The notes beneath the pieces were generated by a model that searched no databases, was not told the DNA's origin, and saw only the letters and a list, made by a program, of their open reading frames with translations. From assembly GCF_963853765.1 (NCBI RefSeq), contig NC_088858.1, forward strand, positions 1,054,001 to 1,118,000: a stretch of 64,000 bases of DNA, in the 5' to 3' direction. This DNA is from Magallana gigas. Its lineage: Eukaryota. Made by a program: the position numbers and the translations under genes. How positions within the stretch are numbered: the first letter of the stretch is position 1; each line of letters opens with the position of its first letter. Of this stretch, positions 1-64,000 are shown piece after piece.

Positions 1-360
1 ATAAATTCTTAAAGCAAATTTTTGACAAACACCAAAAGCTGGAACTATATAGGATATACTGTATGTACAGAGTAGATACATGATTTCATGGAGCAGACAA
101 GAAAGATAAATCCTTTAATTTACTACACTAAGCCAACAACTCTCCATGGAGAGAAAGCAATGTATGAAATTCTAAACAACACAGGGTGGATATATGAAAA
201 CTAAAACACTCATTGTCTCTTTCTCTCTGTCTCTCTCATATCCACACAAATGAACAACAAGAAAACCGAGAGTCGGCCCTGGATATAACTACATGTATAA
301 ACACATGTAAGTCACAGACAAAATAAGATATAACACTTAATGCATGTGCATTGGTATATA

Positions 361-579
361 CAGTAGATTCCTAACTAAACGCGAGGAATTAATATCCGTG
401 TAAAATTGCAAGAGGCAGATCTTTTAAAATCTCACTTTTATTTTTTTTTCAACCAAATGTTAACTAAATAAAACTATTCAAAATAACAATTCTGTGTGTC
501 CGATTTTATATTCTCGCGATTTGATGCAAAATGGTTGAATTGCGTAATAAAGTACTCGCGTAGAATAAGGAATCTACAG
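361..579. mobile_element. MITE with imperfect TIRs (Tc1/mariner-like); second copy at 7750-7968
   Basis: The left end ta|cagtagattcctaactaaacgcgag is the inverted match of the right end ctcgcgtagaataaggaatctacag. Confidence 0.6.
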
Positions 580-1949
580 AATAAAGGTATATAAAGAATA
601 TTTTTCATCATTCTGCCCTTATAAAATATTGTTAATTCAAATCATGCTTTAATTGATAGATGCAATTATGATTGTCAGTATCAACCGATCTGATCCAATC
701 GCAAACTGAGAATAAATAAAAGATAAACATCTAGCATGATCAAATGAATGCACCAAGGTTACGAGGGAATCGGTTCTTACTGTAAATGCCTTGTTATGGT
801 AGGACTGAAACAGAAACAGCCTCAGGTTAATGTTAGCACTGACTCTGTATAATTCAGGGATCAGATCAAAAGTTGACAGAATTTCAGGAGGCAGGGTGGT
901 CATGGCCACTTTATAGCTCTTTTTTACACGTTAAAAAGAAACATTGGATGAAATTTTTGTAACTACGTGTATGGTTGCTAGTGCTTGTTATGGGAAAAAA
1001 AACAGTTAACTGAGAAGAGAGGTAATAATCGATTTTTACGGAGTCATGATATAAGTTGTGATTTGGGTAATTAAAATTTAGCATGCTTGAAGATGTGTTT
1101 ATGAACCAAATATTAACCATCCAACCTCCTTAATAATTTATGAAACTTAATAATTATACAGGTTAGCAATCAATTTTTTTGTTGATATACTAATTCTTCA
1201 AGAGCTATAAAACATTAAATGTAGATTTTATTTACAAATAAAGAGGAGAAAAGAGGTCCTGTTGTGTAATATTTAGAGAAACAGAAAACTAAGAGAACAA
1301 TGTAGCAGAGGAGAAATGACCTTAAATCTAGCTTTGTTATTACAAACAGTGTAAGGAGCACCCAACACAGCAATCCAGAGTGATATACAATAAGCCACAG
1401 TAAAAACCAATTATGATTATACTGGAAACAGTTAAGTTCCATAAAATTTGGAATTGTGTTCATCTCATTCCATCTAAGAATGATCAGCTATTCATTGCTA
1501 ATTTTTTTTCTGAAAGTTATATATACATAATTTTTTTCTTCAAAAAAAACTGATCATCACTCAGTTTTTATTCTTCATTTTGATTTTTCTTCAAAAAATC
1601 TTCCTACTGAAATCAAGAAAATATATGCTGCAAAAGAGTTCTAAATTACTGAAATTCAAGCATAGGCTTGCAACCAGGAATATTTAACTTACACACAAAA
1701 ATATCCCCACGGAGATTTTGCACTAGACTTGATTAAACTCATAGTTATCTTATTATTTTTTTTTATCTAGCTAAAAAATAAATCCTGGGTGCAAGCTCCT
1801 ATATCTACATCTACAAAGCGTTCAGAGACCTAGGTCCCTGTCTAGATGTGGGTCATGGATCACCGTAAGACCAGTAGATACACTGCGGTACGTCTATAGC
1901 CTACTGTTAGTACAATGTAGAAGCGAGGAAGCAGTTAGTGTGCGGAGAG

Positions 1950-2099
1950 TCACACCGTGTGATATGTAACCTGCTCGTCCTTGGGGTCGCCTTCTCTATC
2001 AGACCCCTCCTCCGAGCCCTGGTCAGCTCGATTACTCCCAGAATCCTCAGCACGATCAGCCCTCTTAACTTCCTGTTCCTCAGCCTCACGAGGCTCAGG
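1950..2099 (-). CDS. Duplicated FERM gene exon 13' (PEPREAEEQEVKRADRAEDSGSNRADQGSEEGSDREGDPKDEQVTYHTV*)
   Basis: Acceptor ttttcctgtaattag|, phase 0, GC-rich open frame to TGA; duplicate of 9340-9489. This frame is not in the ORF track. Confidence 0.6.
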   Translation of the reverse strand, partial: PEPREAEEQEVKRADRAEDSGSNRADQGSEEGSDREGDPKDEQVTYHTV

Positions 2100-2884
2100 C
2101 TAATTACAGGAAAAGAGCATGCATTATTCCTGATTACATTGTGTGTTAGAGAGTTAAAAGTACATTGTTGTATCAATATTACAGGCATAACCTTAATGTT
2201 AAGGTCAAGATCTAGTAAATGATTCCAAAGTGTCTTTTTGGTGCTAGAACCATTATGATGTCATAATTGATTTGAAGAATCTTTTCCCATACTTTACGGC
2301 TTTGTAGGAAATATGTAGAAAATTAAACAATTTCTTGACATTCTATGTTAACTCATGGGAAAAGTAATCCCGATACCTATATTCAGTTTGACATAATTTA
2401 AATAAGAGGTCAAGAGCTTGTTTAATTCCATTTTTGGGGAGACTTTAGGCATTCTAGATCTATTTTATTAGTCAAAAATGGACAAAACTCCAAAATTTGT
2501 TCCTCAGTTCCTTCATATTTCATTGAAAATGACAGTTTAAAACATGATTTAAATTTCATTGTGTTTACCAAAAATTTTAGCCACGGTACACCCTATCAAA
2601 CAAAGCCATTGTTATGAAGCATCATTGAAAGAATTTATATCTTAAATTTTATGAACCTGTAGGCACCTTTCATTTACTAGATCTTGACCTTAAATTGGAT
2701 TAAATAACCTTTATTTCTTTTCAAAATTTAAAATTTTGTATTATACTATAACCACAGACAACAGCAACAAATCGTTATGTTCAGTGCATGCCTAAAATAA
2801 AAGGTACAGGATACTGATTCCTGAATAAGTAATATTAACAGAACTTTACTCCATTGGACCACCATTAGACTTACAGACATCATA

Positions 2885-3105
2885 CTGTGGAATCATTTCA
2901 ATTCATACGGTCCAATTTTCGTGGATTGCTTAAATTTTACAGTTTCTTGGGGACATAATTTCGTGTTTTATCATACACCTAAAAAAAGAAATATGACTTA
3001 TAATAATCATAATTTAGTAATTCGTGGAGAACGTAAATTCATGGATGAAAGGTACCCACGAATTCCACGAAAATTGAGCCAACACGAAATCTAATGATTC
3101 CACAG
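2885..3105. mobile_element. MITE with TA target duplication (Tc1/mariner-like); second copy at 12584-12804
   Basis: ta|ctgtggaatcatt ... aatgattccacag|ta. Confidence 0.8.
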
Positions 3106-3194
3106 TATCTGCTCATGCTGCTTCAAGAACGATGAACCAAGAATTACCTAAAACAAAACAAAAATGTGGCAAAAAAACAACACAACTCACTGAC

Positions 3195-3536
3195 CTTGTC
3201 ATCTTTCTGTTCCTCAAAGCTGCTCATCCTTCGTGGTGCCCTGTCCATCGTCACGATGGTTTCCGAGGTAGCAGACACGGCCACGGCTTCCTGCCATTTC
3301 TCCTCCACCGCCGGCTTCTTTTTCTTTTCCTTGGCCAGCCGCTTCTTCTCCTTCTCTTCCTCTTTCTTCTTCCGTTTCTGTTCTTCTTTCTCTTTCTTTT
3401 TGCGCTCCTTGTCCTCTTTCTCGCGCTTCTTTCTCTCCTCCTTACTGAGGAGTTCCGGGGGGTCGAGAGGTGGGGAGGGAAGGTCGTGCACACTGGGAGG
3501 TTCTTGCTGGGTGGGAGGAGCATCAACTGACCTTTC
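3195..3536 (-). CDS. Duplicated FERM gene exon 12' (Lys/Glu-rich, ERSVDAPPTQQ...EEQKDDK)
   Basis: Acceptor ctttgtag|gaa and donor aag|gtcagt, 342 nt, phase 0/0; duplicate of 12894-13235. Confidence 0.65.
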
Positions 3537-3981
3537 CTACAAAGCAATGTATTAATCGTATCAAATGATGCCTTCTGTGTTAACTCTGCTTTTCTTGCCC
3601 ACAAAGTTTTATGCCTATCATAACTATTTTGCTTAAGATTTCAATTCTTGGTTTCCTATTAACATTTTAAGTTTTATGCAAAATATACCAGTAAATGTAA
3701 ACATTACAAAGCAATTCAAGTATTAATAAGCTTTAAATTCCTCCTGTCAAGTTCTTATTAACTACAATGCATGGGGAATGAATCTGGTCAATATATTATG
3801 TGTATAGTAAGTTTCTTTTTTAATTTTACAATCTAAATCTTCAGGCTGAATTTGAAAAGATTTTAAATAGATAAATATATAAGTGTTTATGTGTATTTGG
3901 CATACTATCAAAATATCCCAACCTCCACTTTTGAGATGTGATGATATTCAAAAAAAGATTTCTCGGTTTGCAGCTTGTAAC

Positions 3982-4971
3982 TACGAAAGACGAATAGGGC
4001 CACATAAACAAATATTTTTATCTCGTAATTACGAGATCTCGTTATTACGTGTTAATTATCTCGTTATTACGAGAAAAGATCTCGTTATTACAAGTTAATT
4101 ATCTCGTTATTACGAGAAAAGATATCGTTATTACGAGTAAATAATCTCGTTAAAAGATCTATTTAAAATGGTGGGTTTCATTGTTCTATTCCCTTCATGT
4201 AAAGTGTATGAACTAGTGCAATGTTTATTTGCTTTTAGACTCAGAATGTTAATATACAAAATCAATTATTTTCAATATACATGTAGGTTGTGTATGAACA
4301 TATAAAACACAATTCGGGTAAATCCTATATATCCATGATTGAAACTATATAGTAATTTATGTCATCTGTAACAAATAGAATTGTGTTTTTACGACTCTAG
4401 GACTACCTGGTATTTACTTCGGAGTGGGATTTTAGTATACAAGTTGAAAACTTTTTTCACTTATTCATATAACATAAAATGTCAAATCCGATCATTTTAT
4501 GTAAAAATTAAAGAAATAATGATCGTCGTTATTTAAAAATTATTCGAAATTAAATCAACGTTTCTAGAAAGAAAAAGATAGACTGTAAGGGTGATCCAGT
4601 CGACTAGGAGGTCTTTTCAGAAACGCACCATTTTATATAGATTTTAACCCGTAATCTTTTCTCGTTATAACGGGATAATTAAGTCGTAATAACGAGATCT
4701 TTTCTCGTAATACCGAGATAATTAACTCGTAATAACGATATCTTTTCTCGTAATAACGAGATAATCAACTCGTAATACCGAGATAATTAACTCGTAATAA
4801 CGATATCTTTTCTCGTAATTACGAGATAATTAACTCGTTATTACGATATTTTTTCTCGTAATTACGAGATAGTTAACTCGTAAATACGAGATGGTTAACT
4901 CGTAATAACGAGATCTTTTCTCGTAATTATGAGATAAAAATATTTTTATGTGGCCCTATTCGTCTTTCGTA
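3982..4971. mobile_element. Foldback-type non-autonomous DNA transposon
   Basis: About 50-bp TIRs (tacgaaagacgaatagggccacataa... / ...ttatgtggccctattcgtctttcgta) with TA ends, plus mirror-oriented internal arrays of ctcgttattacgag/ctcgtaataacgag units. Confidence 0.9.
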
Positions 4972-5708
4972 TGTAACGGCTATGAAGTTGAAACTAATGT
5001 TGTGTTTGAAATAATTTTACTTAAGGGTGATCGGAGAATTATTTAAACATGTGTCAAAAAGTGAAAAAAAAAAGCAGATGCATCCATAGATATAGTATCT
5101 TCAAAACCCGACTAATATGGTGTCCTAAGACAATCCTTTGTAAAATAACGGTTGTTTTCAATGAAAAACGGCAAAAAGGAAATTCAACAAATTGGAGTAT
5201 ATAACTTCCTGGTCAGAGACGGTGAATGTCCGGAAAGAGTTAAGTGGTTAATGTTATAGCACGAGAAAAAAAACCGTGATTTTCCGTTTCCTCCTCGGAC
5301 AACCTTTGAAAGGAATGAGGTGAAGACCCATGGAAGAGAAGCACGTCAACCGATTCTGTTGCTAAGAAACGCAGTAAAATGCTATGAAAAAAACTATGGC
5401 AACAAACCAATATCCCCGTGATTTTTACTACTGTTTCAGGAAGATGCGTGGATGGTCAACAAGTTACTTATCAGATATGCCTTAAAATTTGACTATGATG
5501 TATTTATTCATAAAATATTACTAGTATATAGTAAAGAAATATTAAATTTGAATATTTTATTATGTCGGTACACAAAGCTTGTAGTCTTATGGTGAATAGG
5601 GTTGTATGGGACACTTCCATATTGTGACGTACTTCCTATCGAACTAAACAATAAAATCAAGTATAATCATTTTTTTTCTGTCCCAAAATTGTTACACTGC
5701 TCTTAACA

Positions 5709-5775
5709 GCATATCTCAGTTGGTTAGAGTGCGAATTACGGATGTGTTAGTCATGAGTTCAAATCTCACTGGGGC
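5709..5775 (+). mobile_element. Degenerate tRNA-derived (Pol III A/B box) repeat head
   Basis: A-box-like tatctcagttggttag and B-box gagttcaaatctc; no intact cloverleaf. Confidence 0.55.
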
Positions 5776-7197
5776 TTTTAAAATTTGAACCTTTCCCAAC
5801 ATTTTTAAAACACATTTTGTGGTCAAATATTGTTATATTAGAAAATTCTAAATCGGTGAAAGCATTATGAATATAATGTACCTGAATCCAATAGAATACC
5901 AACAGGTGCCCCATACCACCTTCATATATTCTAAATATTGGCCACAACCACCTAACCCCCGGCAGGTCAATGGACATATTCAATGGTGAAAATATTGGAC
6001 ATGAAAAACTCATTTTATTAATGCACACATGTAAAAAAAATTTAGCATCTTGATCTCGTGGCTGAAATAAATACAGTATGAATAATTCTAATTATTCCAA
6101 TCCAATTTTCCAATGTGCTCGGCAACCCTGCATCTCATCACATCCTACAGCCCCTCAAACTCCTAACGAATAAAAGAAAGACAGAACTATTTGTTTACAA
6201 GTTTAATTATTAAATTCATCCCGTGTAAAATCTCATCATCATAAGATAGCATTAGCTGAATGATATCCAATTGCTATAATGTCTAGCTCCGTGTTACACT
6301 CTGGGAGTATAAGAGATACATCCATCCAGATTCATCAAATACATTTGTGTCCGTTTTGCATCCGTTAGTCTTTTTACAAGGCCATGAATTATTCTGTTCA
6401 TTCCCAAATTCAAAAGAGAAAGAAAGTTTTAGACAAATTTTCTTAGCACATCATGATGAAGCAATATAAAACGGTCATGATTAAATATATGACCTAAATC
6501 AATTAAAATATTTGTTGATTCAACATATCATGTTTCTTATAGTAATCTACAATTCTACAAATATATGAAAGGGAATGTCTCAAAAATAACTTGGTAAAAC
6601 ATTTGATTAGTAAAAATGGGTATAAAAAGAGGAATATATAAAATGATTTCTAAAATTTGAAATTCATTCACCAGAGATAAAATTTGAACAAGGCATAGTA
6701 TTTAAATGGCACAACCATCCAACAAATAAATAATCAGTAAAAATCACTAGTGATAAATACACCATCTTTCTAAAAGTAACAGGGACAACCATCAATATAT
6801 AACAATGGAATTATGGTTACATCACATCAACTTCATGGAATGTCTATATACATGCATACATAAATTTGGTGTATACATAATTATTTGGACAGATATGAAT
6901 ATGAATTACATGTCCTCGTAATGATATAAAAAGTTTAAAGTAACAAGATTAGCTGACAATGAATAAACAGACAAAAATGGTTTCTATGAATAACATGCTA
7001 ATGCCAAATCTGTCAGCCAATCAGATTTCTTGTTACATTGAAGCTATGCTTCCCAACTATAAAAAAAATAATTGAACAGTGATAAGCAGATGAGTTTGAA
7101 CACTTTCTACTATAGTCCCCTAAGTTTGTAGTTCTATTGCTGCATCACAGTTCTCTTCATCCACTTGTCTGGCTTGTCAATTGCTGCAGGTTCAAAT

Positions 7198-7257
7198 CTA
7201 TAAATCAAACTCCTCTCCCACTCGATCTGTGCTGCGATTCAGGTCTTCTTCTTTGGC
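7198..7257 (-). CDS. FERM gene candidate terminal exon 14 (AKEEDLNRSTDRVGEEFDL*)
   Basis: Acceptor attctatgcttctag|gcc, phase 0, coding-like composition, TAG stop, then AT-rich 3'UTR-like sequence with AATAAA near 6013. Confidence 0.6.
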   Translation of the reverse strand, partial: AKEEDLNRSTDRVGEEFDL

Positions 7258-9339
7258 CTAGAAGCATAGAATAATGCATAATTATGCAATTATATTAATG
7301 TTTTAAGAAGGAATCTTTTTTAAGACAACAAAATCAACGGATTTTATGCACAACTTGTCAGTTATAAGGTGTTATTAAATAAAAATCACAATAAATTCTT
7401 AAAGCAAATTTTTGACAAACACCAAAAGCTGGAACTATATAGGATATACTGTATGTACAGAGTAGATACATGTTTCATGGAGCAGACAAGAAAGATAAAT
7501 CCTTTAATTTACTACACTAAGCCAACAACTCTCCATGGAGAGAAAGCAATGTATGAAATTCTAAACAACACAGGGTGGATATATGAAAACTAAAACACTC
7601 ATTGTCTCTTTCTCTCTGTCTCTCTCATATCCACACAAATGAACAACAAGAAAACCGAGAGTCGGCCCTGAATATAACTACATGTATAAACACATGTAAG
7701 TCACAGACAAAATAAGATATAACACTTAATGCATGTGCATTGGTATATACAGTAGATTCCTAACTAAACGCGAGGAATTAATATCCGTGTAAAATTGCAA
7801 GAGGCAGATCTTTTAAAATCTCACTTTTATTTTTTTTTCAACCAAATGTTAACTAAATAAAACTATTCAAAATAACAATTCTGTGTGTCCGATTTTATAT
7901 TCTCGCGATTTGATGCAAAATGGTTGAATTGCATAATAAAGTACTCGCGTAGAATAAGGAATCTACAGAATAAAGGTATATAAAGAATATTTTTCATCAT
8001 TCTGCCCTTATAAAATATTGTTAATTCAAATCATGCTTTAATTGATAGATGCAATTATGATTGTCAGTATTAACCGATCTGATCCAATCGCAAACTGAGA
8101 ATAAATAAAAGATAAACATCTAGCATGATCAAATGGATGCACCAAGGTTACGAGGGAATCGGTTCTTACTGTAAACGCCTTGTTATGGTAGGACTGAAAC
8201 AGAAACAGCCTCAGGTTAATGTTAGCACTGACTCTGTATAATTCAGGGATCAGATCAAAAGTTGACAGAATTTCAGGAGGCAGGGTGGTCATGGCCACTT
8301 TATAGCTCTTTTTTACACGTTAAAAAAGAAACATTGGATGAAATTTTTGTAACTACGTGTATGGTTGCTAGTGCTTGTTATGGGAAAAAAACAGTTAACT
8401 GAGAAGAGAGGTAATAATTGATTTTTACGGAGTCATGATATAAGTTGTGATTTGGGTAATTAAAATTTAGCATGCTTGAAGATGTGTTTATGAACCAAAT
8501 ATTAACCATCCAACCTCCTTAATAATTTATGAAACTTAATAATTATACAGGTTAGCAATCAATTTTTTTGTTGATATACTAATTCTTCAAGAGCTATAAA
8601 ACATTAAATGTAGATTTTATTTACAAATAAAGAGGAGATAAGAGGTCCTGTTGTGTAATATTTAGAGAAACAGAAAACTAAGAGAACAATGTAGCAGAGG
8701 AGAAATGACCTTAAATCTAGCTTTGTTATTACAAACAGTGTAAGGAGCACCCAACACAGCAATCCAGAGTGATATACAATAAGCCACAGTAAAAACCAAT
8801 TATGATTATACTGGAAACAGTTAAGTTCCATAAAATTTGGAATTGTGTTCATCTCATTACATCTAAGAATGATCAGCTATTCATTGCTAATTTTTTTTCT
8901 GAAAGTTATATATACATAATTTTTTTCTTCAAAAAAAACTGATCATCACTCAGTTTTTATTCTTCATTTTGATTTTTCTTCAAAAAATCTTCCTACTGAA
9001 ATCAAGAAAATATATGCTGCAAAAGAGTTCTAAATTACTGAAATTCAAGCATAGGCTTACAACCAGGTATATTTAACTTACACACAAAAAATATCCCCAC
9101 GGAGATTTTGCACTAGACTTGATTAAACTCATAGTTATCTTATTATTTTTTTTTATCTAGCTAAATAATAAATCCTGGGTGCAAGCTTTTATATCTACAT
9201 CTACAAAGCGTTCAGAGACCTAGGTCCCTGTCTAGATGTGGGTCATGGATCACCGTAAGACCAGTAGATACACTGCGGTACGTCTATAGCCTACTGTTAG
9301 TACAATGTAGAAGCGAGGAAGCAGTTAGTGTGCGGAGAG

Positions 9340-9489
9340 TCACACCGTGTGATATGTAACCTGCTCGTCCTTGGGGTCGCCTTCTCTATCAGACCCCTCC
9401 TCCGAGCCCTGGTCAGCTCGATTACTCCCAGAATCCTCAGCACGATCAGCCCTCTTAACTTCCTGTTCCTCAGCCTCACGAGGCTCAGG
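9340..9489 (-). CDS. FERM gene exon 13 (PEPREAEEQ...EQVTYHTV*); may instead use an internal donor to join exon 14
   Basis: Acceptor cctgtaattag|cct, phase-compatible with exon 12, acidic open frame ending in TGA. Confidence 0.65.
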   Translation of the reverse strand, partial: PEPREAEEQEVKRADRAEDSGSNRADQGSEEGSDREGDPKDEQVTYHTV

Positions 9490-9867
9490 CTAATTACAGG
9501 AAAAGAGCATGCATTATTCCTGATTACATTGTGTGTTAGAGAGTTAAAAGTACATTGTTGTATCAATATTACAGGCATAACCTTAATGTTAAGGTCAAGA
9601 TCTAGTAAATGATTCTAAAGTGTCTTTTTGGTGCTAGAACCATTATGATGTCATAATTGATTTGAAGAATCTTTTTCCCATACTTTACGGCTTTGTAGGA
9701 AATATGTAGAAAATTAAACAATTTCTTGACATTCTATGTTAACTCATGGGAAAAGTAATCCCGATACCTATATTCAATTTGACATCATTTAAAGAAGAGG
9801 TCAAGAGCTTGTTTAATTCCATTTTGGGGGAGACTTTAGGCATTCTAGATCTATTTTATTAGTCAAA

Positions 9868-12179
9868 CATAGGTAATCACAGATTACAAAGCTCACCGAG
9901 ACGAGGCATCAACTTTATGAGGCATCACCTTTAAAACCACCTTTATCATATGATATGAAAATCATAGTTAATGATCTTGGATATTCATGGATACTGTTTT
10001 GACACAATATCGTATATCATATGTAAAAAAATTGTATGATAATCCTATGTTCACTTCATACATTATTATAAGATACAATGTTTATCAATACAATAATATA
10101 AAATATGATATTGCATCCAATGATACTTACAATATATATCATTTAATACAATATAATACTGTAATAAATATTGATGCAATATGATTTTGTAACATATAAT
10201 ATGACATTGTATCGTGTTATACATTATTGTATTTAATCACATAATACAATATCATAATATCTAATATAAATACAATATAGCATTATTTGATACTATATCA
10301 TATCACATAATACATCACAATATTGTAACATATGATATTATATTGTATAATATAGTATAATTTTGTATTGTATGATATTGTATCATATTTGATACACAAT
10401 ATTGTATCATATGATACAATATAATTTGATAAAACATTGTTTCATATCATATGATACAATATCATCTGATACAGTACGATATTATATAATACAATATCAT
10501 TTTATACAATATCATATCATATGATACAATATCATATTATACAATATCATATTATATGATATCTTATAATATCATATAATACAATTTCATGTATTATATA
10601 ACAATATATTATATAAACCAATATCATATTATACAATATTGTATCATACGATATGCTATAATTATAATATACAATATCGTATCATATGATACAATATCAT
10701 ATATTGCAATATAATATGAAACAATATCATTCGATAAAATAATATATTATACAATATCATATTCTACAATATTGTATAATAATATACAATACTATACATA
10801 ACAATATCATAATACAATATCATATAATAATGTACAAAAAAATTGATACAATATCATATCATATCATATAACTTTTTACAATATAATGTATGATATTACA
10901 TTGTATCATATAAAACAATAGTGTATCATATCATAGAATACTATATCATAGGAATCATGTTAAATCATTTAACAACAAACACATCTATCAAGCAGGTTTG
11001 AGTGAGGTAGGAGAATTTTTAGCATCCTTGATAATGGAGATCAGGCTCTGCATCTGAAGCTACCTCTGCAATTCATTTATATTATAGTTAAATCAATTAT
11101 GCAAGCTATTATCTATAAAACATGTAACCTGTTCCAAAAAACTAAACCTCATCCAGCATCCGAAACCTATGGCTCAGATTCAGCATTCAAGCCTGTCAGA
11201 TGCATCAGTATCATGAGATGCATCATCCCTGCAAGTTTGGTGATGTAAGGACCAGTAATAACTAAGATATAATCATCAGAGGGCACCTGCTCTAAAAACT
11301 TTAACCAGCTCTTAAAACCTTAACCTCATCCAGCATCCGAAACCTATGGCTCAGATTCAGCATTCATGCCTGTCAGGTGCATCAGTATCGTAAGACGCAC
11401 CATCCTTGCAAGTTTGGTGAAGTTAGGACCAGAAATAACTAAGATATATTTTTTAGCATCCTTGATAATGGAGATCAGGCTCTGCATCTGAAGCTACCTC
11501 TGCCATTCATTTATATTATAGTTAGATCATATATGCAAGTTTGAAATAGTGCTATTACCTACATATATTAAACATGTGACCTGTTCCAAAAAAACTAAAC
11601 CTCATCCAGCATCCGAAACCTATGGCTCAGATTCAGCATTCAAGCCTGTCAGGTGCAAAAGTATCATAAGACACACCATCCATGCAAGTTTGGTGAAGTA
11701 AGGACCAGTAATAACTAAGATATGATCATCAGAGGGCACCTGCTCTAAAAACTTTAACCAGCTCTTAAAACCTTAACCTCATCCAGCATCCGAAACCTAT
11801 GGCTCAGATTCAGCATTCAAGCCTGTCAGGTGCATCAGTATCATAAGACACACCATCTATGCAAGTTTGGTGAAGTTTGGACCAGTAGTAACTTAGAAAT
11901 GGCTATCAAAGGGCACCTGCAACAAAAACTTTAACCTGCTCCAAACACCTTAACCTCCTCCAGCATCTGAAATTCATGGCCCAGATTCAGCATCCAAGTC
12001 TCTCAAGTCCATTAGTAGGTCCAGATGCATCATTCATGCAAGTTTGGTGAAGATAGGACAAGTAATAAGTTAGATACAGGACCTGCAACAAAAACTTTAA
12101 CCAGGTCCGGACGCCGACGCCGACGCCGACGCCGAGGGTATAGCATAAGCTCCCCCCGACTTCGTCTCGGTGAGCTAAA
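9868..12179 (-). mobile_element. Non-autonomous Helentron (HINE/pearl-like) carrying a 177-bp satellite and an AT-rich tract
   Basis: Subterminal inverted repeats agctcaccgagac at both ends, 3' palindrome gtaatc-tgt-gattac and (cggcgt)n near the 5' end. Inserted in a T-run with no TSD; the empty site gtcaaaaatgg is visible in copy B near 2471. Confidence 0.88.
11145..12108. repeat. 177-bp tandem satellite (about 5 monomers) inside the HINE
   Basis: Monomer starts aacctc(a/c)tccagcatc at 11145, 11322, 11598, 11775 and 11952. The 177-bp spacing is broken once by a duplicated linker. Confidence 0.9.
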
Positions 12180-12893
12180 AATGGACAAAACTCCAAAATT
12201 TGTTCCTCAATTCCTTCATATTTCATTGAAAATGACAGTTTAAAACATGATTTTTCATTGTGTTTACCAAAAATTTTAGCCCCGGTACACCCTATCAAAC
12301 AAAGCCATTGTTATGAAGCATCATTGAAAGAATTTATATCTTAAATTTTATGAACCTGTAGGCACCTTTCATTTACTAGATCTTGACATTCAATTGGATT
12401 AGATAACCTTTATTTCTTTTCAAAGTTTAAAATTTTGTATTTAACTATAACCACAGACAACAGCAACAAATCGTTATGTTCAAAGCATGCCTAAAATAAA
12501 AGGTACAGGATACTGATTCCTGAATAAGTAATATTAACAGAACTTTACTCCATTGGACCACCATTAGACTTACAGACATCATACTGTGGAATCATTTCAA
12601 TTCATACGGGACAAATTTCGTGGATTGCTTAAATTTTACAGGTTCTTGGGGACATAATTTCATGTTTTATCATACACCTAAAAAAAGAAATATGACTTAT
12701 AATAATCATAATTTAGTAATTCGTGGAGGATGTAAATTCATGGATGAAAGGTACCCACGAATTCCACGAAAATTGAGCCACCACAAAATCTAATGATTCC
12801 ACAGTCTCTACTCATGCTGCTTCAAGAACGATGAACCAAGAATTACCTAAAACAAAACAAAAATATGGCAAAAAAACAACACAACTCACTGAC

Positions 12894-13235
12894 CTTGTCA
12901 TCTTTCTGTTCCTCAAAGCTGCTCATCCTTCGTGGTGCCCTGTCCATCGTCACGATGGTTTCCGAGGTAGCAGACACGGCCACGGCTTCCTGCCATTTCT
13001 CCTCCACCGCCGGCTTCTTCTTCTTTTCCTTGGCCAGCCGCTTCTTCTCCTTCTCTTCCTCTTTCTTCTTTCGTTTCTGTTCTTCTTTCTCTTTCTTTTT
13101 GCGCTCCTTCTCTTCTTTCTCGCGCTTCTTTCTCTCCTCCTTACTGAGGAGTTCCGGGGGGTCGAGAGGTGGGGAGGGAAGGTCGTGCACACTGGGAGGT
13201 TCTTGCTGGGTGGGAGGAGCATCAACTGACCTTTC
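12894..13235 (-). CDS. FERM gene exon 12 (Pro-rich then Lys/Glu-rich charged helix)
   Basis: Acceptor ttgtag|gaaagg and donor aag|gtcagt, phase 0/0, compatible with the phase-0 donor at 20865. Confidence 0.75.
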
Positions 13236-15219
13236 CTACAAAGCAATGTATTAATCGTATCAAATGATGCCTTCTGTGTTAACTCTGCTTTTCTTGCCCA
13301 CAAAGTTTTATGCCTATCATAACTATTTTGCTTAAGATTTCAATTCTTGGTTTCCTATTAAAATTTTAAGTTTTAGGCAAAATATACCAGTAAATGTAAA
13401 CATTACAAAGCAATTCAAGTATTAATAAGCTTTAAATTCCTCCTGTCAAGTTCTTATTAACTACAATGCATGGGGAATGAATCTGGTCAATATATTATGT
13501 GTATAGTAAGTTTCTTTTTTAATTTTACAATTTAAATCTTCAACATTTTCAATAATGAACATATAAGTAATTATGAATCTGACATATTGAAGCAAAGCAT
13601 ACAGTTCTATATGAAGCAGTTTAATAGCATTAGGTTATTTTAACTAGTTTGTTATTAGCTGGTTAGTATATATATAGTCTCTGAGGGAAAGATCAGTCTT
13701 ATCTCCTCCAAACCCTTAGCAGGTGCCCCTCAAAGTCCTCAACAGGTGCCCCTCAAAACACCAGAGTCAGGAGCCCCTCAAAACACCTTGACAGGTGCCC
13801 TCAACAGGTGCCCTTATAGGAATACAGAGGGCTTGGGCCAGATATGTGGCCCTGTGAGACTTAGCTACAGTGTGTAGGGCGAGTTAGATGACAACAGCTA
13901 GTGTTTACATGTAGACATGTTATTTGACAACATAAATGTACATGGTCTGATAGATATGTATTTATAGTAACAATGTGGACAGGTGAAATGTTTCCGTGAA
14001 TACAACAGAAATGTTCACAACAACAACAAGACAGGAGGATGGTTCACAAAAAAATGTCATCAGTCAGGGATTACTGTCCCTCATTCTATAAACCATGATT
14101 TCTTTAAAAACAATGCATGCAGTTTCTGTAACAGGATTTATTCAGCTTCCGTATTCAAGCACAGTTATAAACAATCGTCAGTGTACAAGTATTGCATTAA
14201 ACAGAAGGAATCACTGAACACATCCAGATTTGTTCACAAAATCGGAAACATAATAAACAACATGATTACATAGTGTGTGGATTGGATTAATTAAGTACAG
14301 CAAGTATCACTATAACATAAAGTAAAAAAGCAGCACTAATAAACAAAAAAGCAGCACTAATAAACAATACACAAAATGGCTGCAGAAAACTACAAATTAA
14401 TCTCATTCAAAATTATCCCTATTCCTTATAACCTGAGAAGCTCACTAATTCACTTTATTATTATTTTAGTTTCATCAATGATTGGTCCATTATGAATATT
14501 TCAGAAAAGGGACAATAAATCCACCTCCTTATCAATTATGTGTATATGCATATTTATAAAAAAAAAAAACTTTCATGTTAAACTTCAAAATGACAACAAT
14601 TTGAATTGGAAGAACACAAAACCAAACCTGATAATAGAAAATAAGATAATGTTTCTGGTGTTTGTTTAGTCATGAAATTCTCAAGATTATCATCCCTACC
14701 AGACCCCTACCCCACCCTTGTAATTTTAACCATATTGGTCGAACATTTGATCTTGCTTTAAGTAGATAAATGTCAAATCACAGGAATGTATATTAGAGAA
14801 AGATTAGAACAGCTCTAAAATGACATTAGGAGATCAACTTTAATAGAGAAATATATGAATGTATGCTTTGGAATAAATTCTTGAAATATCACTCTAAGAA
14901 AAATATTTTCATATGTCTTGAGAAGAAAAAATTGTTTGGCAGTAAACTCACATATATAATTCATAATGTAAAATTGAGACAGAAATGTAATGAAATCTTA
15001 TTAAAACAATAGAAATATAAGCTAACTTTGGTCATTTACTCTTCTCTTAATAATACTCTTGTAACAAACATTCTAAGTATTTGGTAATAAGCATCTTGAA
15101 GGCATCAAACAATATACAATAAGTATCTGGCAATTAAATCAATTTAAATATGGCACCCTCTTTCAATATTTATCAATGAAAAAACATCACAGCTTTTAAT
15201 GGAATGCAATCATGACATA

Positions 15220-15510
15220 AAACTCTGTAAATATTGGGACTTAATCTTTGATATATACAAATAACTGAATATAACCCTAATGTAAAACTCTCTAAGTACC
15301 AGTATATTGGACTATTCCTTGATATACAAATACCGGAATCTAACCTTGATGTAGAACTCTGTAAATATTGGGACTAACTTTTGATATACAAATTACAGAA
15401 ATATAAATGTGAACTGATGTACAACTCTGTAAATATTGGGACTATTCTTTAATATACAAAACAACAGAATATATCCGTGATTTACAACTCCCTAAATATT
15501 GGGACTGTAA
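15220..15510. repeat. Degenerate ~65-bp minisatellite, 5 copies, downstream of the giant exon stop codon
   Basis: Recurrent aactctgtaaatattgggact core near 15221, 15287, 15355, 15423 and 15486. Confidence 0.8.
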
Positions 15511-16121
15511 ATCTTAGTTTTATGTTAACACTGGGACTAGAGCAGAATCATCAACTATAAGTACAAGCCTGGACCATTATCACAGAATCAAGCAAAAAAT
15601 CAAAATAAATACAACAAATCTAATCTTGTCTACTGTACATAATAAACATAATCATTCAAAAAAGGACTTACAAAAAACAATAAATGTAGCTGAACAATAT
15701 CTAATAAGAAAACAAAGAACTAAGTACTATATATTTATACATGTACTTTTAAGTACTGTCTTTAACTTCTACAGAAGAAACAAATCGTCTAGCAATTGGA
15801 AAGTCACTTTCTTTAACACGTACATATTTATTATTTCGGATTATAAAATACTTAGACACAGGTGTAAAACTTGAGCACTATCTTAATTCTTAAATATTAG
15901 TTAGCACATATCACAAAACTTTACAAACCTTACAGACATGTGTACAAAGTTTACCGTCCTGTTATGACATTATTCCTAAACTTAAGTTATACAGAAAAAA
16001 ATCAAATACATGTACCCGCACAAAAATTTTGTAACCCATGCATTCATTTTTTACTAAGAACAATATAAATGAAATTGTGATTTGTGATGCCAAACGGATG
16101 TTTTAAGTCCTCAAGTTTGAC

Positions 16122-19100
16122 TCAGATGAACAAAAAGAGCATTGAGACAAGAAATATCAGTATTGCTAGGAATATCTCCGACAGGATATACACTGACTCT
16201 GGGCTCTCTGGGCGGACAACCAAAGCACTTAACCTTTTTGCACTTAAAGTCCTAGCCAGCATGGTGGGAACTTCTCTTACGCTGTGCTGAGGTTCTGGTC
16301 GACTGCCTTCCTTTTGTCTTACAGATTGAGGAGGTTCCGGTTGACTGGTTTTCTTTGGACCACAGGAAGTACTTGCCGCTTTGGTGCTTTTTTCCTGCTC
16401 TCGAGGCTTCTCCCTGATCAAAGTCTCTGGATGATTATCTGTGCTGTATTCTGTCAATCCCAGTTCTGCTTCAAAGTCTGAGCTTTCAGACTCGCAGAGA
16501 GGAGCTGCTTCTCTTGTTTTAAGATCCTTCCTATTTCTGTTTGTTTCAAGTTTACCTTTACTTTCAGCTTCTTCTTTACTTGCTGTAACACCCCTTCTTC
16601 CCATCATTGAGCTGTCTAAGTAATCTTTTCCTTGTCTCTCACTTGCAAGTTCTCTTTGAGCAATAATTGGTATGTTTTCTACTTCTTGTTTTGAGTCTTT
16701 TATGAAATTAATATCTTTCTTCCATGCATTTTCACCTTCTGTTTCCCTATTCTGAACAGAATGAACACTGTCTACAGAATGAACACTGTCTACAGAATGA
16801 ACACCGTCTACAGAATCTTTTCCTTTCTCTTGCTGCTCTTGCTTCTTTGCCTCCATTTTCCTGGTAGTTCCCTGAAGAGATCCATCAATGTAGACCTTTT
16901 TCTTTGGGTTTTCATTGTACAGCCTGCTTGAGACATTGTGGAACATGGCTTCCTTTGGATACATCTGATATGACCTACTGACATAAAAGTCACCAGGTTC
17001 TCTTTGACTTCTGACCAAGTCTGTGGTGTTTCTTGTGTGATTTGAGCTCTGTTCTTTTTCTCCTTTGCTCATATCATGGTTCAGTTCCTGTAGCTTTGAA
17101 GATATGTCTGACGGAGACTCATAGTCAAGAGTTGTATTGTTTTGATGGATATCTAGTTTCATTGTTGTGTCTTGGCAATCTTTCTTAACCCAAATACTAC
17201 CACTATTACCAATATTTTTAACAGATGCAGTGTTATTCTCTTTTTTGTAAATTAAAGTATTTTCCTGGACTTCAGCTTCTTTACCAATCTCTCCCTCACT
17301 CTTAGCACACTTGCTGCTTCCTTCAGGACCTAATTCTTGTTCATTTCTTTTCCCCTCCTGCTCTACCTTCCTGTCTCCTTCACCTTCTGCTGCCTCAACC
17401 TTTCCACTGAAGTTTTCATCAGCCCCTCTTTTCTCCTGGATTGTAGTGTCTTCTTTACCTTCTGCTACATCTATCTTCAAACTGGAATGTTCATCAGCTC
17501 CTCTATTCTCCCGATTTGTAGTGTCTCTTGTGGTTGCTTGTTTTTCCTGTTTGTCTAGCTCATCTGTCCCATGGAGGAATCTCTCTGAGTGGGACAGGAC
17601 CCACTTTGCAGTGCTGCCATATTTGTTTCCTGATGACTTTTGCTTTTGTTTTCCAGATTGGCAATCTTTATCCTGTTTGGAACACCCATCGAGCTGCTGC
17701 TGAGAATTTGGCTCTTTTTTAGAGTCTGTAACTTTTGGAGGAGTGACATTTGGAGATAAAGTGCTCTTTGATGCCAATGGGGTCATGATTTTCTCAGATT
17801 TATTTTGCTGTGTTGATGTTATTGTTACATTCTTTTTTGGAGGGATGAAAGTCAAAGGTTTGACAGGTGCAGACTTCCTGTTCCAGTCTGAGAAAGCACT
17901 GTGGGATTGACCACTGGAATTCTGGGAGGGCTTACAGACACTTGCTGCTGTAGATGTAGAGGGACTAAGTGTAGACGAAGAGCTGCCAAGTGTAGAATTA
18001 CTGTAGCTCTGGGAACTTGGAGTTGTACCCTGGGTTGAAACTATTGCACACACTGAGTAGCTTATATAGGGCTTATCCACAGGTGAGCTCTGGAAAGAAA
18101 CAAAAGTCGAGTTTCTCTGAGATTCTCCAGACTTGCTGACACTGAGAATACCCTGACTTTGGTTATCAATATATGACTGATCAACTGGAGGAGAGGCATT
18201 TGTTGCAAAAGATGAATTTGTTGATGTGTTGTTCTCCTGGACTAAGACTCCAGGAACACATTGTTTTGCTACAGCAGCAGTGGGTGTGAATCGTTTGTCA
18301 TCCTGTACTGGTGTACAAACCCCACTATCACTAGTCAATGGAGCGCTGTCAGGCGTGGAGAAATTTGGATCATTCTGTGACACTGAATGGCTGTCTCTTG
18401 CAGCTCTGACAGGTAGAGAGCTAGAAGGGGACAAGACAGAACCAGAGCTGATTGGAGTCTGAATTCCTTGACGCTGTTTTTCATCAGAGACATGGACGAA
18501 AGCTGTTTTAGGGACACACGCTTCCTTTCCTAGTAAGGAATTTTTTTTACTGTCATCTTCCACTTTTAGTTCATGGCTCTGTTGTATTTTAGTCTCCAAG
18601 TCTTCATGATCTAAACCTGAAACTTGGTTTCCATCCTTGGAAGCATTAGCAGCATCTAGAATGTTCCTGGATATTTCTACAGAGGTAGTTGGTTTGGTAT
18701 GGGATGCTGAAGGCTTTGATGATTCTTCGAAAGAGTTCTCAGCTTCTTTGAATAAACTTCTGCAAACATTTCTCTCTGTCATCATGTGACTCTCTTTCTC
18801 TGACTGAAGTGGAGTCAGATCATCACAAGGTTTATTAGCACAAATCTCTTCCTTATCTATTTCTATCACTCTGTCACTTTCACTGGTTCTTTCCTTGAAT
18901 GTATTTAGAACATCATTTTTTACTTGAGATCTTCTTGATATTGGGTTCTCCGACACATAAGATTTATCTTTCAGAGAATTGTCATTAGAAAATCCTTCTT
19001 CATGGTGAAAACCCTCCTTACATGTATATTCATCCCGATCTTCTTCTGAGATCTTTTTTTCTGCTGGCATCTTCAGACTTTTCTGCAGCAGTGTCCTATG

Positions 19101-21166
19101 GGTTTTGGATTCCTCCAAAGGAGCCTCATTTTTAGGTGACCGTGGAGAGGATTCTGGGGTACAAGAGCTAGATGACCCGTCTGAGTCGCTGAAATACCTA
19201 GGGAGAGATGGGGTGGGTGGGGAGGTCTCTGACCCTGACATCTGGTCATCTGAGTGACAGTCATCAATAAAGTCAAAATCCAGTTTCTGAGGGGACCCAC
19301 TGGACTTCTCCTCATCAGAGAACCCATGCCTCAGCTCATACACTAGATTGTCCTCACTGGAAAATCGGACTTTTTTGCTGGCTGATGGAGGGTTCTTGGG
19401 GGCACTGACCTCTCCCCCCAGTGTGACTGACCTTGCTCTTCTTACACACGGTTCATTGTCGTATTCCTGGAGAAAATCATCCACACTGGCACTTCCTTCC
19501 TCTGAAGACAGTGACAAGATGGAGGCTGTACTGTTTGTCCAGGCATCTCTTCCATCTTCCATCCCATTCCTATTTCCATCATGTTCATCTTCCGCTGTAC
19601 CATGAGCTGTAGTCTTTGTTAATTCTGTTTTTATTGAAGGGTCTTCATAAAGAATTTCCTCCACTAATCTCTTCTCATTCACTAAATCACAATGGTAACT
19701 ATCAACTTCACTTTCATTCAGAATGTTGCCAGTTGAGGAGGTAGATTGAGGGCCTGCGGCGAATCCATAGTACTCAAAACTGTCATGTAGCTCCATCTCC
19801 TCTGGAGGATCCTTAAGGTTAGAGCGAAGGATGCTGTCATCAAGGGGTTTCTGATCCCGGGGGCTTTTGGAGGCTTCAGAATCAGGCTTTCTGATGATGT
19901 ATTTCTCCAACAAAATGGCTTCATTGTTTTTATAGCTGAAGCTGTCCTCTGAATTACCAGGACTTTCGTTATAGAAAGCTCTTCTTTCCATGGCTTTTTC
20001 TGAAGGAGCAATTCTATAGTTCTTGCTAAGACTTTTAGTACCAAGTTGTCTGTGTCCTGGTTCTGAATCCAAGTCTTGGATCACAAATCCAGATTTCTCC
20101 AGACTGACTCTGGCTGGTGGTGACTTGACATCAGCCTGGGCCTTCTGTCTGTCTCTTCTACCTTTCTGTCTGGTGGAGTTAACCTTTTTCTCCTCGAGCT
20201 TTACATCAGCTCTGTGGTCATCATCCGACTCTGAAGAGCTGTACCGATACAAACTGCCACCAAATGAGATCTGACCCTGTGTGGACTCTGAACTTCTGTG
20301 AGCCTTGTCCATCTCTGTATTTCCACCTGTTAGTTCTGGACTGCGGTCAAATGAACCGGATTTAGAAGAATTTGCACAACTAATATTACTATCATTTTTC
20401 CTTCCAGATGCATTTCTCTCGAAAGTGTCAGAGAAACCTTCATCCACACTGGAGTTGAAATCGCTCTCTTTAAGATTTCTCCTGACCTTCTGATTATACT
20501 GAAGAGGATTCCTAGGAGTGGATGTCATGGTTGACTGAACATTCAGTGGGCTGTCCATGCTTGATTGACTGCTGGTTCTCTTCTTAAGGTACCGCCCCTT
20601 GGGCACTGACAATTTCTGAGGCCAAAGTTCACTGTCACTCCTGCTAAACTGAGAACTAGCACTTCGGAGACTTTCTTCATCAAACGACACCTTCTTGAAA
20701 TTTTCGCTTCCTGTACGCTGGCGCCCTCTTTGCCGTTTTAGATTAGGTTTAGTTAATGAGCTATGTGAGCTACTTTTCTGATTAGTGTCCTTCACAATCC
20801 ACATATTCCCTGAGTTAGTATTAGCATGTGTATACTCTAGATTATATAGTCTGTCAGTACGTACCATGTCATCCTCCGCTCCCTCTCTATCGTCCGCTTC
20901 CTCAAATGATCGCCGCCGGCGGTGGTGGTGCTCTAAGTTGTTGTTCACTGGGGCATCCTTCTTCATCACTGCTGCAAGTGGAGTGGGCACTGCGTGCATC
21001 CTCTCCATGCGACTCTTCCTGTTGTCAGGCCCCTCCTCCTCGTCATCATCAAACACATCCTCCGGCTCTCTGTTATGGATCTCCGGTTCCGGAACCTTCT
21101 TCATCATCTTCTCCTCACGGTTGTACTCTGGGATGTGTCTTGGCTCTGGGCGAGGCTTAAACATTT
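16122..21166 (-). CDS. FERM gene exon 11, long form: giant (5045 nt) terminal exon encoding a disordered Ser/Glu/Lys-rich region and a C-terminal TM segment. The short form is 20865-21166.
   Basis: Acceptor cattgacag|aaatg in phase 1 with exon 10; 1683-codon stop-free ORF ending VYILSEIFLAILIFLVSMLFLFI*; internal donor atg|gtacgt at 20865/20864. Confidence 0.85.
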
Positions 21167-21464
21167 CTGTCAATGACAGAGAAACAACAAATCAAAAACA
21201 TAGCTGGGAAATATTAAAATAATGGGTAATTGTATGAAATGAAAGATAATCTGAGCAAGATAGAGGACCAACAAACCCAAAACATAGGATGAAAATATAA
21301 TGAATTGCTCAATAAATATTCAATAAAAAAAAAAATAGAGATCAAAGACGCAATGCTATAACTGCTGAACCAAGAGTGATATCTGAATTTAAAGATGATA
21401 ATACTAGGAAACAAATAAAAGCAACTGAAACTCTATTTTATATAAATATTCTTCCATTTGTTAC

Positions 21465-21658
21465 CATCATGAAGGTCTTTGTTCTTGGTTCTGCCGTGAT
21501 ATGTAGCGCGACTGTGAACCCGATCAAAGAACGGGGAGGGGCGGTCCACGCCCATCATAGCCTGCTTGGTCTGGAAGTGGGTGCGACCGGAGTAGCGGAA
21601 CTTGGATCCAAGTCGGAGCAGTCCCCTTTGTGTTCCAGGTGAGTCTGGCTCCCTGTTC
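21465..21658 (-). CDS. FERM gene exon 10, FERM-adjacent (FA) domain
   Basis: LLRLGSKFRYSGRTHFQTKQAMMGVDRPSPFFDRVHS matches the 4.1-family FA motif; canonical ag/gt boundaries. Confidence 0.92.
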
Positions 21659-21925
21659 CTGTAACACACACAGTCAAATCATCATCAATCCACTGCCAAC
21701 TTATCTCATTTTTTCTATCTTCCTAGTCAATTCTTAAAATCACTTTCTTTTCCCTATCTCTTTTCATCATCTTCTTTCCTTTTTGGTTATCAAACATGAA
21801 TCAATTGACATTAAATTATTTGTTTCCCCCTCTCTCTTTCTTTCTCTTTCTCTTCCTCCTATCCTACCTCTTACAATATGTGATATATTTTATGGGTTAT
21901 ACATAAGTATATGGCAAGTATTTAC

Positions 21926-22023
21926 CTAAAGAAAGCATGGTTTTCTACACAGATTTTCCACATGCGTTTAGCGTGCCTGCTTGACATAAACTTGAATCCA
22001 ATCAAGCTCTGGAACTCTTCAAA
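21926..22023 (-). CDS. FERM gene exon 9 (FERM C-lobe)
   Basis: FEEFQSLIGFKFMSSRHAKRMWKICVENHAFFR; ggcag| acceptor and |gtaaat donor. Confidence 0.92.
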
Positions 22024-22158
22024 CTGCCAACGAAATGTTTCATGATCAGAAATCCATTTAAGGTAATTAAGGTAATTAATGAACAGGACAATGTCGTGAC
22101 AGTCGTCCCTGAATAAGCCTTACTGGATTCAGACACAACAATCTACAACTGTTCTTAC

Positions 22159-22311
22159 CTCCCCGGTTCGTAACTTGATGTAGAACTTCTTTCTCCTGTA
22201 CGACATCTTCAGAATCTTTGGCCACACAAATTTGTTGATTTGGAGTTTCTCCCTAAAGACTAGGATTCCACTCCAGCACACGCCTAGCTGTATGTCGACA
22301 TTCTCCCCATC
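22159..22311 (-). CDS. FERM gene exon 8 (FERM C-lobe)
   Basis: DGENVDIQLGVCWSGILVFREKLQINKFVWPKILKMSYRRKKFYIKLRTGE; donor |gtaaga. Confidence 0.93.
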
Positions 22312-22799
22312 CTGCAAAATCAACAAATCGTAAAACCAAGTGTCTAAATAAACTCAGCCATATCAGCTAAATGTCTGTATTCTCCTCGACTTGACAAAAA
22401 TCTATCATTCATAAAATCTCAGTTACTCATTGATACCAGTAAATTTCTACAAATCACCATGTCTTAACAAAAATCAACAAATACTCTGTATACAGGGTTA
22501 TTTTCGCCCAGTGTAATTTTTGCCCCTCTAAACTTGCAAACAGTTTTGCGCTGTCTTGAATTTTCCAAGACACAGTTGAGTTTAAAGAGAGATCATTTGA
22601 GACGATAAAATCTACCCTTAAATTTTCTGGCTGACAACGAGGGCGAAAGGACGAAATAAAAAAAAATATTTTCCTGCAAACAGTAGTTCAGACACACTTG
22701 CAAAATATCAGTTTTTAATTGACTAAAGAGCACAAAATGAAATAAATTACTATCGAGCATACAATGAGATAAATTACTAACGAGCACACATATAAGATG

Positions 22800-23045
22800 G
22801 AGCACACTGCTCAGTGGTTATTGGCGTTAGCCCAGTAACCGAAAGGTCAATGGTTCAAACCCCACAGTGGTCACTTAACTTAGACAAGGCACTTCATCTA
22901 CATTGTTTAAGTCCACCCAGCTGAAATTAGGTACCGGCTTATGCTGGGGGTTAACCTGTTATGGACTGGTGTCTCATCCAGGGGGAATCAGTGACTTTAT
23001 CCGCTTAGCACCATGGAAACTGGGAATAAGCACCCGCCGTATGTG
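22800..23045 (+). mobile_element. tRNA-derived SINE in a FERM intron
   Basis: A box tgctcagtgg, B box ggttcaaacc, then a SINE-type body (caaggcacttca...ccacccagctg...ggtacc...ctgttatggactgg...catccagggg). Confidence 0.75.
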
Positions 23046-23089
23046 ATGTGCCTTCAAGGACACATATAAGAGAAAATGAAGATGTCTAC

Positions 23090-23177
23090 CTTTGCATTAC
23101 TGAGGTCCACTCCATACATCGCAAGTTTCTTGGCGTTTTCCAGGAAGTGTAACTCTGCTGCTTCTGGTGTCTGACCC
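23090..23177 (-). CDS. FERM gene exon 7
   Basis: [29 protein letters not shown], the 4.1-family [14 protein letters not shown] motif. Confidence 0.95.
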
Positions 23178-23446
23178 CTGAAAAAGCCAGACAGTCATTT
23201 TTGGGTTTTGGGAATTTTGACAAATTTTCATTAAAAGTAGAGTTTGAAATGCTGACCTTGGTAGATTTTCATAATTTCAACTCAGCAAGTTAACTTTATT
23301 AAAATGATCACAATCTATTTCTTCATTATATTTTTCTTTAATTTGGCAAAACTTAACTTTTGCAGCACACCATAATTTACTGTATAAACTGAAGGATAAG
23401 TATATATCAAGTATATGTTTAAAATTGAACAGTTTTCATCAATTAC

Positions 23447-23626
23447 TTATGAGTCCTGTGAAGCTCTGCAATCTTCTTCAACAGTTCGCGGTCTTGATGA
23501 GGAGCGAATCTCATTTTTCTGATGTACTCTGTTCCAGGACCGAATTCATCGATGTCGAAATCTCCTAATTCTGATTGGACGGTATAGGAGCCGAGTAGTG
23601 CGTATGTCACCGCAGAGCAGGGAAGC
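23447..23626 (-). CDS. FERM gene exon 6 (FERM central lobe)
   Basis: LPCSAVTYALLGSYTVQSELGDFD...LLKKIAELHRTHK. Confidence 0.95.
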
Positions 23627-24182
23627 CTAAGATACAATAATAGAAATGCTACATGTGCATCATTCTGTTAAATGTATTCAATTTCTTTACCTGTATTATC
23701 TGAGGCCATCTTTTCATAAAGTTTTGGTTGCTATATTTTGACCCAGGGCTCAAACTTATGGTTGGTAGGTACAGCTCTGTCATGTAAACAAGTTTTTTTT
23801 TCTTGGGGGTTAACGAGTTTAGATGAATTCTTGACCTTGCACCTTTAGCCATCATAATTATTCAGTTGTAATTGGTAATACGAGAATTGAATTTGATTGA
23901 AATTTTATAATTTTTAAAAATATCATCGGAAATATGCAAAGAACTTTTAGGCAGCCTTGCTTCATGATGATTTGAATGAATTGTACGTGTTTGGAGCTTG
24001 TAATTGTGTTGATTTTTAAAATAGATCCTTAATGGGGCTATTTTAATTGTTATCTAAACAGGATTAGGGAGGTCACATCTTATTAACTGCTTTGTGGATT
24101 CCTTACTTGACAAGGACAAACACACTTAGTGACACTTACACACCCTTTTGTATCTTTCTCTGGCAAAATAGACACAAAATAT

Positions 24183-24186
<4 letters not shown>

Positions 24187-24234
<48 letters not shown>
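24187..24234. repeat. (CT)n microsatellite; a (GA)n tract also lies at about 29742-29780
   Basis: Read directly from the sequence. Confidence 0.95.
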
Positions 24235-24235
<1 letters not shown>

Positions 24236-24369
24236 ATAATTGTCAGTAGCTTAGTGGTTTTTCAGAGCCACACTATGTTAAAAAATTCTGCAAAGAAGTG
24301 TGAAACACAGAGTAAACTGATTATCTGATTCTGTACTCAATGACATGTCAACCAATATTTATATTTTAA

Positions 24370-25332
24370 GGTAGTCCTACACTCGGCACTAAATGGGCTC
24401 AATCATTAAAAGCTTAGCTTTAAAAGATAAATATACATTCTAGCAATACATATTCAAAAGAAAATATGTATGTTTACATGCTAGTTTGGTTGTTATCACC
24501 TCTCAGACGGGTATACCCCCTTACAAAAATTATTGACAATTATGAAATTTGCCAGACGTCCGTTTTTCCTAAAAATAATTACAAAAATTTGGGAAAATTA
24601 GAACTGAACATACAAAATAGAGTAAAAATATTTATTTAAGCCATATCTCATTAATAATTTTGCGCAAGTTTTTGTAAGTAATTACGCTTTATGGACCTGA
24701 TGTATCAAAATAGAATACAAAAAATGCAATGCTAGTATCGCGTTTGGTAATTTTTTTACTATTTTATGGACTCAAACTTAAATTCATGGTGATTATTCTA
24801 TAGATTGACATCTTAGAAAAAAGATTTGGTAAAATAAATTATATGTTGACGGATTACTTTTCACGCTATAAGCTCTAAACCAAGTAGACCCTGACGAAAA
24901 AATCCGTAAAAATCACATTTTGCTACAGTTTTCTGCCTAGATCTGTCAACAATGTTAGATATCATTTAAACATTAATTAATTGACGATTGATTAAATTCG
25001 AAATAGCTTCTGTCTCTAAACCGGTTTTAGTAAAAGAAAAAGAAAAATTCGGGGGGGGGGGGGGTCAAAACAAAGAAGATATAAGCATACCTGAGATCCT
25101 GGTTAATCAGAAACTTCGTTTTTTATTTTACTTTAACATAATCGAGTTTCTCAACATTATTCATTTCTATCTCTCATAGAATACATATATTACCGTTCTA
25201 ATTGCTTATTATTGCCATTGTTTACAACAGCGATGTAGAGCAAAATCAATACCGGGTATCAAAAACGCTTTGTAAAAGCCGAACCAATATTGTAAAATCC
25301 GTATTATGACGTAGTGCGATACTCGGACTACT
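24370..25332. mobile_element. Kolobok-like non-autonomous DNA transposon
   Basis: ttaa|ggtagtcc ... ggactact|ttaa: TTAA duplication, purine-purine start and short TIR. Confidence 0.7.
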
Positions 25333-25817
25333 TTAAGTGAAAGTAGAAAATAATAAAAATGAATATAAACAATTTTATTCAATGAATTGTATTATAAACA
25401 CTTGAAGAGTATTTTTTCATACAATAAGTGCTTCATAATATGTTTATGTAAAGAGTAATCGAAAAAGTAATTATAATTAAACTGACCTTTTTAGCTGTAA
25501 TCGATTAAATTACGATTACAAGTAATCGAAAATATCTTTGATTACAGATTACTGTTGATTACTTGAAAAGAGTAATCATTACAATCGATTACGATTACTC
25601 AATTTCGATTACCCCATGCCTAGTAGGTAGAGATATTTTAAAAAATATTAGAAAATATAAATTAATTAAAAATATATCTGCTGACCATTGGATTTCAAAA
25701 GAAAGGTACTTTCTGCATGTCAGACAAAAGAGGTATTTATTTTAAAAAAATCCTTTTGATCCTGAAATTTCTTATCTACATTTTTAAAATCGTCATGATT
25801 TTCAATAGCTGACTTAC

Positions 25818-25862
25818 TTCTCATTGACAATGTCGTTTCTTATCTGCAGACACAGCTGGTAT
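25818..25862 (-). CDS. FERM gene exon 5
   Basis: (R)YQLCLQIRNDIVNE(K); ttgtag| acceptor and |gtaagt donor. Confidence 0.92.
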
Positions 25863-26140
25863 CTACAACACAAAACAAAATTAATTAGCTTTGATTCAAA
25901 ACAAAGAAAATTTTAAATAAAATTGATTTTCTCTGGGTAAATGGAGAAAGAAAACTTGTGAACAACTCAAGTTCAATCTGTTTCATTGAGAAAGTGGAGA
26001 ATGAGAAGAAAAGAAAACATACCATGGTTTAAATTATTTGTTTGTGATTAAGGAGAGGTCAGATTGGGGGGGGGGGGGGAGGAGGGGGGTGTGTGGGGGG
26101 GAGGTAGGCATTAAGGGGGTGAATTATACTATAGACTCAC

Positions 26141-26216
26141 CTAGTAAGGTCCTCGTGCAGTGTCTGAGGATCTGGGGGGTAGAACTTCACCTCAAACTTA
26201 AACTCCCAGGCCAGAC
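26141..26216 (-). CDS. FERM gene exon 4
   Basis: GLAWEFKFEVKFYPPDPQTLHEDLT(R); donor |gtgagt. Confidence 0.93.
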
Positions 26217-26854
26217 CTACAAAGTTAAATTGATAGAATAAATGCATCATGAAAAAGTCTGGTAAATTGGTACCCACAATAGGATCAGAATTGATTTTAT
26301 CAAATTTCTTTTCTTTTCTATTTATTACTGTCTATAACCAAATTTCTCACTTTTATTTTTCATTTTGCCTGTGCAAAGAACAATATTGATTTAGATTTTA
26401 ATCTTCAAAATGTTACATGGAATTTATGACGTGATCGGCATTCATATACATGTACTAACAGTGATTGCATACTTGATTGCTGTAACAAAGTCCATACAAA
26501 GCTGCAGCATGCTAAGATAACATAGGTAATCATAGATTACGAAGCTCACCGAGAAGGAGCATCACCCTTATGAGACATCACCTTCATAAGACCACCTTTA
26601 TCATTTTATATGGAAATCATACTTTATGATCTTGGATATTCATGGATTCTGTTTTGACAAAATATCGTGTATCATCTGATAATTTTTTTTCGGATAATCA
26701 TATGTTCATATGTTAATCAATTCAATGATATAAAATTAAATATTGCATCATGTCATATTTATAATATATATCATATAATACAATAAAATACCGTAATAAA
26801 CAATAATGAGATATGATATTGTAACGTATGATATGACATTGTATTTTGTTATAC

Positions 26855-27231
26855 TTTCATGTTAAATACTGAAATCTGATTGGTTAAGACGCAGTTAATA
26901 ATATTTACTATTACCCTCAGCGTTAGCAACGCACTTGGCAACGGGTAACATTAAAAAATGTTACATGCGCGAAAATTATGCGCGTACGGTTCGCTGTAGA
27001 ATTCACGTTATTCCTATATAAAAGCAGTAAAATTTTCTTAAAAATTATTTTTAAAAAAGACATTCAGTATAACAAAATAAATAGTGCCTGTTTGGGAGGA
27101 TAACAGTTGAAATTGACACCCCTCGAAAACCATTGTCAACCTCCGCTTCGCGTCGGTTGACAATGGTTTTCTCGGGGTGTCAATTTCAACTGTTACCCTC
27201 CCAAACAGGCACTATTTATATAGTGTTATAC
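26855..27231. mobile_element. TIR-less element with a long subterminal hairpin, nested in the HINE AT tract
   Basis: Absent from the first HINE copy; flanked by tgttatac direct repeats; inverted repeat 27078-27218 with ~63-bp arms. Confidence 0.75.
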
Positions 27232-27351
27232 CTTATTGTATTTGATCACATAATACAATATCATAAAATATAATACAATATAGTATTATATTACAATATC
27301 ATATTGCATAATACATCATAACATTGAAACATGATATTATATTGTATAATA

Positions 27352-27868
27352 TTATTTTCATGCATTATAACGTATTCTATCATTGGTTCTTTTGATATCA
27401 CGTGTCAAAGTATAAAAATGCGAATTGACCTGTACTTTCTAAAAATAAGCTTTAAAAACTCGGATTGACCTGTACTTTCTAAATATAGATAAGGAAAATT
27501 TTCCTCTAATGTTAAAATGAATTTGATTGGCTGGCCTGATTCACCCCAACCAATCAAAATTCTCTCCGCGTAAACAAACAACAAAGATGGAAGTTGCAGA
27601 CAGGATATTTCGTAAATTTCGAGTGCGAGAAGTTAGACGACCTGCTAGCTAAATTTTACATGGAAGCTAGAACAACGAATGGAGATATGTATATAAAGAC
27701 TTCGAAAATAATGTAACGAATGTAGTCCTTTCACTCAGTCAATCCATAGATATATCGACTTCACAGAAAAGCATATCGTCCTCGCACTTCGTGCTCGGTC
27801 GATATGCTTTTCTGTGAAGACGATATATCTATGGATCGACCTCATGAAAGGGCTATATTTGTATAATA
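27352..27868. mobile_element. Second TIR-less long-hairpin element nested in the HINE AT tract
   Basis: Absent from the first HINE copy; flanked by ttgtataata direct repeats; inverted repeat at about 27722-27857. Confidence 0.75.
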
Positions 27869-29667
27869 TAGTATGATATTGTATTGAATGACACTGAAAC
27901 ATATTTGATACATTATATGATATTATATCATATTATACAATATGATTTGATTCCAACATTGTATCTTATCAAATGATACAATATTATGTGATAAAGTAAA
28001 ATATTATAAAATACATTATTGTATTATACATATTGTATCATATGACACAATAATATATATTACAATACCATATAATACAATTTCATGTGATATGATAATA
28101 TATCATATAAACCAATATCATATCACACAATATCGTATGATACCATATTATATAATATCACAATATCATATAATACAATTTCATGTGATATAATTCTATA
28201 TTACTGAAACTAATATCATATCATACAATATTGTATGATACAATATAATATTTTGCAATATCTTATGTAATTGTATCATGTGATAAAATAATAAATTAAA
28301 AATACAATATAATATTATACAATATTGTATCATAATATACAATACTATACATAACAATATCATGATACAATATCATATCATAAAATATAAAAAAAAAAAT
28401 GATACAATATCATATCGTATCGTATAACTTTTTATAACTAATATAACAAATGATATCATATTGTATAATATCAAACAATATTGTTTCATATCATACAATA
28501 CTTTATCATAGGAATCATGTTATATCATTTATCAACAAACACATCTATCTATCGAGCTGGTTTGAGTGAGGTAGGAGATTTCTTTAGCATCCTTGATAAT
28601 GGAGATCAGGCTCTGCATTTGAAGCAACCTCTGCGTTTCATTTATAATATAGTTAAATCAACTATGCAAGCTTTCATCTATAAAACATGTGACCTGTTCC
28701 AAAAAACTAAACCTCATCCAGCATCCGAAACCTATGGCTCAGATTCAGCATTCAAGCCCATCAGGTCCATTGGTATCATAAGACGCATCATCCATGCAAG
28801 TTTGGTGAAGTTTGGACCAGTAATAACTAAGATAACATCATCAGAGGGCACTAGCAATTAAAACCTTTACTTCGTCCAGCATCCGCAACCTATGGCTCAG
28901 ATTCAGCATCCATGCCTGTCAGGTGCATCTGTATCATAAGACACACCATCCATTCAAGTTTGGTGAAGTTAGGACCAGTAGTAACTAAGATATAATCATC
29001 AGAGGGCACCTGCAACAAAAACTTTAACCAGCTCTAAAAACCTTAACCTCTTCCAGCATCCGAAACCTATTGCTCATATTCAGCATTCAAGCTTGTCAGG
29101 TGCATCAGTATCATAAGATGCATTATCCATACAAGTTTGGTGAAGTTAGGACCAGTAGTAACTTAGATATTGCTATCAATGGGCACCTGCAACAAAAACT
29201 TTAACCTGCTCCAAAAACCTTAACCTCCTCCAGCATCCGAAACCTATAGCTCAGATTCAGCACTCAAACCTGTCTGGTGCATCAGTATCATAAGACACAC
29301 CATCCATGCAAGTTTGGTGAAGTTATGACCAGCAGTAACTAAGATATTGCTATCAAAGGGCACCTGCAACAAAAACTTTAACCTGGTCCAACAACCTTAA
29401 CCTCCTCCAGCATCTGAAATTTAGGACCCAGATTCAGCATCCAAGTATTTCAAGTCCATAAGTAGGTCCAGATGCATCATCCATGCAAGTTTGGTGAAGA
29501 CAGGACAAGTAATAGCTTAGATACAGGACCTGCAACAAAAACTTTAACCAGGTCCGGACGCCGACGCCGACGCCACCGCCGACGCCGAGGGTATAGCATA
29601 AGCTCTCCTTGACTTCGTCTCGGTGAGCTAAAAATGAAATTAAATGCATGACTGAATTTTTTACTAC

Positions 29668-29710
29668 CTTTCATTTGCTTGGATATCTTTTTCTCTACAT
29701 TGAGCCATTC
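29668..29710 (-). CDS. FERM gene exon 3
   Basis: EWLNVEKKISKQMK(G); cttgcag| acceptor and |gtagta donor; phases join exons 2 and 4. Confidence 0.9.
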
Positions 29711-29739
29711 CTGCAAGACAACAAAACTGAGTTATTAGT

Positions 29740-29784
<45 letters not shown>

Positions 29785-31912
29785 ATCTTTGGGCTTTGTA
29801 TTGATCATATCGATTCTTTTTAAACTAACAGTGTGAAGATCTAATTACTTACTAGTTTTACAGCGAAATTGATGAAAACCCTTCTCATATGTTAATTAGG
29901 CATATGCTCTTGAAATATTAATTAGCATAGACATGGGAAAGTTAACTCTTTGTCAGATAATACAAACAGCTACAAAACAATATATGTTGGCATTATGCTA
30001 TTTCTTGGGGTCTGTGTATTTGGAGGGGGTGGGGTGGGGGGTCATTGTGATTTGACTCTCTCTTCCATGTGTCAGGGTCCCTGACGTATTTACATCGGTG
30101 GTTAGCTGAGTGGGCTTATCACTGTGAATTACTCGACCGTCCTCAAGGAACAACAAATCAACTGAACTACAGTGTCATTCGGGTCTGTAGAATGTTTACT
30201 CAAGGGAAGCTACTGTGTGATAACAACTCCACACATAGGCACTGGCCCAGGGAATCACAAATGACTTTACAGCAAACAACAGTCAATAATCTCAAAATAT
30301 TCTGCAGTTATTGACTCGCAGTCAAACAGAAGAATAATTTATCATGTTTATCACTTGTTTTCTTTCTGCTGTAATACTTCAAAATAATATGACCTAACTT
30401 AATAATTCAGTTGACTTGCATTTCTATAAAAAAATGAACCTCAATTTTCATAACATTTACTACCGGTAATTTGCCTGAAACAGCTTGATGGTAATGGAGC
30501 AGTTCATCATAATTTAAGCCCTCGCCCTTGACCTGATATAGACAGGTTCAGAGTTTGTGTTCTTTCCCCTCAGAGAACTAATCAATCAAAATGAACAGGT
30601 ATTGATTCAATGCAAATGCCTCTGAATTAATGCTATTTTACTCTTCCTCACAGAGTTCAAGTTAATTCTTTGTGTTTTGTAGTAAATTAGTTGACAGATG
30701 ATTTGTTGATGGATGGTTGAATTCCGTGCTCAGGTAAGTCCTGATTAGACAGGATCTACAGGTATTATACAGGTGTATCTCACCTGGATCAATGATTACC
30801 TGCACCCGGAAGACCATGAAAACCGAGTTACCTGACATATATTAAGGTCACCCAAAAAGAAGTAAACAATCTTCTCCAGCAATATTTCAATTTTTCTTCA
30901 ATTCATTCAGTTTCAACTAAATTTTCAATACATTTTTACATATGATAAAACTTGATCTTGCTGTGATCAAACAAAAGATGGATTTTTCGTGCCTTTATTA
31001 GATTTGTTTAATCTTTATGAGCTTTGGTGTCTGCATTGAATTTAACAACTAGCGCATCTAGGATTTCTCACAATTTACGATGTGTGTTTTACTTAGCGAT
31101 CATGGGAATTTTGCTGTAAATTTAACAGTTCAATCAATTTAAATGCCCACCTCCCAAAGGACGACAACAGAAATCATCACCTCAGTGAACAGGATTACCC
31201 ACCAAATTATCGAGGACACTCCATTAAATCTAGTTCTGGTGAATTGACCCCATAAGACACATTACATCAGGTGACACCCCAATAATAGAACCAAGGTGAC
31301 TGACCCCAGAACAGACCGTCCATAAAGAAAACTTGCACTAGTTCAAAGGCTGCACTATTTTTTATAATTGTTTTTACTTTAAATAATTGTCTATTTACAT
31401 GCACTTTAAGAGTACATTTTTTTCAAATATAGCGTACATTTACAATAAAAAGATGTAAACAGTGTATACTGAGAAAATACCAGAATGCCAACATTTTCCT
31501 TCATGAACTATTGAGCAAACCGTGCAGGGTTTGGATATCTTGTGGTTTATTACCTGATAATAAAATCACACTTATACAAGTGCTGCCCGCAGAAAACATT
31601 ATAAATAAGACACTTTAGCTGCTACTGAATTCTTGTACATGTATAATACATGTATATGTTTTCATCATGCATTCTCTGTTTTTTTACCATCCACACAACA
31701 GTGAAAAACAGACATATCAATAGCTTATATATAACATGTATATGGTTTCTTTTTTTATTGTTTTGTACTAGAACTAGAAAACTGACCAGTCAGGAAGGGC
31801 CCCGCTATGACAATTAATATAGAGAAGTGAAAAAAACTTTGAATTCCATCCTCTTTATATTAACAATGATGAAACATAAATGCCCAGCAGAAGATGTAAA
31901 GAACTGGACTAT

Positions 31913-32047
31913 ATAGGATCTCATGATTTGTAGTTGGATATGATTTTCATCCAACAATTAAAGTGTTTTTTTCTTGAACCTTAGTTAGGGGATAAAACAC
32001 ACAAGTTGGATAAAAATCATATTATACTGCAAATCATGAGATTCTAT
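31913..32047. repeat. Long imperfect palindrome, probably another hairpin-type element
   Basis: ataggatctcatgatttgtag...catccaac is inverted as gttggataaaaatcat...gcaaatcatgagattctat. Confidence 0.7.
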
Positions 32048-32659
32048 TTATCCCATATTTTATACACCGCAATCAATGTTTACACTGTTTATAAAACTCT
32101 ACATTATTTTACTTCATTATGCCTAGGCAAATCCCATTGTAAAGTCACAACTGTGGGATATCAAAAAAATATCCAATGAGTCATATCCACGGGATAAAGT
32201 GGGTTAACATGGGATGAAATAAAATTTGTTAAAAAAACAAAGAATTGATACCAATGCAATGATACCTAGGCTTTGCCTCTATTCAATAAAATTATTATAA
32301 ATCATTGTATTTTAACCGAAATAAAATATGAATATTATATTTTAAATCCATATTTCAAAGAATGTACACAATACTATACACATCATTCAAAATTGACCTT
32401 AACTTCAAAACAAAGTTCATTTGCAGACACAGGCAGTGCAGTAATTAATCTCAATGTGACAGATAAAGATAAAGCTTAGGATTTTCTTCCTGTGGAAGGT
32501 TAATTAATCCCAAAGGACAAATATTGCACAGCCTTCCATGTATACAACGGTAACATTCTCAGCAGTTATCTCTCTTTGCCCATTCATTCTCAGCAGTTAT
32601 CTCTCTTTGCCCATTCTTCTTATGCATAGTTAGGAATCTACCCCACCACCCCAGCTCCA

Positions 32660-32880
32660 AACCAGAAGACATAGAGAACCAAACTTAGCATCAAAATATG
32701 TATTTCTGCCTACTGAACTACCATACCAAATTTGAACTTGATTGGGCAACCATAAAAAAAGTTATTAGAAAAAAACAGGAAATTTGTGGACGGAAGAGTG
32801 ACAGACGGACGGACAGAAGGACGGACGGACAGAGTGATTACTATAGGGCACCCGCAAATCCTTGCGGGGCCCTAATAATT
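32660..32880 (-). mobile_element. pearl/HINE-type element fragment
   Basis: (ACGG)n-like microsatellite followed by the self-complementary end agggcacccgcaaatccttgcggggccct. Confidence 0.8.
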
Positions 32881-32896
32881 ATTGATTAAAAATATT

Positions 32897-33256
32897 AACA
32901 AGTGAAAAGATGTCAATGTGACAGCAAACCGGGTTTTCTTTTATGTGAACTGTATCCATAATTCATGTCAACCCGTTCCAGTGAAATGGAGTACCCTATA
33001 TGCAATATTTTGCCAAAAAAAGACTAAGTTCAAAAGCTGGTATTTTTTTGATAAATAATCAGAAATCAAAATCCTAGCAATATGCACACCTCTGATATAT
33101 GTACAATTGATCTGCAAAAGAACAACTTCCTATCTTGAAAACTGTAGGAGGAGTACAATGAGGGTACCCTTTTGGCAGCCGCCCGGCCACCTGCCCGCCC
33201 GCCTGTCATTTTCACCATTTTAATAACCGGATTTTTCCGTTGGAAAACCCGGTTAA
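32897..33256 (+). mobile_element. HINE-type non-autonomous element
   Basis: Subterminal inverted repeat aaccgggttttc / gaaaacccggtt, a 3' palindrome, and (gccc)n near the end. Confidence 0.7.
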
Positions 33257-33656
33257 CAAATATCCTCCATAGATGTTTGGTGCATGTATGTGCCTTCTGC
33301 ATCCAGAAGTACCAAATTTTTAATAACTTTCCAGTATATCAGAAAATGACAAGGAAGAGATATAGATTTTATATTAAGATCTCATTCTCTTCAAAATACC
33401 GGTACATTGTACAGGATATTGCTTATGAAGGGGCACCTGCAATGGGTCTTTGACCACAAAGAGATCGTCTTTTACTCGATCATCTTGAACATTGGTAAAT
33501 CCAACATGAGAATTTATATCAATTTGTTTAACTTCTTTCAGAGATTAGATTTTTTTAGTTACCGGTACTTTTTTGTAAGTTTATTTGGTAAGTTTCTTTA
33601 AAGTTTGTTTATTCACTTAATGGACAGGCCTTGGTTTACACAGTCCTTACACCTAC

Positions 33657-33764
33657 CCTGAGTCCAGTGTGAAGTCCTGTAAATGACAGTCCAAAGTAAT
33701 CCTTCTCAATCAAGTCCAAGTGCTCACACACTTTGTCGAAAAGAATTTGTCCGACAGCTCGTTT
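33657..33764 (-). CDS. FERM gene exon 2 (FERM N-lobe)
   Basis: [36 protein letters not shown] resembles the EPB41L3-type [22 protein letters not shown] motif. Confidence 0.95.
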
Positions 33765-33866
33765 CTGAAAGTTAAAAAAAAATGAGATTGAATATGTCTG
33801 TTGACCATGAGCCCAGTGTATACTTGTTACTATGGTAACCTGACTGAATGATGCGGAACTACTTAC

Positions 33867-33965
33867 ATCTACATCGATTTCGAATAGTTTGCCGTCCAGG
33901 AGATGGATGCGACAGATGACTGAGCGGGCGGTGCGAACCTGCGTGATCCTCCGATTCTCACCCAT
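33867..33965 (-). CDS. First coding exon of a protein 4.1 / EPB41L-family FERM gene (paralogue not assignable)
   Basis: ttttag|aaATG; MGENRRITQVRTARSVICRIHLLDGKLFEIDVD|gtaagt. Exons 1-11 chain in frame (1084 nt for exons 1-10). Confidence 0.88.
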
Positions 33966-34956
33966 TTCTAAAATAAATAAAATCCTGTTATCAAATTTGG
34001 GACATTTGTGGTTTCGAGAGTCAGACAACAGAGAGTATGGATAAATCTGAAATACTAGGATGAATATATATGTGATTTACAGATTAATTACAGACCATTC
34101 CAAGATTAGCGTATGTACTAGACTCATAACTATGTACTCACAATATTATAATGCCTCGATCGATCTATGATCTCGATCCTTCCTTCATTTACCCCACTCC
34201 CAGGACACTAGCTCCCATCCCATCCACTTGATTGATCCTAATTTCTAAGTACATGAGCCCCCCCCCAAAAAAAAACCCTTTCACATCCTTGGTTTAATTA
34301 ACTGGGCTTTAATCCTTACTTTACTAGAATACATAACTAAAAACCTAGGGATCAATATTTACAGAACACAAATGTGGGAATATGCATATAACTTCATGAC
34401 CATGCTTTTCATGAAAAAATTCGTCCATAGTTTTTCAATGTAATAAAAAAAATTCAAGATTATGGGTTAATGTAATGATTAGTTATGGACTGGATAGTAT
34501 TTTATCATAATTTCATGAAAAAGTTCCACAGGTGTATCTTATCTAGTGCATTGGATAAGAACATCATGAAAGAGTGACTTCCCTTGAATGCATAAGTCGC
34601 TTCCCGTTTTGAACTTTTAGAGAATTAATTAATGGGGTTTTGAATCCTAAGCTCATGGAGATTGAATAAAAAACGACAATACATAACACAGACCGCCCCT
34701 CCCAAAGATTCTGTTTCCTAACACTTGTTTAATAACTTCTGCTTCAAATGCGGAAATCAGTTTAACAAATTACAGGTGTAAACAGCGTGCACAGGTAGAT
34801 CATTACAATAGCATATCTTGTAGAAAGGAAACAAACTTATAGGGAATGTGGCATGTTGTTTGGAATCGGTAAACTTACCATTTGTTCGAGGGTCCGTATA
34901 TTCGCAGGCTTGTTTTTATATCATGTCGGTTATCAAAATATCCAAACGCTTAAAAT

Positions 34957-34985
34957 GCAGCGCCACCTAGCGGTCCGTGACGTCA
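34957..34985. promoter_or_regulatory. CTCF-like motif adjacent to a CRE palindrome
   Basis: The minus strand reads ccgctaggtggcgctgc (CTCF core-like), and tgacgtca lies at 34978-34985. Confidence 0.4.
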
Positions 34986-36773
34986 CCGTCTCAGGTATTC
35001 CGTATGGTAAATCAAAAAATATGTGGACCGTCGGCAGGGAAATTACTCGAAAATCGGGTAGTTGCATTCATAACAAATATTGTGAAAAAAAGCCAAAATG
35101 AATTAGGGATAAATATATATATAATCAAGATACTTTAAAAAATAATTAGTTTATTTTATATATAGACCGTCATTTCCTTATTTTACTTCTGGAATGTATG
35201 TTGATCTACATGTTTTCACGTTTACCTGTTTATAGGGGAGGAACGGAGAATAGGATGCAGTCACAAAGTCCGCCCATTGAGGACACCCCCCCCCCCACCC
35301 CCTCACAATTAATTTATATCTTTATCGGCCAAATTAAAGATAGGGCTTTTTATGCAATGATCGCTGTTTTGGAAAAAAAAATCGCTTCAAGATATGAATG
35401 GGTCATATTATCAATCAGTCACTAAATGATGACACAACCATTCCTTGGCATAAGTCATCAAGAGTACTACTAATTAAAACACGTGTATAACTGATAGGAA
35501 AAGGTATCGACCCTTGTTCATTATCTGTTCACGATGATAAATTAAAATATTTTGTGACGCTGAAACAAGGAGATCAATAAACATTGACCTTGGGTTCCCT
35601 GAAGATTAAAAGGAAAATGTCGCATTATATTTTATTTTGTTTACATTTTAAAATAAAATATAGATACTAATATAAAATATTCATAGTCTCTGATACGCCC
35701 CATTTGAAGGGCGCTGGGTTTTAGTGATGACCATACGCAAATCTGATCAATAAGTTAGCCACGTTTTCTCAGAGTTTTTGCAATCTGTAATCTGTGTAAA
35801 CATTTTACTATAAAAAAAAATATTTTGACATGGTTTTCTTAATTTACCAATTTCGGTAATGTTTTAAGATGTTTACGCATTTTTGTCTTCATCAGTTTAA
35901 TAATTGAATTACTTGCTCAGTATTAAAGGTACAAAGATAACAATGTTTGAATACTGCGTTGTTAATTTTTCTGCCTGTTCTGTTTTCCTTTATATTAAAG
36001 CACCAAGTGAACGATAAAATTACGGTGATTGATAAAGCTGTGATTCCAGCATTGAGAATCTTTGAATTTGAAAATCTGGACGTGTTTAAAACTGTTTAAA
36101 GCATATTCTTCCGGCAGGCGGATTGATGACCAAGGGGACCCCATACATAGGTTAAAATTTGTCCACATCCCCCATTACTTTCAAAAACAATGCTACGAGC
36201 CTGTCTCAACGCACAATTGCAAGTTATGTCGTTTTAGTAGAAATTGGTCCTGTCATTTTGAAATATTACATCACGTGGTTCTTAGATTTCCCAACATATA
36301 GGTTTTGGATTAATGATGAGTTGTAAATTGTACATATTTATGGAATTTAACAATTTAATTGCGTTTTTCAAAACTTTAGGCTTTATAAGTTCACAATGGA
36401 ATATGACAAACTAAAATATAAATTTAAATTGCTTGCTTCATTGTTTTTGTTTTCAAATTAAAGAACAAACCGGTCTGATAAATTAATTACAGCCATTATT
36501 ACCGGTATTACATTTGCAATGATAAAAATTAATTGCAATTTTCAATGTAATTTACTTGGTTGAGCCTTTAGTTTTCTGAACGCAGGTATCATAAAGACAT
36601 TTGAAAATCACGCAGCTTTGTTAAAAAGTTGACACTGTAGAAAACGAAACAAGTCAAGTATAAAACGAGACGGAATATCGCTTTCTGTCCAAACTGAATT
36701 ATGTTTATTACTTTTATATAGAAAAAAGCGCCGTTTTGTTGTTATCAGCGACTTGGATAAAATATGTACTCAC

Positions 36774-36900
36774 CTAACACAAATAACACATGTCGAGGAC
36801 TAACGGTGAATACATTTACTATTTAGATTACTTCACCGAACTTTGTACACGTCTGTAAAATCACTGCTTCAGTGCTATGATTTAATACCATTCTTTTACC
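36774..36900 (-). other. Candidate 5' non-coding exon of the FERM gene (upstream boundary approximate)
   Basis: Consensus donor ttag|gtgagt at 36774/36773; the ATG exon begins at an acceptor, so an upstream exon must exist. Confidence 0.35.
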
Positions 36901-38509
36901 AAAGATAAAATATTTCACATCTTGAACCCTCTCTCTTCCACAGGCACCGTGGACATCTATTACCCCCCCCCCCCCACCCCGAATCTTATTTTTTTTTTAA
37001 ATAATACGAGGTAAACTTGTACTTTTTTCTTGTTTAAGTTTTTATGTGAATAATAATTGATAATGTAACCTATTCGTCTTTAAAACTGTTTTTTAAATTT
37101 TTGCGTTTTTGACTGACTTTCATTGATATTAAGAGAGTCTTATTGCATGCGACCTTAATCTTGATTTGAATGATTTCTTCTAAATTCTTCAAACTACTGC
37201 CCCCCCCCCCCCCCCTTACAAACACATGCATTACAGGTACTATAAATACCAGCACACCCCCTTCATCTCCACTGCAATGTGATAAAATTAAGAAACAAAA
37301 CCCAGCCGTAGAATGGAGTCATTTAATTATTGTTCATTTACATGGATTGACACATTACATGTTCTAGACTTCTGAATTTTAAATTTAAAACAGTAACTTT
37401 ATTAAAATAAATGGTCACTTTACCCTTAATTACACAAATTTTCATTTGAACTGATAAATTAATACATGTTTTCTGAATTTAAGAGTCTTGCATGTTTGAC
37501 ATATTACAATTTGGTTTTTTTTCTCAAATGTATAAATACTTATTACTTTGTTAAGTAATGATTAAACATGAAGGGGAAATAACTTGTCCTGACGGAGATT
37601 ATTGTCATGCATTGACATAAGGTGTGTCTGTATACAGTATATCAAACACAGGAAATAAGTACGGGATAATTATAAAAATCATCCAAGAAATAGCAATGAA
37701 ACATCCTTAAGAAGATATCAACATCCTTGAGGTAGTCACCATAGCAACAATGAAAAATCTTATCATAAATTAAAAAATACACAGAAATTGCACTTTAAAA
37801 ATATTTCAGAGGATGAAAGACAGAATAGATTAGACAAACTTTTCTTGATTCAAATAAAACCATAACGTAAAATACAAAAATGAAAGGAGAAAATATTATA
37901 GACAGTGAGACTAGAGTTATAAATTGTATATATGCAGCATTGGCAAAGAATGATGGGAAGGAAGGGGGGGGGGGTGATTAAACTGGATCAAACTCCATTT
38001 TCAATTCCACACATAGCTGTATTATTAGTATTACACACATTAATTATACAGACAAGGCGTTACACCATGTAAACAAGTACAGCAGATCTTCAATACAAAA
38101 GATAAGTCTACATGTAATTGTTTCATTTGAAGCCAAAATACATGAAAGGATTAATTCAGCATACATCGTCAGACATCAAGAAAAATCAGATCCCTTCTTA
38201 TTGGCTGGGCCGAACACATTGAACTTTTCTGTTCTCATTTGTAAAAATATTTACCGTTAGTATTCTCAATCCACCAACAAGAGAGCAAAGCTTTACAGTT
38301 TTAGAAGTATCAAAATGGTACTCTTGCAAAAACATGTTGGTATTAATAAAAGCATCCTTAATAAGTATTATAGCAACTGGTTAAAATTTCCTTCCAAAAA
38401 GTTAAAAAAACACAAGTTAAATGGGGCATGAATTATTCATGAGAACAAGCAAAGTTTATTTACTTTTCCCAATATTTTAAAGTGTAAACTTAGTGTTTAC
38501 AAAACTGGC

Positions 38510-38820
38510 CAAATTGACATTGCCTAGGCTACACAGGGCGATCCAATCAGAACAAGACATATTAATTGATATTGACGTTGCCTAGGCTACACAGGGCGAT
38601 CCAATCAGAACAAGACATTGATATTGACATTGCCTAGGCTACACAGGGCGATCCAATCAGAACAAAGACATAATTGATATTGACGTTGCCTAGGCTACAC
38701 AGGGCGATCCAATCAGAACAAGACATTGATATTGACGTTGCCTAGGCTACACAGGGCGATCCAATCAGAACGAGACATGATTGATGTTGACATTGGCTAA
38801 GCTACACAGAGCGTCCACGT
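38510..38820. repeat. 52-58 bp minisatellite: 5 copies plus 1 divergent copy inside the ASB-like ORF end
   Basis: gcctaggctacacagggcgatccaatcagaac at 38522, 38580, 38632, 38688 and 38740; the divergent copy is near 38795. Confidence 0.95.
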
Positions 38821-39832
38821 CTTCCATCAACAGGTATCGCTTCAGCAATTCAGGCACAGGGTACGGAAGTCCCTCAATAGCCACGGGCACGGAACAGACA
38901 ATGTGCTGCCGGAATGAGACACGTGACAGGTGTCTCAGGGTGGGCGGGGTCTTCATCTGCTGGATCAGCCATTTGGCCAGGTGGGGACATGATCGGGAGA
39001 TGTGGTACACATTGGAAGTCTGATAAACCCAGCCTGCCGCTATTGCATACATTGTCAACTTGAAAAATGTCCTCATTCTCTTTCGTCGAGACTTCCAGTA
39101 ACATTCAAAGTAATAAAATAGGGAGCGAATTACAAAATCCAAATCTGTGGAAGGGGCCCATCGTAAAAGTTTTAAACTAAAATCAGACATGTTCATAAGG
39201 ATTGGATCCAGGGGGTCAACATAGATCGGTTGATGCCGATGCAGTATTTTGAGGAGAAGTTCGTGAAACAGAATTGAGTTGGAGCACTGCTGGGCCATAG
39301 TAATGAGCATGTGCAGAAATTTGTCATCCTGAAACTTGAATGCCGTCCTCACGGTGTACATCATGGCGTCCTTACAGATCGGTTCCGCATCAGCCTTCAT
39401 CAACAACTTGATGATTTCCCAGCAGATGGAATGTCTTGGTTCCAACCGATTGTCAAAGGCAGTTATCAAAGCCACGTCAAATGCTGAGCAATTATTGACA
39501 TTAAGACAATTCTTGGAGCATGACTTTCCAGCCAGCAACACTTGGACACACTCAACATGGCTGAGTTTCACTGCTATAATCAGGGCTGTTTCTTTCTTCT
39601 CATTTAATTCCACATTGACATCCACATTTGTATTGTTAATGAACTTTTCTAGTTCTTTGTAATCATTATTTGTGATCAGATTGTCCAGTAGGAGGGCATC
39701 AGAAGGCTGGCCGGAGTTGTCTTCCAATGGATCCTCGTCCCCCTCCAGGTGGGGCTCCGTTAGGTTGGGCATGCAGTGCGTGGGCCAGAGGCTGTGACCT
39801 TTGACATTGTTATTGCCCATGCTCCAGCCCAT
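38765..39832 (-). CDS. Ankyrin repeat and SOCS box protein (ASB-like), single coding exon
   Basis: Ankyrin-like KETALIIAVKLSHVECVQVLLAG and SOCS box PPTLRHLSRVSFRQHI...LPYPVPELLKRYLL. Acceptor ggtttcag| at 39836; in-frame ATGs at 39832 and 39820. Confidence 0.85.
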   Translation of the reverse strand: MGWSMGNNNVKGHSLWPTHCMPNLTEPHLEGDEDPLEDNSGQPSDALLLDNLITNNDYKELEKFINNTNVDVNVELNEKKETALIIAVKLSHVECVQVLLAGKSCSKNCLNVNNCSAFDVALITAFDNRLEPRHSICWEIIKLLMKADAEPICKDAMMYTVRTAFKFQDDKFLHMLITMAQQCSNSILFHELLLKILHRHQPIYVDPLDPILMNMSDFSLKLLRWAPSTDLDFVIRSLFYYFECYWKSRRKRMRTFFKLTMYAIAAGWVYQTSNVYHISRSCPHLAKWLIQQMKTPPTLRHLSRVSFRQHIVCSVPVAIEGLPYPVPELLKRYLLMEDVDALCSLANVNINHVSF

Positions 39833-40695
39833 CCATCTGAAACCAGAGAACAATACAACTTCAAAAACTTACAATTCTATGAATGTTTACTTTACTTGCA
39901 CTTTTACAGTATATATTAATACAGTGAGTTGCTGTTGCCTGATTTGGCCATGGAATAACATTGAGTTTACTACAAAATACACATTCTGAGGCAAATTTAA
40001 CATGGCAAACAATAACGACAATTCATGCAAAAATAGAAAATTCACTCCTCAATTTAAATCAGGTCAAATGCTTCATAAATGTTTGTTTTATTTATTATCA
40101 TGATTCACATTTTACCAATTGTACTTGGAACAGTATGATGCTTTCTGTTTGACACTGAGAATTATGTCTTAGTGTGAGTAGATAAATGAAATGAACAAAC
40201 TTCAATTGGTACATCACCAGACCAGTATAAAACATAGCTTACATCAGTTAAGATGTGAGTTAAATCAGTGGGGCTGGGATTTCCTGTTTCTCTTGATATC
40301 TGATTGTGCCTATAAATAAATTTAAAAATCAGAACACATTAACATTAATCTTCATCTTATTTTCACATAAATCTGTAGAAAAACTTCAATGAAGACTAAA
40401 AGTTTTTACACTTTAATCATGGAATAATTATTTACCATTAAACAATGTTCTTCAACATGCCCCCAGGATCAAAACATTTGTCTCTTCTTTTTAATTTGCA
40501 CCAATATTTTGGCTGTTAAATGGTTGATTACCAAAGGATATTCATCTACAAAGCCATTCATCTACTTAAGAATTAATTAAGATCAAGTTTGCCACAAGTA
40601 CTTGTCAATGAAACCAATCTTGCGAAGTAATTTTTTGTACTTGATTAAATTTTGTTAGGAGACCAGCATGGGGGGAGTTAGGACAACCATGGACA

Positions 40696-41036
40696 TAGAA
40701 CCGTTTTAACGAGAGCTTGGACTTTGGGCAGAATGTGATAAACTCCGATTTGATGAAGGTGGGATCTACTAATAGTTAACTGTCCAGCCATTGGCTAATA
40801 GATATGCATACATTGAACGCAATGACTCTCATCTGACTTCATCCAGGGATGTATATTTTGCTGAAACAGGATCAGTTTCACATAGCAGAGCACCGGTTTT
40901 GACATTCTATGAATATTAATGAGGTTCTCTTAGAGAATAAGAAGAAAGGAGGTCAATGTTTGACAGATTGTTTTGATGAGCAAACTAAAACATAAACATT
41001 CTACCGAAAGTCCAAGCTCTTGTTAAAACGGTTCTA
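40696..41036. mobile_element. MITE with 30-bp TIRs
   Basis: tagaaccgttttaacgagagcttggacttt ... aaagtccaagctcttgttaaaacggttcta (one mismatch). Confidence 0.85.
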
Positions 41037-41462
41037 TATACTATACATCCTTGGGACAACTACCATTTGAGGTTTTTGTTTTTGGCCTTTTGTTGTTATA
41101 AAAATTGTTTACTTTAAGTGATTGAGAGATTTGTCACAGTGTTATGCATGTGGTGGGATATAATACCAAAAAGAAAAAAATATACAAGTTATATTATGAC
41201 CATGATGTATAAAACTGATTAAATCAGATTTTATAAGCTATACAAGAAAATGTAGCCCATAACAATCTGAATGTTCTTCACTAGGGTACAAGGTGTTTGA
41301 CCATGATATATGAATTAATTACACTTGAAAAAATGAGGGTCTTCAATTTGTTTAACATAATACATCAGATCTCAAAGCTATGTAAGAAAATTTACAACCG
41401 TGTATTTTAGCTTATGTCAATGCACGGCTTGAATGGCAACTTTATCTAAGCGTTTACAGTCC

Positions 41463-42212
41463 ATGGTGGAATATTTCTGCCCCTTGTGTGCAAGTTATTT
41501 TTCTATCAAATATGTTGACATGCAAGATAATTATGTCAACATACAACATAACTGTTGACGTGCAAGAAAATTGCAATCAGATACGAATTATACAAAATAT
41601 CAAAAAATCTCAAAAATCACCCACCTGTGACATCCAAGATGCTACCTTTTTTATGTCGACATGCAACTTATTTATGTAAACATGCAAGATAAATATGCTG
41701 ACATTCAACGTATTTATGTCAACATGCAGCTTATTTATGTTGACATGCAACTTATTTATGTCAACATGCAACTTACTTATGTTGACATGCGAGATAAATA
41801 TGTTGAAATGCAACTTAGTTATGTTTATGTGCGAGATAAATATGTCGACATGCAACTTATAAGCTGCATGTTGACATAAATATGTTGAAGGTCACCATAT
41901 TTATCCTGCATGTTTACATAACTAAGCTGCATGTCGACATAGAGAAGTTGCATGTCGACATAAAGAAATTGCATGTTAACATAAATAAGTTGCATGTAGA
42001 CATCAATAGCATATCTAGCATCTTGGATGTCACACGTTGGCGATTTTTGGAGATTATTTTGTAACTCTTATATGATTGCAGTTTTCTTGCATGTCAACAT
42101 AGTTATGTTGCATTTTGACATAACTATTTTGCATGTCAACATCTTTATCCTGCATGTCGACATAATTAATAGAAAAATAACTTGCACACAAGGAGCAGAG
42201 ATATGCCTCCAT
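41463..42212. mobile_element. Foldback-type MITE with mirror ~21-bp arrays
   Basis: TIR atggtggaatatttctgccccttgtgtgcaagttatttttctat and its inverse; internal atttatgttgacatgcaactt units in both orientations. Confidence 0.88.
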
Positions 42213-42408
42213 AACTTTACCTACAGAAAAATGTAAACAGACAAGTCCGCATTCTTACACACATAATTTAGTTCTTGCATTTGCACGATGCAAATATCAC
42301 AAACATATTTTGAATCTAGAGTATACTAAAAGACATGAAATGAAAAACTGCTGCAATAAAATTTCTACAATATTGCAAAAAGTTTTGTTTTGACATATGT
42401 GTGTTTAC

Positions 42409-42702
42409 CTGACAGATGGTGGGGATTATTTGGAGAACCAGTTTACGATGTGACGAAAAAATTCCGGATTCAATAAACTCAGATGGGGAAAAAAGGTTTG
42501 GGAAAAAAATCATTTTTTTCATGAATTCCAAATCAAATTAATCATATCTTTAACCAGGGATGTATATACCATAGTATCATATCATAGTATACGTCCCTGC
42601 TTTAACGTGAAAGATAATTTGAAATTCATGTACGAGTTATCAAAACAGATGATAAAATTGAACTTCCGGTAAAAACGTAAAAATCAATTAAATTCAGAGA
42701 AA
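42409..42702. promoter_or_regulatory. Candidate bidirectional promoter between the ASB-like gene and ARL14EP
   Basis: ETS/GABP-type acttccgg at 42662; minus-strand donor cag|gtaaac at 42409; ARL14EP ATG at 42703. Confidence 0.4.
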
Positions 42703-42807
42703 ATGGAAGAAGAAGATGCAAGAAGGTTGCGATCGAATGCGTTCTCTAGAAAGTCTACAGATGATGAGAATTCCAACTCGAACGATGGAAGACACGAAGA
42801 ATCATCG
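42703..42807 (+). CDS. ARL14EP: ARL14 effector protein, exon 1
   Basis: MEEEDARRLRSNAFSRKSTDDENSNSNDGRHEESS|gtaaaa, phase 0 to exon 2. Confidence 0.7.
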
Positions 42808-42928
42808 GTAAAAGTTTCTTTGTATTTGCATTAGTCTACAGAACTTCTCCATTTATAAAGTGTCGAGGAAATTCGAAAATTGTATACTCGTGTAGAAGGA
42901 ATGAGCATATACATATAATGAAAACATG

Positions 42929-43001
42929 TGGCTAGACCGGGAATCGAACCCAGGACCCCTGCAATTCTAGTCAGAAGCTTTACCACTGAACTACCCGGGC
43001 C
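42929..43001 (-). mobile_element. tRNA-derived repeat or tRNA pseudogene in ARL14EP intron 1
   Basis: A box tagttcagtgg and B box ggttcgattcc; the acceptor and anticodon stems are mispaired. Confidence 0.65.
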
Positions 43002-43467
43002 GATATCCACGGTCTATATCATATGTATATAGTGCCCCAACTAGTTTATATGTATACATGTATTATCTATCATACATATGCATATATCGAAATATGTATT
43101 GTTTATTTTGACTGCATTATTACTTTTATACCAGAGACTCATTAATTAATCTTTGGGGATGTCCGGCTTGTCTTCGAATATGGACCAACACCATCAATGA
43201 ATTGGACAGGTCTTCTTGTGTGGGAATTGCTATCTTTGCTAGACAAGAGGTTTTGGTTCCCCCAGCTTCCCATAAGCAATATTTTTTGTGAACAAATATG
43301 ATCTGTATCTTAATTTGAATATTATAGCTTTTTGTTGCCTTAGGAAGCGAAATAGCCAATATGCAAAGTATGTGAATTTGAATCATATGAGTTTGTGTTG
43401 GTAATTTGACTCCTTTAATAGCATAATTTGTGTACCATTAAGTTTTCCTTCCCATTTATTCTTGCAG

Positions 43468-43583
43468 AGTAAACACTTGAGAATGTTACAATTTAAAAAT
43501 CCAGGAAAATTCATGGAAGATTTTGATCCAGAAAGAAGTGCTCGGGAGATGAGGAAGATGAATAGACGTATCTACAGAGAAAA
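43468..43583 (+). CDS. ARL14EP: ARL14 effector protein, exon 2
   Basis: cttgcag|SKHLRMLQFKNPGKFMEDFDPERSAREMRKMNRRIYRE|gtacgt. Confidence 0.85.
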
Positions 43584-43828
43584 GTACGTCATTTACTGGT
43601 TACCACAGAGATTCAATTTTCTTTTTATTTTATTTTGGAAATTTAAAGTATATTTTAATGACTTATCATGAACTCTATTCCTCATGTATGATTTTTGACA
43701 TCTGCAATAAGATAAAGTTTTAGCCTAACACCAGGGACTTTGATTTTGAATCTTATTAACATAATTTAAATATTTGATCAACTTATAGTTCACGTTTTTA
43801 ATAAGGAGAATGAAAGCGATTTCCCTGC

Positions 43829-43962
43829 AAGTGTGAATTTGTTATAAGCGTATTTACTGTATCAGGGTTTTACTGTATGCAGTGATGTGATAACTAAGTG
43901 TGAATTTGTTATAAACGTATTTGCTGTATCAGGGTTTTACTGTATGCAGTGATGTGATAACT
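43829..43962. repeat. 67-bp tandem duplication in ARL14EP intron 2
   Basis: aagtgtgaatttgttataa...gatgtgataact occurs twice. Confidence 0.9.
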
Positions 43963-43987
43963 AAGTGGAGGTTGCTGTTTTCTTCAG

Positions 43988-44225
43988 CATCAAGAAGAAC
44001 CAGGTGTATGATGAGAACGGGATCCTGTTGGACAACAGCCAGGACCTGTGTGACTGCCTGGACCTGTCCTGTAAGGGCTGCCACTTCCCGTGCCCCAAAT
44101 GTGGCTCCCAAAAGTGTGGCGCTGAGTGTCGATGTGGCAGGAAGTGGATCTACGAACATGTGGAAGTTGAAGGGACAAATCTGATACTGAAATGGCCGCA
44201 GCTTGAAAATCAGAACAAGTGGTGA
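43988..44225 (+). CDS. ARL14EP: ARL14 effector protein, exon 3 (Cys-rich ARF7EP C-terminal domain)
   Basis: YDENG...DLCDCLDLSCKGCHFPCPKCGSQKCGAECRCGRKWIYEHVEVEG matches the recalled ARL14EP Cys pattern. Confidence 0.9.
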
Positions 44226-44997
44226 TGTACACAAAGCTCTGAACCTCAAGTCAAAATGGCAGCTAGAAGGACGCAAAGAAAGCTGGCGCTCTTTGAAATG
44301 GCTCACAAATTGAAGATCTGTTGAGAGGAATTTTATCTACAGAGGAGTACAAGAATCACTTTAAGGTAGATGCCTGATGTGAATTTTCATGCATTTGTTT
44401 TTGTGAACAATGTATTTCAAAATGGCCACTGGTTGTACAATGTCTGTAACATTTGAAGCATTCTTCAATACAATCATAAATCAACATCATGTTGTTTGTT
44501 ATCAATTTGTTTATTGATTATTTTTTACATGAGTTACAAAAAATAAGAACAAATTCACATACATTAAACCGGAATGTCAGTCATTTTTAAGATAAGTATA
44601 ATTATATGAAGAAAATCTTTAGTACATGTACATTTATTTAAAAGTAAAGTATATCATACAAAATATAACTGAGTACATGAACAACCTCTTTGTTGAAAAC
44701 AGCATAAATTAATGTCTTGCAAAGCAAGACTTGTTATCCAGCTTTTTTCCACTTCAATGACAATTGCTGTATTGAAACAATTGGACTGTATTATCTCTTT
44801 TATTAACAATGGCTGCTCTATAAGATATTACTTAAGTGACCAAGACTACAGCTGAAGAACCAAATAATAAAACATTCACTAAGATCAACACAACATATAC
44901 TTCAAACAGTAGAGATCTATTATAACACATAAAGCTTCAAACAGTGGAGAACTAAAACATAAAACCTTGCATTGATACATGTCTGTATGTGAGCATT

Positions 44998-45104
44998 CTA
45001 GAATATTTTTATCAAAACGGCAGCACAGAGGAATGTAGTCAAGGAAACGGCCACTGTCCATGATGCATCATTGTGTGGGTTGCTTCCGTGGTCATCTGGC
45101 ACTA
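44998..45104 (-). CDS. GPI-type micro-protein, last exon (VPDDHGSNPHNDASWTVAVSLTTFLCAAVLIKIF*)
   Basis: Acceptor ttttcaatcag|, phase 1, GC-richer than flanks, small-residue stretch followed by a hydrophobic C-terminus; AATAAA downstream near 44509. Confidence 0.75.
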
Positions 45105-45735
45105 CTGATTGAAAACAAAACTCTGTCAATTTATATTGCTCCATCTTTTATGTATTGTGTAAATGTTTGGGGATTAAGTTAGGAATCTGATTAAAAGCAA
45201 TACTTTATAAGAATTCAGAAATTAAGTTCTATAGTTACACGTATACATGGTGTGCATGCAGATTTAAAATTAGTAATATTCTGGCCCTCAAGAAATAGAA
45301 TGGTTGAAAATTTTGAATGAAATTTAGATTGAAATAATTATGAAGTTTGTGATTGTTATTTGTTTGGATTCTATCTTGTGGTTCTTTCGATGTGTAGTTC
45401 GATGTGTGTGCTACTCAGGTTAATGTGATATCTTCGATAGTTATATTAGATGTATATATATTTTAATTATGATAGGATAGATATAAAGTATATTGTTGTT
45501 TGAATGGATATTTTATAGATTTTTAAACCTGTGTTGTTACATTGTTTGGATGAATGCTATAGTTCTGGTTCTGTGCCATCTGGTTGATTGACGTCTGTTT
45601 AATTTGGTGTTTGCTTTTGCTTTCTAATTGTTTAGCTGTATGCTTACTGTGCTATTTTCTTTGCTGTCTAGTGGGTGTGTGCTATCTTCTTTGCTGTGTA
45701 GCTAATAATGCAGGTTGGATGTGTGCATCTAGTTT

Positions 45736-45828
45736 GTGCTGCTACTTACTTGTTGTTTGGTTGGATGTGCTGCTACTTACTTGTTGTTTGGTTGGATGTG
45801 CTGCTACTTACTTGTTGTTTGGTTGGAT
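45736..45828. repeat. 31-bp tandem repeat x3, each copy containing a splice donor
   Basis: gtgctgctacttacttgttgtttggttggat x3; the minus strand reads caa|gtaagt in each unit. Confidence 0.95.
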
Positions 45829-45911
45829 GTGCTGTTGTTGTTGGCTTCCACATTTGAGATGAACATGAACAAGACCACAAACAGCAAAGTTTGACCTCTG
45901 AACTCCATCAT
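45812..45911 (-). CDS. GPI-type micro-protein, first coding exon (MMEFRGQTLLFVVLFMFISNVEA NNNSTSNQTT)
   Basis: Signal-peptide-like N-terminus ending VEA, then the donor a|gtaagt in phase 1, matching the 45104 acceptor. Confidence 0.78.
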
Positions 45912-45940
45912 TTACAGCAGTGGCGTCCTCTGCAGTCAGT

Positions 45941-46095
45941 TTAGAAAGCGAAGATAACCTAAAGTGTCAAAGGTTAGAAAGCTAAGATAGCCTAAAGTGT
46001 CAAAGGTTAGAAACTAAGATACATTTAACTTATAAAAGTGTCAAACTTAAGAAAGCTAAGTTTAGAAAGCTAAGATAACCTAAAGTGTCAAGATA
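45941..46095. repeat. 33-bp degenerate tandem repeat, about 4 copies
   Basis: ttagaaagctaagataacctaaagtgtcaaagg-like units at 45941, 45974, 46007 and 46062. Confidence 0.85.
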
Positions 46096-47049
46096 AATAA
46101 AATTTGAAAGTCAGGGTCAGCGAACGACATACCCTTCATTACACACTGTAAAGTTTTTTATCTACATTTTTCGGAAGAGATCATATAGGATATTTACAAA
46201 GTACTTAGTAATTTTCACGATTACGAGTACACTGTGTTCAGTGTGATCGAGATGTATTGTCTCTCTTGACAAGTTGTGTTAATCATATGAACGGGAAAAA
46301 AGTGACTAACATTTTTCTACAGGTTTATAATTGGCTCTACCGTGAGAAAAAAACATAGTTTGGTTTTTTATTAATATGAAAAAAAACAAGAAAAATCTAC
46401 ATAAACCTGCATCTTATAGATATGTTATAGCTCCAATTAATTATATGCACTGAACAACAGCTAACTGCTTCGGGGTACATGTACATCTTTTAAGAGTAAA
46501 GTTAGATAACTATCTACAATTCCAGTTTTCAATAAAGTATATCAACTTTAGAGAAGTACGTGAACTGATTTGAGATGGGAGAAGTTCGTAATAAATCTTT
46601 AAAGATATAAGATCTTTTGAAAAGATTTAATAAATTAATTCAATGTAAATTACAAAAAGCCCAAATAATGAATGAAAAATTCATACCGTCTTTGTAGAAG
46701 AATAAGATTCCGTGTCAACTCTACAAACATCAAGAGAATCTGAGGGGAATTGTGATAATAGGGGGATAAATAGGTGTTCTTTACTTAGTGTTAATTTGTG
46801 AAGAAACCGGCTGTTAGCAGCTGCAGCCTAAACAGATCCCTGTATTTACGTGAGTTATGTCCTCACGGCGTGGATTGTGTGGGGGCGTGTTCGATTGATT
46901 CCCGCTATTTTTTCTTTTGAATCTACCCCAAAAATAGAATTTAAAAATGACATAATAACCACGATTAATTTAATATCACAAAATAACTGGAAAATATGAA
47001 GCATGTATGTGTTGTTTTTTGATATTTGTCAATTATTTGTATTGCTTCA

Positions 47050-49580
47050 TACATTTTTTTCAAAACAAGCTTACAAAGAAAAAATTACCTCTCAAGTGTT
47101 AGATAAAACAATCCCTCCTGGAAGATGGTGGCGAATAGTTAAATCAATTACTAAATTTTCTAAAAAAACAAACTAAATCCCCTCCAATTAAATCTAATGG
47201 TAGAATTTTTATTCATCCGATTGACAAAGCTAATATACTCAATAATTATTTTGCAAATATTTCACGAGTTGATGATAGTTCAGAACCCCTTTTACCCCCC
47301 CCCCCCCCCAGGGACCTGGTCCCCCATTTTCTATGAACATATTTTGCATCACTGACCAGGATGTTGAAGATCAACTAAGAAATATAAATCCATCTAAACC
47401 TCCAGGACCCCATGATATTTCTCCACATATACTTAAAAATATTATCCCTTCCATTATTAAACCCCTTACAAAATTGTTCAAGTCATCATTAAGTAATAAA
47501 CAACTCCCTCATGTGTGGAAGATTTCTAATATCACACCAGTTTACAAAAACAAAGGTAACCCTGAAGAGCCAGGAAATTATAGACCAATCGCTCTAACTA
47601 GTATTTTATGCAAAATTATGGAAAAAATCATTTTTAAATACCTCTACAACTACATGTTAGAGCATAATCTTTTATCTAAAAACCAATCGGGTTTTCAACC
47701 TAGAGATTCTACTGTGAATCAACTTTTGGAAATATATAATACTATTATTAGCAATCTAGACCAAGGAAAAGATGTTAGATTTATATTTTGTGATATTTCA
47801 AAAGCATTTGATAAGGTCTGGCACAAGGGATTATTATATAAGCTAAAACAAAATGGTATCTATGGGAACATTTTAGATTGGATTGAAAATTATCTTACTG
47901 ACCGCGAACAAAAAGAATTGTTAGATGGATATCCCTCTACTAAACAATGTATAAATGCTGGTGTTCCCCAGGGCTCTGTACTTGGTCCATTTCTTTTTTT
48001 GGTATATATTAATGATATCACTCTTAATCTTGAAAATCAAATTCGGTTATTTGCAGATGATACTTCTCTCTTTGTAATTGTAGACTCTGATACAATAGGA
48101 CCTGCAATATCTTTAACAAATGACCTAGAAAAAATTAAAAAATGGTCAACACAATGGCTGGTGGAGTTTAACCCTAACAAAACTGTAAATGTTAACTTCA
48201 CTCGGTCAGATAAATCACATCCAGATATCTCCTTTGGTCATACAATAAACTATATAGACTGTAAGCAAAATCACTGTCATCTCGGACTAACTCTCCAATC
48301 AAATGCTTGTTGGTCTGAACATATTACAAACATTTTTGATAAAGCATGTCAACGTTTAAATGTTCTTCGTACTCTTAAATATAAATTAAACAGGGAGTCT
48401 TTAACTAAAATTTACATTTCCTTTATTCGTCCTATTTTAGAGTATGGTGATGTAGTATGGGATAATTGTACACAAGAACAGAGCAATCTTTTAGAAAGTG
48501 TACAAATAGAGGCTGAGCGCATCATTACAGGACTGAGGCGCACCTCCTCAAGACAAAACTTATATAATGAATTAGGGTGGGAAACGTTAAGCGATAGAAG
48601 GAAAAAACGCAAAGTTACACTCATGTATAAAATACTTAACAATTATACACCCAAATATTTGTATGATATGGTTGAACAGTGTCTCCCAGTCTCACACAAT
48701 TATTCATTACGTAATAATAATTTGTTTCACATTCCAATTACCAGAACTGTTGCATATTATAATAGTTTTTTTACCCTCAACAGTTAAATTATGGAACACT
48801 TTGCCAAACACTTTAAAATCTGCAACAAGTATAGCCAAATTTAAGCAAGGCGTGCAAAACAATAACCCTGTAGATAAAATAAAATCTAAATTATACAACC
48901 ATGGACAAAGAAATTTAAATATACTTCATTGCCAGTTAAGAAATTTTTCAAGTAACCTTAATGCAGACTTGTATAATCATAATTTAGTTGAATCATCAAA
49001 ATGTTTAAGATGTGGGTACTCCTATGAAGATTCATTTCATTTTTTTTCATTGTCAATTTTATAATTCTCAGAGAAACTCTCTGTTTAGATACATGAGTTA
49101 TGACATACCAATAGATATTAATATTTTATTACATGGTTATGATTGCTTATCTCTAGCAGAAAATATATCATTTTTTGACCAAGTTCATCAATTTATAAAA
49201 AACAGTAAAAGATTTTGAAATGTAAATTAACAATGAGTAACACTGTGTTAAATGTACTTTACATATACTAATTAATGAGCCTATTATACTATAACTAGTA
49301 CTATATATGTGTATATATATATATATATATCTATTTTCTCTTTTGTTCTTTTGTCTATCATTATATTGTTATTTATCTAAATCCTTTATTACTATATTCT
49401 TTATAAGTTAGTAAATGTCCATGTAAATCTTTGAAAAGTATATGATATTAGTATTATAAATATTTATACCTTGATCTCAGATGGAGAGAACTAATATAGG
49501 CTAGTGTTGCCTGCTGTTCAATCCAGATTCATTTATATACTTATATGTATATTTTTGAATAAAATATTTATTAAACTAAA
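47050..49580 (+). mobile_element. 5'-truncated CR1-group LINE (reverse transcriptase), frameshifted
   Basis: ORF 47333-48787 with KPPGPHDI, YRPIALTSILCKIME, DISKAFDKVWH, GVPQGSVLGPFLFLVYINDI and LFADD. The C-terminus continues in other frames, followed by a 3'UTR with aataaa. Confidence 0.93.
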
Positions 49581-62889: not shown

Positions 62890-64000
62890 ACAGAAATTCT
62901 TGTCCTTTATTTTGCACGTGCAGCATTTAGATCTACCATTTGCTACTGTGTACTATTAGCCTAGTTACAGAATCATTTGGATTTTAGTAACATACTCAAT
63001 TGCCAAATTGAATGAGCACTGAAGCCACTGCTATAATTTAGTGTTGCTAACGTTAACGTTATACAAAAAGAATACAATGCAGGTATGTAATTAAAACGCT
63101 AATTTTTGTAAATATTATAGGCGAAGACAAACAGCAACTGCTCTGCTGGCATATTTTCCATGATGCGCTCCATTCGTACACGTTGTCTATGGAGCTCGCT
63201 ACGCGAGCGGCGCTTCGCTGCGCTCGCTATAAATAACGTTTATTCTTAAATATGACGTCATCAAATTATGCGTACAATGCACACATGACGTGATATTTTT
63301 ACGTGTAGCCACTCGTTTTGACCTTGTAGACAGAGTCCTTCACGTAAGTAGTATAATCTTTCATCTTTGTTTGTTTATGCAAAGATTTACAACGCCTATC
63401 AAATCCGCTGAATTTTTAAAAGCAAATCTCATTAAAAGATAATGTCGTGTAACTAATTTTATAGGCCTACATGTTTCATTCATTGAAAGAGTTGTGAAAA
63501 ATATATTGAGCCACCAAGAAAAATTGTGTCTTTATGTTGTACACAACTGTTCATCGACGACATACATTTTTAAAAAATTTAAATCAGTTTAAGGACAGTC
63601 TTATCATGTTGAATAAAAATTATTGCAATCACATTACGATGTCAATTACAATCCCGACTTACTGTATCCTATAACTCTGTCCCGAGTTTTTGCTTCCACC
63701 ACTTTTCGCTTGATTATCGCTCGATAATAATAAATACCTTTGTGCTTAATCTACGTTCATCCACTAATATGAAAAATGTCCAGAGTATATGTTTTGAAAC
63801 GCCCCCTCTCCCGCTACAGGTTTCAATACACACCCCAAAATAGAAAGTCTACGAGGGTTTTGCATTGCATCAGCCATAAATAAGCCCGGATGATAACGTT
63901 GAAAATTGTGCGAGGTGTCCCGAGTACTTCCGAATGGAGAAAAGATGTAAAAATTTCCCATTATAAATCTCCGTAAGATATTTGTTTTCGTACCTGTAAA

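What the first reader, a model, noticed from the sequence alone, without database searches (positions are those of the whole stretch)
16122..21166. Protein 4.1-family FERM gene with a splice switch to a giant, tail-anchored isoform
Seen: exon 11 has a good phase-0 donor (atg|gtacgt, 20865) that joins the Lys/Glu-rich exon 12, giving a soluble isoform of about 600 aa. If the donor is skipped, the frame stays open for another 4.7 kb and ends in about 20 hydrophobic residues at the extreme C-terminus (2042 aa in total). Established: canonical 4.1/coracle proteins are peripheral and end in SAB/CTD domains, none of which I could find here, and a TM helix at the very C-terminus defines tail-anchored proteins. 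Inference: one locus may encode both a soluble cortical adaptor and a long FERM-to-membrane tether, for example an organelle-to-plasma-membrane spacer.
Basis: partly seen in the sequence, partly recalled or inferred. Interest (0 to 1): 0.8.

Follow-up and report, generated by a model that had tools for sequence, protein, structure and literature searches.

The report
Oyster 4.1 gene's giant tail-anchored isoform
An oyster gene of the protein 4.1 family makes a common short soluble protein. When one splice site is skipped, it very probably also makes a roughly 2,040-residue protein that ends in a conserved membrane anchor; scallops and Solemya share this design, and no paper I found describes it.

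Summary
On the minus strand, exon 11 (acceptor at 21166) has a phase-0 donor, ATG|GTACGT, after 20865. RNA reads show that donor joined to the Lys/Glu-rich exon 12 at 13235.

If the donor is skipped, the frame stays open for 1,580 more codons, to the stop at 16124-16122 (chance about 1e-53). It ends in the only hydrophobic segment of the 1,680-residue exon product.

The extension is real coding sequence. dN/dS is 0.37 against a related oyster. The last 25 codons show 5 synonymous and 0 non-synonymous changes. The stop position is the same in the three oyster loci compared codon by codon.

PolyA RNA covers the extension at roughly 5-25% of the level of exon 11a. In the better-covered run it continues through the stop and about 300 nt of 3'UTR to an AATAAA.

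Gene models for Pecten, Argopecten and Solemya have the same layout: a 4.1-type FERM-FA, a giant disordered exon and a C-terminal hydrophobic tail. The FERM domain groups with true 4.1 proteins, and no CTD was found.

Not shown:
- a single mRNA in this species joining the FERM exons to the tail;
- where the anchor inserts;
- any tethering function.

A third isoform, giant but soluble, made through distal donors at 16323 or 16281, is possible.

FERM-FA proteins with a C-terminal membrane segment are already known (FRMD3/5 type), so I class this as a new variant of a known kind. The scan's earlier notes hold no previous finding of it.

The parts
21925..33965 (-). Coding exons 1-9, encoding the FERM domain. 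The ATG is at 33965. Exons lie at about 33965-33867, 33764-33657, 29710-29668, 26216-26141, 25862-25818, 23626-23447, 23177-23090, 22311-22159 and 22023-21926.
   Evidence: tblastn with the Saccostrea model P0005 and the C. gigas model P0142. Splice sites were read. The best solved-structure matches of the orthologous Saccostrea FERM-FA (P0005:1-362) are EPB41L3 (9e-123) and 4.1R (1e-106).
21465..21659 (-). Exon 10, the FERM-adjacent (FA) region. Its last base plus the first two bases of exon 11 form a Glu codon.
   Evidence: Pfam FA PF08736, E 4e-14. The unmatched read ends at 21167 match the end of this exon.
20865..21166 (-). Exon 11a, the part shared by all isoforms. It carries the motif RKSRME(R/K)MHAVPTPLAAV, which scallops and Solemya also have.
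   Evidence: Depth is 13.6 and 37.5 in the two polyA RNA runs, with spliced reads at both ends. Motif matches are. dN/dS is 0.055.
20859..20864 (-). Proximal donor GTACGT, phase 0. Using it gives the short soluble isoform; skipping it gives the giant one.
   Evidence: 12 and 27 reads are spliced here to exon 12. The donor is ATG|GTACGT in four oyster loci and ATG|GTATGT in L004; the scallop protein reads ESM|VCT at the same place.
16125..20864 (-). Giant read-through extension of exon 11: 1,580 codons, Ser-rich and predicted disordered, with a few conserved short islands.
   Evidence: Open frame. dN/dS is 0.23-0.56 by segment. Islands are mapped. RNA depth is about 1-11 against 13.6-37.5 for exon 11a, and no joints were reported inside it. 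No Pfam family matches.
20682..20696 (-). KKVSF, an RVxF-like candidate docking motif for protein phosphatase 1. It sits in the island FKKVSFDEESLRS.
   Evidence: Pattern scan. Present in all five oyster sequences. Scallops have KKSVSF(E/D)E at the aligned place. Binding is not tested.
19362..19376 (-). KKVRF, a second RVxF-like motif, in the island SKKVRFSSEDNLVYEL.
   Evidence: Pattern scan. It lies in a conserved block of the five-species oyster alignment.
16194..16304 (-). Conserved segment just before the membrane helix: (V/I)P(T/S)MLxR(T/R)LSxKRLS....RPESPE. It holds basophilic-kinase and Ser-Pro type sites.
   Evidence: Alignments A1 and A2 list the invariant columns. Phosphorylation is inferred from the motifs only.
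16125..16193 (-). C-terminal hydrophobic helix VYILSEIFLAILIFLVSMLFLFI, a predicted tail anchor with no residues after it.
   Evidence: Kyte-Doolittle maximum 2.74. Against L003 it has 5 synonymous and 0 non-synonymous changes; dN/dS is 0.06-0.08 against C. virginica and Saccostrea. Many synonymous differences are visible codon by codon.
16122..16124 (-). Stop codon TGA of the giant isoform.
   Evidence: The stop is at the same position in Saccostrea (TGA) and C. virginica (TAA).
15800..16121 (-). Probable 3'UTR of the giant isoform, with AATAAA at 15832-15827. It would mark a polyadenylation site inside the intron between exons 11a and 12.
   Evidence: AATAAA lies 289 nt after the stop. In polyA run X22 the depth is 3.9, then 1.7, then 0.2 across 16100, 15900 and 15500. 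The exact 3' end was not seen.
16275..16322 (-). Two candidate distal donors, TCT|GTAAGA (exon end 16323) and AGC|GTAAGA (exon end 16281). Both are phase 0 and compatible with exon 12. Using either would remove the anchor.
   Evidence: Read from the sequence. UniProt K1Q988 joins ...PEPQHS|ERSVD. An X2 contig ends at 16322 and depth falls from 54 to about 11-14. The GT is not conserved in P0002 (first site), P0004 or C. virginica. Use of these donors is not proven.
12894..13235 (-). Exon 12, Lys/Glu-rich, 114 codons, phase 0 at both ends. It belongs to the short isoform.
   Evidence: Splice sites. RNA junction with 20865. A similar Lys/Glu-rich frame lies about 6 kb beyond the giant exon in Pecten; its raw tblastn match is weak (E 0.12), and the likeness is by reading the translation. 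Haliotis 4.1 also has a Lys/Glu-rich stretch, seen by eye only.
7198..9489 (-). Exon 13 (about 9489-9361, acidic) and the last exon (about 7257-7198, ...DRVGEEFDL, then the stop) of the short isoform.
   Evidence: tblastn with P0005 and splice sites. The boundaries are approximate.

Best explanation
This is an oyster gene with a true-4.1-type FERM-FA head and no CTD. The first exon after the FA region has two fates.

In most transcripts the donor after 20865 is used. The message continues to the Lys/Glu-rich and acidic exons and gives a soluble protein of about 600-650 aa. This step is shown.

In a minority of transcripts the donor is skipped. The exon then runs on for 4.7 kb to a stop at 16122 and ends at a polyadenylation site inside the intron, near 15.8 kb. 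The product would be about 2,042 aa: FERM-FA, about 1,650 disordered residues carrying a few conserved short motifs (including two RVxF-like ones), then a C-terminal membrane helix. Expression and selection on this extension are shown. Its physical link to the FERM exons is inferred from the continuous frame, the lack of a conserved internal start codon and the scallop and Solemya gene models.

Most likely mechanism, by inference only: the helix is very hydrophobic and no charged residues follow it, so it would be inserted after translation into the ER membrane. The FERM head would bind plasma-membrane proteins or lipids. The long form would then be a membrane-fixed scaffold or an ER-to-cortex tether, and the splice choice would set the ratio of free adaptor to anchored form.
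For: - Splicing at 21166 and 20865, and the in-frame junction to exon 12.
- A 1,580-codon open extension, chance 1.4e-53, with a single hydrophobic segment at the very end.
- Purifying selection: overall dN/dS 0.37, and 0 non-synonymous against 5 synonymous changes in the helix. Synonymous-only differences and a conserved stop position in Saccostrea and C. virginica. The tail is the most conserved 30-residue bin of the whole exon.
- Strand-specific polyA RNA covers the extension. In run X22 it continues at body level through the stop and 3'UTR, and no joints were reported inside.
- An X2 RNA contig runs from the extension 17 nt into exon 11a, across the unspliced donor.
- In L004 the first Met after the donor is 350 codons downstream, beyond conserved islands. 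In Pecten the KKSVSF motif comes before the first Met I can see in the stretch printed, which was not counted systematically.
- Pecten maximus LOC117334597 (3,026 aa), Argopecten (3,010 aa) and Solemya (3,331 aa) have FERM-FA, no CTD, and end in hydrophobic tails. In Pecten residues 371-3026 are one terminal exon directly after the FA exon, with the ESM|VCT donor inside it.
- The oyster profile aligns to the scallop proteins across the donor (E 1e-17) and, weakly, at the tail.
- Tail-anchor targeting depends on helix hydrophobicity and tail charge (PMC5450235).
Against: - No read, contig or database protein of this species joins a FERM or FA exon to the region beyond the donor. A search for bridging proteins was blank.
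- NCBI annotates the giant ORF as a separate gene in C. gigas (LOC109620730) and C. virginica (LOC144619460, nested in the 647-aa FERM gene).
- In runs X21 and X6 the depth over the extension is hardly above intron background.
- In X2 the depth falls about four-fold just before the tail. Two public models, K1Q988 and Saccostrea P0005, splice the anchor away.
- Membrane insertion, the target organelle, PP1 binding and tethering are all untested.
Confidence: 0.62

Rival explanations
1. The giant ORF is a separate, nested transcription unit. A promoter in intron 10 or in exon 11 would drive a tail-anchored protein of about 1,500-1,680 aa without a FERM domain, and the FERM gene would make only the short form.
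For: NCBI models it this way in C. gigas (XP_019929271.1, 1,515 aa, two transcript variants) and in C. virginica (LOC144619460). The bin that includes the last 134 nt of intron 10 leaves room for a little intron signal. Met codons exist at the start of exon 11 and in the motif SRME(R/K)MHAV.
Against: The ORF is always directly continuous and in frame with exon 11a, in five oyster loci and in Pecten; the Argopecten and Solemya protein models likewise run from FERM-FA into the giant region. No internal start codon is conserved: it lies 350 codons downstream in L004, and Pecten has no Met at the start of the exon. Independent models in Pecten, Argopecten, Solemya, Saccostrea and the 2012 C. gigas set all join FERM to the giant exon. 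Automatic pipelines often split off retained-donor exons in this way.
Confidence: 0.15
2. The giant exon is mainly an internal alternative exon. Distal phase-0 donors at 16323 or 16281 would splice it to exon 12, giving a giant soluble 4.1 isoform like the long coracle or EPB41L forms. On this reading the hydrophobic tail is a minor or unused read-through.
For: Two GTAAGA donors in phase with exon 12 lie 53-67 codons before the stop. UniProt K1Q988 (2,259 aa) uses the one at 16281. An X2 contig ends exactly at 16322 and depth drops from 54 to about 11-14.
Against: The tail and stop are strongly conserved as protein in all oysters, and an equivalent tail ends the scallop and Solemya proteins. 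That cannot be explained if the tail is never translated. The distal GT is missing in P0004 and C. virginica, and the first site is GGA in P0002. A polymorphism at exactly 16321 would therefore also explain the contig break. PolyA run X22 shows no drop at the tail, no loose ends were reported at 16322 or 16280, and an X6 contig runs unbroken from 15956 to 16785. This is best seen as a possible additional isoform in this species (about 35-40%), not a replacement.
Confidence: 0.15
3. Intron-retention noise: the read-through is unspliced pre-mRNA and the open frame has no protein product.
For: Extension depth is low relative to exon 11a, and in runs X6 and X21 it is close to the background further downstream.
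Against: A 1,580-codon open frame has a chance of 1e-53. It is kept open, with dN/dS well below 1, across oysters that differ by dS above 1. Depth is 6-8 times the downstream background in X22 and X2.
Confidence: 0.02

Closest known systems
True protein 4.1 family (EPB41, EPB41L1-3, Drosophila coracle)
   Same: The FERM-FA head is 59-60% identical to vertebrate EPB41L3 in the Saccostrea orthologue. In a tree it groups with Haliotis 4.1. Haliotis 4.1 also has a Lys/Glu-rich stretch resembling exon 12, by eye only. Large optional central exons and heavy alternative splicing are typical of this family (my own knowledge).
   Different: No CTD or SAB domain was found. The giant exon is terminal and ends in a membrane helix, which I found described in no paper on true 4.1 proteins. 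The Haliotis 4.1 locus has no comparable long ORF.
FERM-FA proteins with a C-terminal membrane segment (FRMD3/FRMD5 type; group b of Baines 2006, PMC1459144)
   Same: The architecture matches: FERM, FA, no signal peptide, and a hydrophobic segment near the C-terminus.
   Different: The FERM here is of the true 4.1 type. The protein is three to five times longer. The helix sits at the very end rather than some tens of residues before it (that detail for FRMD3/5 is from my memory). The anchor is optional, chosen by splicing. Direct comparison was not possible because no FRMD3/5 sequence was at hand.
Junctophilins and other tail-anchored ER-plasma membrane tethers
   Same: A plasma-membrane-binding N-terminal module, a long linker and a C-terminal tail anchor. 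This is a resemblance in layout only, from my own knowledge.
   Different: A FERM domain takes the place of MORN repeats, there is no sequence relation, and localisation is untested.
Existing database models: Pecten maximus LOC117334597, Argopecten and Solemya proteins, C. gigas K1Q988 and LOC109620730, C. virginica LOC144619460
   Same: They cover the same gene or its orthologues. The Pecten, Argopecten and Solemya models already show FERM-FA, a giant region and a hydrophobic tail.
   Different: All are unnamed or misnamed (uncharacterized protein; calponin homology domain-containing protein-like). The oyster models either split the gene or splice away the anchor. None notes the two-isoform design.

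Membership tests
True protein 4.1 family | Three-lobed FERM domain closest to EPB41/EPB41L | tested here: met
   Using the orthologous Saccostrea FERM-FA (P0005:1-362): EPB41L3 scores 9e-123 and 4.1R 1e-106, while FARP, PTPN3 and ERM proteins score far lower. The bivalve clade is sister to Haliotis 4.1, support 99/97.
True protein 4.1 family | FERM-adjacent (FA) region | tested here: met
   PF08736, E 4e-14, in the exon at 21659-21465.
True protein 4.1 family | C-terminal domain (4_1_CTD, PF05902) | tested here: not met
   No Pfam hit in the giant exon, exon 12 or the exon 13 frame tested. The precomputed domains of the C. virginica 647-aa product and of the Saccostrea, Pecten, Argopecten and Solemya products list FERM and FA only. 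Exons beyond the window's start cannot be excluded.
True protein 4.1 family | Spectrin-actin binding domain (PF04382) | tested here: not met
   No hit. Invertebrate 4.1 proteins are reported to lack a recognisable SAB in general (abstract of PMC3791450).
Tail-anchored membrane proteins | A single hydrophobic helix within about 30 residues of the C-terminus and no other membrane segment | tested here: met
   The Kyte-Doolittle 19-residue maximum is 2.74 at residues 1658-1680 of 1,680. The next best is 0.63.
Tail-anchored membrane proteins | No N-terminal signal sequence | tested here: met
   The N-terminus MGENRRITQVRTARSV... leads straight into the FERM domain with no hydrophobic start. This is by inspection only.
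Tail-anchored membrane proteins | Post-translational membrane insertion with the N-terminus in the cytosol | not testable with these tools
   Needs cell or in vitro insertion assays.
FRMD3/FRMD5-type FERM-FA-membrane proteins | FERM plus FA plus a C-terminal membrane segment, without a signal peptide | tested here: met
   The architecture is as described for group b in PMC1459144, matched.
FRMD3/FRMD5-type FERM-FA-membrane proteins | Orthology of the FERM domain to FRMD3/5 | not tested
   No FRMD3/5 sequence was available: none is in the PDB list, and they fall outside the length range. About 60% identity to EPB41L3 argues against orthology.
ER-plasma membrane tethers | Simultaneous binding of two membranes and localisation at contact sites | not testable with these tools
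   Inference from domain layout only.

The most novel reading that the evidence does not exclude
Bivalves keep a splice-controlled switch, old enough to be shared by oysters, scallops and Solemya. It would turn a true 4.1 cortical adaptor into an ER-anchored tether of about 2,000-3,300 residues. The disordered linker carries conserved docking motifs (RVxF-like, candidate PP1 sites) and phospho-sites next to the anchor. This would be a FERM-based counterpart of junctophilin, linking the ER to the cell cortex.
Probability: 0.3. Interest if true: 0.7.

Novelty: new variant of a known kind. Interest (0 to 1): 0.55.

Why it matters
Protein 4.1 is a textbook peripheral membrane-skeleton adaptor. A conserved isoform of a true 4.1-type protein that is itself membrane-anchored, chosen by skipping one donor, would add a new way of using the FERM head, possibly at membrane contact sites.

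It also corrects current annotation. The C. gigas and C. virginica records split the locus into two genes, and two other models splice the anchor away.

The hypothesis is directly testable with long-read cDNA and a tagged tail.

Tried and rejected
- Pfam on the giant exon found no family.
- A word search for short proteins bridging exon 11a and the extension was blank. This says little.
- Logan contigs L003, L004 and L007 were hoped to be transcripts. All contain introns, so they are genomic and give no linkage.
- A profile of the 52-residue tail, run against 1.84 billion representative proteins, found only oyster proteins. The scallop and Solemya tails are too diverged for this; the scallop tails were found through the FERM search and align only weakly, and the Solemya tail did not align.
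- My first idea was that the giant exon is purely internal and the tail is just translated intron. I dropped it as the main reading once the conservation of the tail was seen, and kept it as a possible extra isoform.
- The Saccostrea model's junction ...VYILSE|ERSVD uses the GT of a Val codon (SE|VF). The tail ORF is intact there, so I take this as a likely predictor artefact.
- The Haliotis 4.1 locus has no giant tail-anchored ORF.
- Literature searches for a tail-anchored 4.1 or FERM protein returned nothing relevant.
- Earlier notes of this scan held nothing on this gene.


Full report
**What is in the sequence**

The gene lies on the minus strand. The ORF list shows one exceptional frame, 21173-16122, in a window of 34% G+C where no other ORF exceeds 484 aa.

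The acceptor ttgacag|AAATG puts the first exon base at 21166. The donor GACATG|gtacgt puts the last base of the short exon at 20865, in phase 0. From 21164 the frame runs for 1,680 codons to TGA at 16124-16122. Given the window's composition, 1,580 stop-free codons after the donor have a chance of about 1e-53.

The last 23 residues, VYILSEIFLAILIFLVSMLFLFI, are the only hydrophobic stretch. The 19-residue Kyte-Doolittle mean is 2.74 there and at most 0.63 elsewhere. The rest is 15% Ser and 72% disorder-promoting residues. Pfam finds nothing in it.

**The gene around it**

tblastn with a Saccostrea cucullata model (P0005) and the old C. gigas model K1Q988 (P0142) places the exons as follows:
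- nine FERM exons between 33965 and 21926;
- an FA exon at about 21659-21465 (Pfam FA, 4e-14);
- exon 11;
- a Lys/Glu-rich exon 12 at 13235-12894;
- an acidic exon 13 near 9489-9361;
- a short last exon near 7257-7198.

The FERM-FA of the Saccostrea orthologue matches EPB41L3 (9e-123) and 4.1R (1e-106) far better than FARP, PTPN3 or ERM proteins. It is 59-60% identical to vertebrate EPB41L3. No CTD or SAB is detected here or in the orthologous products.

The giant ORF is 94% identical to C. gigas XP_019929271.1, so the window comes from that species or a very close relative.

**RNA evidence**

I used two polyA, stranded raw-read runs (X21, X22) and two contig sets (X2, X6). All signal is on one strand.

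- Reads stop matching the window at 21167 (14 and 32 reads) and continue with the end of the FA exon.
- Reads stop matching at 20864 (12 and 27 reads) and continue with GAAAGGTCAGTTGATGC, the start of exon 12. This gives M|ERSVDAPP in frame, which proves the short isoform.
- Depth over exon 11a is 13.6 and 37.5. Over the extension it is about 0-3.7 and 0-11.
- No joints were reported inside 15301-21300.
- In X22 the depth over the tail and the next 200 nt (3.8-3.9) equals the average over the body of the extension. It falls to 1.7 and then 0.2 beyond an AATAAA at 15832-15827, 289 nt after the stop. This fits a terminal exon with polyadenylation inside the intron.
- An X2 contig (18109-20881) runs from the extension 17 nt into exon 11a, so the unspliced junction exists in RNA.

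Weak points: in X21 and X6 the extension is barely above the background further downstream. No read links FERM exons to the extension.

**Selection**

Orthologous loci were fetched from Saccostrea (L001), C. virginica (L002) and two other oysters (L003, L004). All keep one frame from the exon 11 acceptor, through the donor (ATG|GTACGT in four loci, ATG|GTATGT in L004), to the tail. The stop position is the same in the three loci compared codon by codon.

Against L003 (dS 0.19), dN/dS is 0.37 overall and 0.23-0.56 by segment. The last 25 codons have 5 synonymous and 0 non-synonymous changes. Against C. virginica and Saccostrea (dS above 1), the helix has dN/dS of 0.06-0.08. The codon-by-codon view shows many synonymous differences in the helix.

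The body of the extension is only 30-50% identical between genera, yet the last 30 residues form the most conserved bin of the exon. Other conserved islands include FKKVSFDEESLRS and SKKVRFSSEDNLVYEL, both RVxF-like.

In L004 the first Met after the donor is 350 codons downstream, beyond several conserved islands. A conserved internal start is therefore unlikely.

**Beyond oysters**

A FERM-anchored search restricted to long proteins found three bivalve proteins: Pecten maximus LOC117334597 (3,026 aa), an Argopecten irradians protein (3,010 aa) and a Solemya velum protein (3,331 aa). All have FERM-FA and no CTD. All end in hydrophobic tails, for example ...TVLHILTEVMVLLLIWLVSIFVLTYDLSTGF.

In the Pecten genome, residues 371-3026 are one terminal exon directly after the FA exon. 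The donor context ESM|VCT lies inside it. A Lys/Glu-rich frame resembling exon 12 lies about 6 kb downstream, though its raw tblastn match is weak (E 0.12). So the same switch design appears to be present.

An oyster profile aligns to the scallop proteins from exon 11a across the donor to KKSVSF(D/E)E (E 1e-17), and weakly at the tail. A 52-residue tail profile finds only oysters among 1.84 billion representatives. The tail sequence itself therefore evolves quickly between orders, while its position and character are kept.

In a FERM tree the bivalve giants form a clade (100/98) that is sister to Haliotis 4.1, which has a CTD (99/97). The Haliotis locus has no giant tail-anchored ORF. Whether bivalves also keep a separate 4.1 gene with a CTD was not tested.

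**Competing readings**

1. Nested separate gene. NCBI annotates it this way in C. gigas and C. virginica. I find it less likely because of the invariable in-frame continuity with exon 11a, the lack of a conserved start codon, and the five independent models that join FERM to the giant exon.

2. Internal giant exon. Two phase-0 GTAAGA donors at 16323 and 16281 could join exon 12, and K1Q988 uses the one at 16281. In X2 a contig ends exactly at 16322 and depth falls from 54 to about 11-14. However, P0002 carries GGA at that very base, so a polymorphism would explain the contig break. The GTs are absent in other oysters. X22 shows no drop and X6 has an unbroken contig across the site. I keep this as a possible third, species-specific isoform.

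3. Retention noise is excluded by the conservation.

**How it most likely works**

Shown: the donor choice, expression of the extension, and selection on it and on the tail.

Inferred: the long mRNA starts at the FERM exons. The helix acts as a tail anchor. Because it is very hydrophobic and no basic residues follow it, the ER is the likely target, by the rule in PMC5450235. The FERM head would bind the cortex, so the long form would be an anchored scaffold or an ER-to-cortex tether.

The sites just before the membrane (RTLSAKRLS, RPESPES) and the RVxF-like motifs suggest control by phosphorylation. None of this is tested.

**Compared with what is known**

True 4.1 proteins are peripheral, and none with a tail anchor turned up in two literature searches. 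FERM-FA proteins with C-terminal membrane segments were, however, already listed as a poorly characterised group of the superfamily (PMC1459144). Gene models showing this architecture already sit unnamed in public databases.

I therefore class it as a new variant of a known kind, of moderate interest.

Noticed in passing
window 1-3843 compared with 7391-9867 and 12177-13542: The start of the window is a 97.6-99.1% identical second copy of the segment carrying exons 12 and 13. The copy lacks 9868-12176. It lies downstream of the last exon. It is either a recent tandem duplication of the gene's 3' part or an assembly (haplotype) artefact.
   Followed up: partly
window 38768-39868 (-): A single open frame of 367 aa has ankyrin repeats and a SOCS box (Pfam 3e-06 and 2e-06). 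It looks like an ASB-like gene upstream of the 4.1 gene.
   Followed up: partly
window 47333-48784 (+) and about 49810-52750 (-): Retroelement remains. One 484-aa ORF carries a reverse transcriptase domain (RVT_1, 4e-34). A second, fragmented element lies on the other strand; two of its frames gave no Pfam hit, and I take it for a retroelement from reading its translation only.
   Followed up: partly
window about 38507-38778 (-): The first 18 residues of the old C. gigas model K1Q988 match five places spaced about 50-60 nt apart. This is a tandem repeat, so that model's N-terminal extension is doubtful.
   Followed up: no
L002 (C. virginica) 2662-21752 and 10001-14995; C. gigas LOC109620730: Current NCBI annotation splits the locus into a 647-aa FERM gene and a nested uncharacterised gene. 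The Saccostrea model P0005 and UniProt K1Q988 instead splice the anchor away. All four records probably need revision.
   Followed up: partly
window 21032-21042: RNA reads and contigs show in-frame 6-nt insertions (TCCTCG, TCGTCT, TCTTCA) in the acidic DDDEEE run of exon 11a. This is a length polymorphism in an Asp/Glu repeat.
   Followed up: no
window about 15355: One X6 contig leaves the window sequence here, with more than 255 unmatched letters. It could be a structural variant or an insertion polymorphism in the intron downstream of the giant exon.
   Followed up: no

What the first reader, a model, noticed from the sequence alone, without database searches (positions are those of the whole stretch)
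44998..45911. Hidden 68-aa CD24/CD52-like GPI glycopeptide gene
Seen: two phase-matched exons, absent from the ORF track, give MMEFRGQTLLFVVLFMFISNVEA|NNNSTSNQTTIVPDDHGSNPHNDA|SWTVAVSLTTFLCAAVLIKIF. This is a 23-aa signal peptide, a core of about 20 aa with two N-glycosylation sequons (NST, NQT), small-residue omega candidates (GSN, NDA) and a hydrophobic tail. A CAGTAG (NAGNAG) acceptor allows IV or M at the junction. Established: vertebrate CD24 and CD52 share this layout of a tiny glycosylated peptide on a GPI anchor. Inference: this may be an undescribed molluscan analogue (convergent; no homology is claimed) acting as a glycan-display molecule on haemocytes, gametes or epithelia.
Basis: partly seen in the sequence, partly recalled or inferred. 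Interest (0 to 1): 0.82.

Follow-up and report, generated by a model that had tools for sequence, protein, structure and literature searches.

The report
Unannotated oyster mini-gene, GPI-glycopeptide-like
The predicted two-exon, 68-codon reading frame lies on a real spliced oyster RNA and looks like a tiny sugar-coated, lipid-anchored surface peptide, but whether it is translated and anchored is untested and it has no known relatives.

Summary
Assembled RNA contigs from three studies carry exactly the predicted joint 45812|45104.

- The RNA has four alternative non-coding leader exons, one of them inside a LINE remnant.
- Most leaders carry upstream ATGs; the longest has 18.
- Both splice sites of the first coding exon sit in minisatellites.
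- There are three N-glycosylation sequons, not two.

The protein reads as a 23-aa signal peptide (VEA|N), then a 23-aa Asn/Ser/Thr/Asp/His-rich core. A small-residue block NDAS follows, then a 6-residue spacer and a 14-residue, marginally hydrophobic C-terminus. That matches the published GPI-signal rule.

The combination is rare by chance (6 of 20,000 shuffled transcripts). The coding part is also less polymorphic than its surroundings: one change, synonymous, against about 6 expected.

No relative was found by Pfam, by two word searches, or by a 1.8-billion-protein phmmer run. A language-model search ranks CD24 first, just below its reliability guide.

Verdict: a real, unannotated, lineage-restricted oyster transcript. 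It probably (about 0.5) encodes a CD24/CD52-like GPI glycopeptide by analogy, not homology. A non-coding RNA with a chance reading frame remains a serious rival.

The parts
45812..45911 (-). Coding part of the first coding exon. It holds ATG-ATG, the 23-aa signal peptide (cleavage after VEA) and the first 10 mature residues with the three N-X-S/T sequons. It ends in phase 1.
   Evidence: It is covered by spliced contigs with no differences in X1 and X13 and one unplaced difference in X2 over 45812-45956, and no coding difference in L001.
45912..45958 (-). 5' untranslated part of the same exon. The acceptor AG is at 45960-45959, and an in-frame TAA lies at 45914-45912.
   Evidence: Joints to 45955/45956 with a cut shift of +3/+2; L001 alignment 45958-45812; sequence.
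45105..45811 (-). 707-nt GT..AG intron. No exon is seen inside it. Low-depth contigs (3-4 against 23-71) indicate unspliced RNA or DNA.
   Evidence: tables 2, 5 and 8.
45735..45834 (.). Perfect 31-bp x3.2 tandem repeat that copies the exon end plus the GTAAGT donor. This gives three candidate donors (45811, 45780, 45749). The second and third bring in an early stop (…TTSK*).
44998..45104 (-). Coding part of the last exon: IVPDDHGSNPHNDAS plus the hydrophobic C-terminus and the TAG stop. The tandem acceptor CAG|TAG lies at 45107-45102.
   Evidence: The single variant, 45061, is synonymous (Ser48 TCA>TCG).
44498..44997 (-). 3' untranslated region of about 490-500 nt, with AATAAA at 44515-44510. 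Contigs end at 44498-44509.
46808..46922 (-). Leader exon A, an internal non-coding exon (AG 46924-46923, GT 46807-46806). It has no ATG of its own.
   Evidence: (X1, X13).
46687..46796 (-). Leader exon B, an alternative (donor GTATGA at 46686). The contig ends in sequencing adapter at 46796, so this may be an RNA 5' end. It carries one upstream ATG that opens an out-of-frame 67-aa overlapping ORF.
   Evidence: (X2).
49891..50344 (-). Far-upstream leader exon inside the 3' end of a LINE ORF2 remnant, in the same orientation (donor GTAATT at 49890). With leader A and the two coding exons it adds up to exactly the 1312 nt of the X1 contig.
   Evidence: The overlapping ORF hits zf-RVT below Pfam's cutoff (23.8 bits against 27.5).
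53001..53233 (-). Leader exon C, G+C-rich, spliced 53001|45958 (donor GTAAAT). Its upstream end is unknown. The same stretch, read on the + strand, is the 5' exon of the neighbouring Gly/Met-rich gene.
45941..46021 (.). 33-bp x2.5 minisatellite that contains the acceptor of the first coding exon and repeats it upstream.

Best explanation
This is a real, unannotated, lineage-restricted Pacific-oyster gene on the minus strand.

Shown: it makes a spliced RNA with a poly(A) signal. Several alternative non-coding leader exons are followed by two coding exons.

Inferred: the 68-codon frame is translated, most efficiently from short-leader forms. Residues 1-23 would take it into the ER and be cut off after VEA. 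The core N24-D46 would receive N-glycans at N25/N26 and N30, and possibly O-glycans on its six Ser/Thr. The GPI transamidase would then cleave at the NDAS block, most likely at D46 or N45. It would replace the 22-23-residue hydrophobic C-terminal propeptide with a GPI lipid anchor.

The product would be a glycopeptide of about 22-23 residues on the outer face of the cell membrane. That makes it a minimal glycan scaffold working like vertebrate CD24/CD52 or plant arabinogalactan peptides, but unrelated to them in sequence.
For: RNA evidence:
- Exact junction in three studies, and an AATAAA hexamer 1-12 nt upstream of where the contigs end.
- Fourteen RNA-type runs from seven studies hold 0.35-0.46 of the words of the 1.4-kb stretch. 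The exon share of that stretch is about 0.39. DNA-type runs hold 0.74-0.90.
- The protein was recovered independently as a called ORF on a Logan contig.

Chance:
- An ORF of at least 50 aa with both a signal-peptide-like start and a hydrophobic C-terminal end arose in 6 of 20,000 shuffles of the transcript.
- It arose in 0 of 1,520 shuffled-window ORFs and 0 of 93 natural window ORFs of 50-120 aa.

Constraint:
- There is one variant in the 207 coding bases, and it is synonymous and shared by two haplotypes.
- Against that, about 37 variants lie in about 1,200 non-coding exonic or intronic bases, including three indels in the 3' UTR.
- Poisson P(<=1) = 0.012 and Fisher P = 0.03.

GPI layout:
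- The small block N45-D46-A47-S48 is followed by a 6-residue spacer and a 14-residue tail, with no cytoplasmic extension.
- This matches the rule quoted in PMC11377618: four small residues, a spacer of about 6, and a tail of 9-24.
- Tail hydrophobicity is marginal, about -0.6 to +0.9 kcal/mol on a scale recalled from memory.

Other:
- The second ATG has A at -3 and G at +4.
- The nearest language-model cluster is CD24.
Against: - No ribosome, peptide or glycan data exist here.
- No dedicated signal-peptide or GPI predictor was available. The thresholds of my chance test were set after seeing the protein.
- The longest assembled form has a 616-nt leader with 18 upstream ATGs, several in good context. 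Leaders B and C also carry upstream ATGs.
- An ORF of at least 68 aa arises in 7.5% of shuffled transcripts, so length alone means little.
- The polymorphism contrast rests mostly on one divergent haplotype (X13) and on low-depth intron contigs.
- No homologue exists in any search, so there is no cross-species test of the frame.
- The Atlas recognition value of 1888 is below the 2300 that most real families reach.
- The scan looked at many windows, so a few chance look-alikes are expected genome-wide.
Confidence: 0.5

Rival explanations
1. It is a long non-coding RNA, partly started or fed by a LINE remnant. The 68-codon frame is then a chance product of thymine-rich sequence and makes no stable, functional protein.
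For: - Leaders are loaded with upstream ATGs.
- One leader exon lies inside a LINE ORF2 remnant.
- Both splice sites of the coding exon sit in minisatellites, which suggests a young, fluid locus.
- There is no homologue anywhere.
- Other frames of the same RNA hold 58- and 67-aa ORFs.
- An ORF of at least 68 aa occurs in 7.5% of shuffles.
- Non-genic thymine-rich DNA readily encodes hydrophobic segments (PMC7005711; title and abstract seen).
Against: - The joint signal-peptide-plus-tail layout is rare in shuffles, 3 in 10,000.
- Coding bases are several-fold less variable than the UTRs and intron, and the one change is synonymous.
- The frame spans the splice junction in phase.
- No snoRNA or miRNA that would explain a host gene was found between 43500 and 53500.
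Confidence: 0.3
2. It is translated but not GPI-anchored. The C-terminal 20 residues would then act as a membrane-spanning helix, leaving a type I micro-protein with a KIF stub inside the cell. Alternatively, the product fails quality control and is degraded.
For: W49-F68 is 20 residues long, enough to span a bilayer. Lys66 near the end could serve as a positive-inside cue.
Against: There is no real cytoplasmic tail. The segment contains Ser54, Thr56, Thr57 and Lys66 and is only marginally hydrophobic. A four-residue small block, NDAS, sits at the spacing expected for a GPI signal.
Confidence: 0.12
3. The main product is a soluble 12-residue secreted glycopeptide (NNNSTSNQTTSK). It would come from RNAs that retain the intron or use the second or third copy of the repeated donor.
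For: All such forms stop at TTSK*. Short contigs made of the repeat's words have depth 23 (X1) and 15+19 (X13). That is more than the rest of the intron, which has depth 0-4.
Against: No joint from 45780 or 45749 was reported. No contig with the 35-aa product is on record. The repeat depth could equally reflect copy number or other loci.
Confidence: 0.04

Closest known systems
Vertebrate CD52 (CAMPATH-1 antigen)
   Same: A tiny precursor built as signal peptide, very short Asn/Ser/Thr-rich mature peptide and C-terminal GPI signal. The mature human CD52 has just 12 residues and serves as a scaffold for one N-glycan and a GPI anchor (PMC6065011). The coding region is split over two exons.
   Different: No sequence similarity: nothing in Pfam matched at E<=10. 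The oyster core is longer (about 23 aa), has three sequons and an acidic/His patch (PDDHGSNPHND). CD52 acts through a sialylated glycan binding Siglec-10, and nothing suggests this applies in an oyster. Anchoring is unproven here.
Vertebrate CD24 (Pfam PF14984)
   Same: A small, heavily glycosylated protein with no cytosolic domain, held by GPI (PMC7379889). It is the top language-model neighbour, at 0.89 with 164/256 shared features.
   Different: The Pfam CD24 model does not match. The Atlas score and shared-feature count fall just below the tool's guide values, and only 1 of the ten best hits shares that family, which the tool reads as 'family probably wrong'. This is analogy, not membership.
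Plant arabinogalactan peptides (e.g. Pfam AGP40)
   Same: Precursors of 60-70 aa with a signal peptide, a glycosylated core of 10-20 aa and a GPI signal. A weak language-model neighbour, at 0.77.
   Different: These peptides are built on Pro/Hyp-Ala-Ser motifs for O-linked arabinogalactan (my own knowledge). The oyster core has only two Pro and uses N-sequons.
De novo / lineage-restricted small membrane ORFs from thymine-rich DNA
   Same: An orphan ORF with hydrophobic ends, flanked by repeats and transposon remnants, with no homologue (PMC7005711).
   Different: Its age and origin were not tested here, because no sister-species sequence could be read.

Membership tests
CD24 family (Pfam PF14984) | Sequence match to the family profile | tested here: not met
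   hmmscan against Pfam-A at E<=10 gave 0 families.
CD24 family (Pfam PF14984) | Layout: signal peptide, short Ser/Thr/Asn-rich core, GPI signal, no cytosolic domain | tested here: met
   Rule-based reading. The Atlas feature search puts CD24 first at 0.89, which is a lead only.
CD52 family | Sequence match to a family profile | tested here: not met
   Nothing in Pfam-A matched at E<=10. The phmmer run over 1.84 billion representatives returned only the query itself and three repeat-protein artefacts.
CD52 family | Sialylated N-glycan that engages Siglec-10 (PMC6065011) | not testable with these tools
   This needs glycan analysis and a binding assay.
GPI-anchored proteins (generic class) | Cleavable N-terminal signal peptide | tested here: met
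   The n-region is MMEFR. The h-region L9-I18 has a 9-residue Kyte-Doolittle mean up to 3.4. The c-region is SNVEA, with V at -3 and A at -1. This is heuristic only; SignalP was not available.
GPI-anchored proteins (generic class) | Omega region of four small residues, spacer of about 6, hydrophobic tail of 9-24 residues ending the protein (PMC11377618, citing Eisenhaber 2003) | tested here: met
   N45-D46-A47-S48, then WTVAVS (6), then LTTFLCAAVLIKIF (14), then the stop.
GPI-anchored proteins (generic class) | Positive call by a trained predictor (NetGPI, PredGPI, big-PI), or PI-PLC release | not testable with these tools
Translated small ORF (protein-coding gene) | Start codon reachable by scanning ribosomes | tested here: inconclusive
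   Leader A plus the exon-2 5' part (156 nt) has no upstream ATG. The full 1312-nt form has 18, leader B has 1 and leader C has 3.
Translated small ORF (protein-coding gene) | Purifying selection on the frame | tested here: inconclusive
   One synonymous change in 207 nt against about 6.4 expected (P about 0.01-0.03). Few haplotypes were available and there was no cross-species comparison.
Translated small ORF (protein-coding gene) | Ribosome footprints or peptide detection | not testable with these tools
   No Ribo-seq or proteome data are on hand.

The most novel reading that the evidence does not exclude
This is a recently born, Crassostrea-restricted gene, assembled from thymine-rich non-coding DNA, minisatellite-borne splice sites and transposon-derived leader exons. 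It has independently arrived at the minimal 'signal peptide, glycan scaffold, GPI signal' design of vertebrate CD24/CD52 and plant AG-peptides. That would make it a third, convergent origin of the tiny GPI glycopeptide, and a de novo gene whose product is a cell-surface glycan carrier.
Probability: 0.25. Interest if true: 0.6.

Novelty: new member of a known kind. Interest (0 to 1): 0.4.

Why it matters
If the peptide is made and anchored, it would be an invertebrate example of a minimal GPI-linked glycan scaffold. My paper searches found no invertebrate case described. These scaffolds are known mainly from vertebrate immune and sperm surfaces and from plants.

It would also show that oyster annotation misses small secreted-pathway genes. 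And it would offer a compact case study of how a young locus, with repeat-borne splice sites and transposon-derived leaders, acquires targeting signals.

If it is not translated, it is an ordinary lineage-specific non-coding RNA.

Tried and rejected
1. Word-indexed protein search with the exon-3 ORF and with the full protein found only the protein itself.
2. The exhaustive phmmer search returned three further hits (P0002-P0004). They are long tandem-repeat or ankyrin-type proteins whose many weak stretches add up. I rejected them as artefacts.
3. The metagenome scan gave one hit, L002. It is a 60% G+C contig matched only over the pattern DDHGSNPH, with a stop inside the match. I rejected it as chance.
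4. Pfam gave no hit at all.
5. I looked for a paralogue in the window with tblastn and blastn. There was none beyond the repeat copies.
6. I looked for a contig encoding the 35-aa unspliced product. None is on record.
7. An Rfam scan of 43500-53500 for a hosted small RNA gave only a sub-threshold CyVA-1 match (23.8 bits against 41.4), which is chance.
8. I first read leader A as a first exon with no upstream ATG. I corrected this once the 30-letter loose end was placed at 49891-49914.
9. I considered whether the contig at 44000-44486 was a longer 3' UTR of this gene. It is not. It is the last exon and UTR of a + strand ARL14EP-like gene.
10. Raw reads of X21, sampled at about 1 in 100, gave no reads on the gene. 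So there is no direct strand or level information.
11. Earlier-findings look-ups by sequence and by words returned nothing on this locus.

Full report
**1. What is in the sequence**

On the minus strand an ATG-ATG pair starts at 45911, and a TAA stop lies in frame directly before it. The frame runs 100 nt to a GTAAGT donor at 45811. It resumes after ...TTTTCAATCAG at 45104 and ends with TAG at 44998. As plain ORFs the two pieces are 35 and 48 aa, which explains why they are missing from an ORF track.

Two details were not in the finding. A perfect 31-bp x3.2 tandem repeat (45735-45834) copies the exon end together with the donor. This gives three candidate donors, of which only the first keeps the frame. 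A 33-bp x2.5 minisatellite (45941-46021) carries the upstream acceptor.

**2. The RNA evidence**

The single read-laying run used three contig-type runs from three studies and one raw-read run. X1, X2 and X13 each have a contig with the joint 45104|45812, which skips 707 nt with GT..AG on the minus strand. Contig depth on the exons is 23-71, against 0-4 in the intron.

Fourteen RNA-type runs from seven studies hold 0.35-0.46 of the sampled words of 44700-46100. That matches the exon share of about 0.39, while DNA-type runs hold 0.74-0.90. Contigs end at 44498-44509, just past an AATAAA at 44515-44510. The raw-read run, sampled at about 1 in 100, had no reads on the gene. So the strand is inferred from the splice sites and the poly(A) signal, not from read direction.

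**3. The full gene model**

The first coding exon begins at 45958 (AG at 45960-45959). Four different non-coding exons are spliced to it or lie upstream of it:
- **Leader A**, 46922-46808 (X1, X13).
- **Leader B**, 46796-46687 (X2). Its contig ends in adapter at 46796, so this may be a 5' end.
- **Leader C**, 53233-53001, seen in the Logan contig L001.
- **A far-upstream exon**, 50344-49891, spliced to leader A.

The 30-letter loose end reported found no match in the window at up to 3 mismatches. Its last 24 letters then matched 49891-49914 exactly, and a GTAATT donor follows. The pieces 50344-49891, 46922-46808, 45958-45812 and 45104-44509 add up to 1312 nt, exactly the length of the X1 contig.

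The far-upstream exon lies in the 3' end of a degenerate LINE ORF2 in the same orientation. The overlapping ORF hits zf-RVT below Pfam's cutoff. An ORF with a clear RVT_1 reverse-transcriptase match lies at 47333-48787 on the other strand.

L001 is an unstranded assembly. It fuses the reverse complement of the neighbouring + strand Gly/Met-rich gene's mRNA, poly(T) start included, with leader C over a shared stretch.

**4. Can the frame be translated?**

The in-frame TAA rules out an N-terminal extension. The second ATG has A at -3 and G at +4. Leader A plus the 5' part of the coding exon (156 nt) has no ATG. The full 1312-nt form, however, puts 18 upstream ATGs before the main one, all opening short ORFs of at most 32 aa. 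Leader B has one upstream ATG and leader C has three. Which form dominates is unknown. This is the main weakness of the coding reading.

**5. Is the frame more than chance?**

Length alone is not telling. 7.5% of shuffled transcripts carry an ORF of at least 68 aa, and the same RNA holds 58- and 67-aa ORFs in other frames.

The combination of features is rare. An ORF of at least 50 aa with both a signal-peptide-like start and a hydrophobic C-terminal end appeared in:
- 6 of 20,000 shuffled transcripts;
- 0 of 1,520 ORFs from shuffled window sequence;
- 0 of 93 natural window ORFs of 50-120 aa.

I set the thresholds after seeing the protein. The scan also covers many windows, so a few chance cases genome-wide are expected.

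Polymorphism gives independent, modest support. Across X1, X2, X13 and L001 the 207 coding bases carry one variant, 45061. It is synonymous (Ser48 TCA>TCG) and is seen in both X13 and L001. The 3' UTR carries 13 substitutions and 3 indels in 489 nt. All non-coding parts together carry about 37 events in about 1,200 nt. That gives about 6.4 variants expected in the coding part, with Poisson P(<=1) = 0.012 and Fisher P = 0.03. Most variants come from one haplotype, and the intron contigs have low depth.

**6. What the protein looks like**

- **Residues 1-23** are a classical signal peptide. The n-region is MMEFR. The h-region has a 9-residue Kyte-Doolittle mean up to 3.4. The c-region is SNVEA, with V at -3 and A at -1.
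- **The core N24-D46** (23 aa) has 6 Asn, 6 Ser/Thr, 3 Asp, 2 His and no Lys or Arg. It carries three overlapping sequons, at N25, N26 and N30.
- **The C-terminal part** starts with N45-D46-A47-S48, then WTVAVS, then LTTFLCAAVLIKIF, and then the stop.

This fits the GPI-attachment description quoted in PMC11377618: four small residues, a spacer of about six, and a tail of 9-24 residues. D46 or N45 is the likeliest attachment residue. G40 has the better-looking polar spacer, but Asn at +2 is unusual.

The tail is only marginally hydrophobic, about -0.6 to +0.9 kcal/mol on a scale I recalled from memory. From my own knowledge, that is typical of GPI signals rather than of stable membrane spans. 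No trained predictor was available.

**7. Relatives**

Every search for relatives came back empty:
- No Pfam family matched at E<=10.
- Two word-indexed searches of 5.8 billion proteins found only the protein itself, on one Logan contig and with no NCBI or UniRef entry.
- The exhaustive phmmer run over 1.84 billion representatives added only three repeat-protein artefacts.
- The metagenome scan gave one chance bacterial match.
- There is no paralogue in the window.

Absence is weak evidence here. Small ORFs are rarely called, and even the many oyster RNA runs that hold this transcript contributed only one database entry. At the DNA level the locus is held by runs labelled organism A, 'oyster metagenome' and a second species label, organism B, which holds 0.63-0.65 of the words. 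I could not read organism B's version.

**8. Comparison with known systems**

The design matches CD52, whose 12-residue mature peptide is a scaffold for an N-glycan and a GPI anchor (PMC6065011). It also matches CD24, which is small, heavily glycosylated, has no cytosolic domain and is GPI-held (PMC7379889).

A language-model feature search puts a CD24 cluster first (0.89, 164/256) and a plant AG-peptide cluster further down (0.77). By the tool's own guides both are leads only.

Membership in the CD24 or CD52 families fails the sequence test. The resemblance is functional and architectural only. The sialic-acid/Siglec-10 mechanism of CD24 and CD52 should not be carried over to an oyster.

**9. 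Verdict**

The coding and GPI reading is the best single explanation, at about 0.5, but it is unproven. A transposon-fed non-coding RNA with a chance frame comes second, at about 0.3. A non-GPI membrane micro-protein (0.12) and a truncated soluble peptide (0.04) follow.

It is a new, apparently orphan member of a known kind, the tiny GPI-type glycopeptide precursors. Interest is moderate.

The organism name (Pacific oyster) comes from earlier notes of this scan, not from a test of mine. Those notes do not cover this locus, and the scan had not found this protein elsewhere.

Noticed in passing
window 43965-44486 (+): A convergent neighbour. This is the last coding exon of an ARL14EP-like gene (Pfam ARF7EP_C, E = 4.8e-28) with its 3' UTR. 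Its contigs end at 44463-44486, only about 10-40 nt from the 3' end of the mini-gene's contigs on the other strand. Raw reads of X21 have their first mates on the - strand there, which fits a + strand RNA in a standard stranded library.
   Followed up: partly
window 52999-53233 and L001:722-956: The same G+C-rich stretch is used on both strands. On the + strand it is the 5' exon of the Gly/Met-rich 150-aa gene (GT at 53234, spliced to the ATG exon at 57353). On the - strand it is leader C of the mini-gene (GT at 53000, spliced to 45958). The Logan contig L001 fuses the two RNAs head to head. This could be a bidirectional, overlapping first exon or an assembly effect.
   Followed up: partly
window 45760-45822: Contigs of 61 nt, made only of the words of the 31-bp repeat, have depth 23 (X1) and 15+19 (X13, two alleles differing at 45790). 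The rest of the intron has depth 0-4. The cause could be use of the second or third donor, variation in repeat copy number, or another expressed locus with the same unit. It is unresolved.
   Followed up: no
window 47333-48787 (+) and 49807-52690 (-): Two non-LTR retrotransposon pieces lie between the leader exons. One is an open 484-aa reverse-transcriptase ORF (RVT_1, E = 4e-34). The other is a chain of decayed ORFs on the minus strand ending in a sub-cutoff zf-RVT match. The second supplies a spliced leader exon, with its donor at 49890.
   Followed up: partly
window 44283 (X2 contig): One X2 contig leaves the window sequence at 44283, with 29 letters that match nowhere in the window. This may be an alternative splice or a structural variant in the ARL14EP-like gene's 3' region.
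   Followed up: no
window 46917-46918: A two-base polymorphism (AA in the window, TC in the X1 and X13 contigs) lies just inside leader exon A. It made the aligner clip the exon at 46916 and hid the true acceptor at 46924-46923.
   Followed up: yes
window 43829-43967: A 67-bp x2.1 tandem repeat (97% matches) lies directly upstream of the ARL14EP-like last exon and just overlaps its first bases. A sub-threshold Rfam CyVA-1 match (43921-44023, 23.8 bits against 41.4) overlaps it and is probably chance.
   Followed up: no
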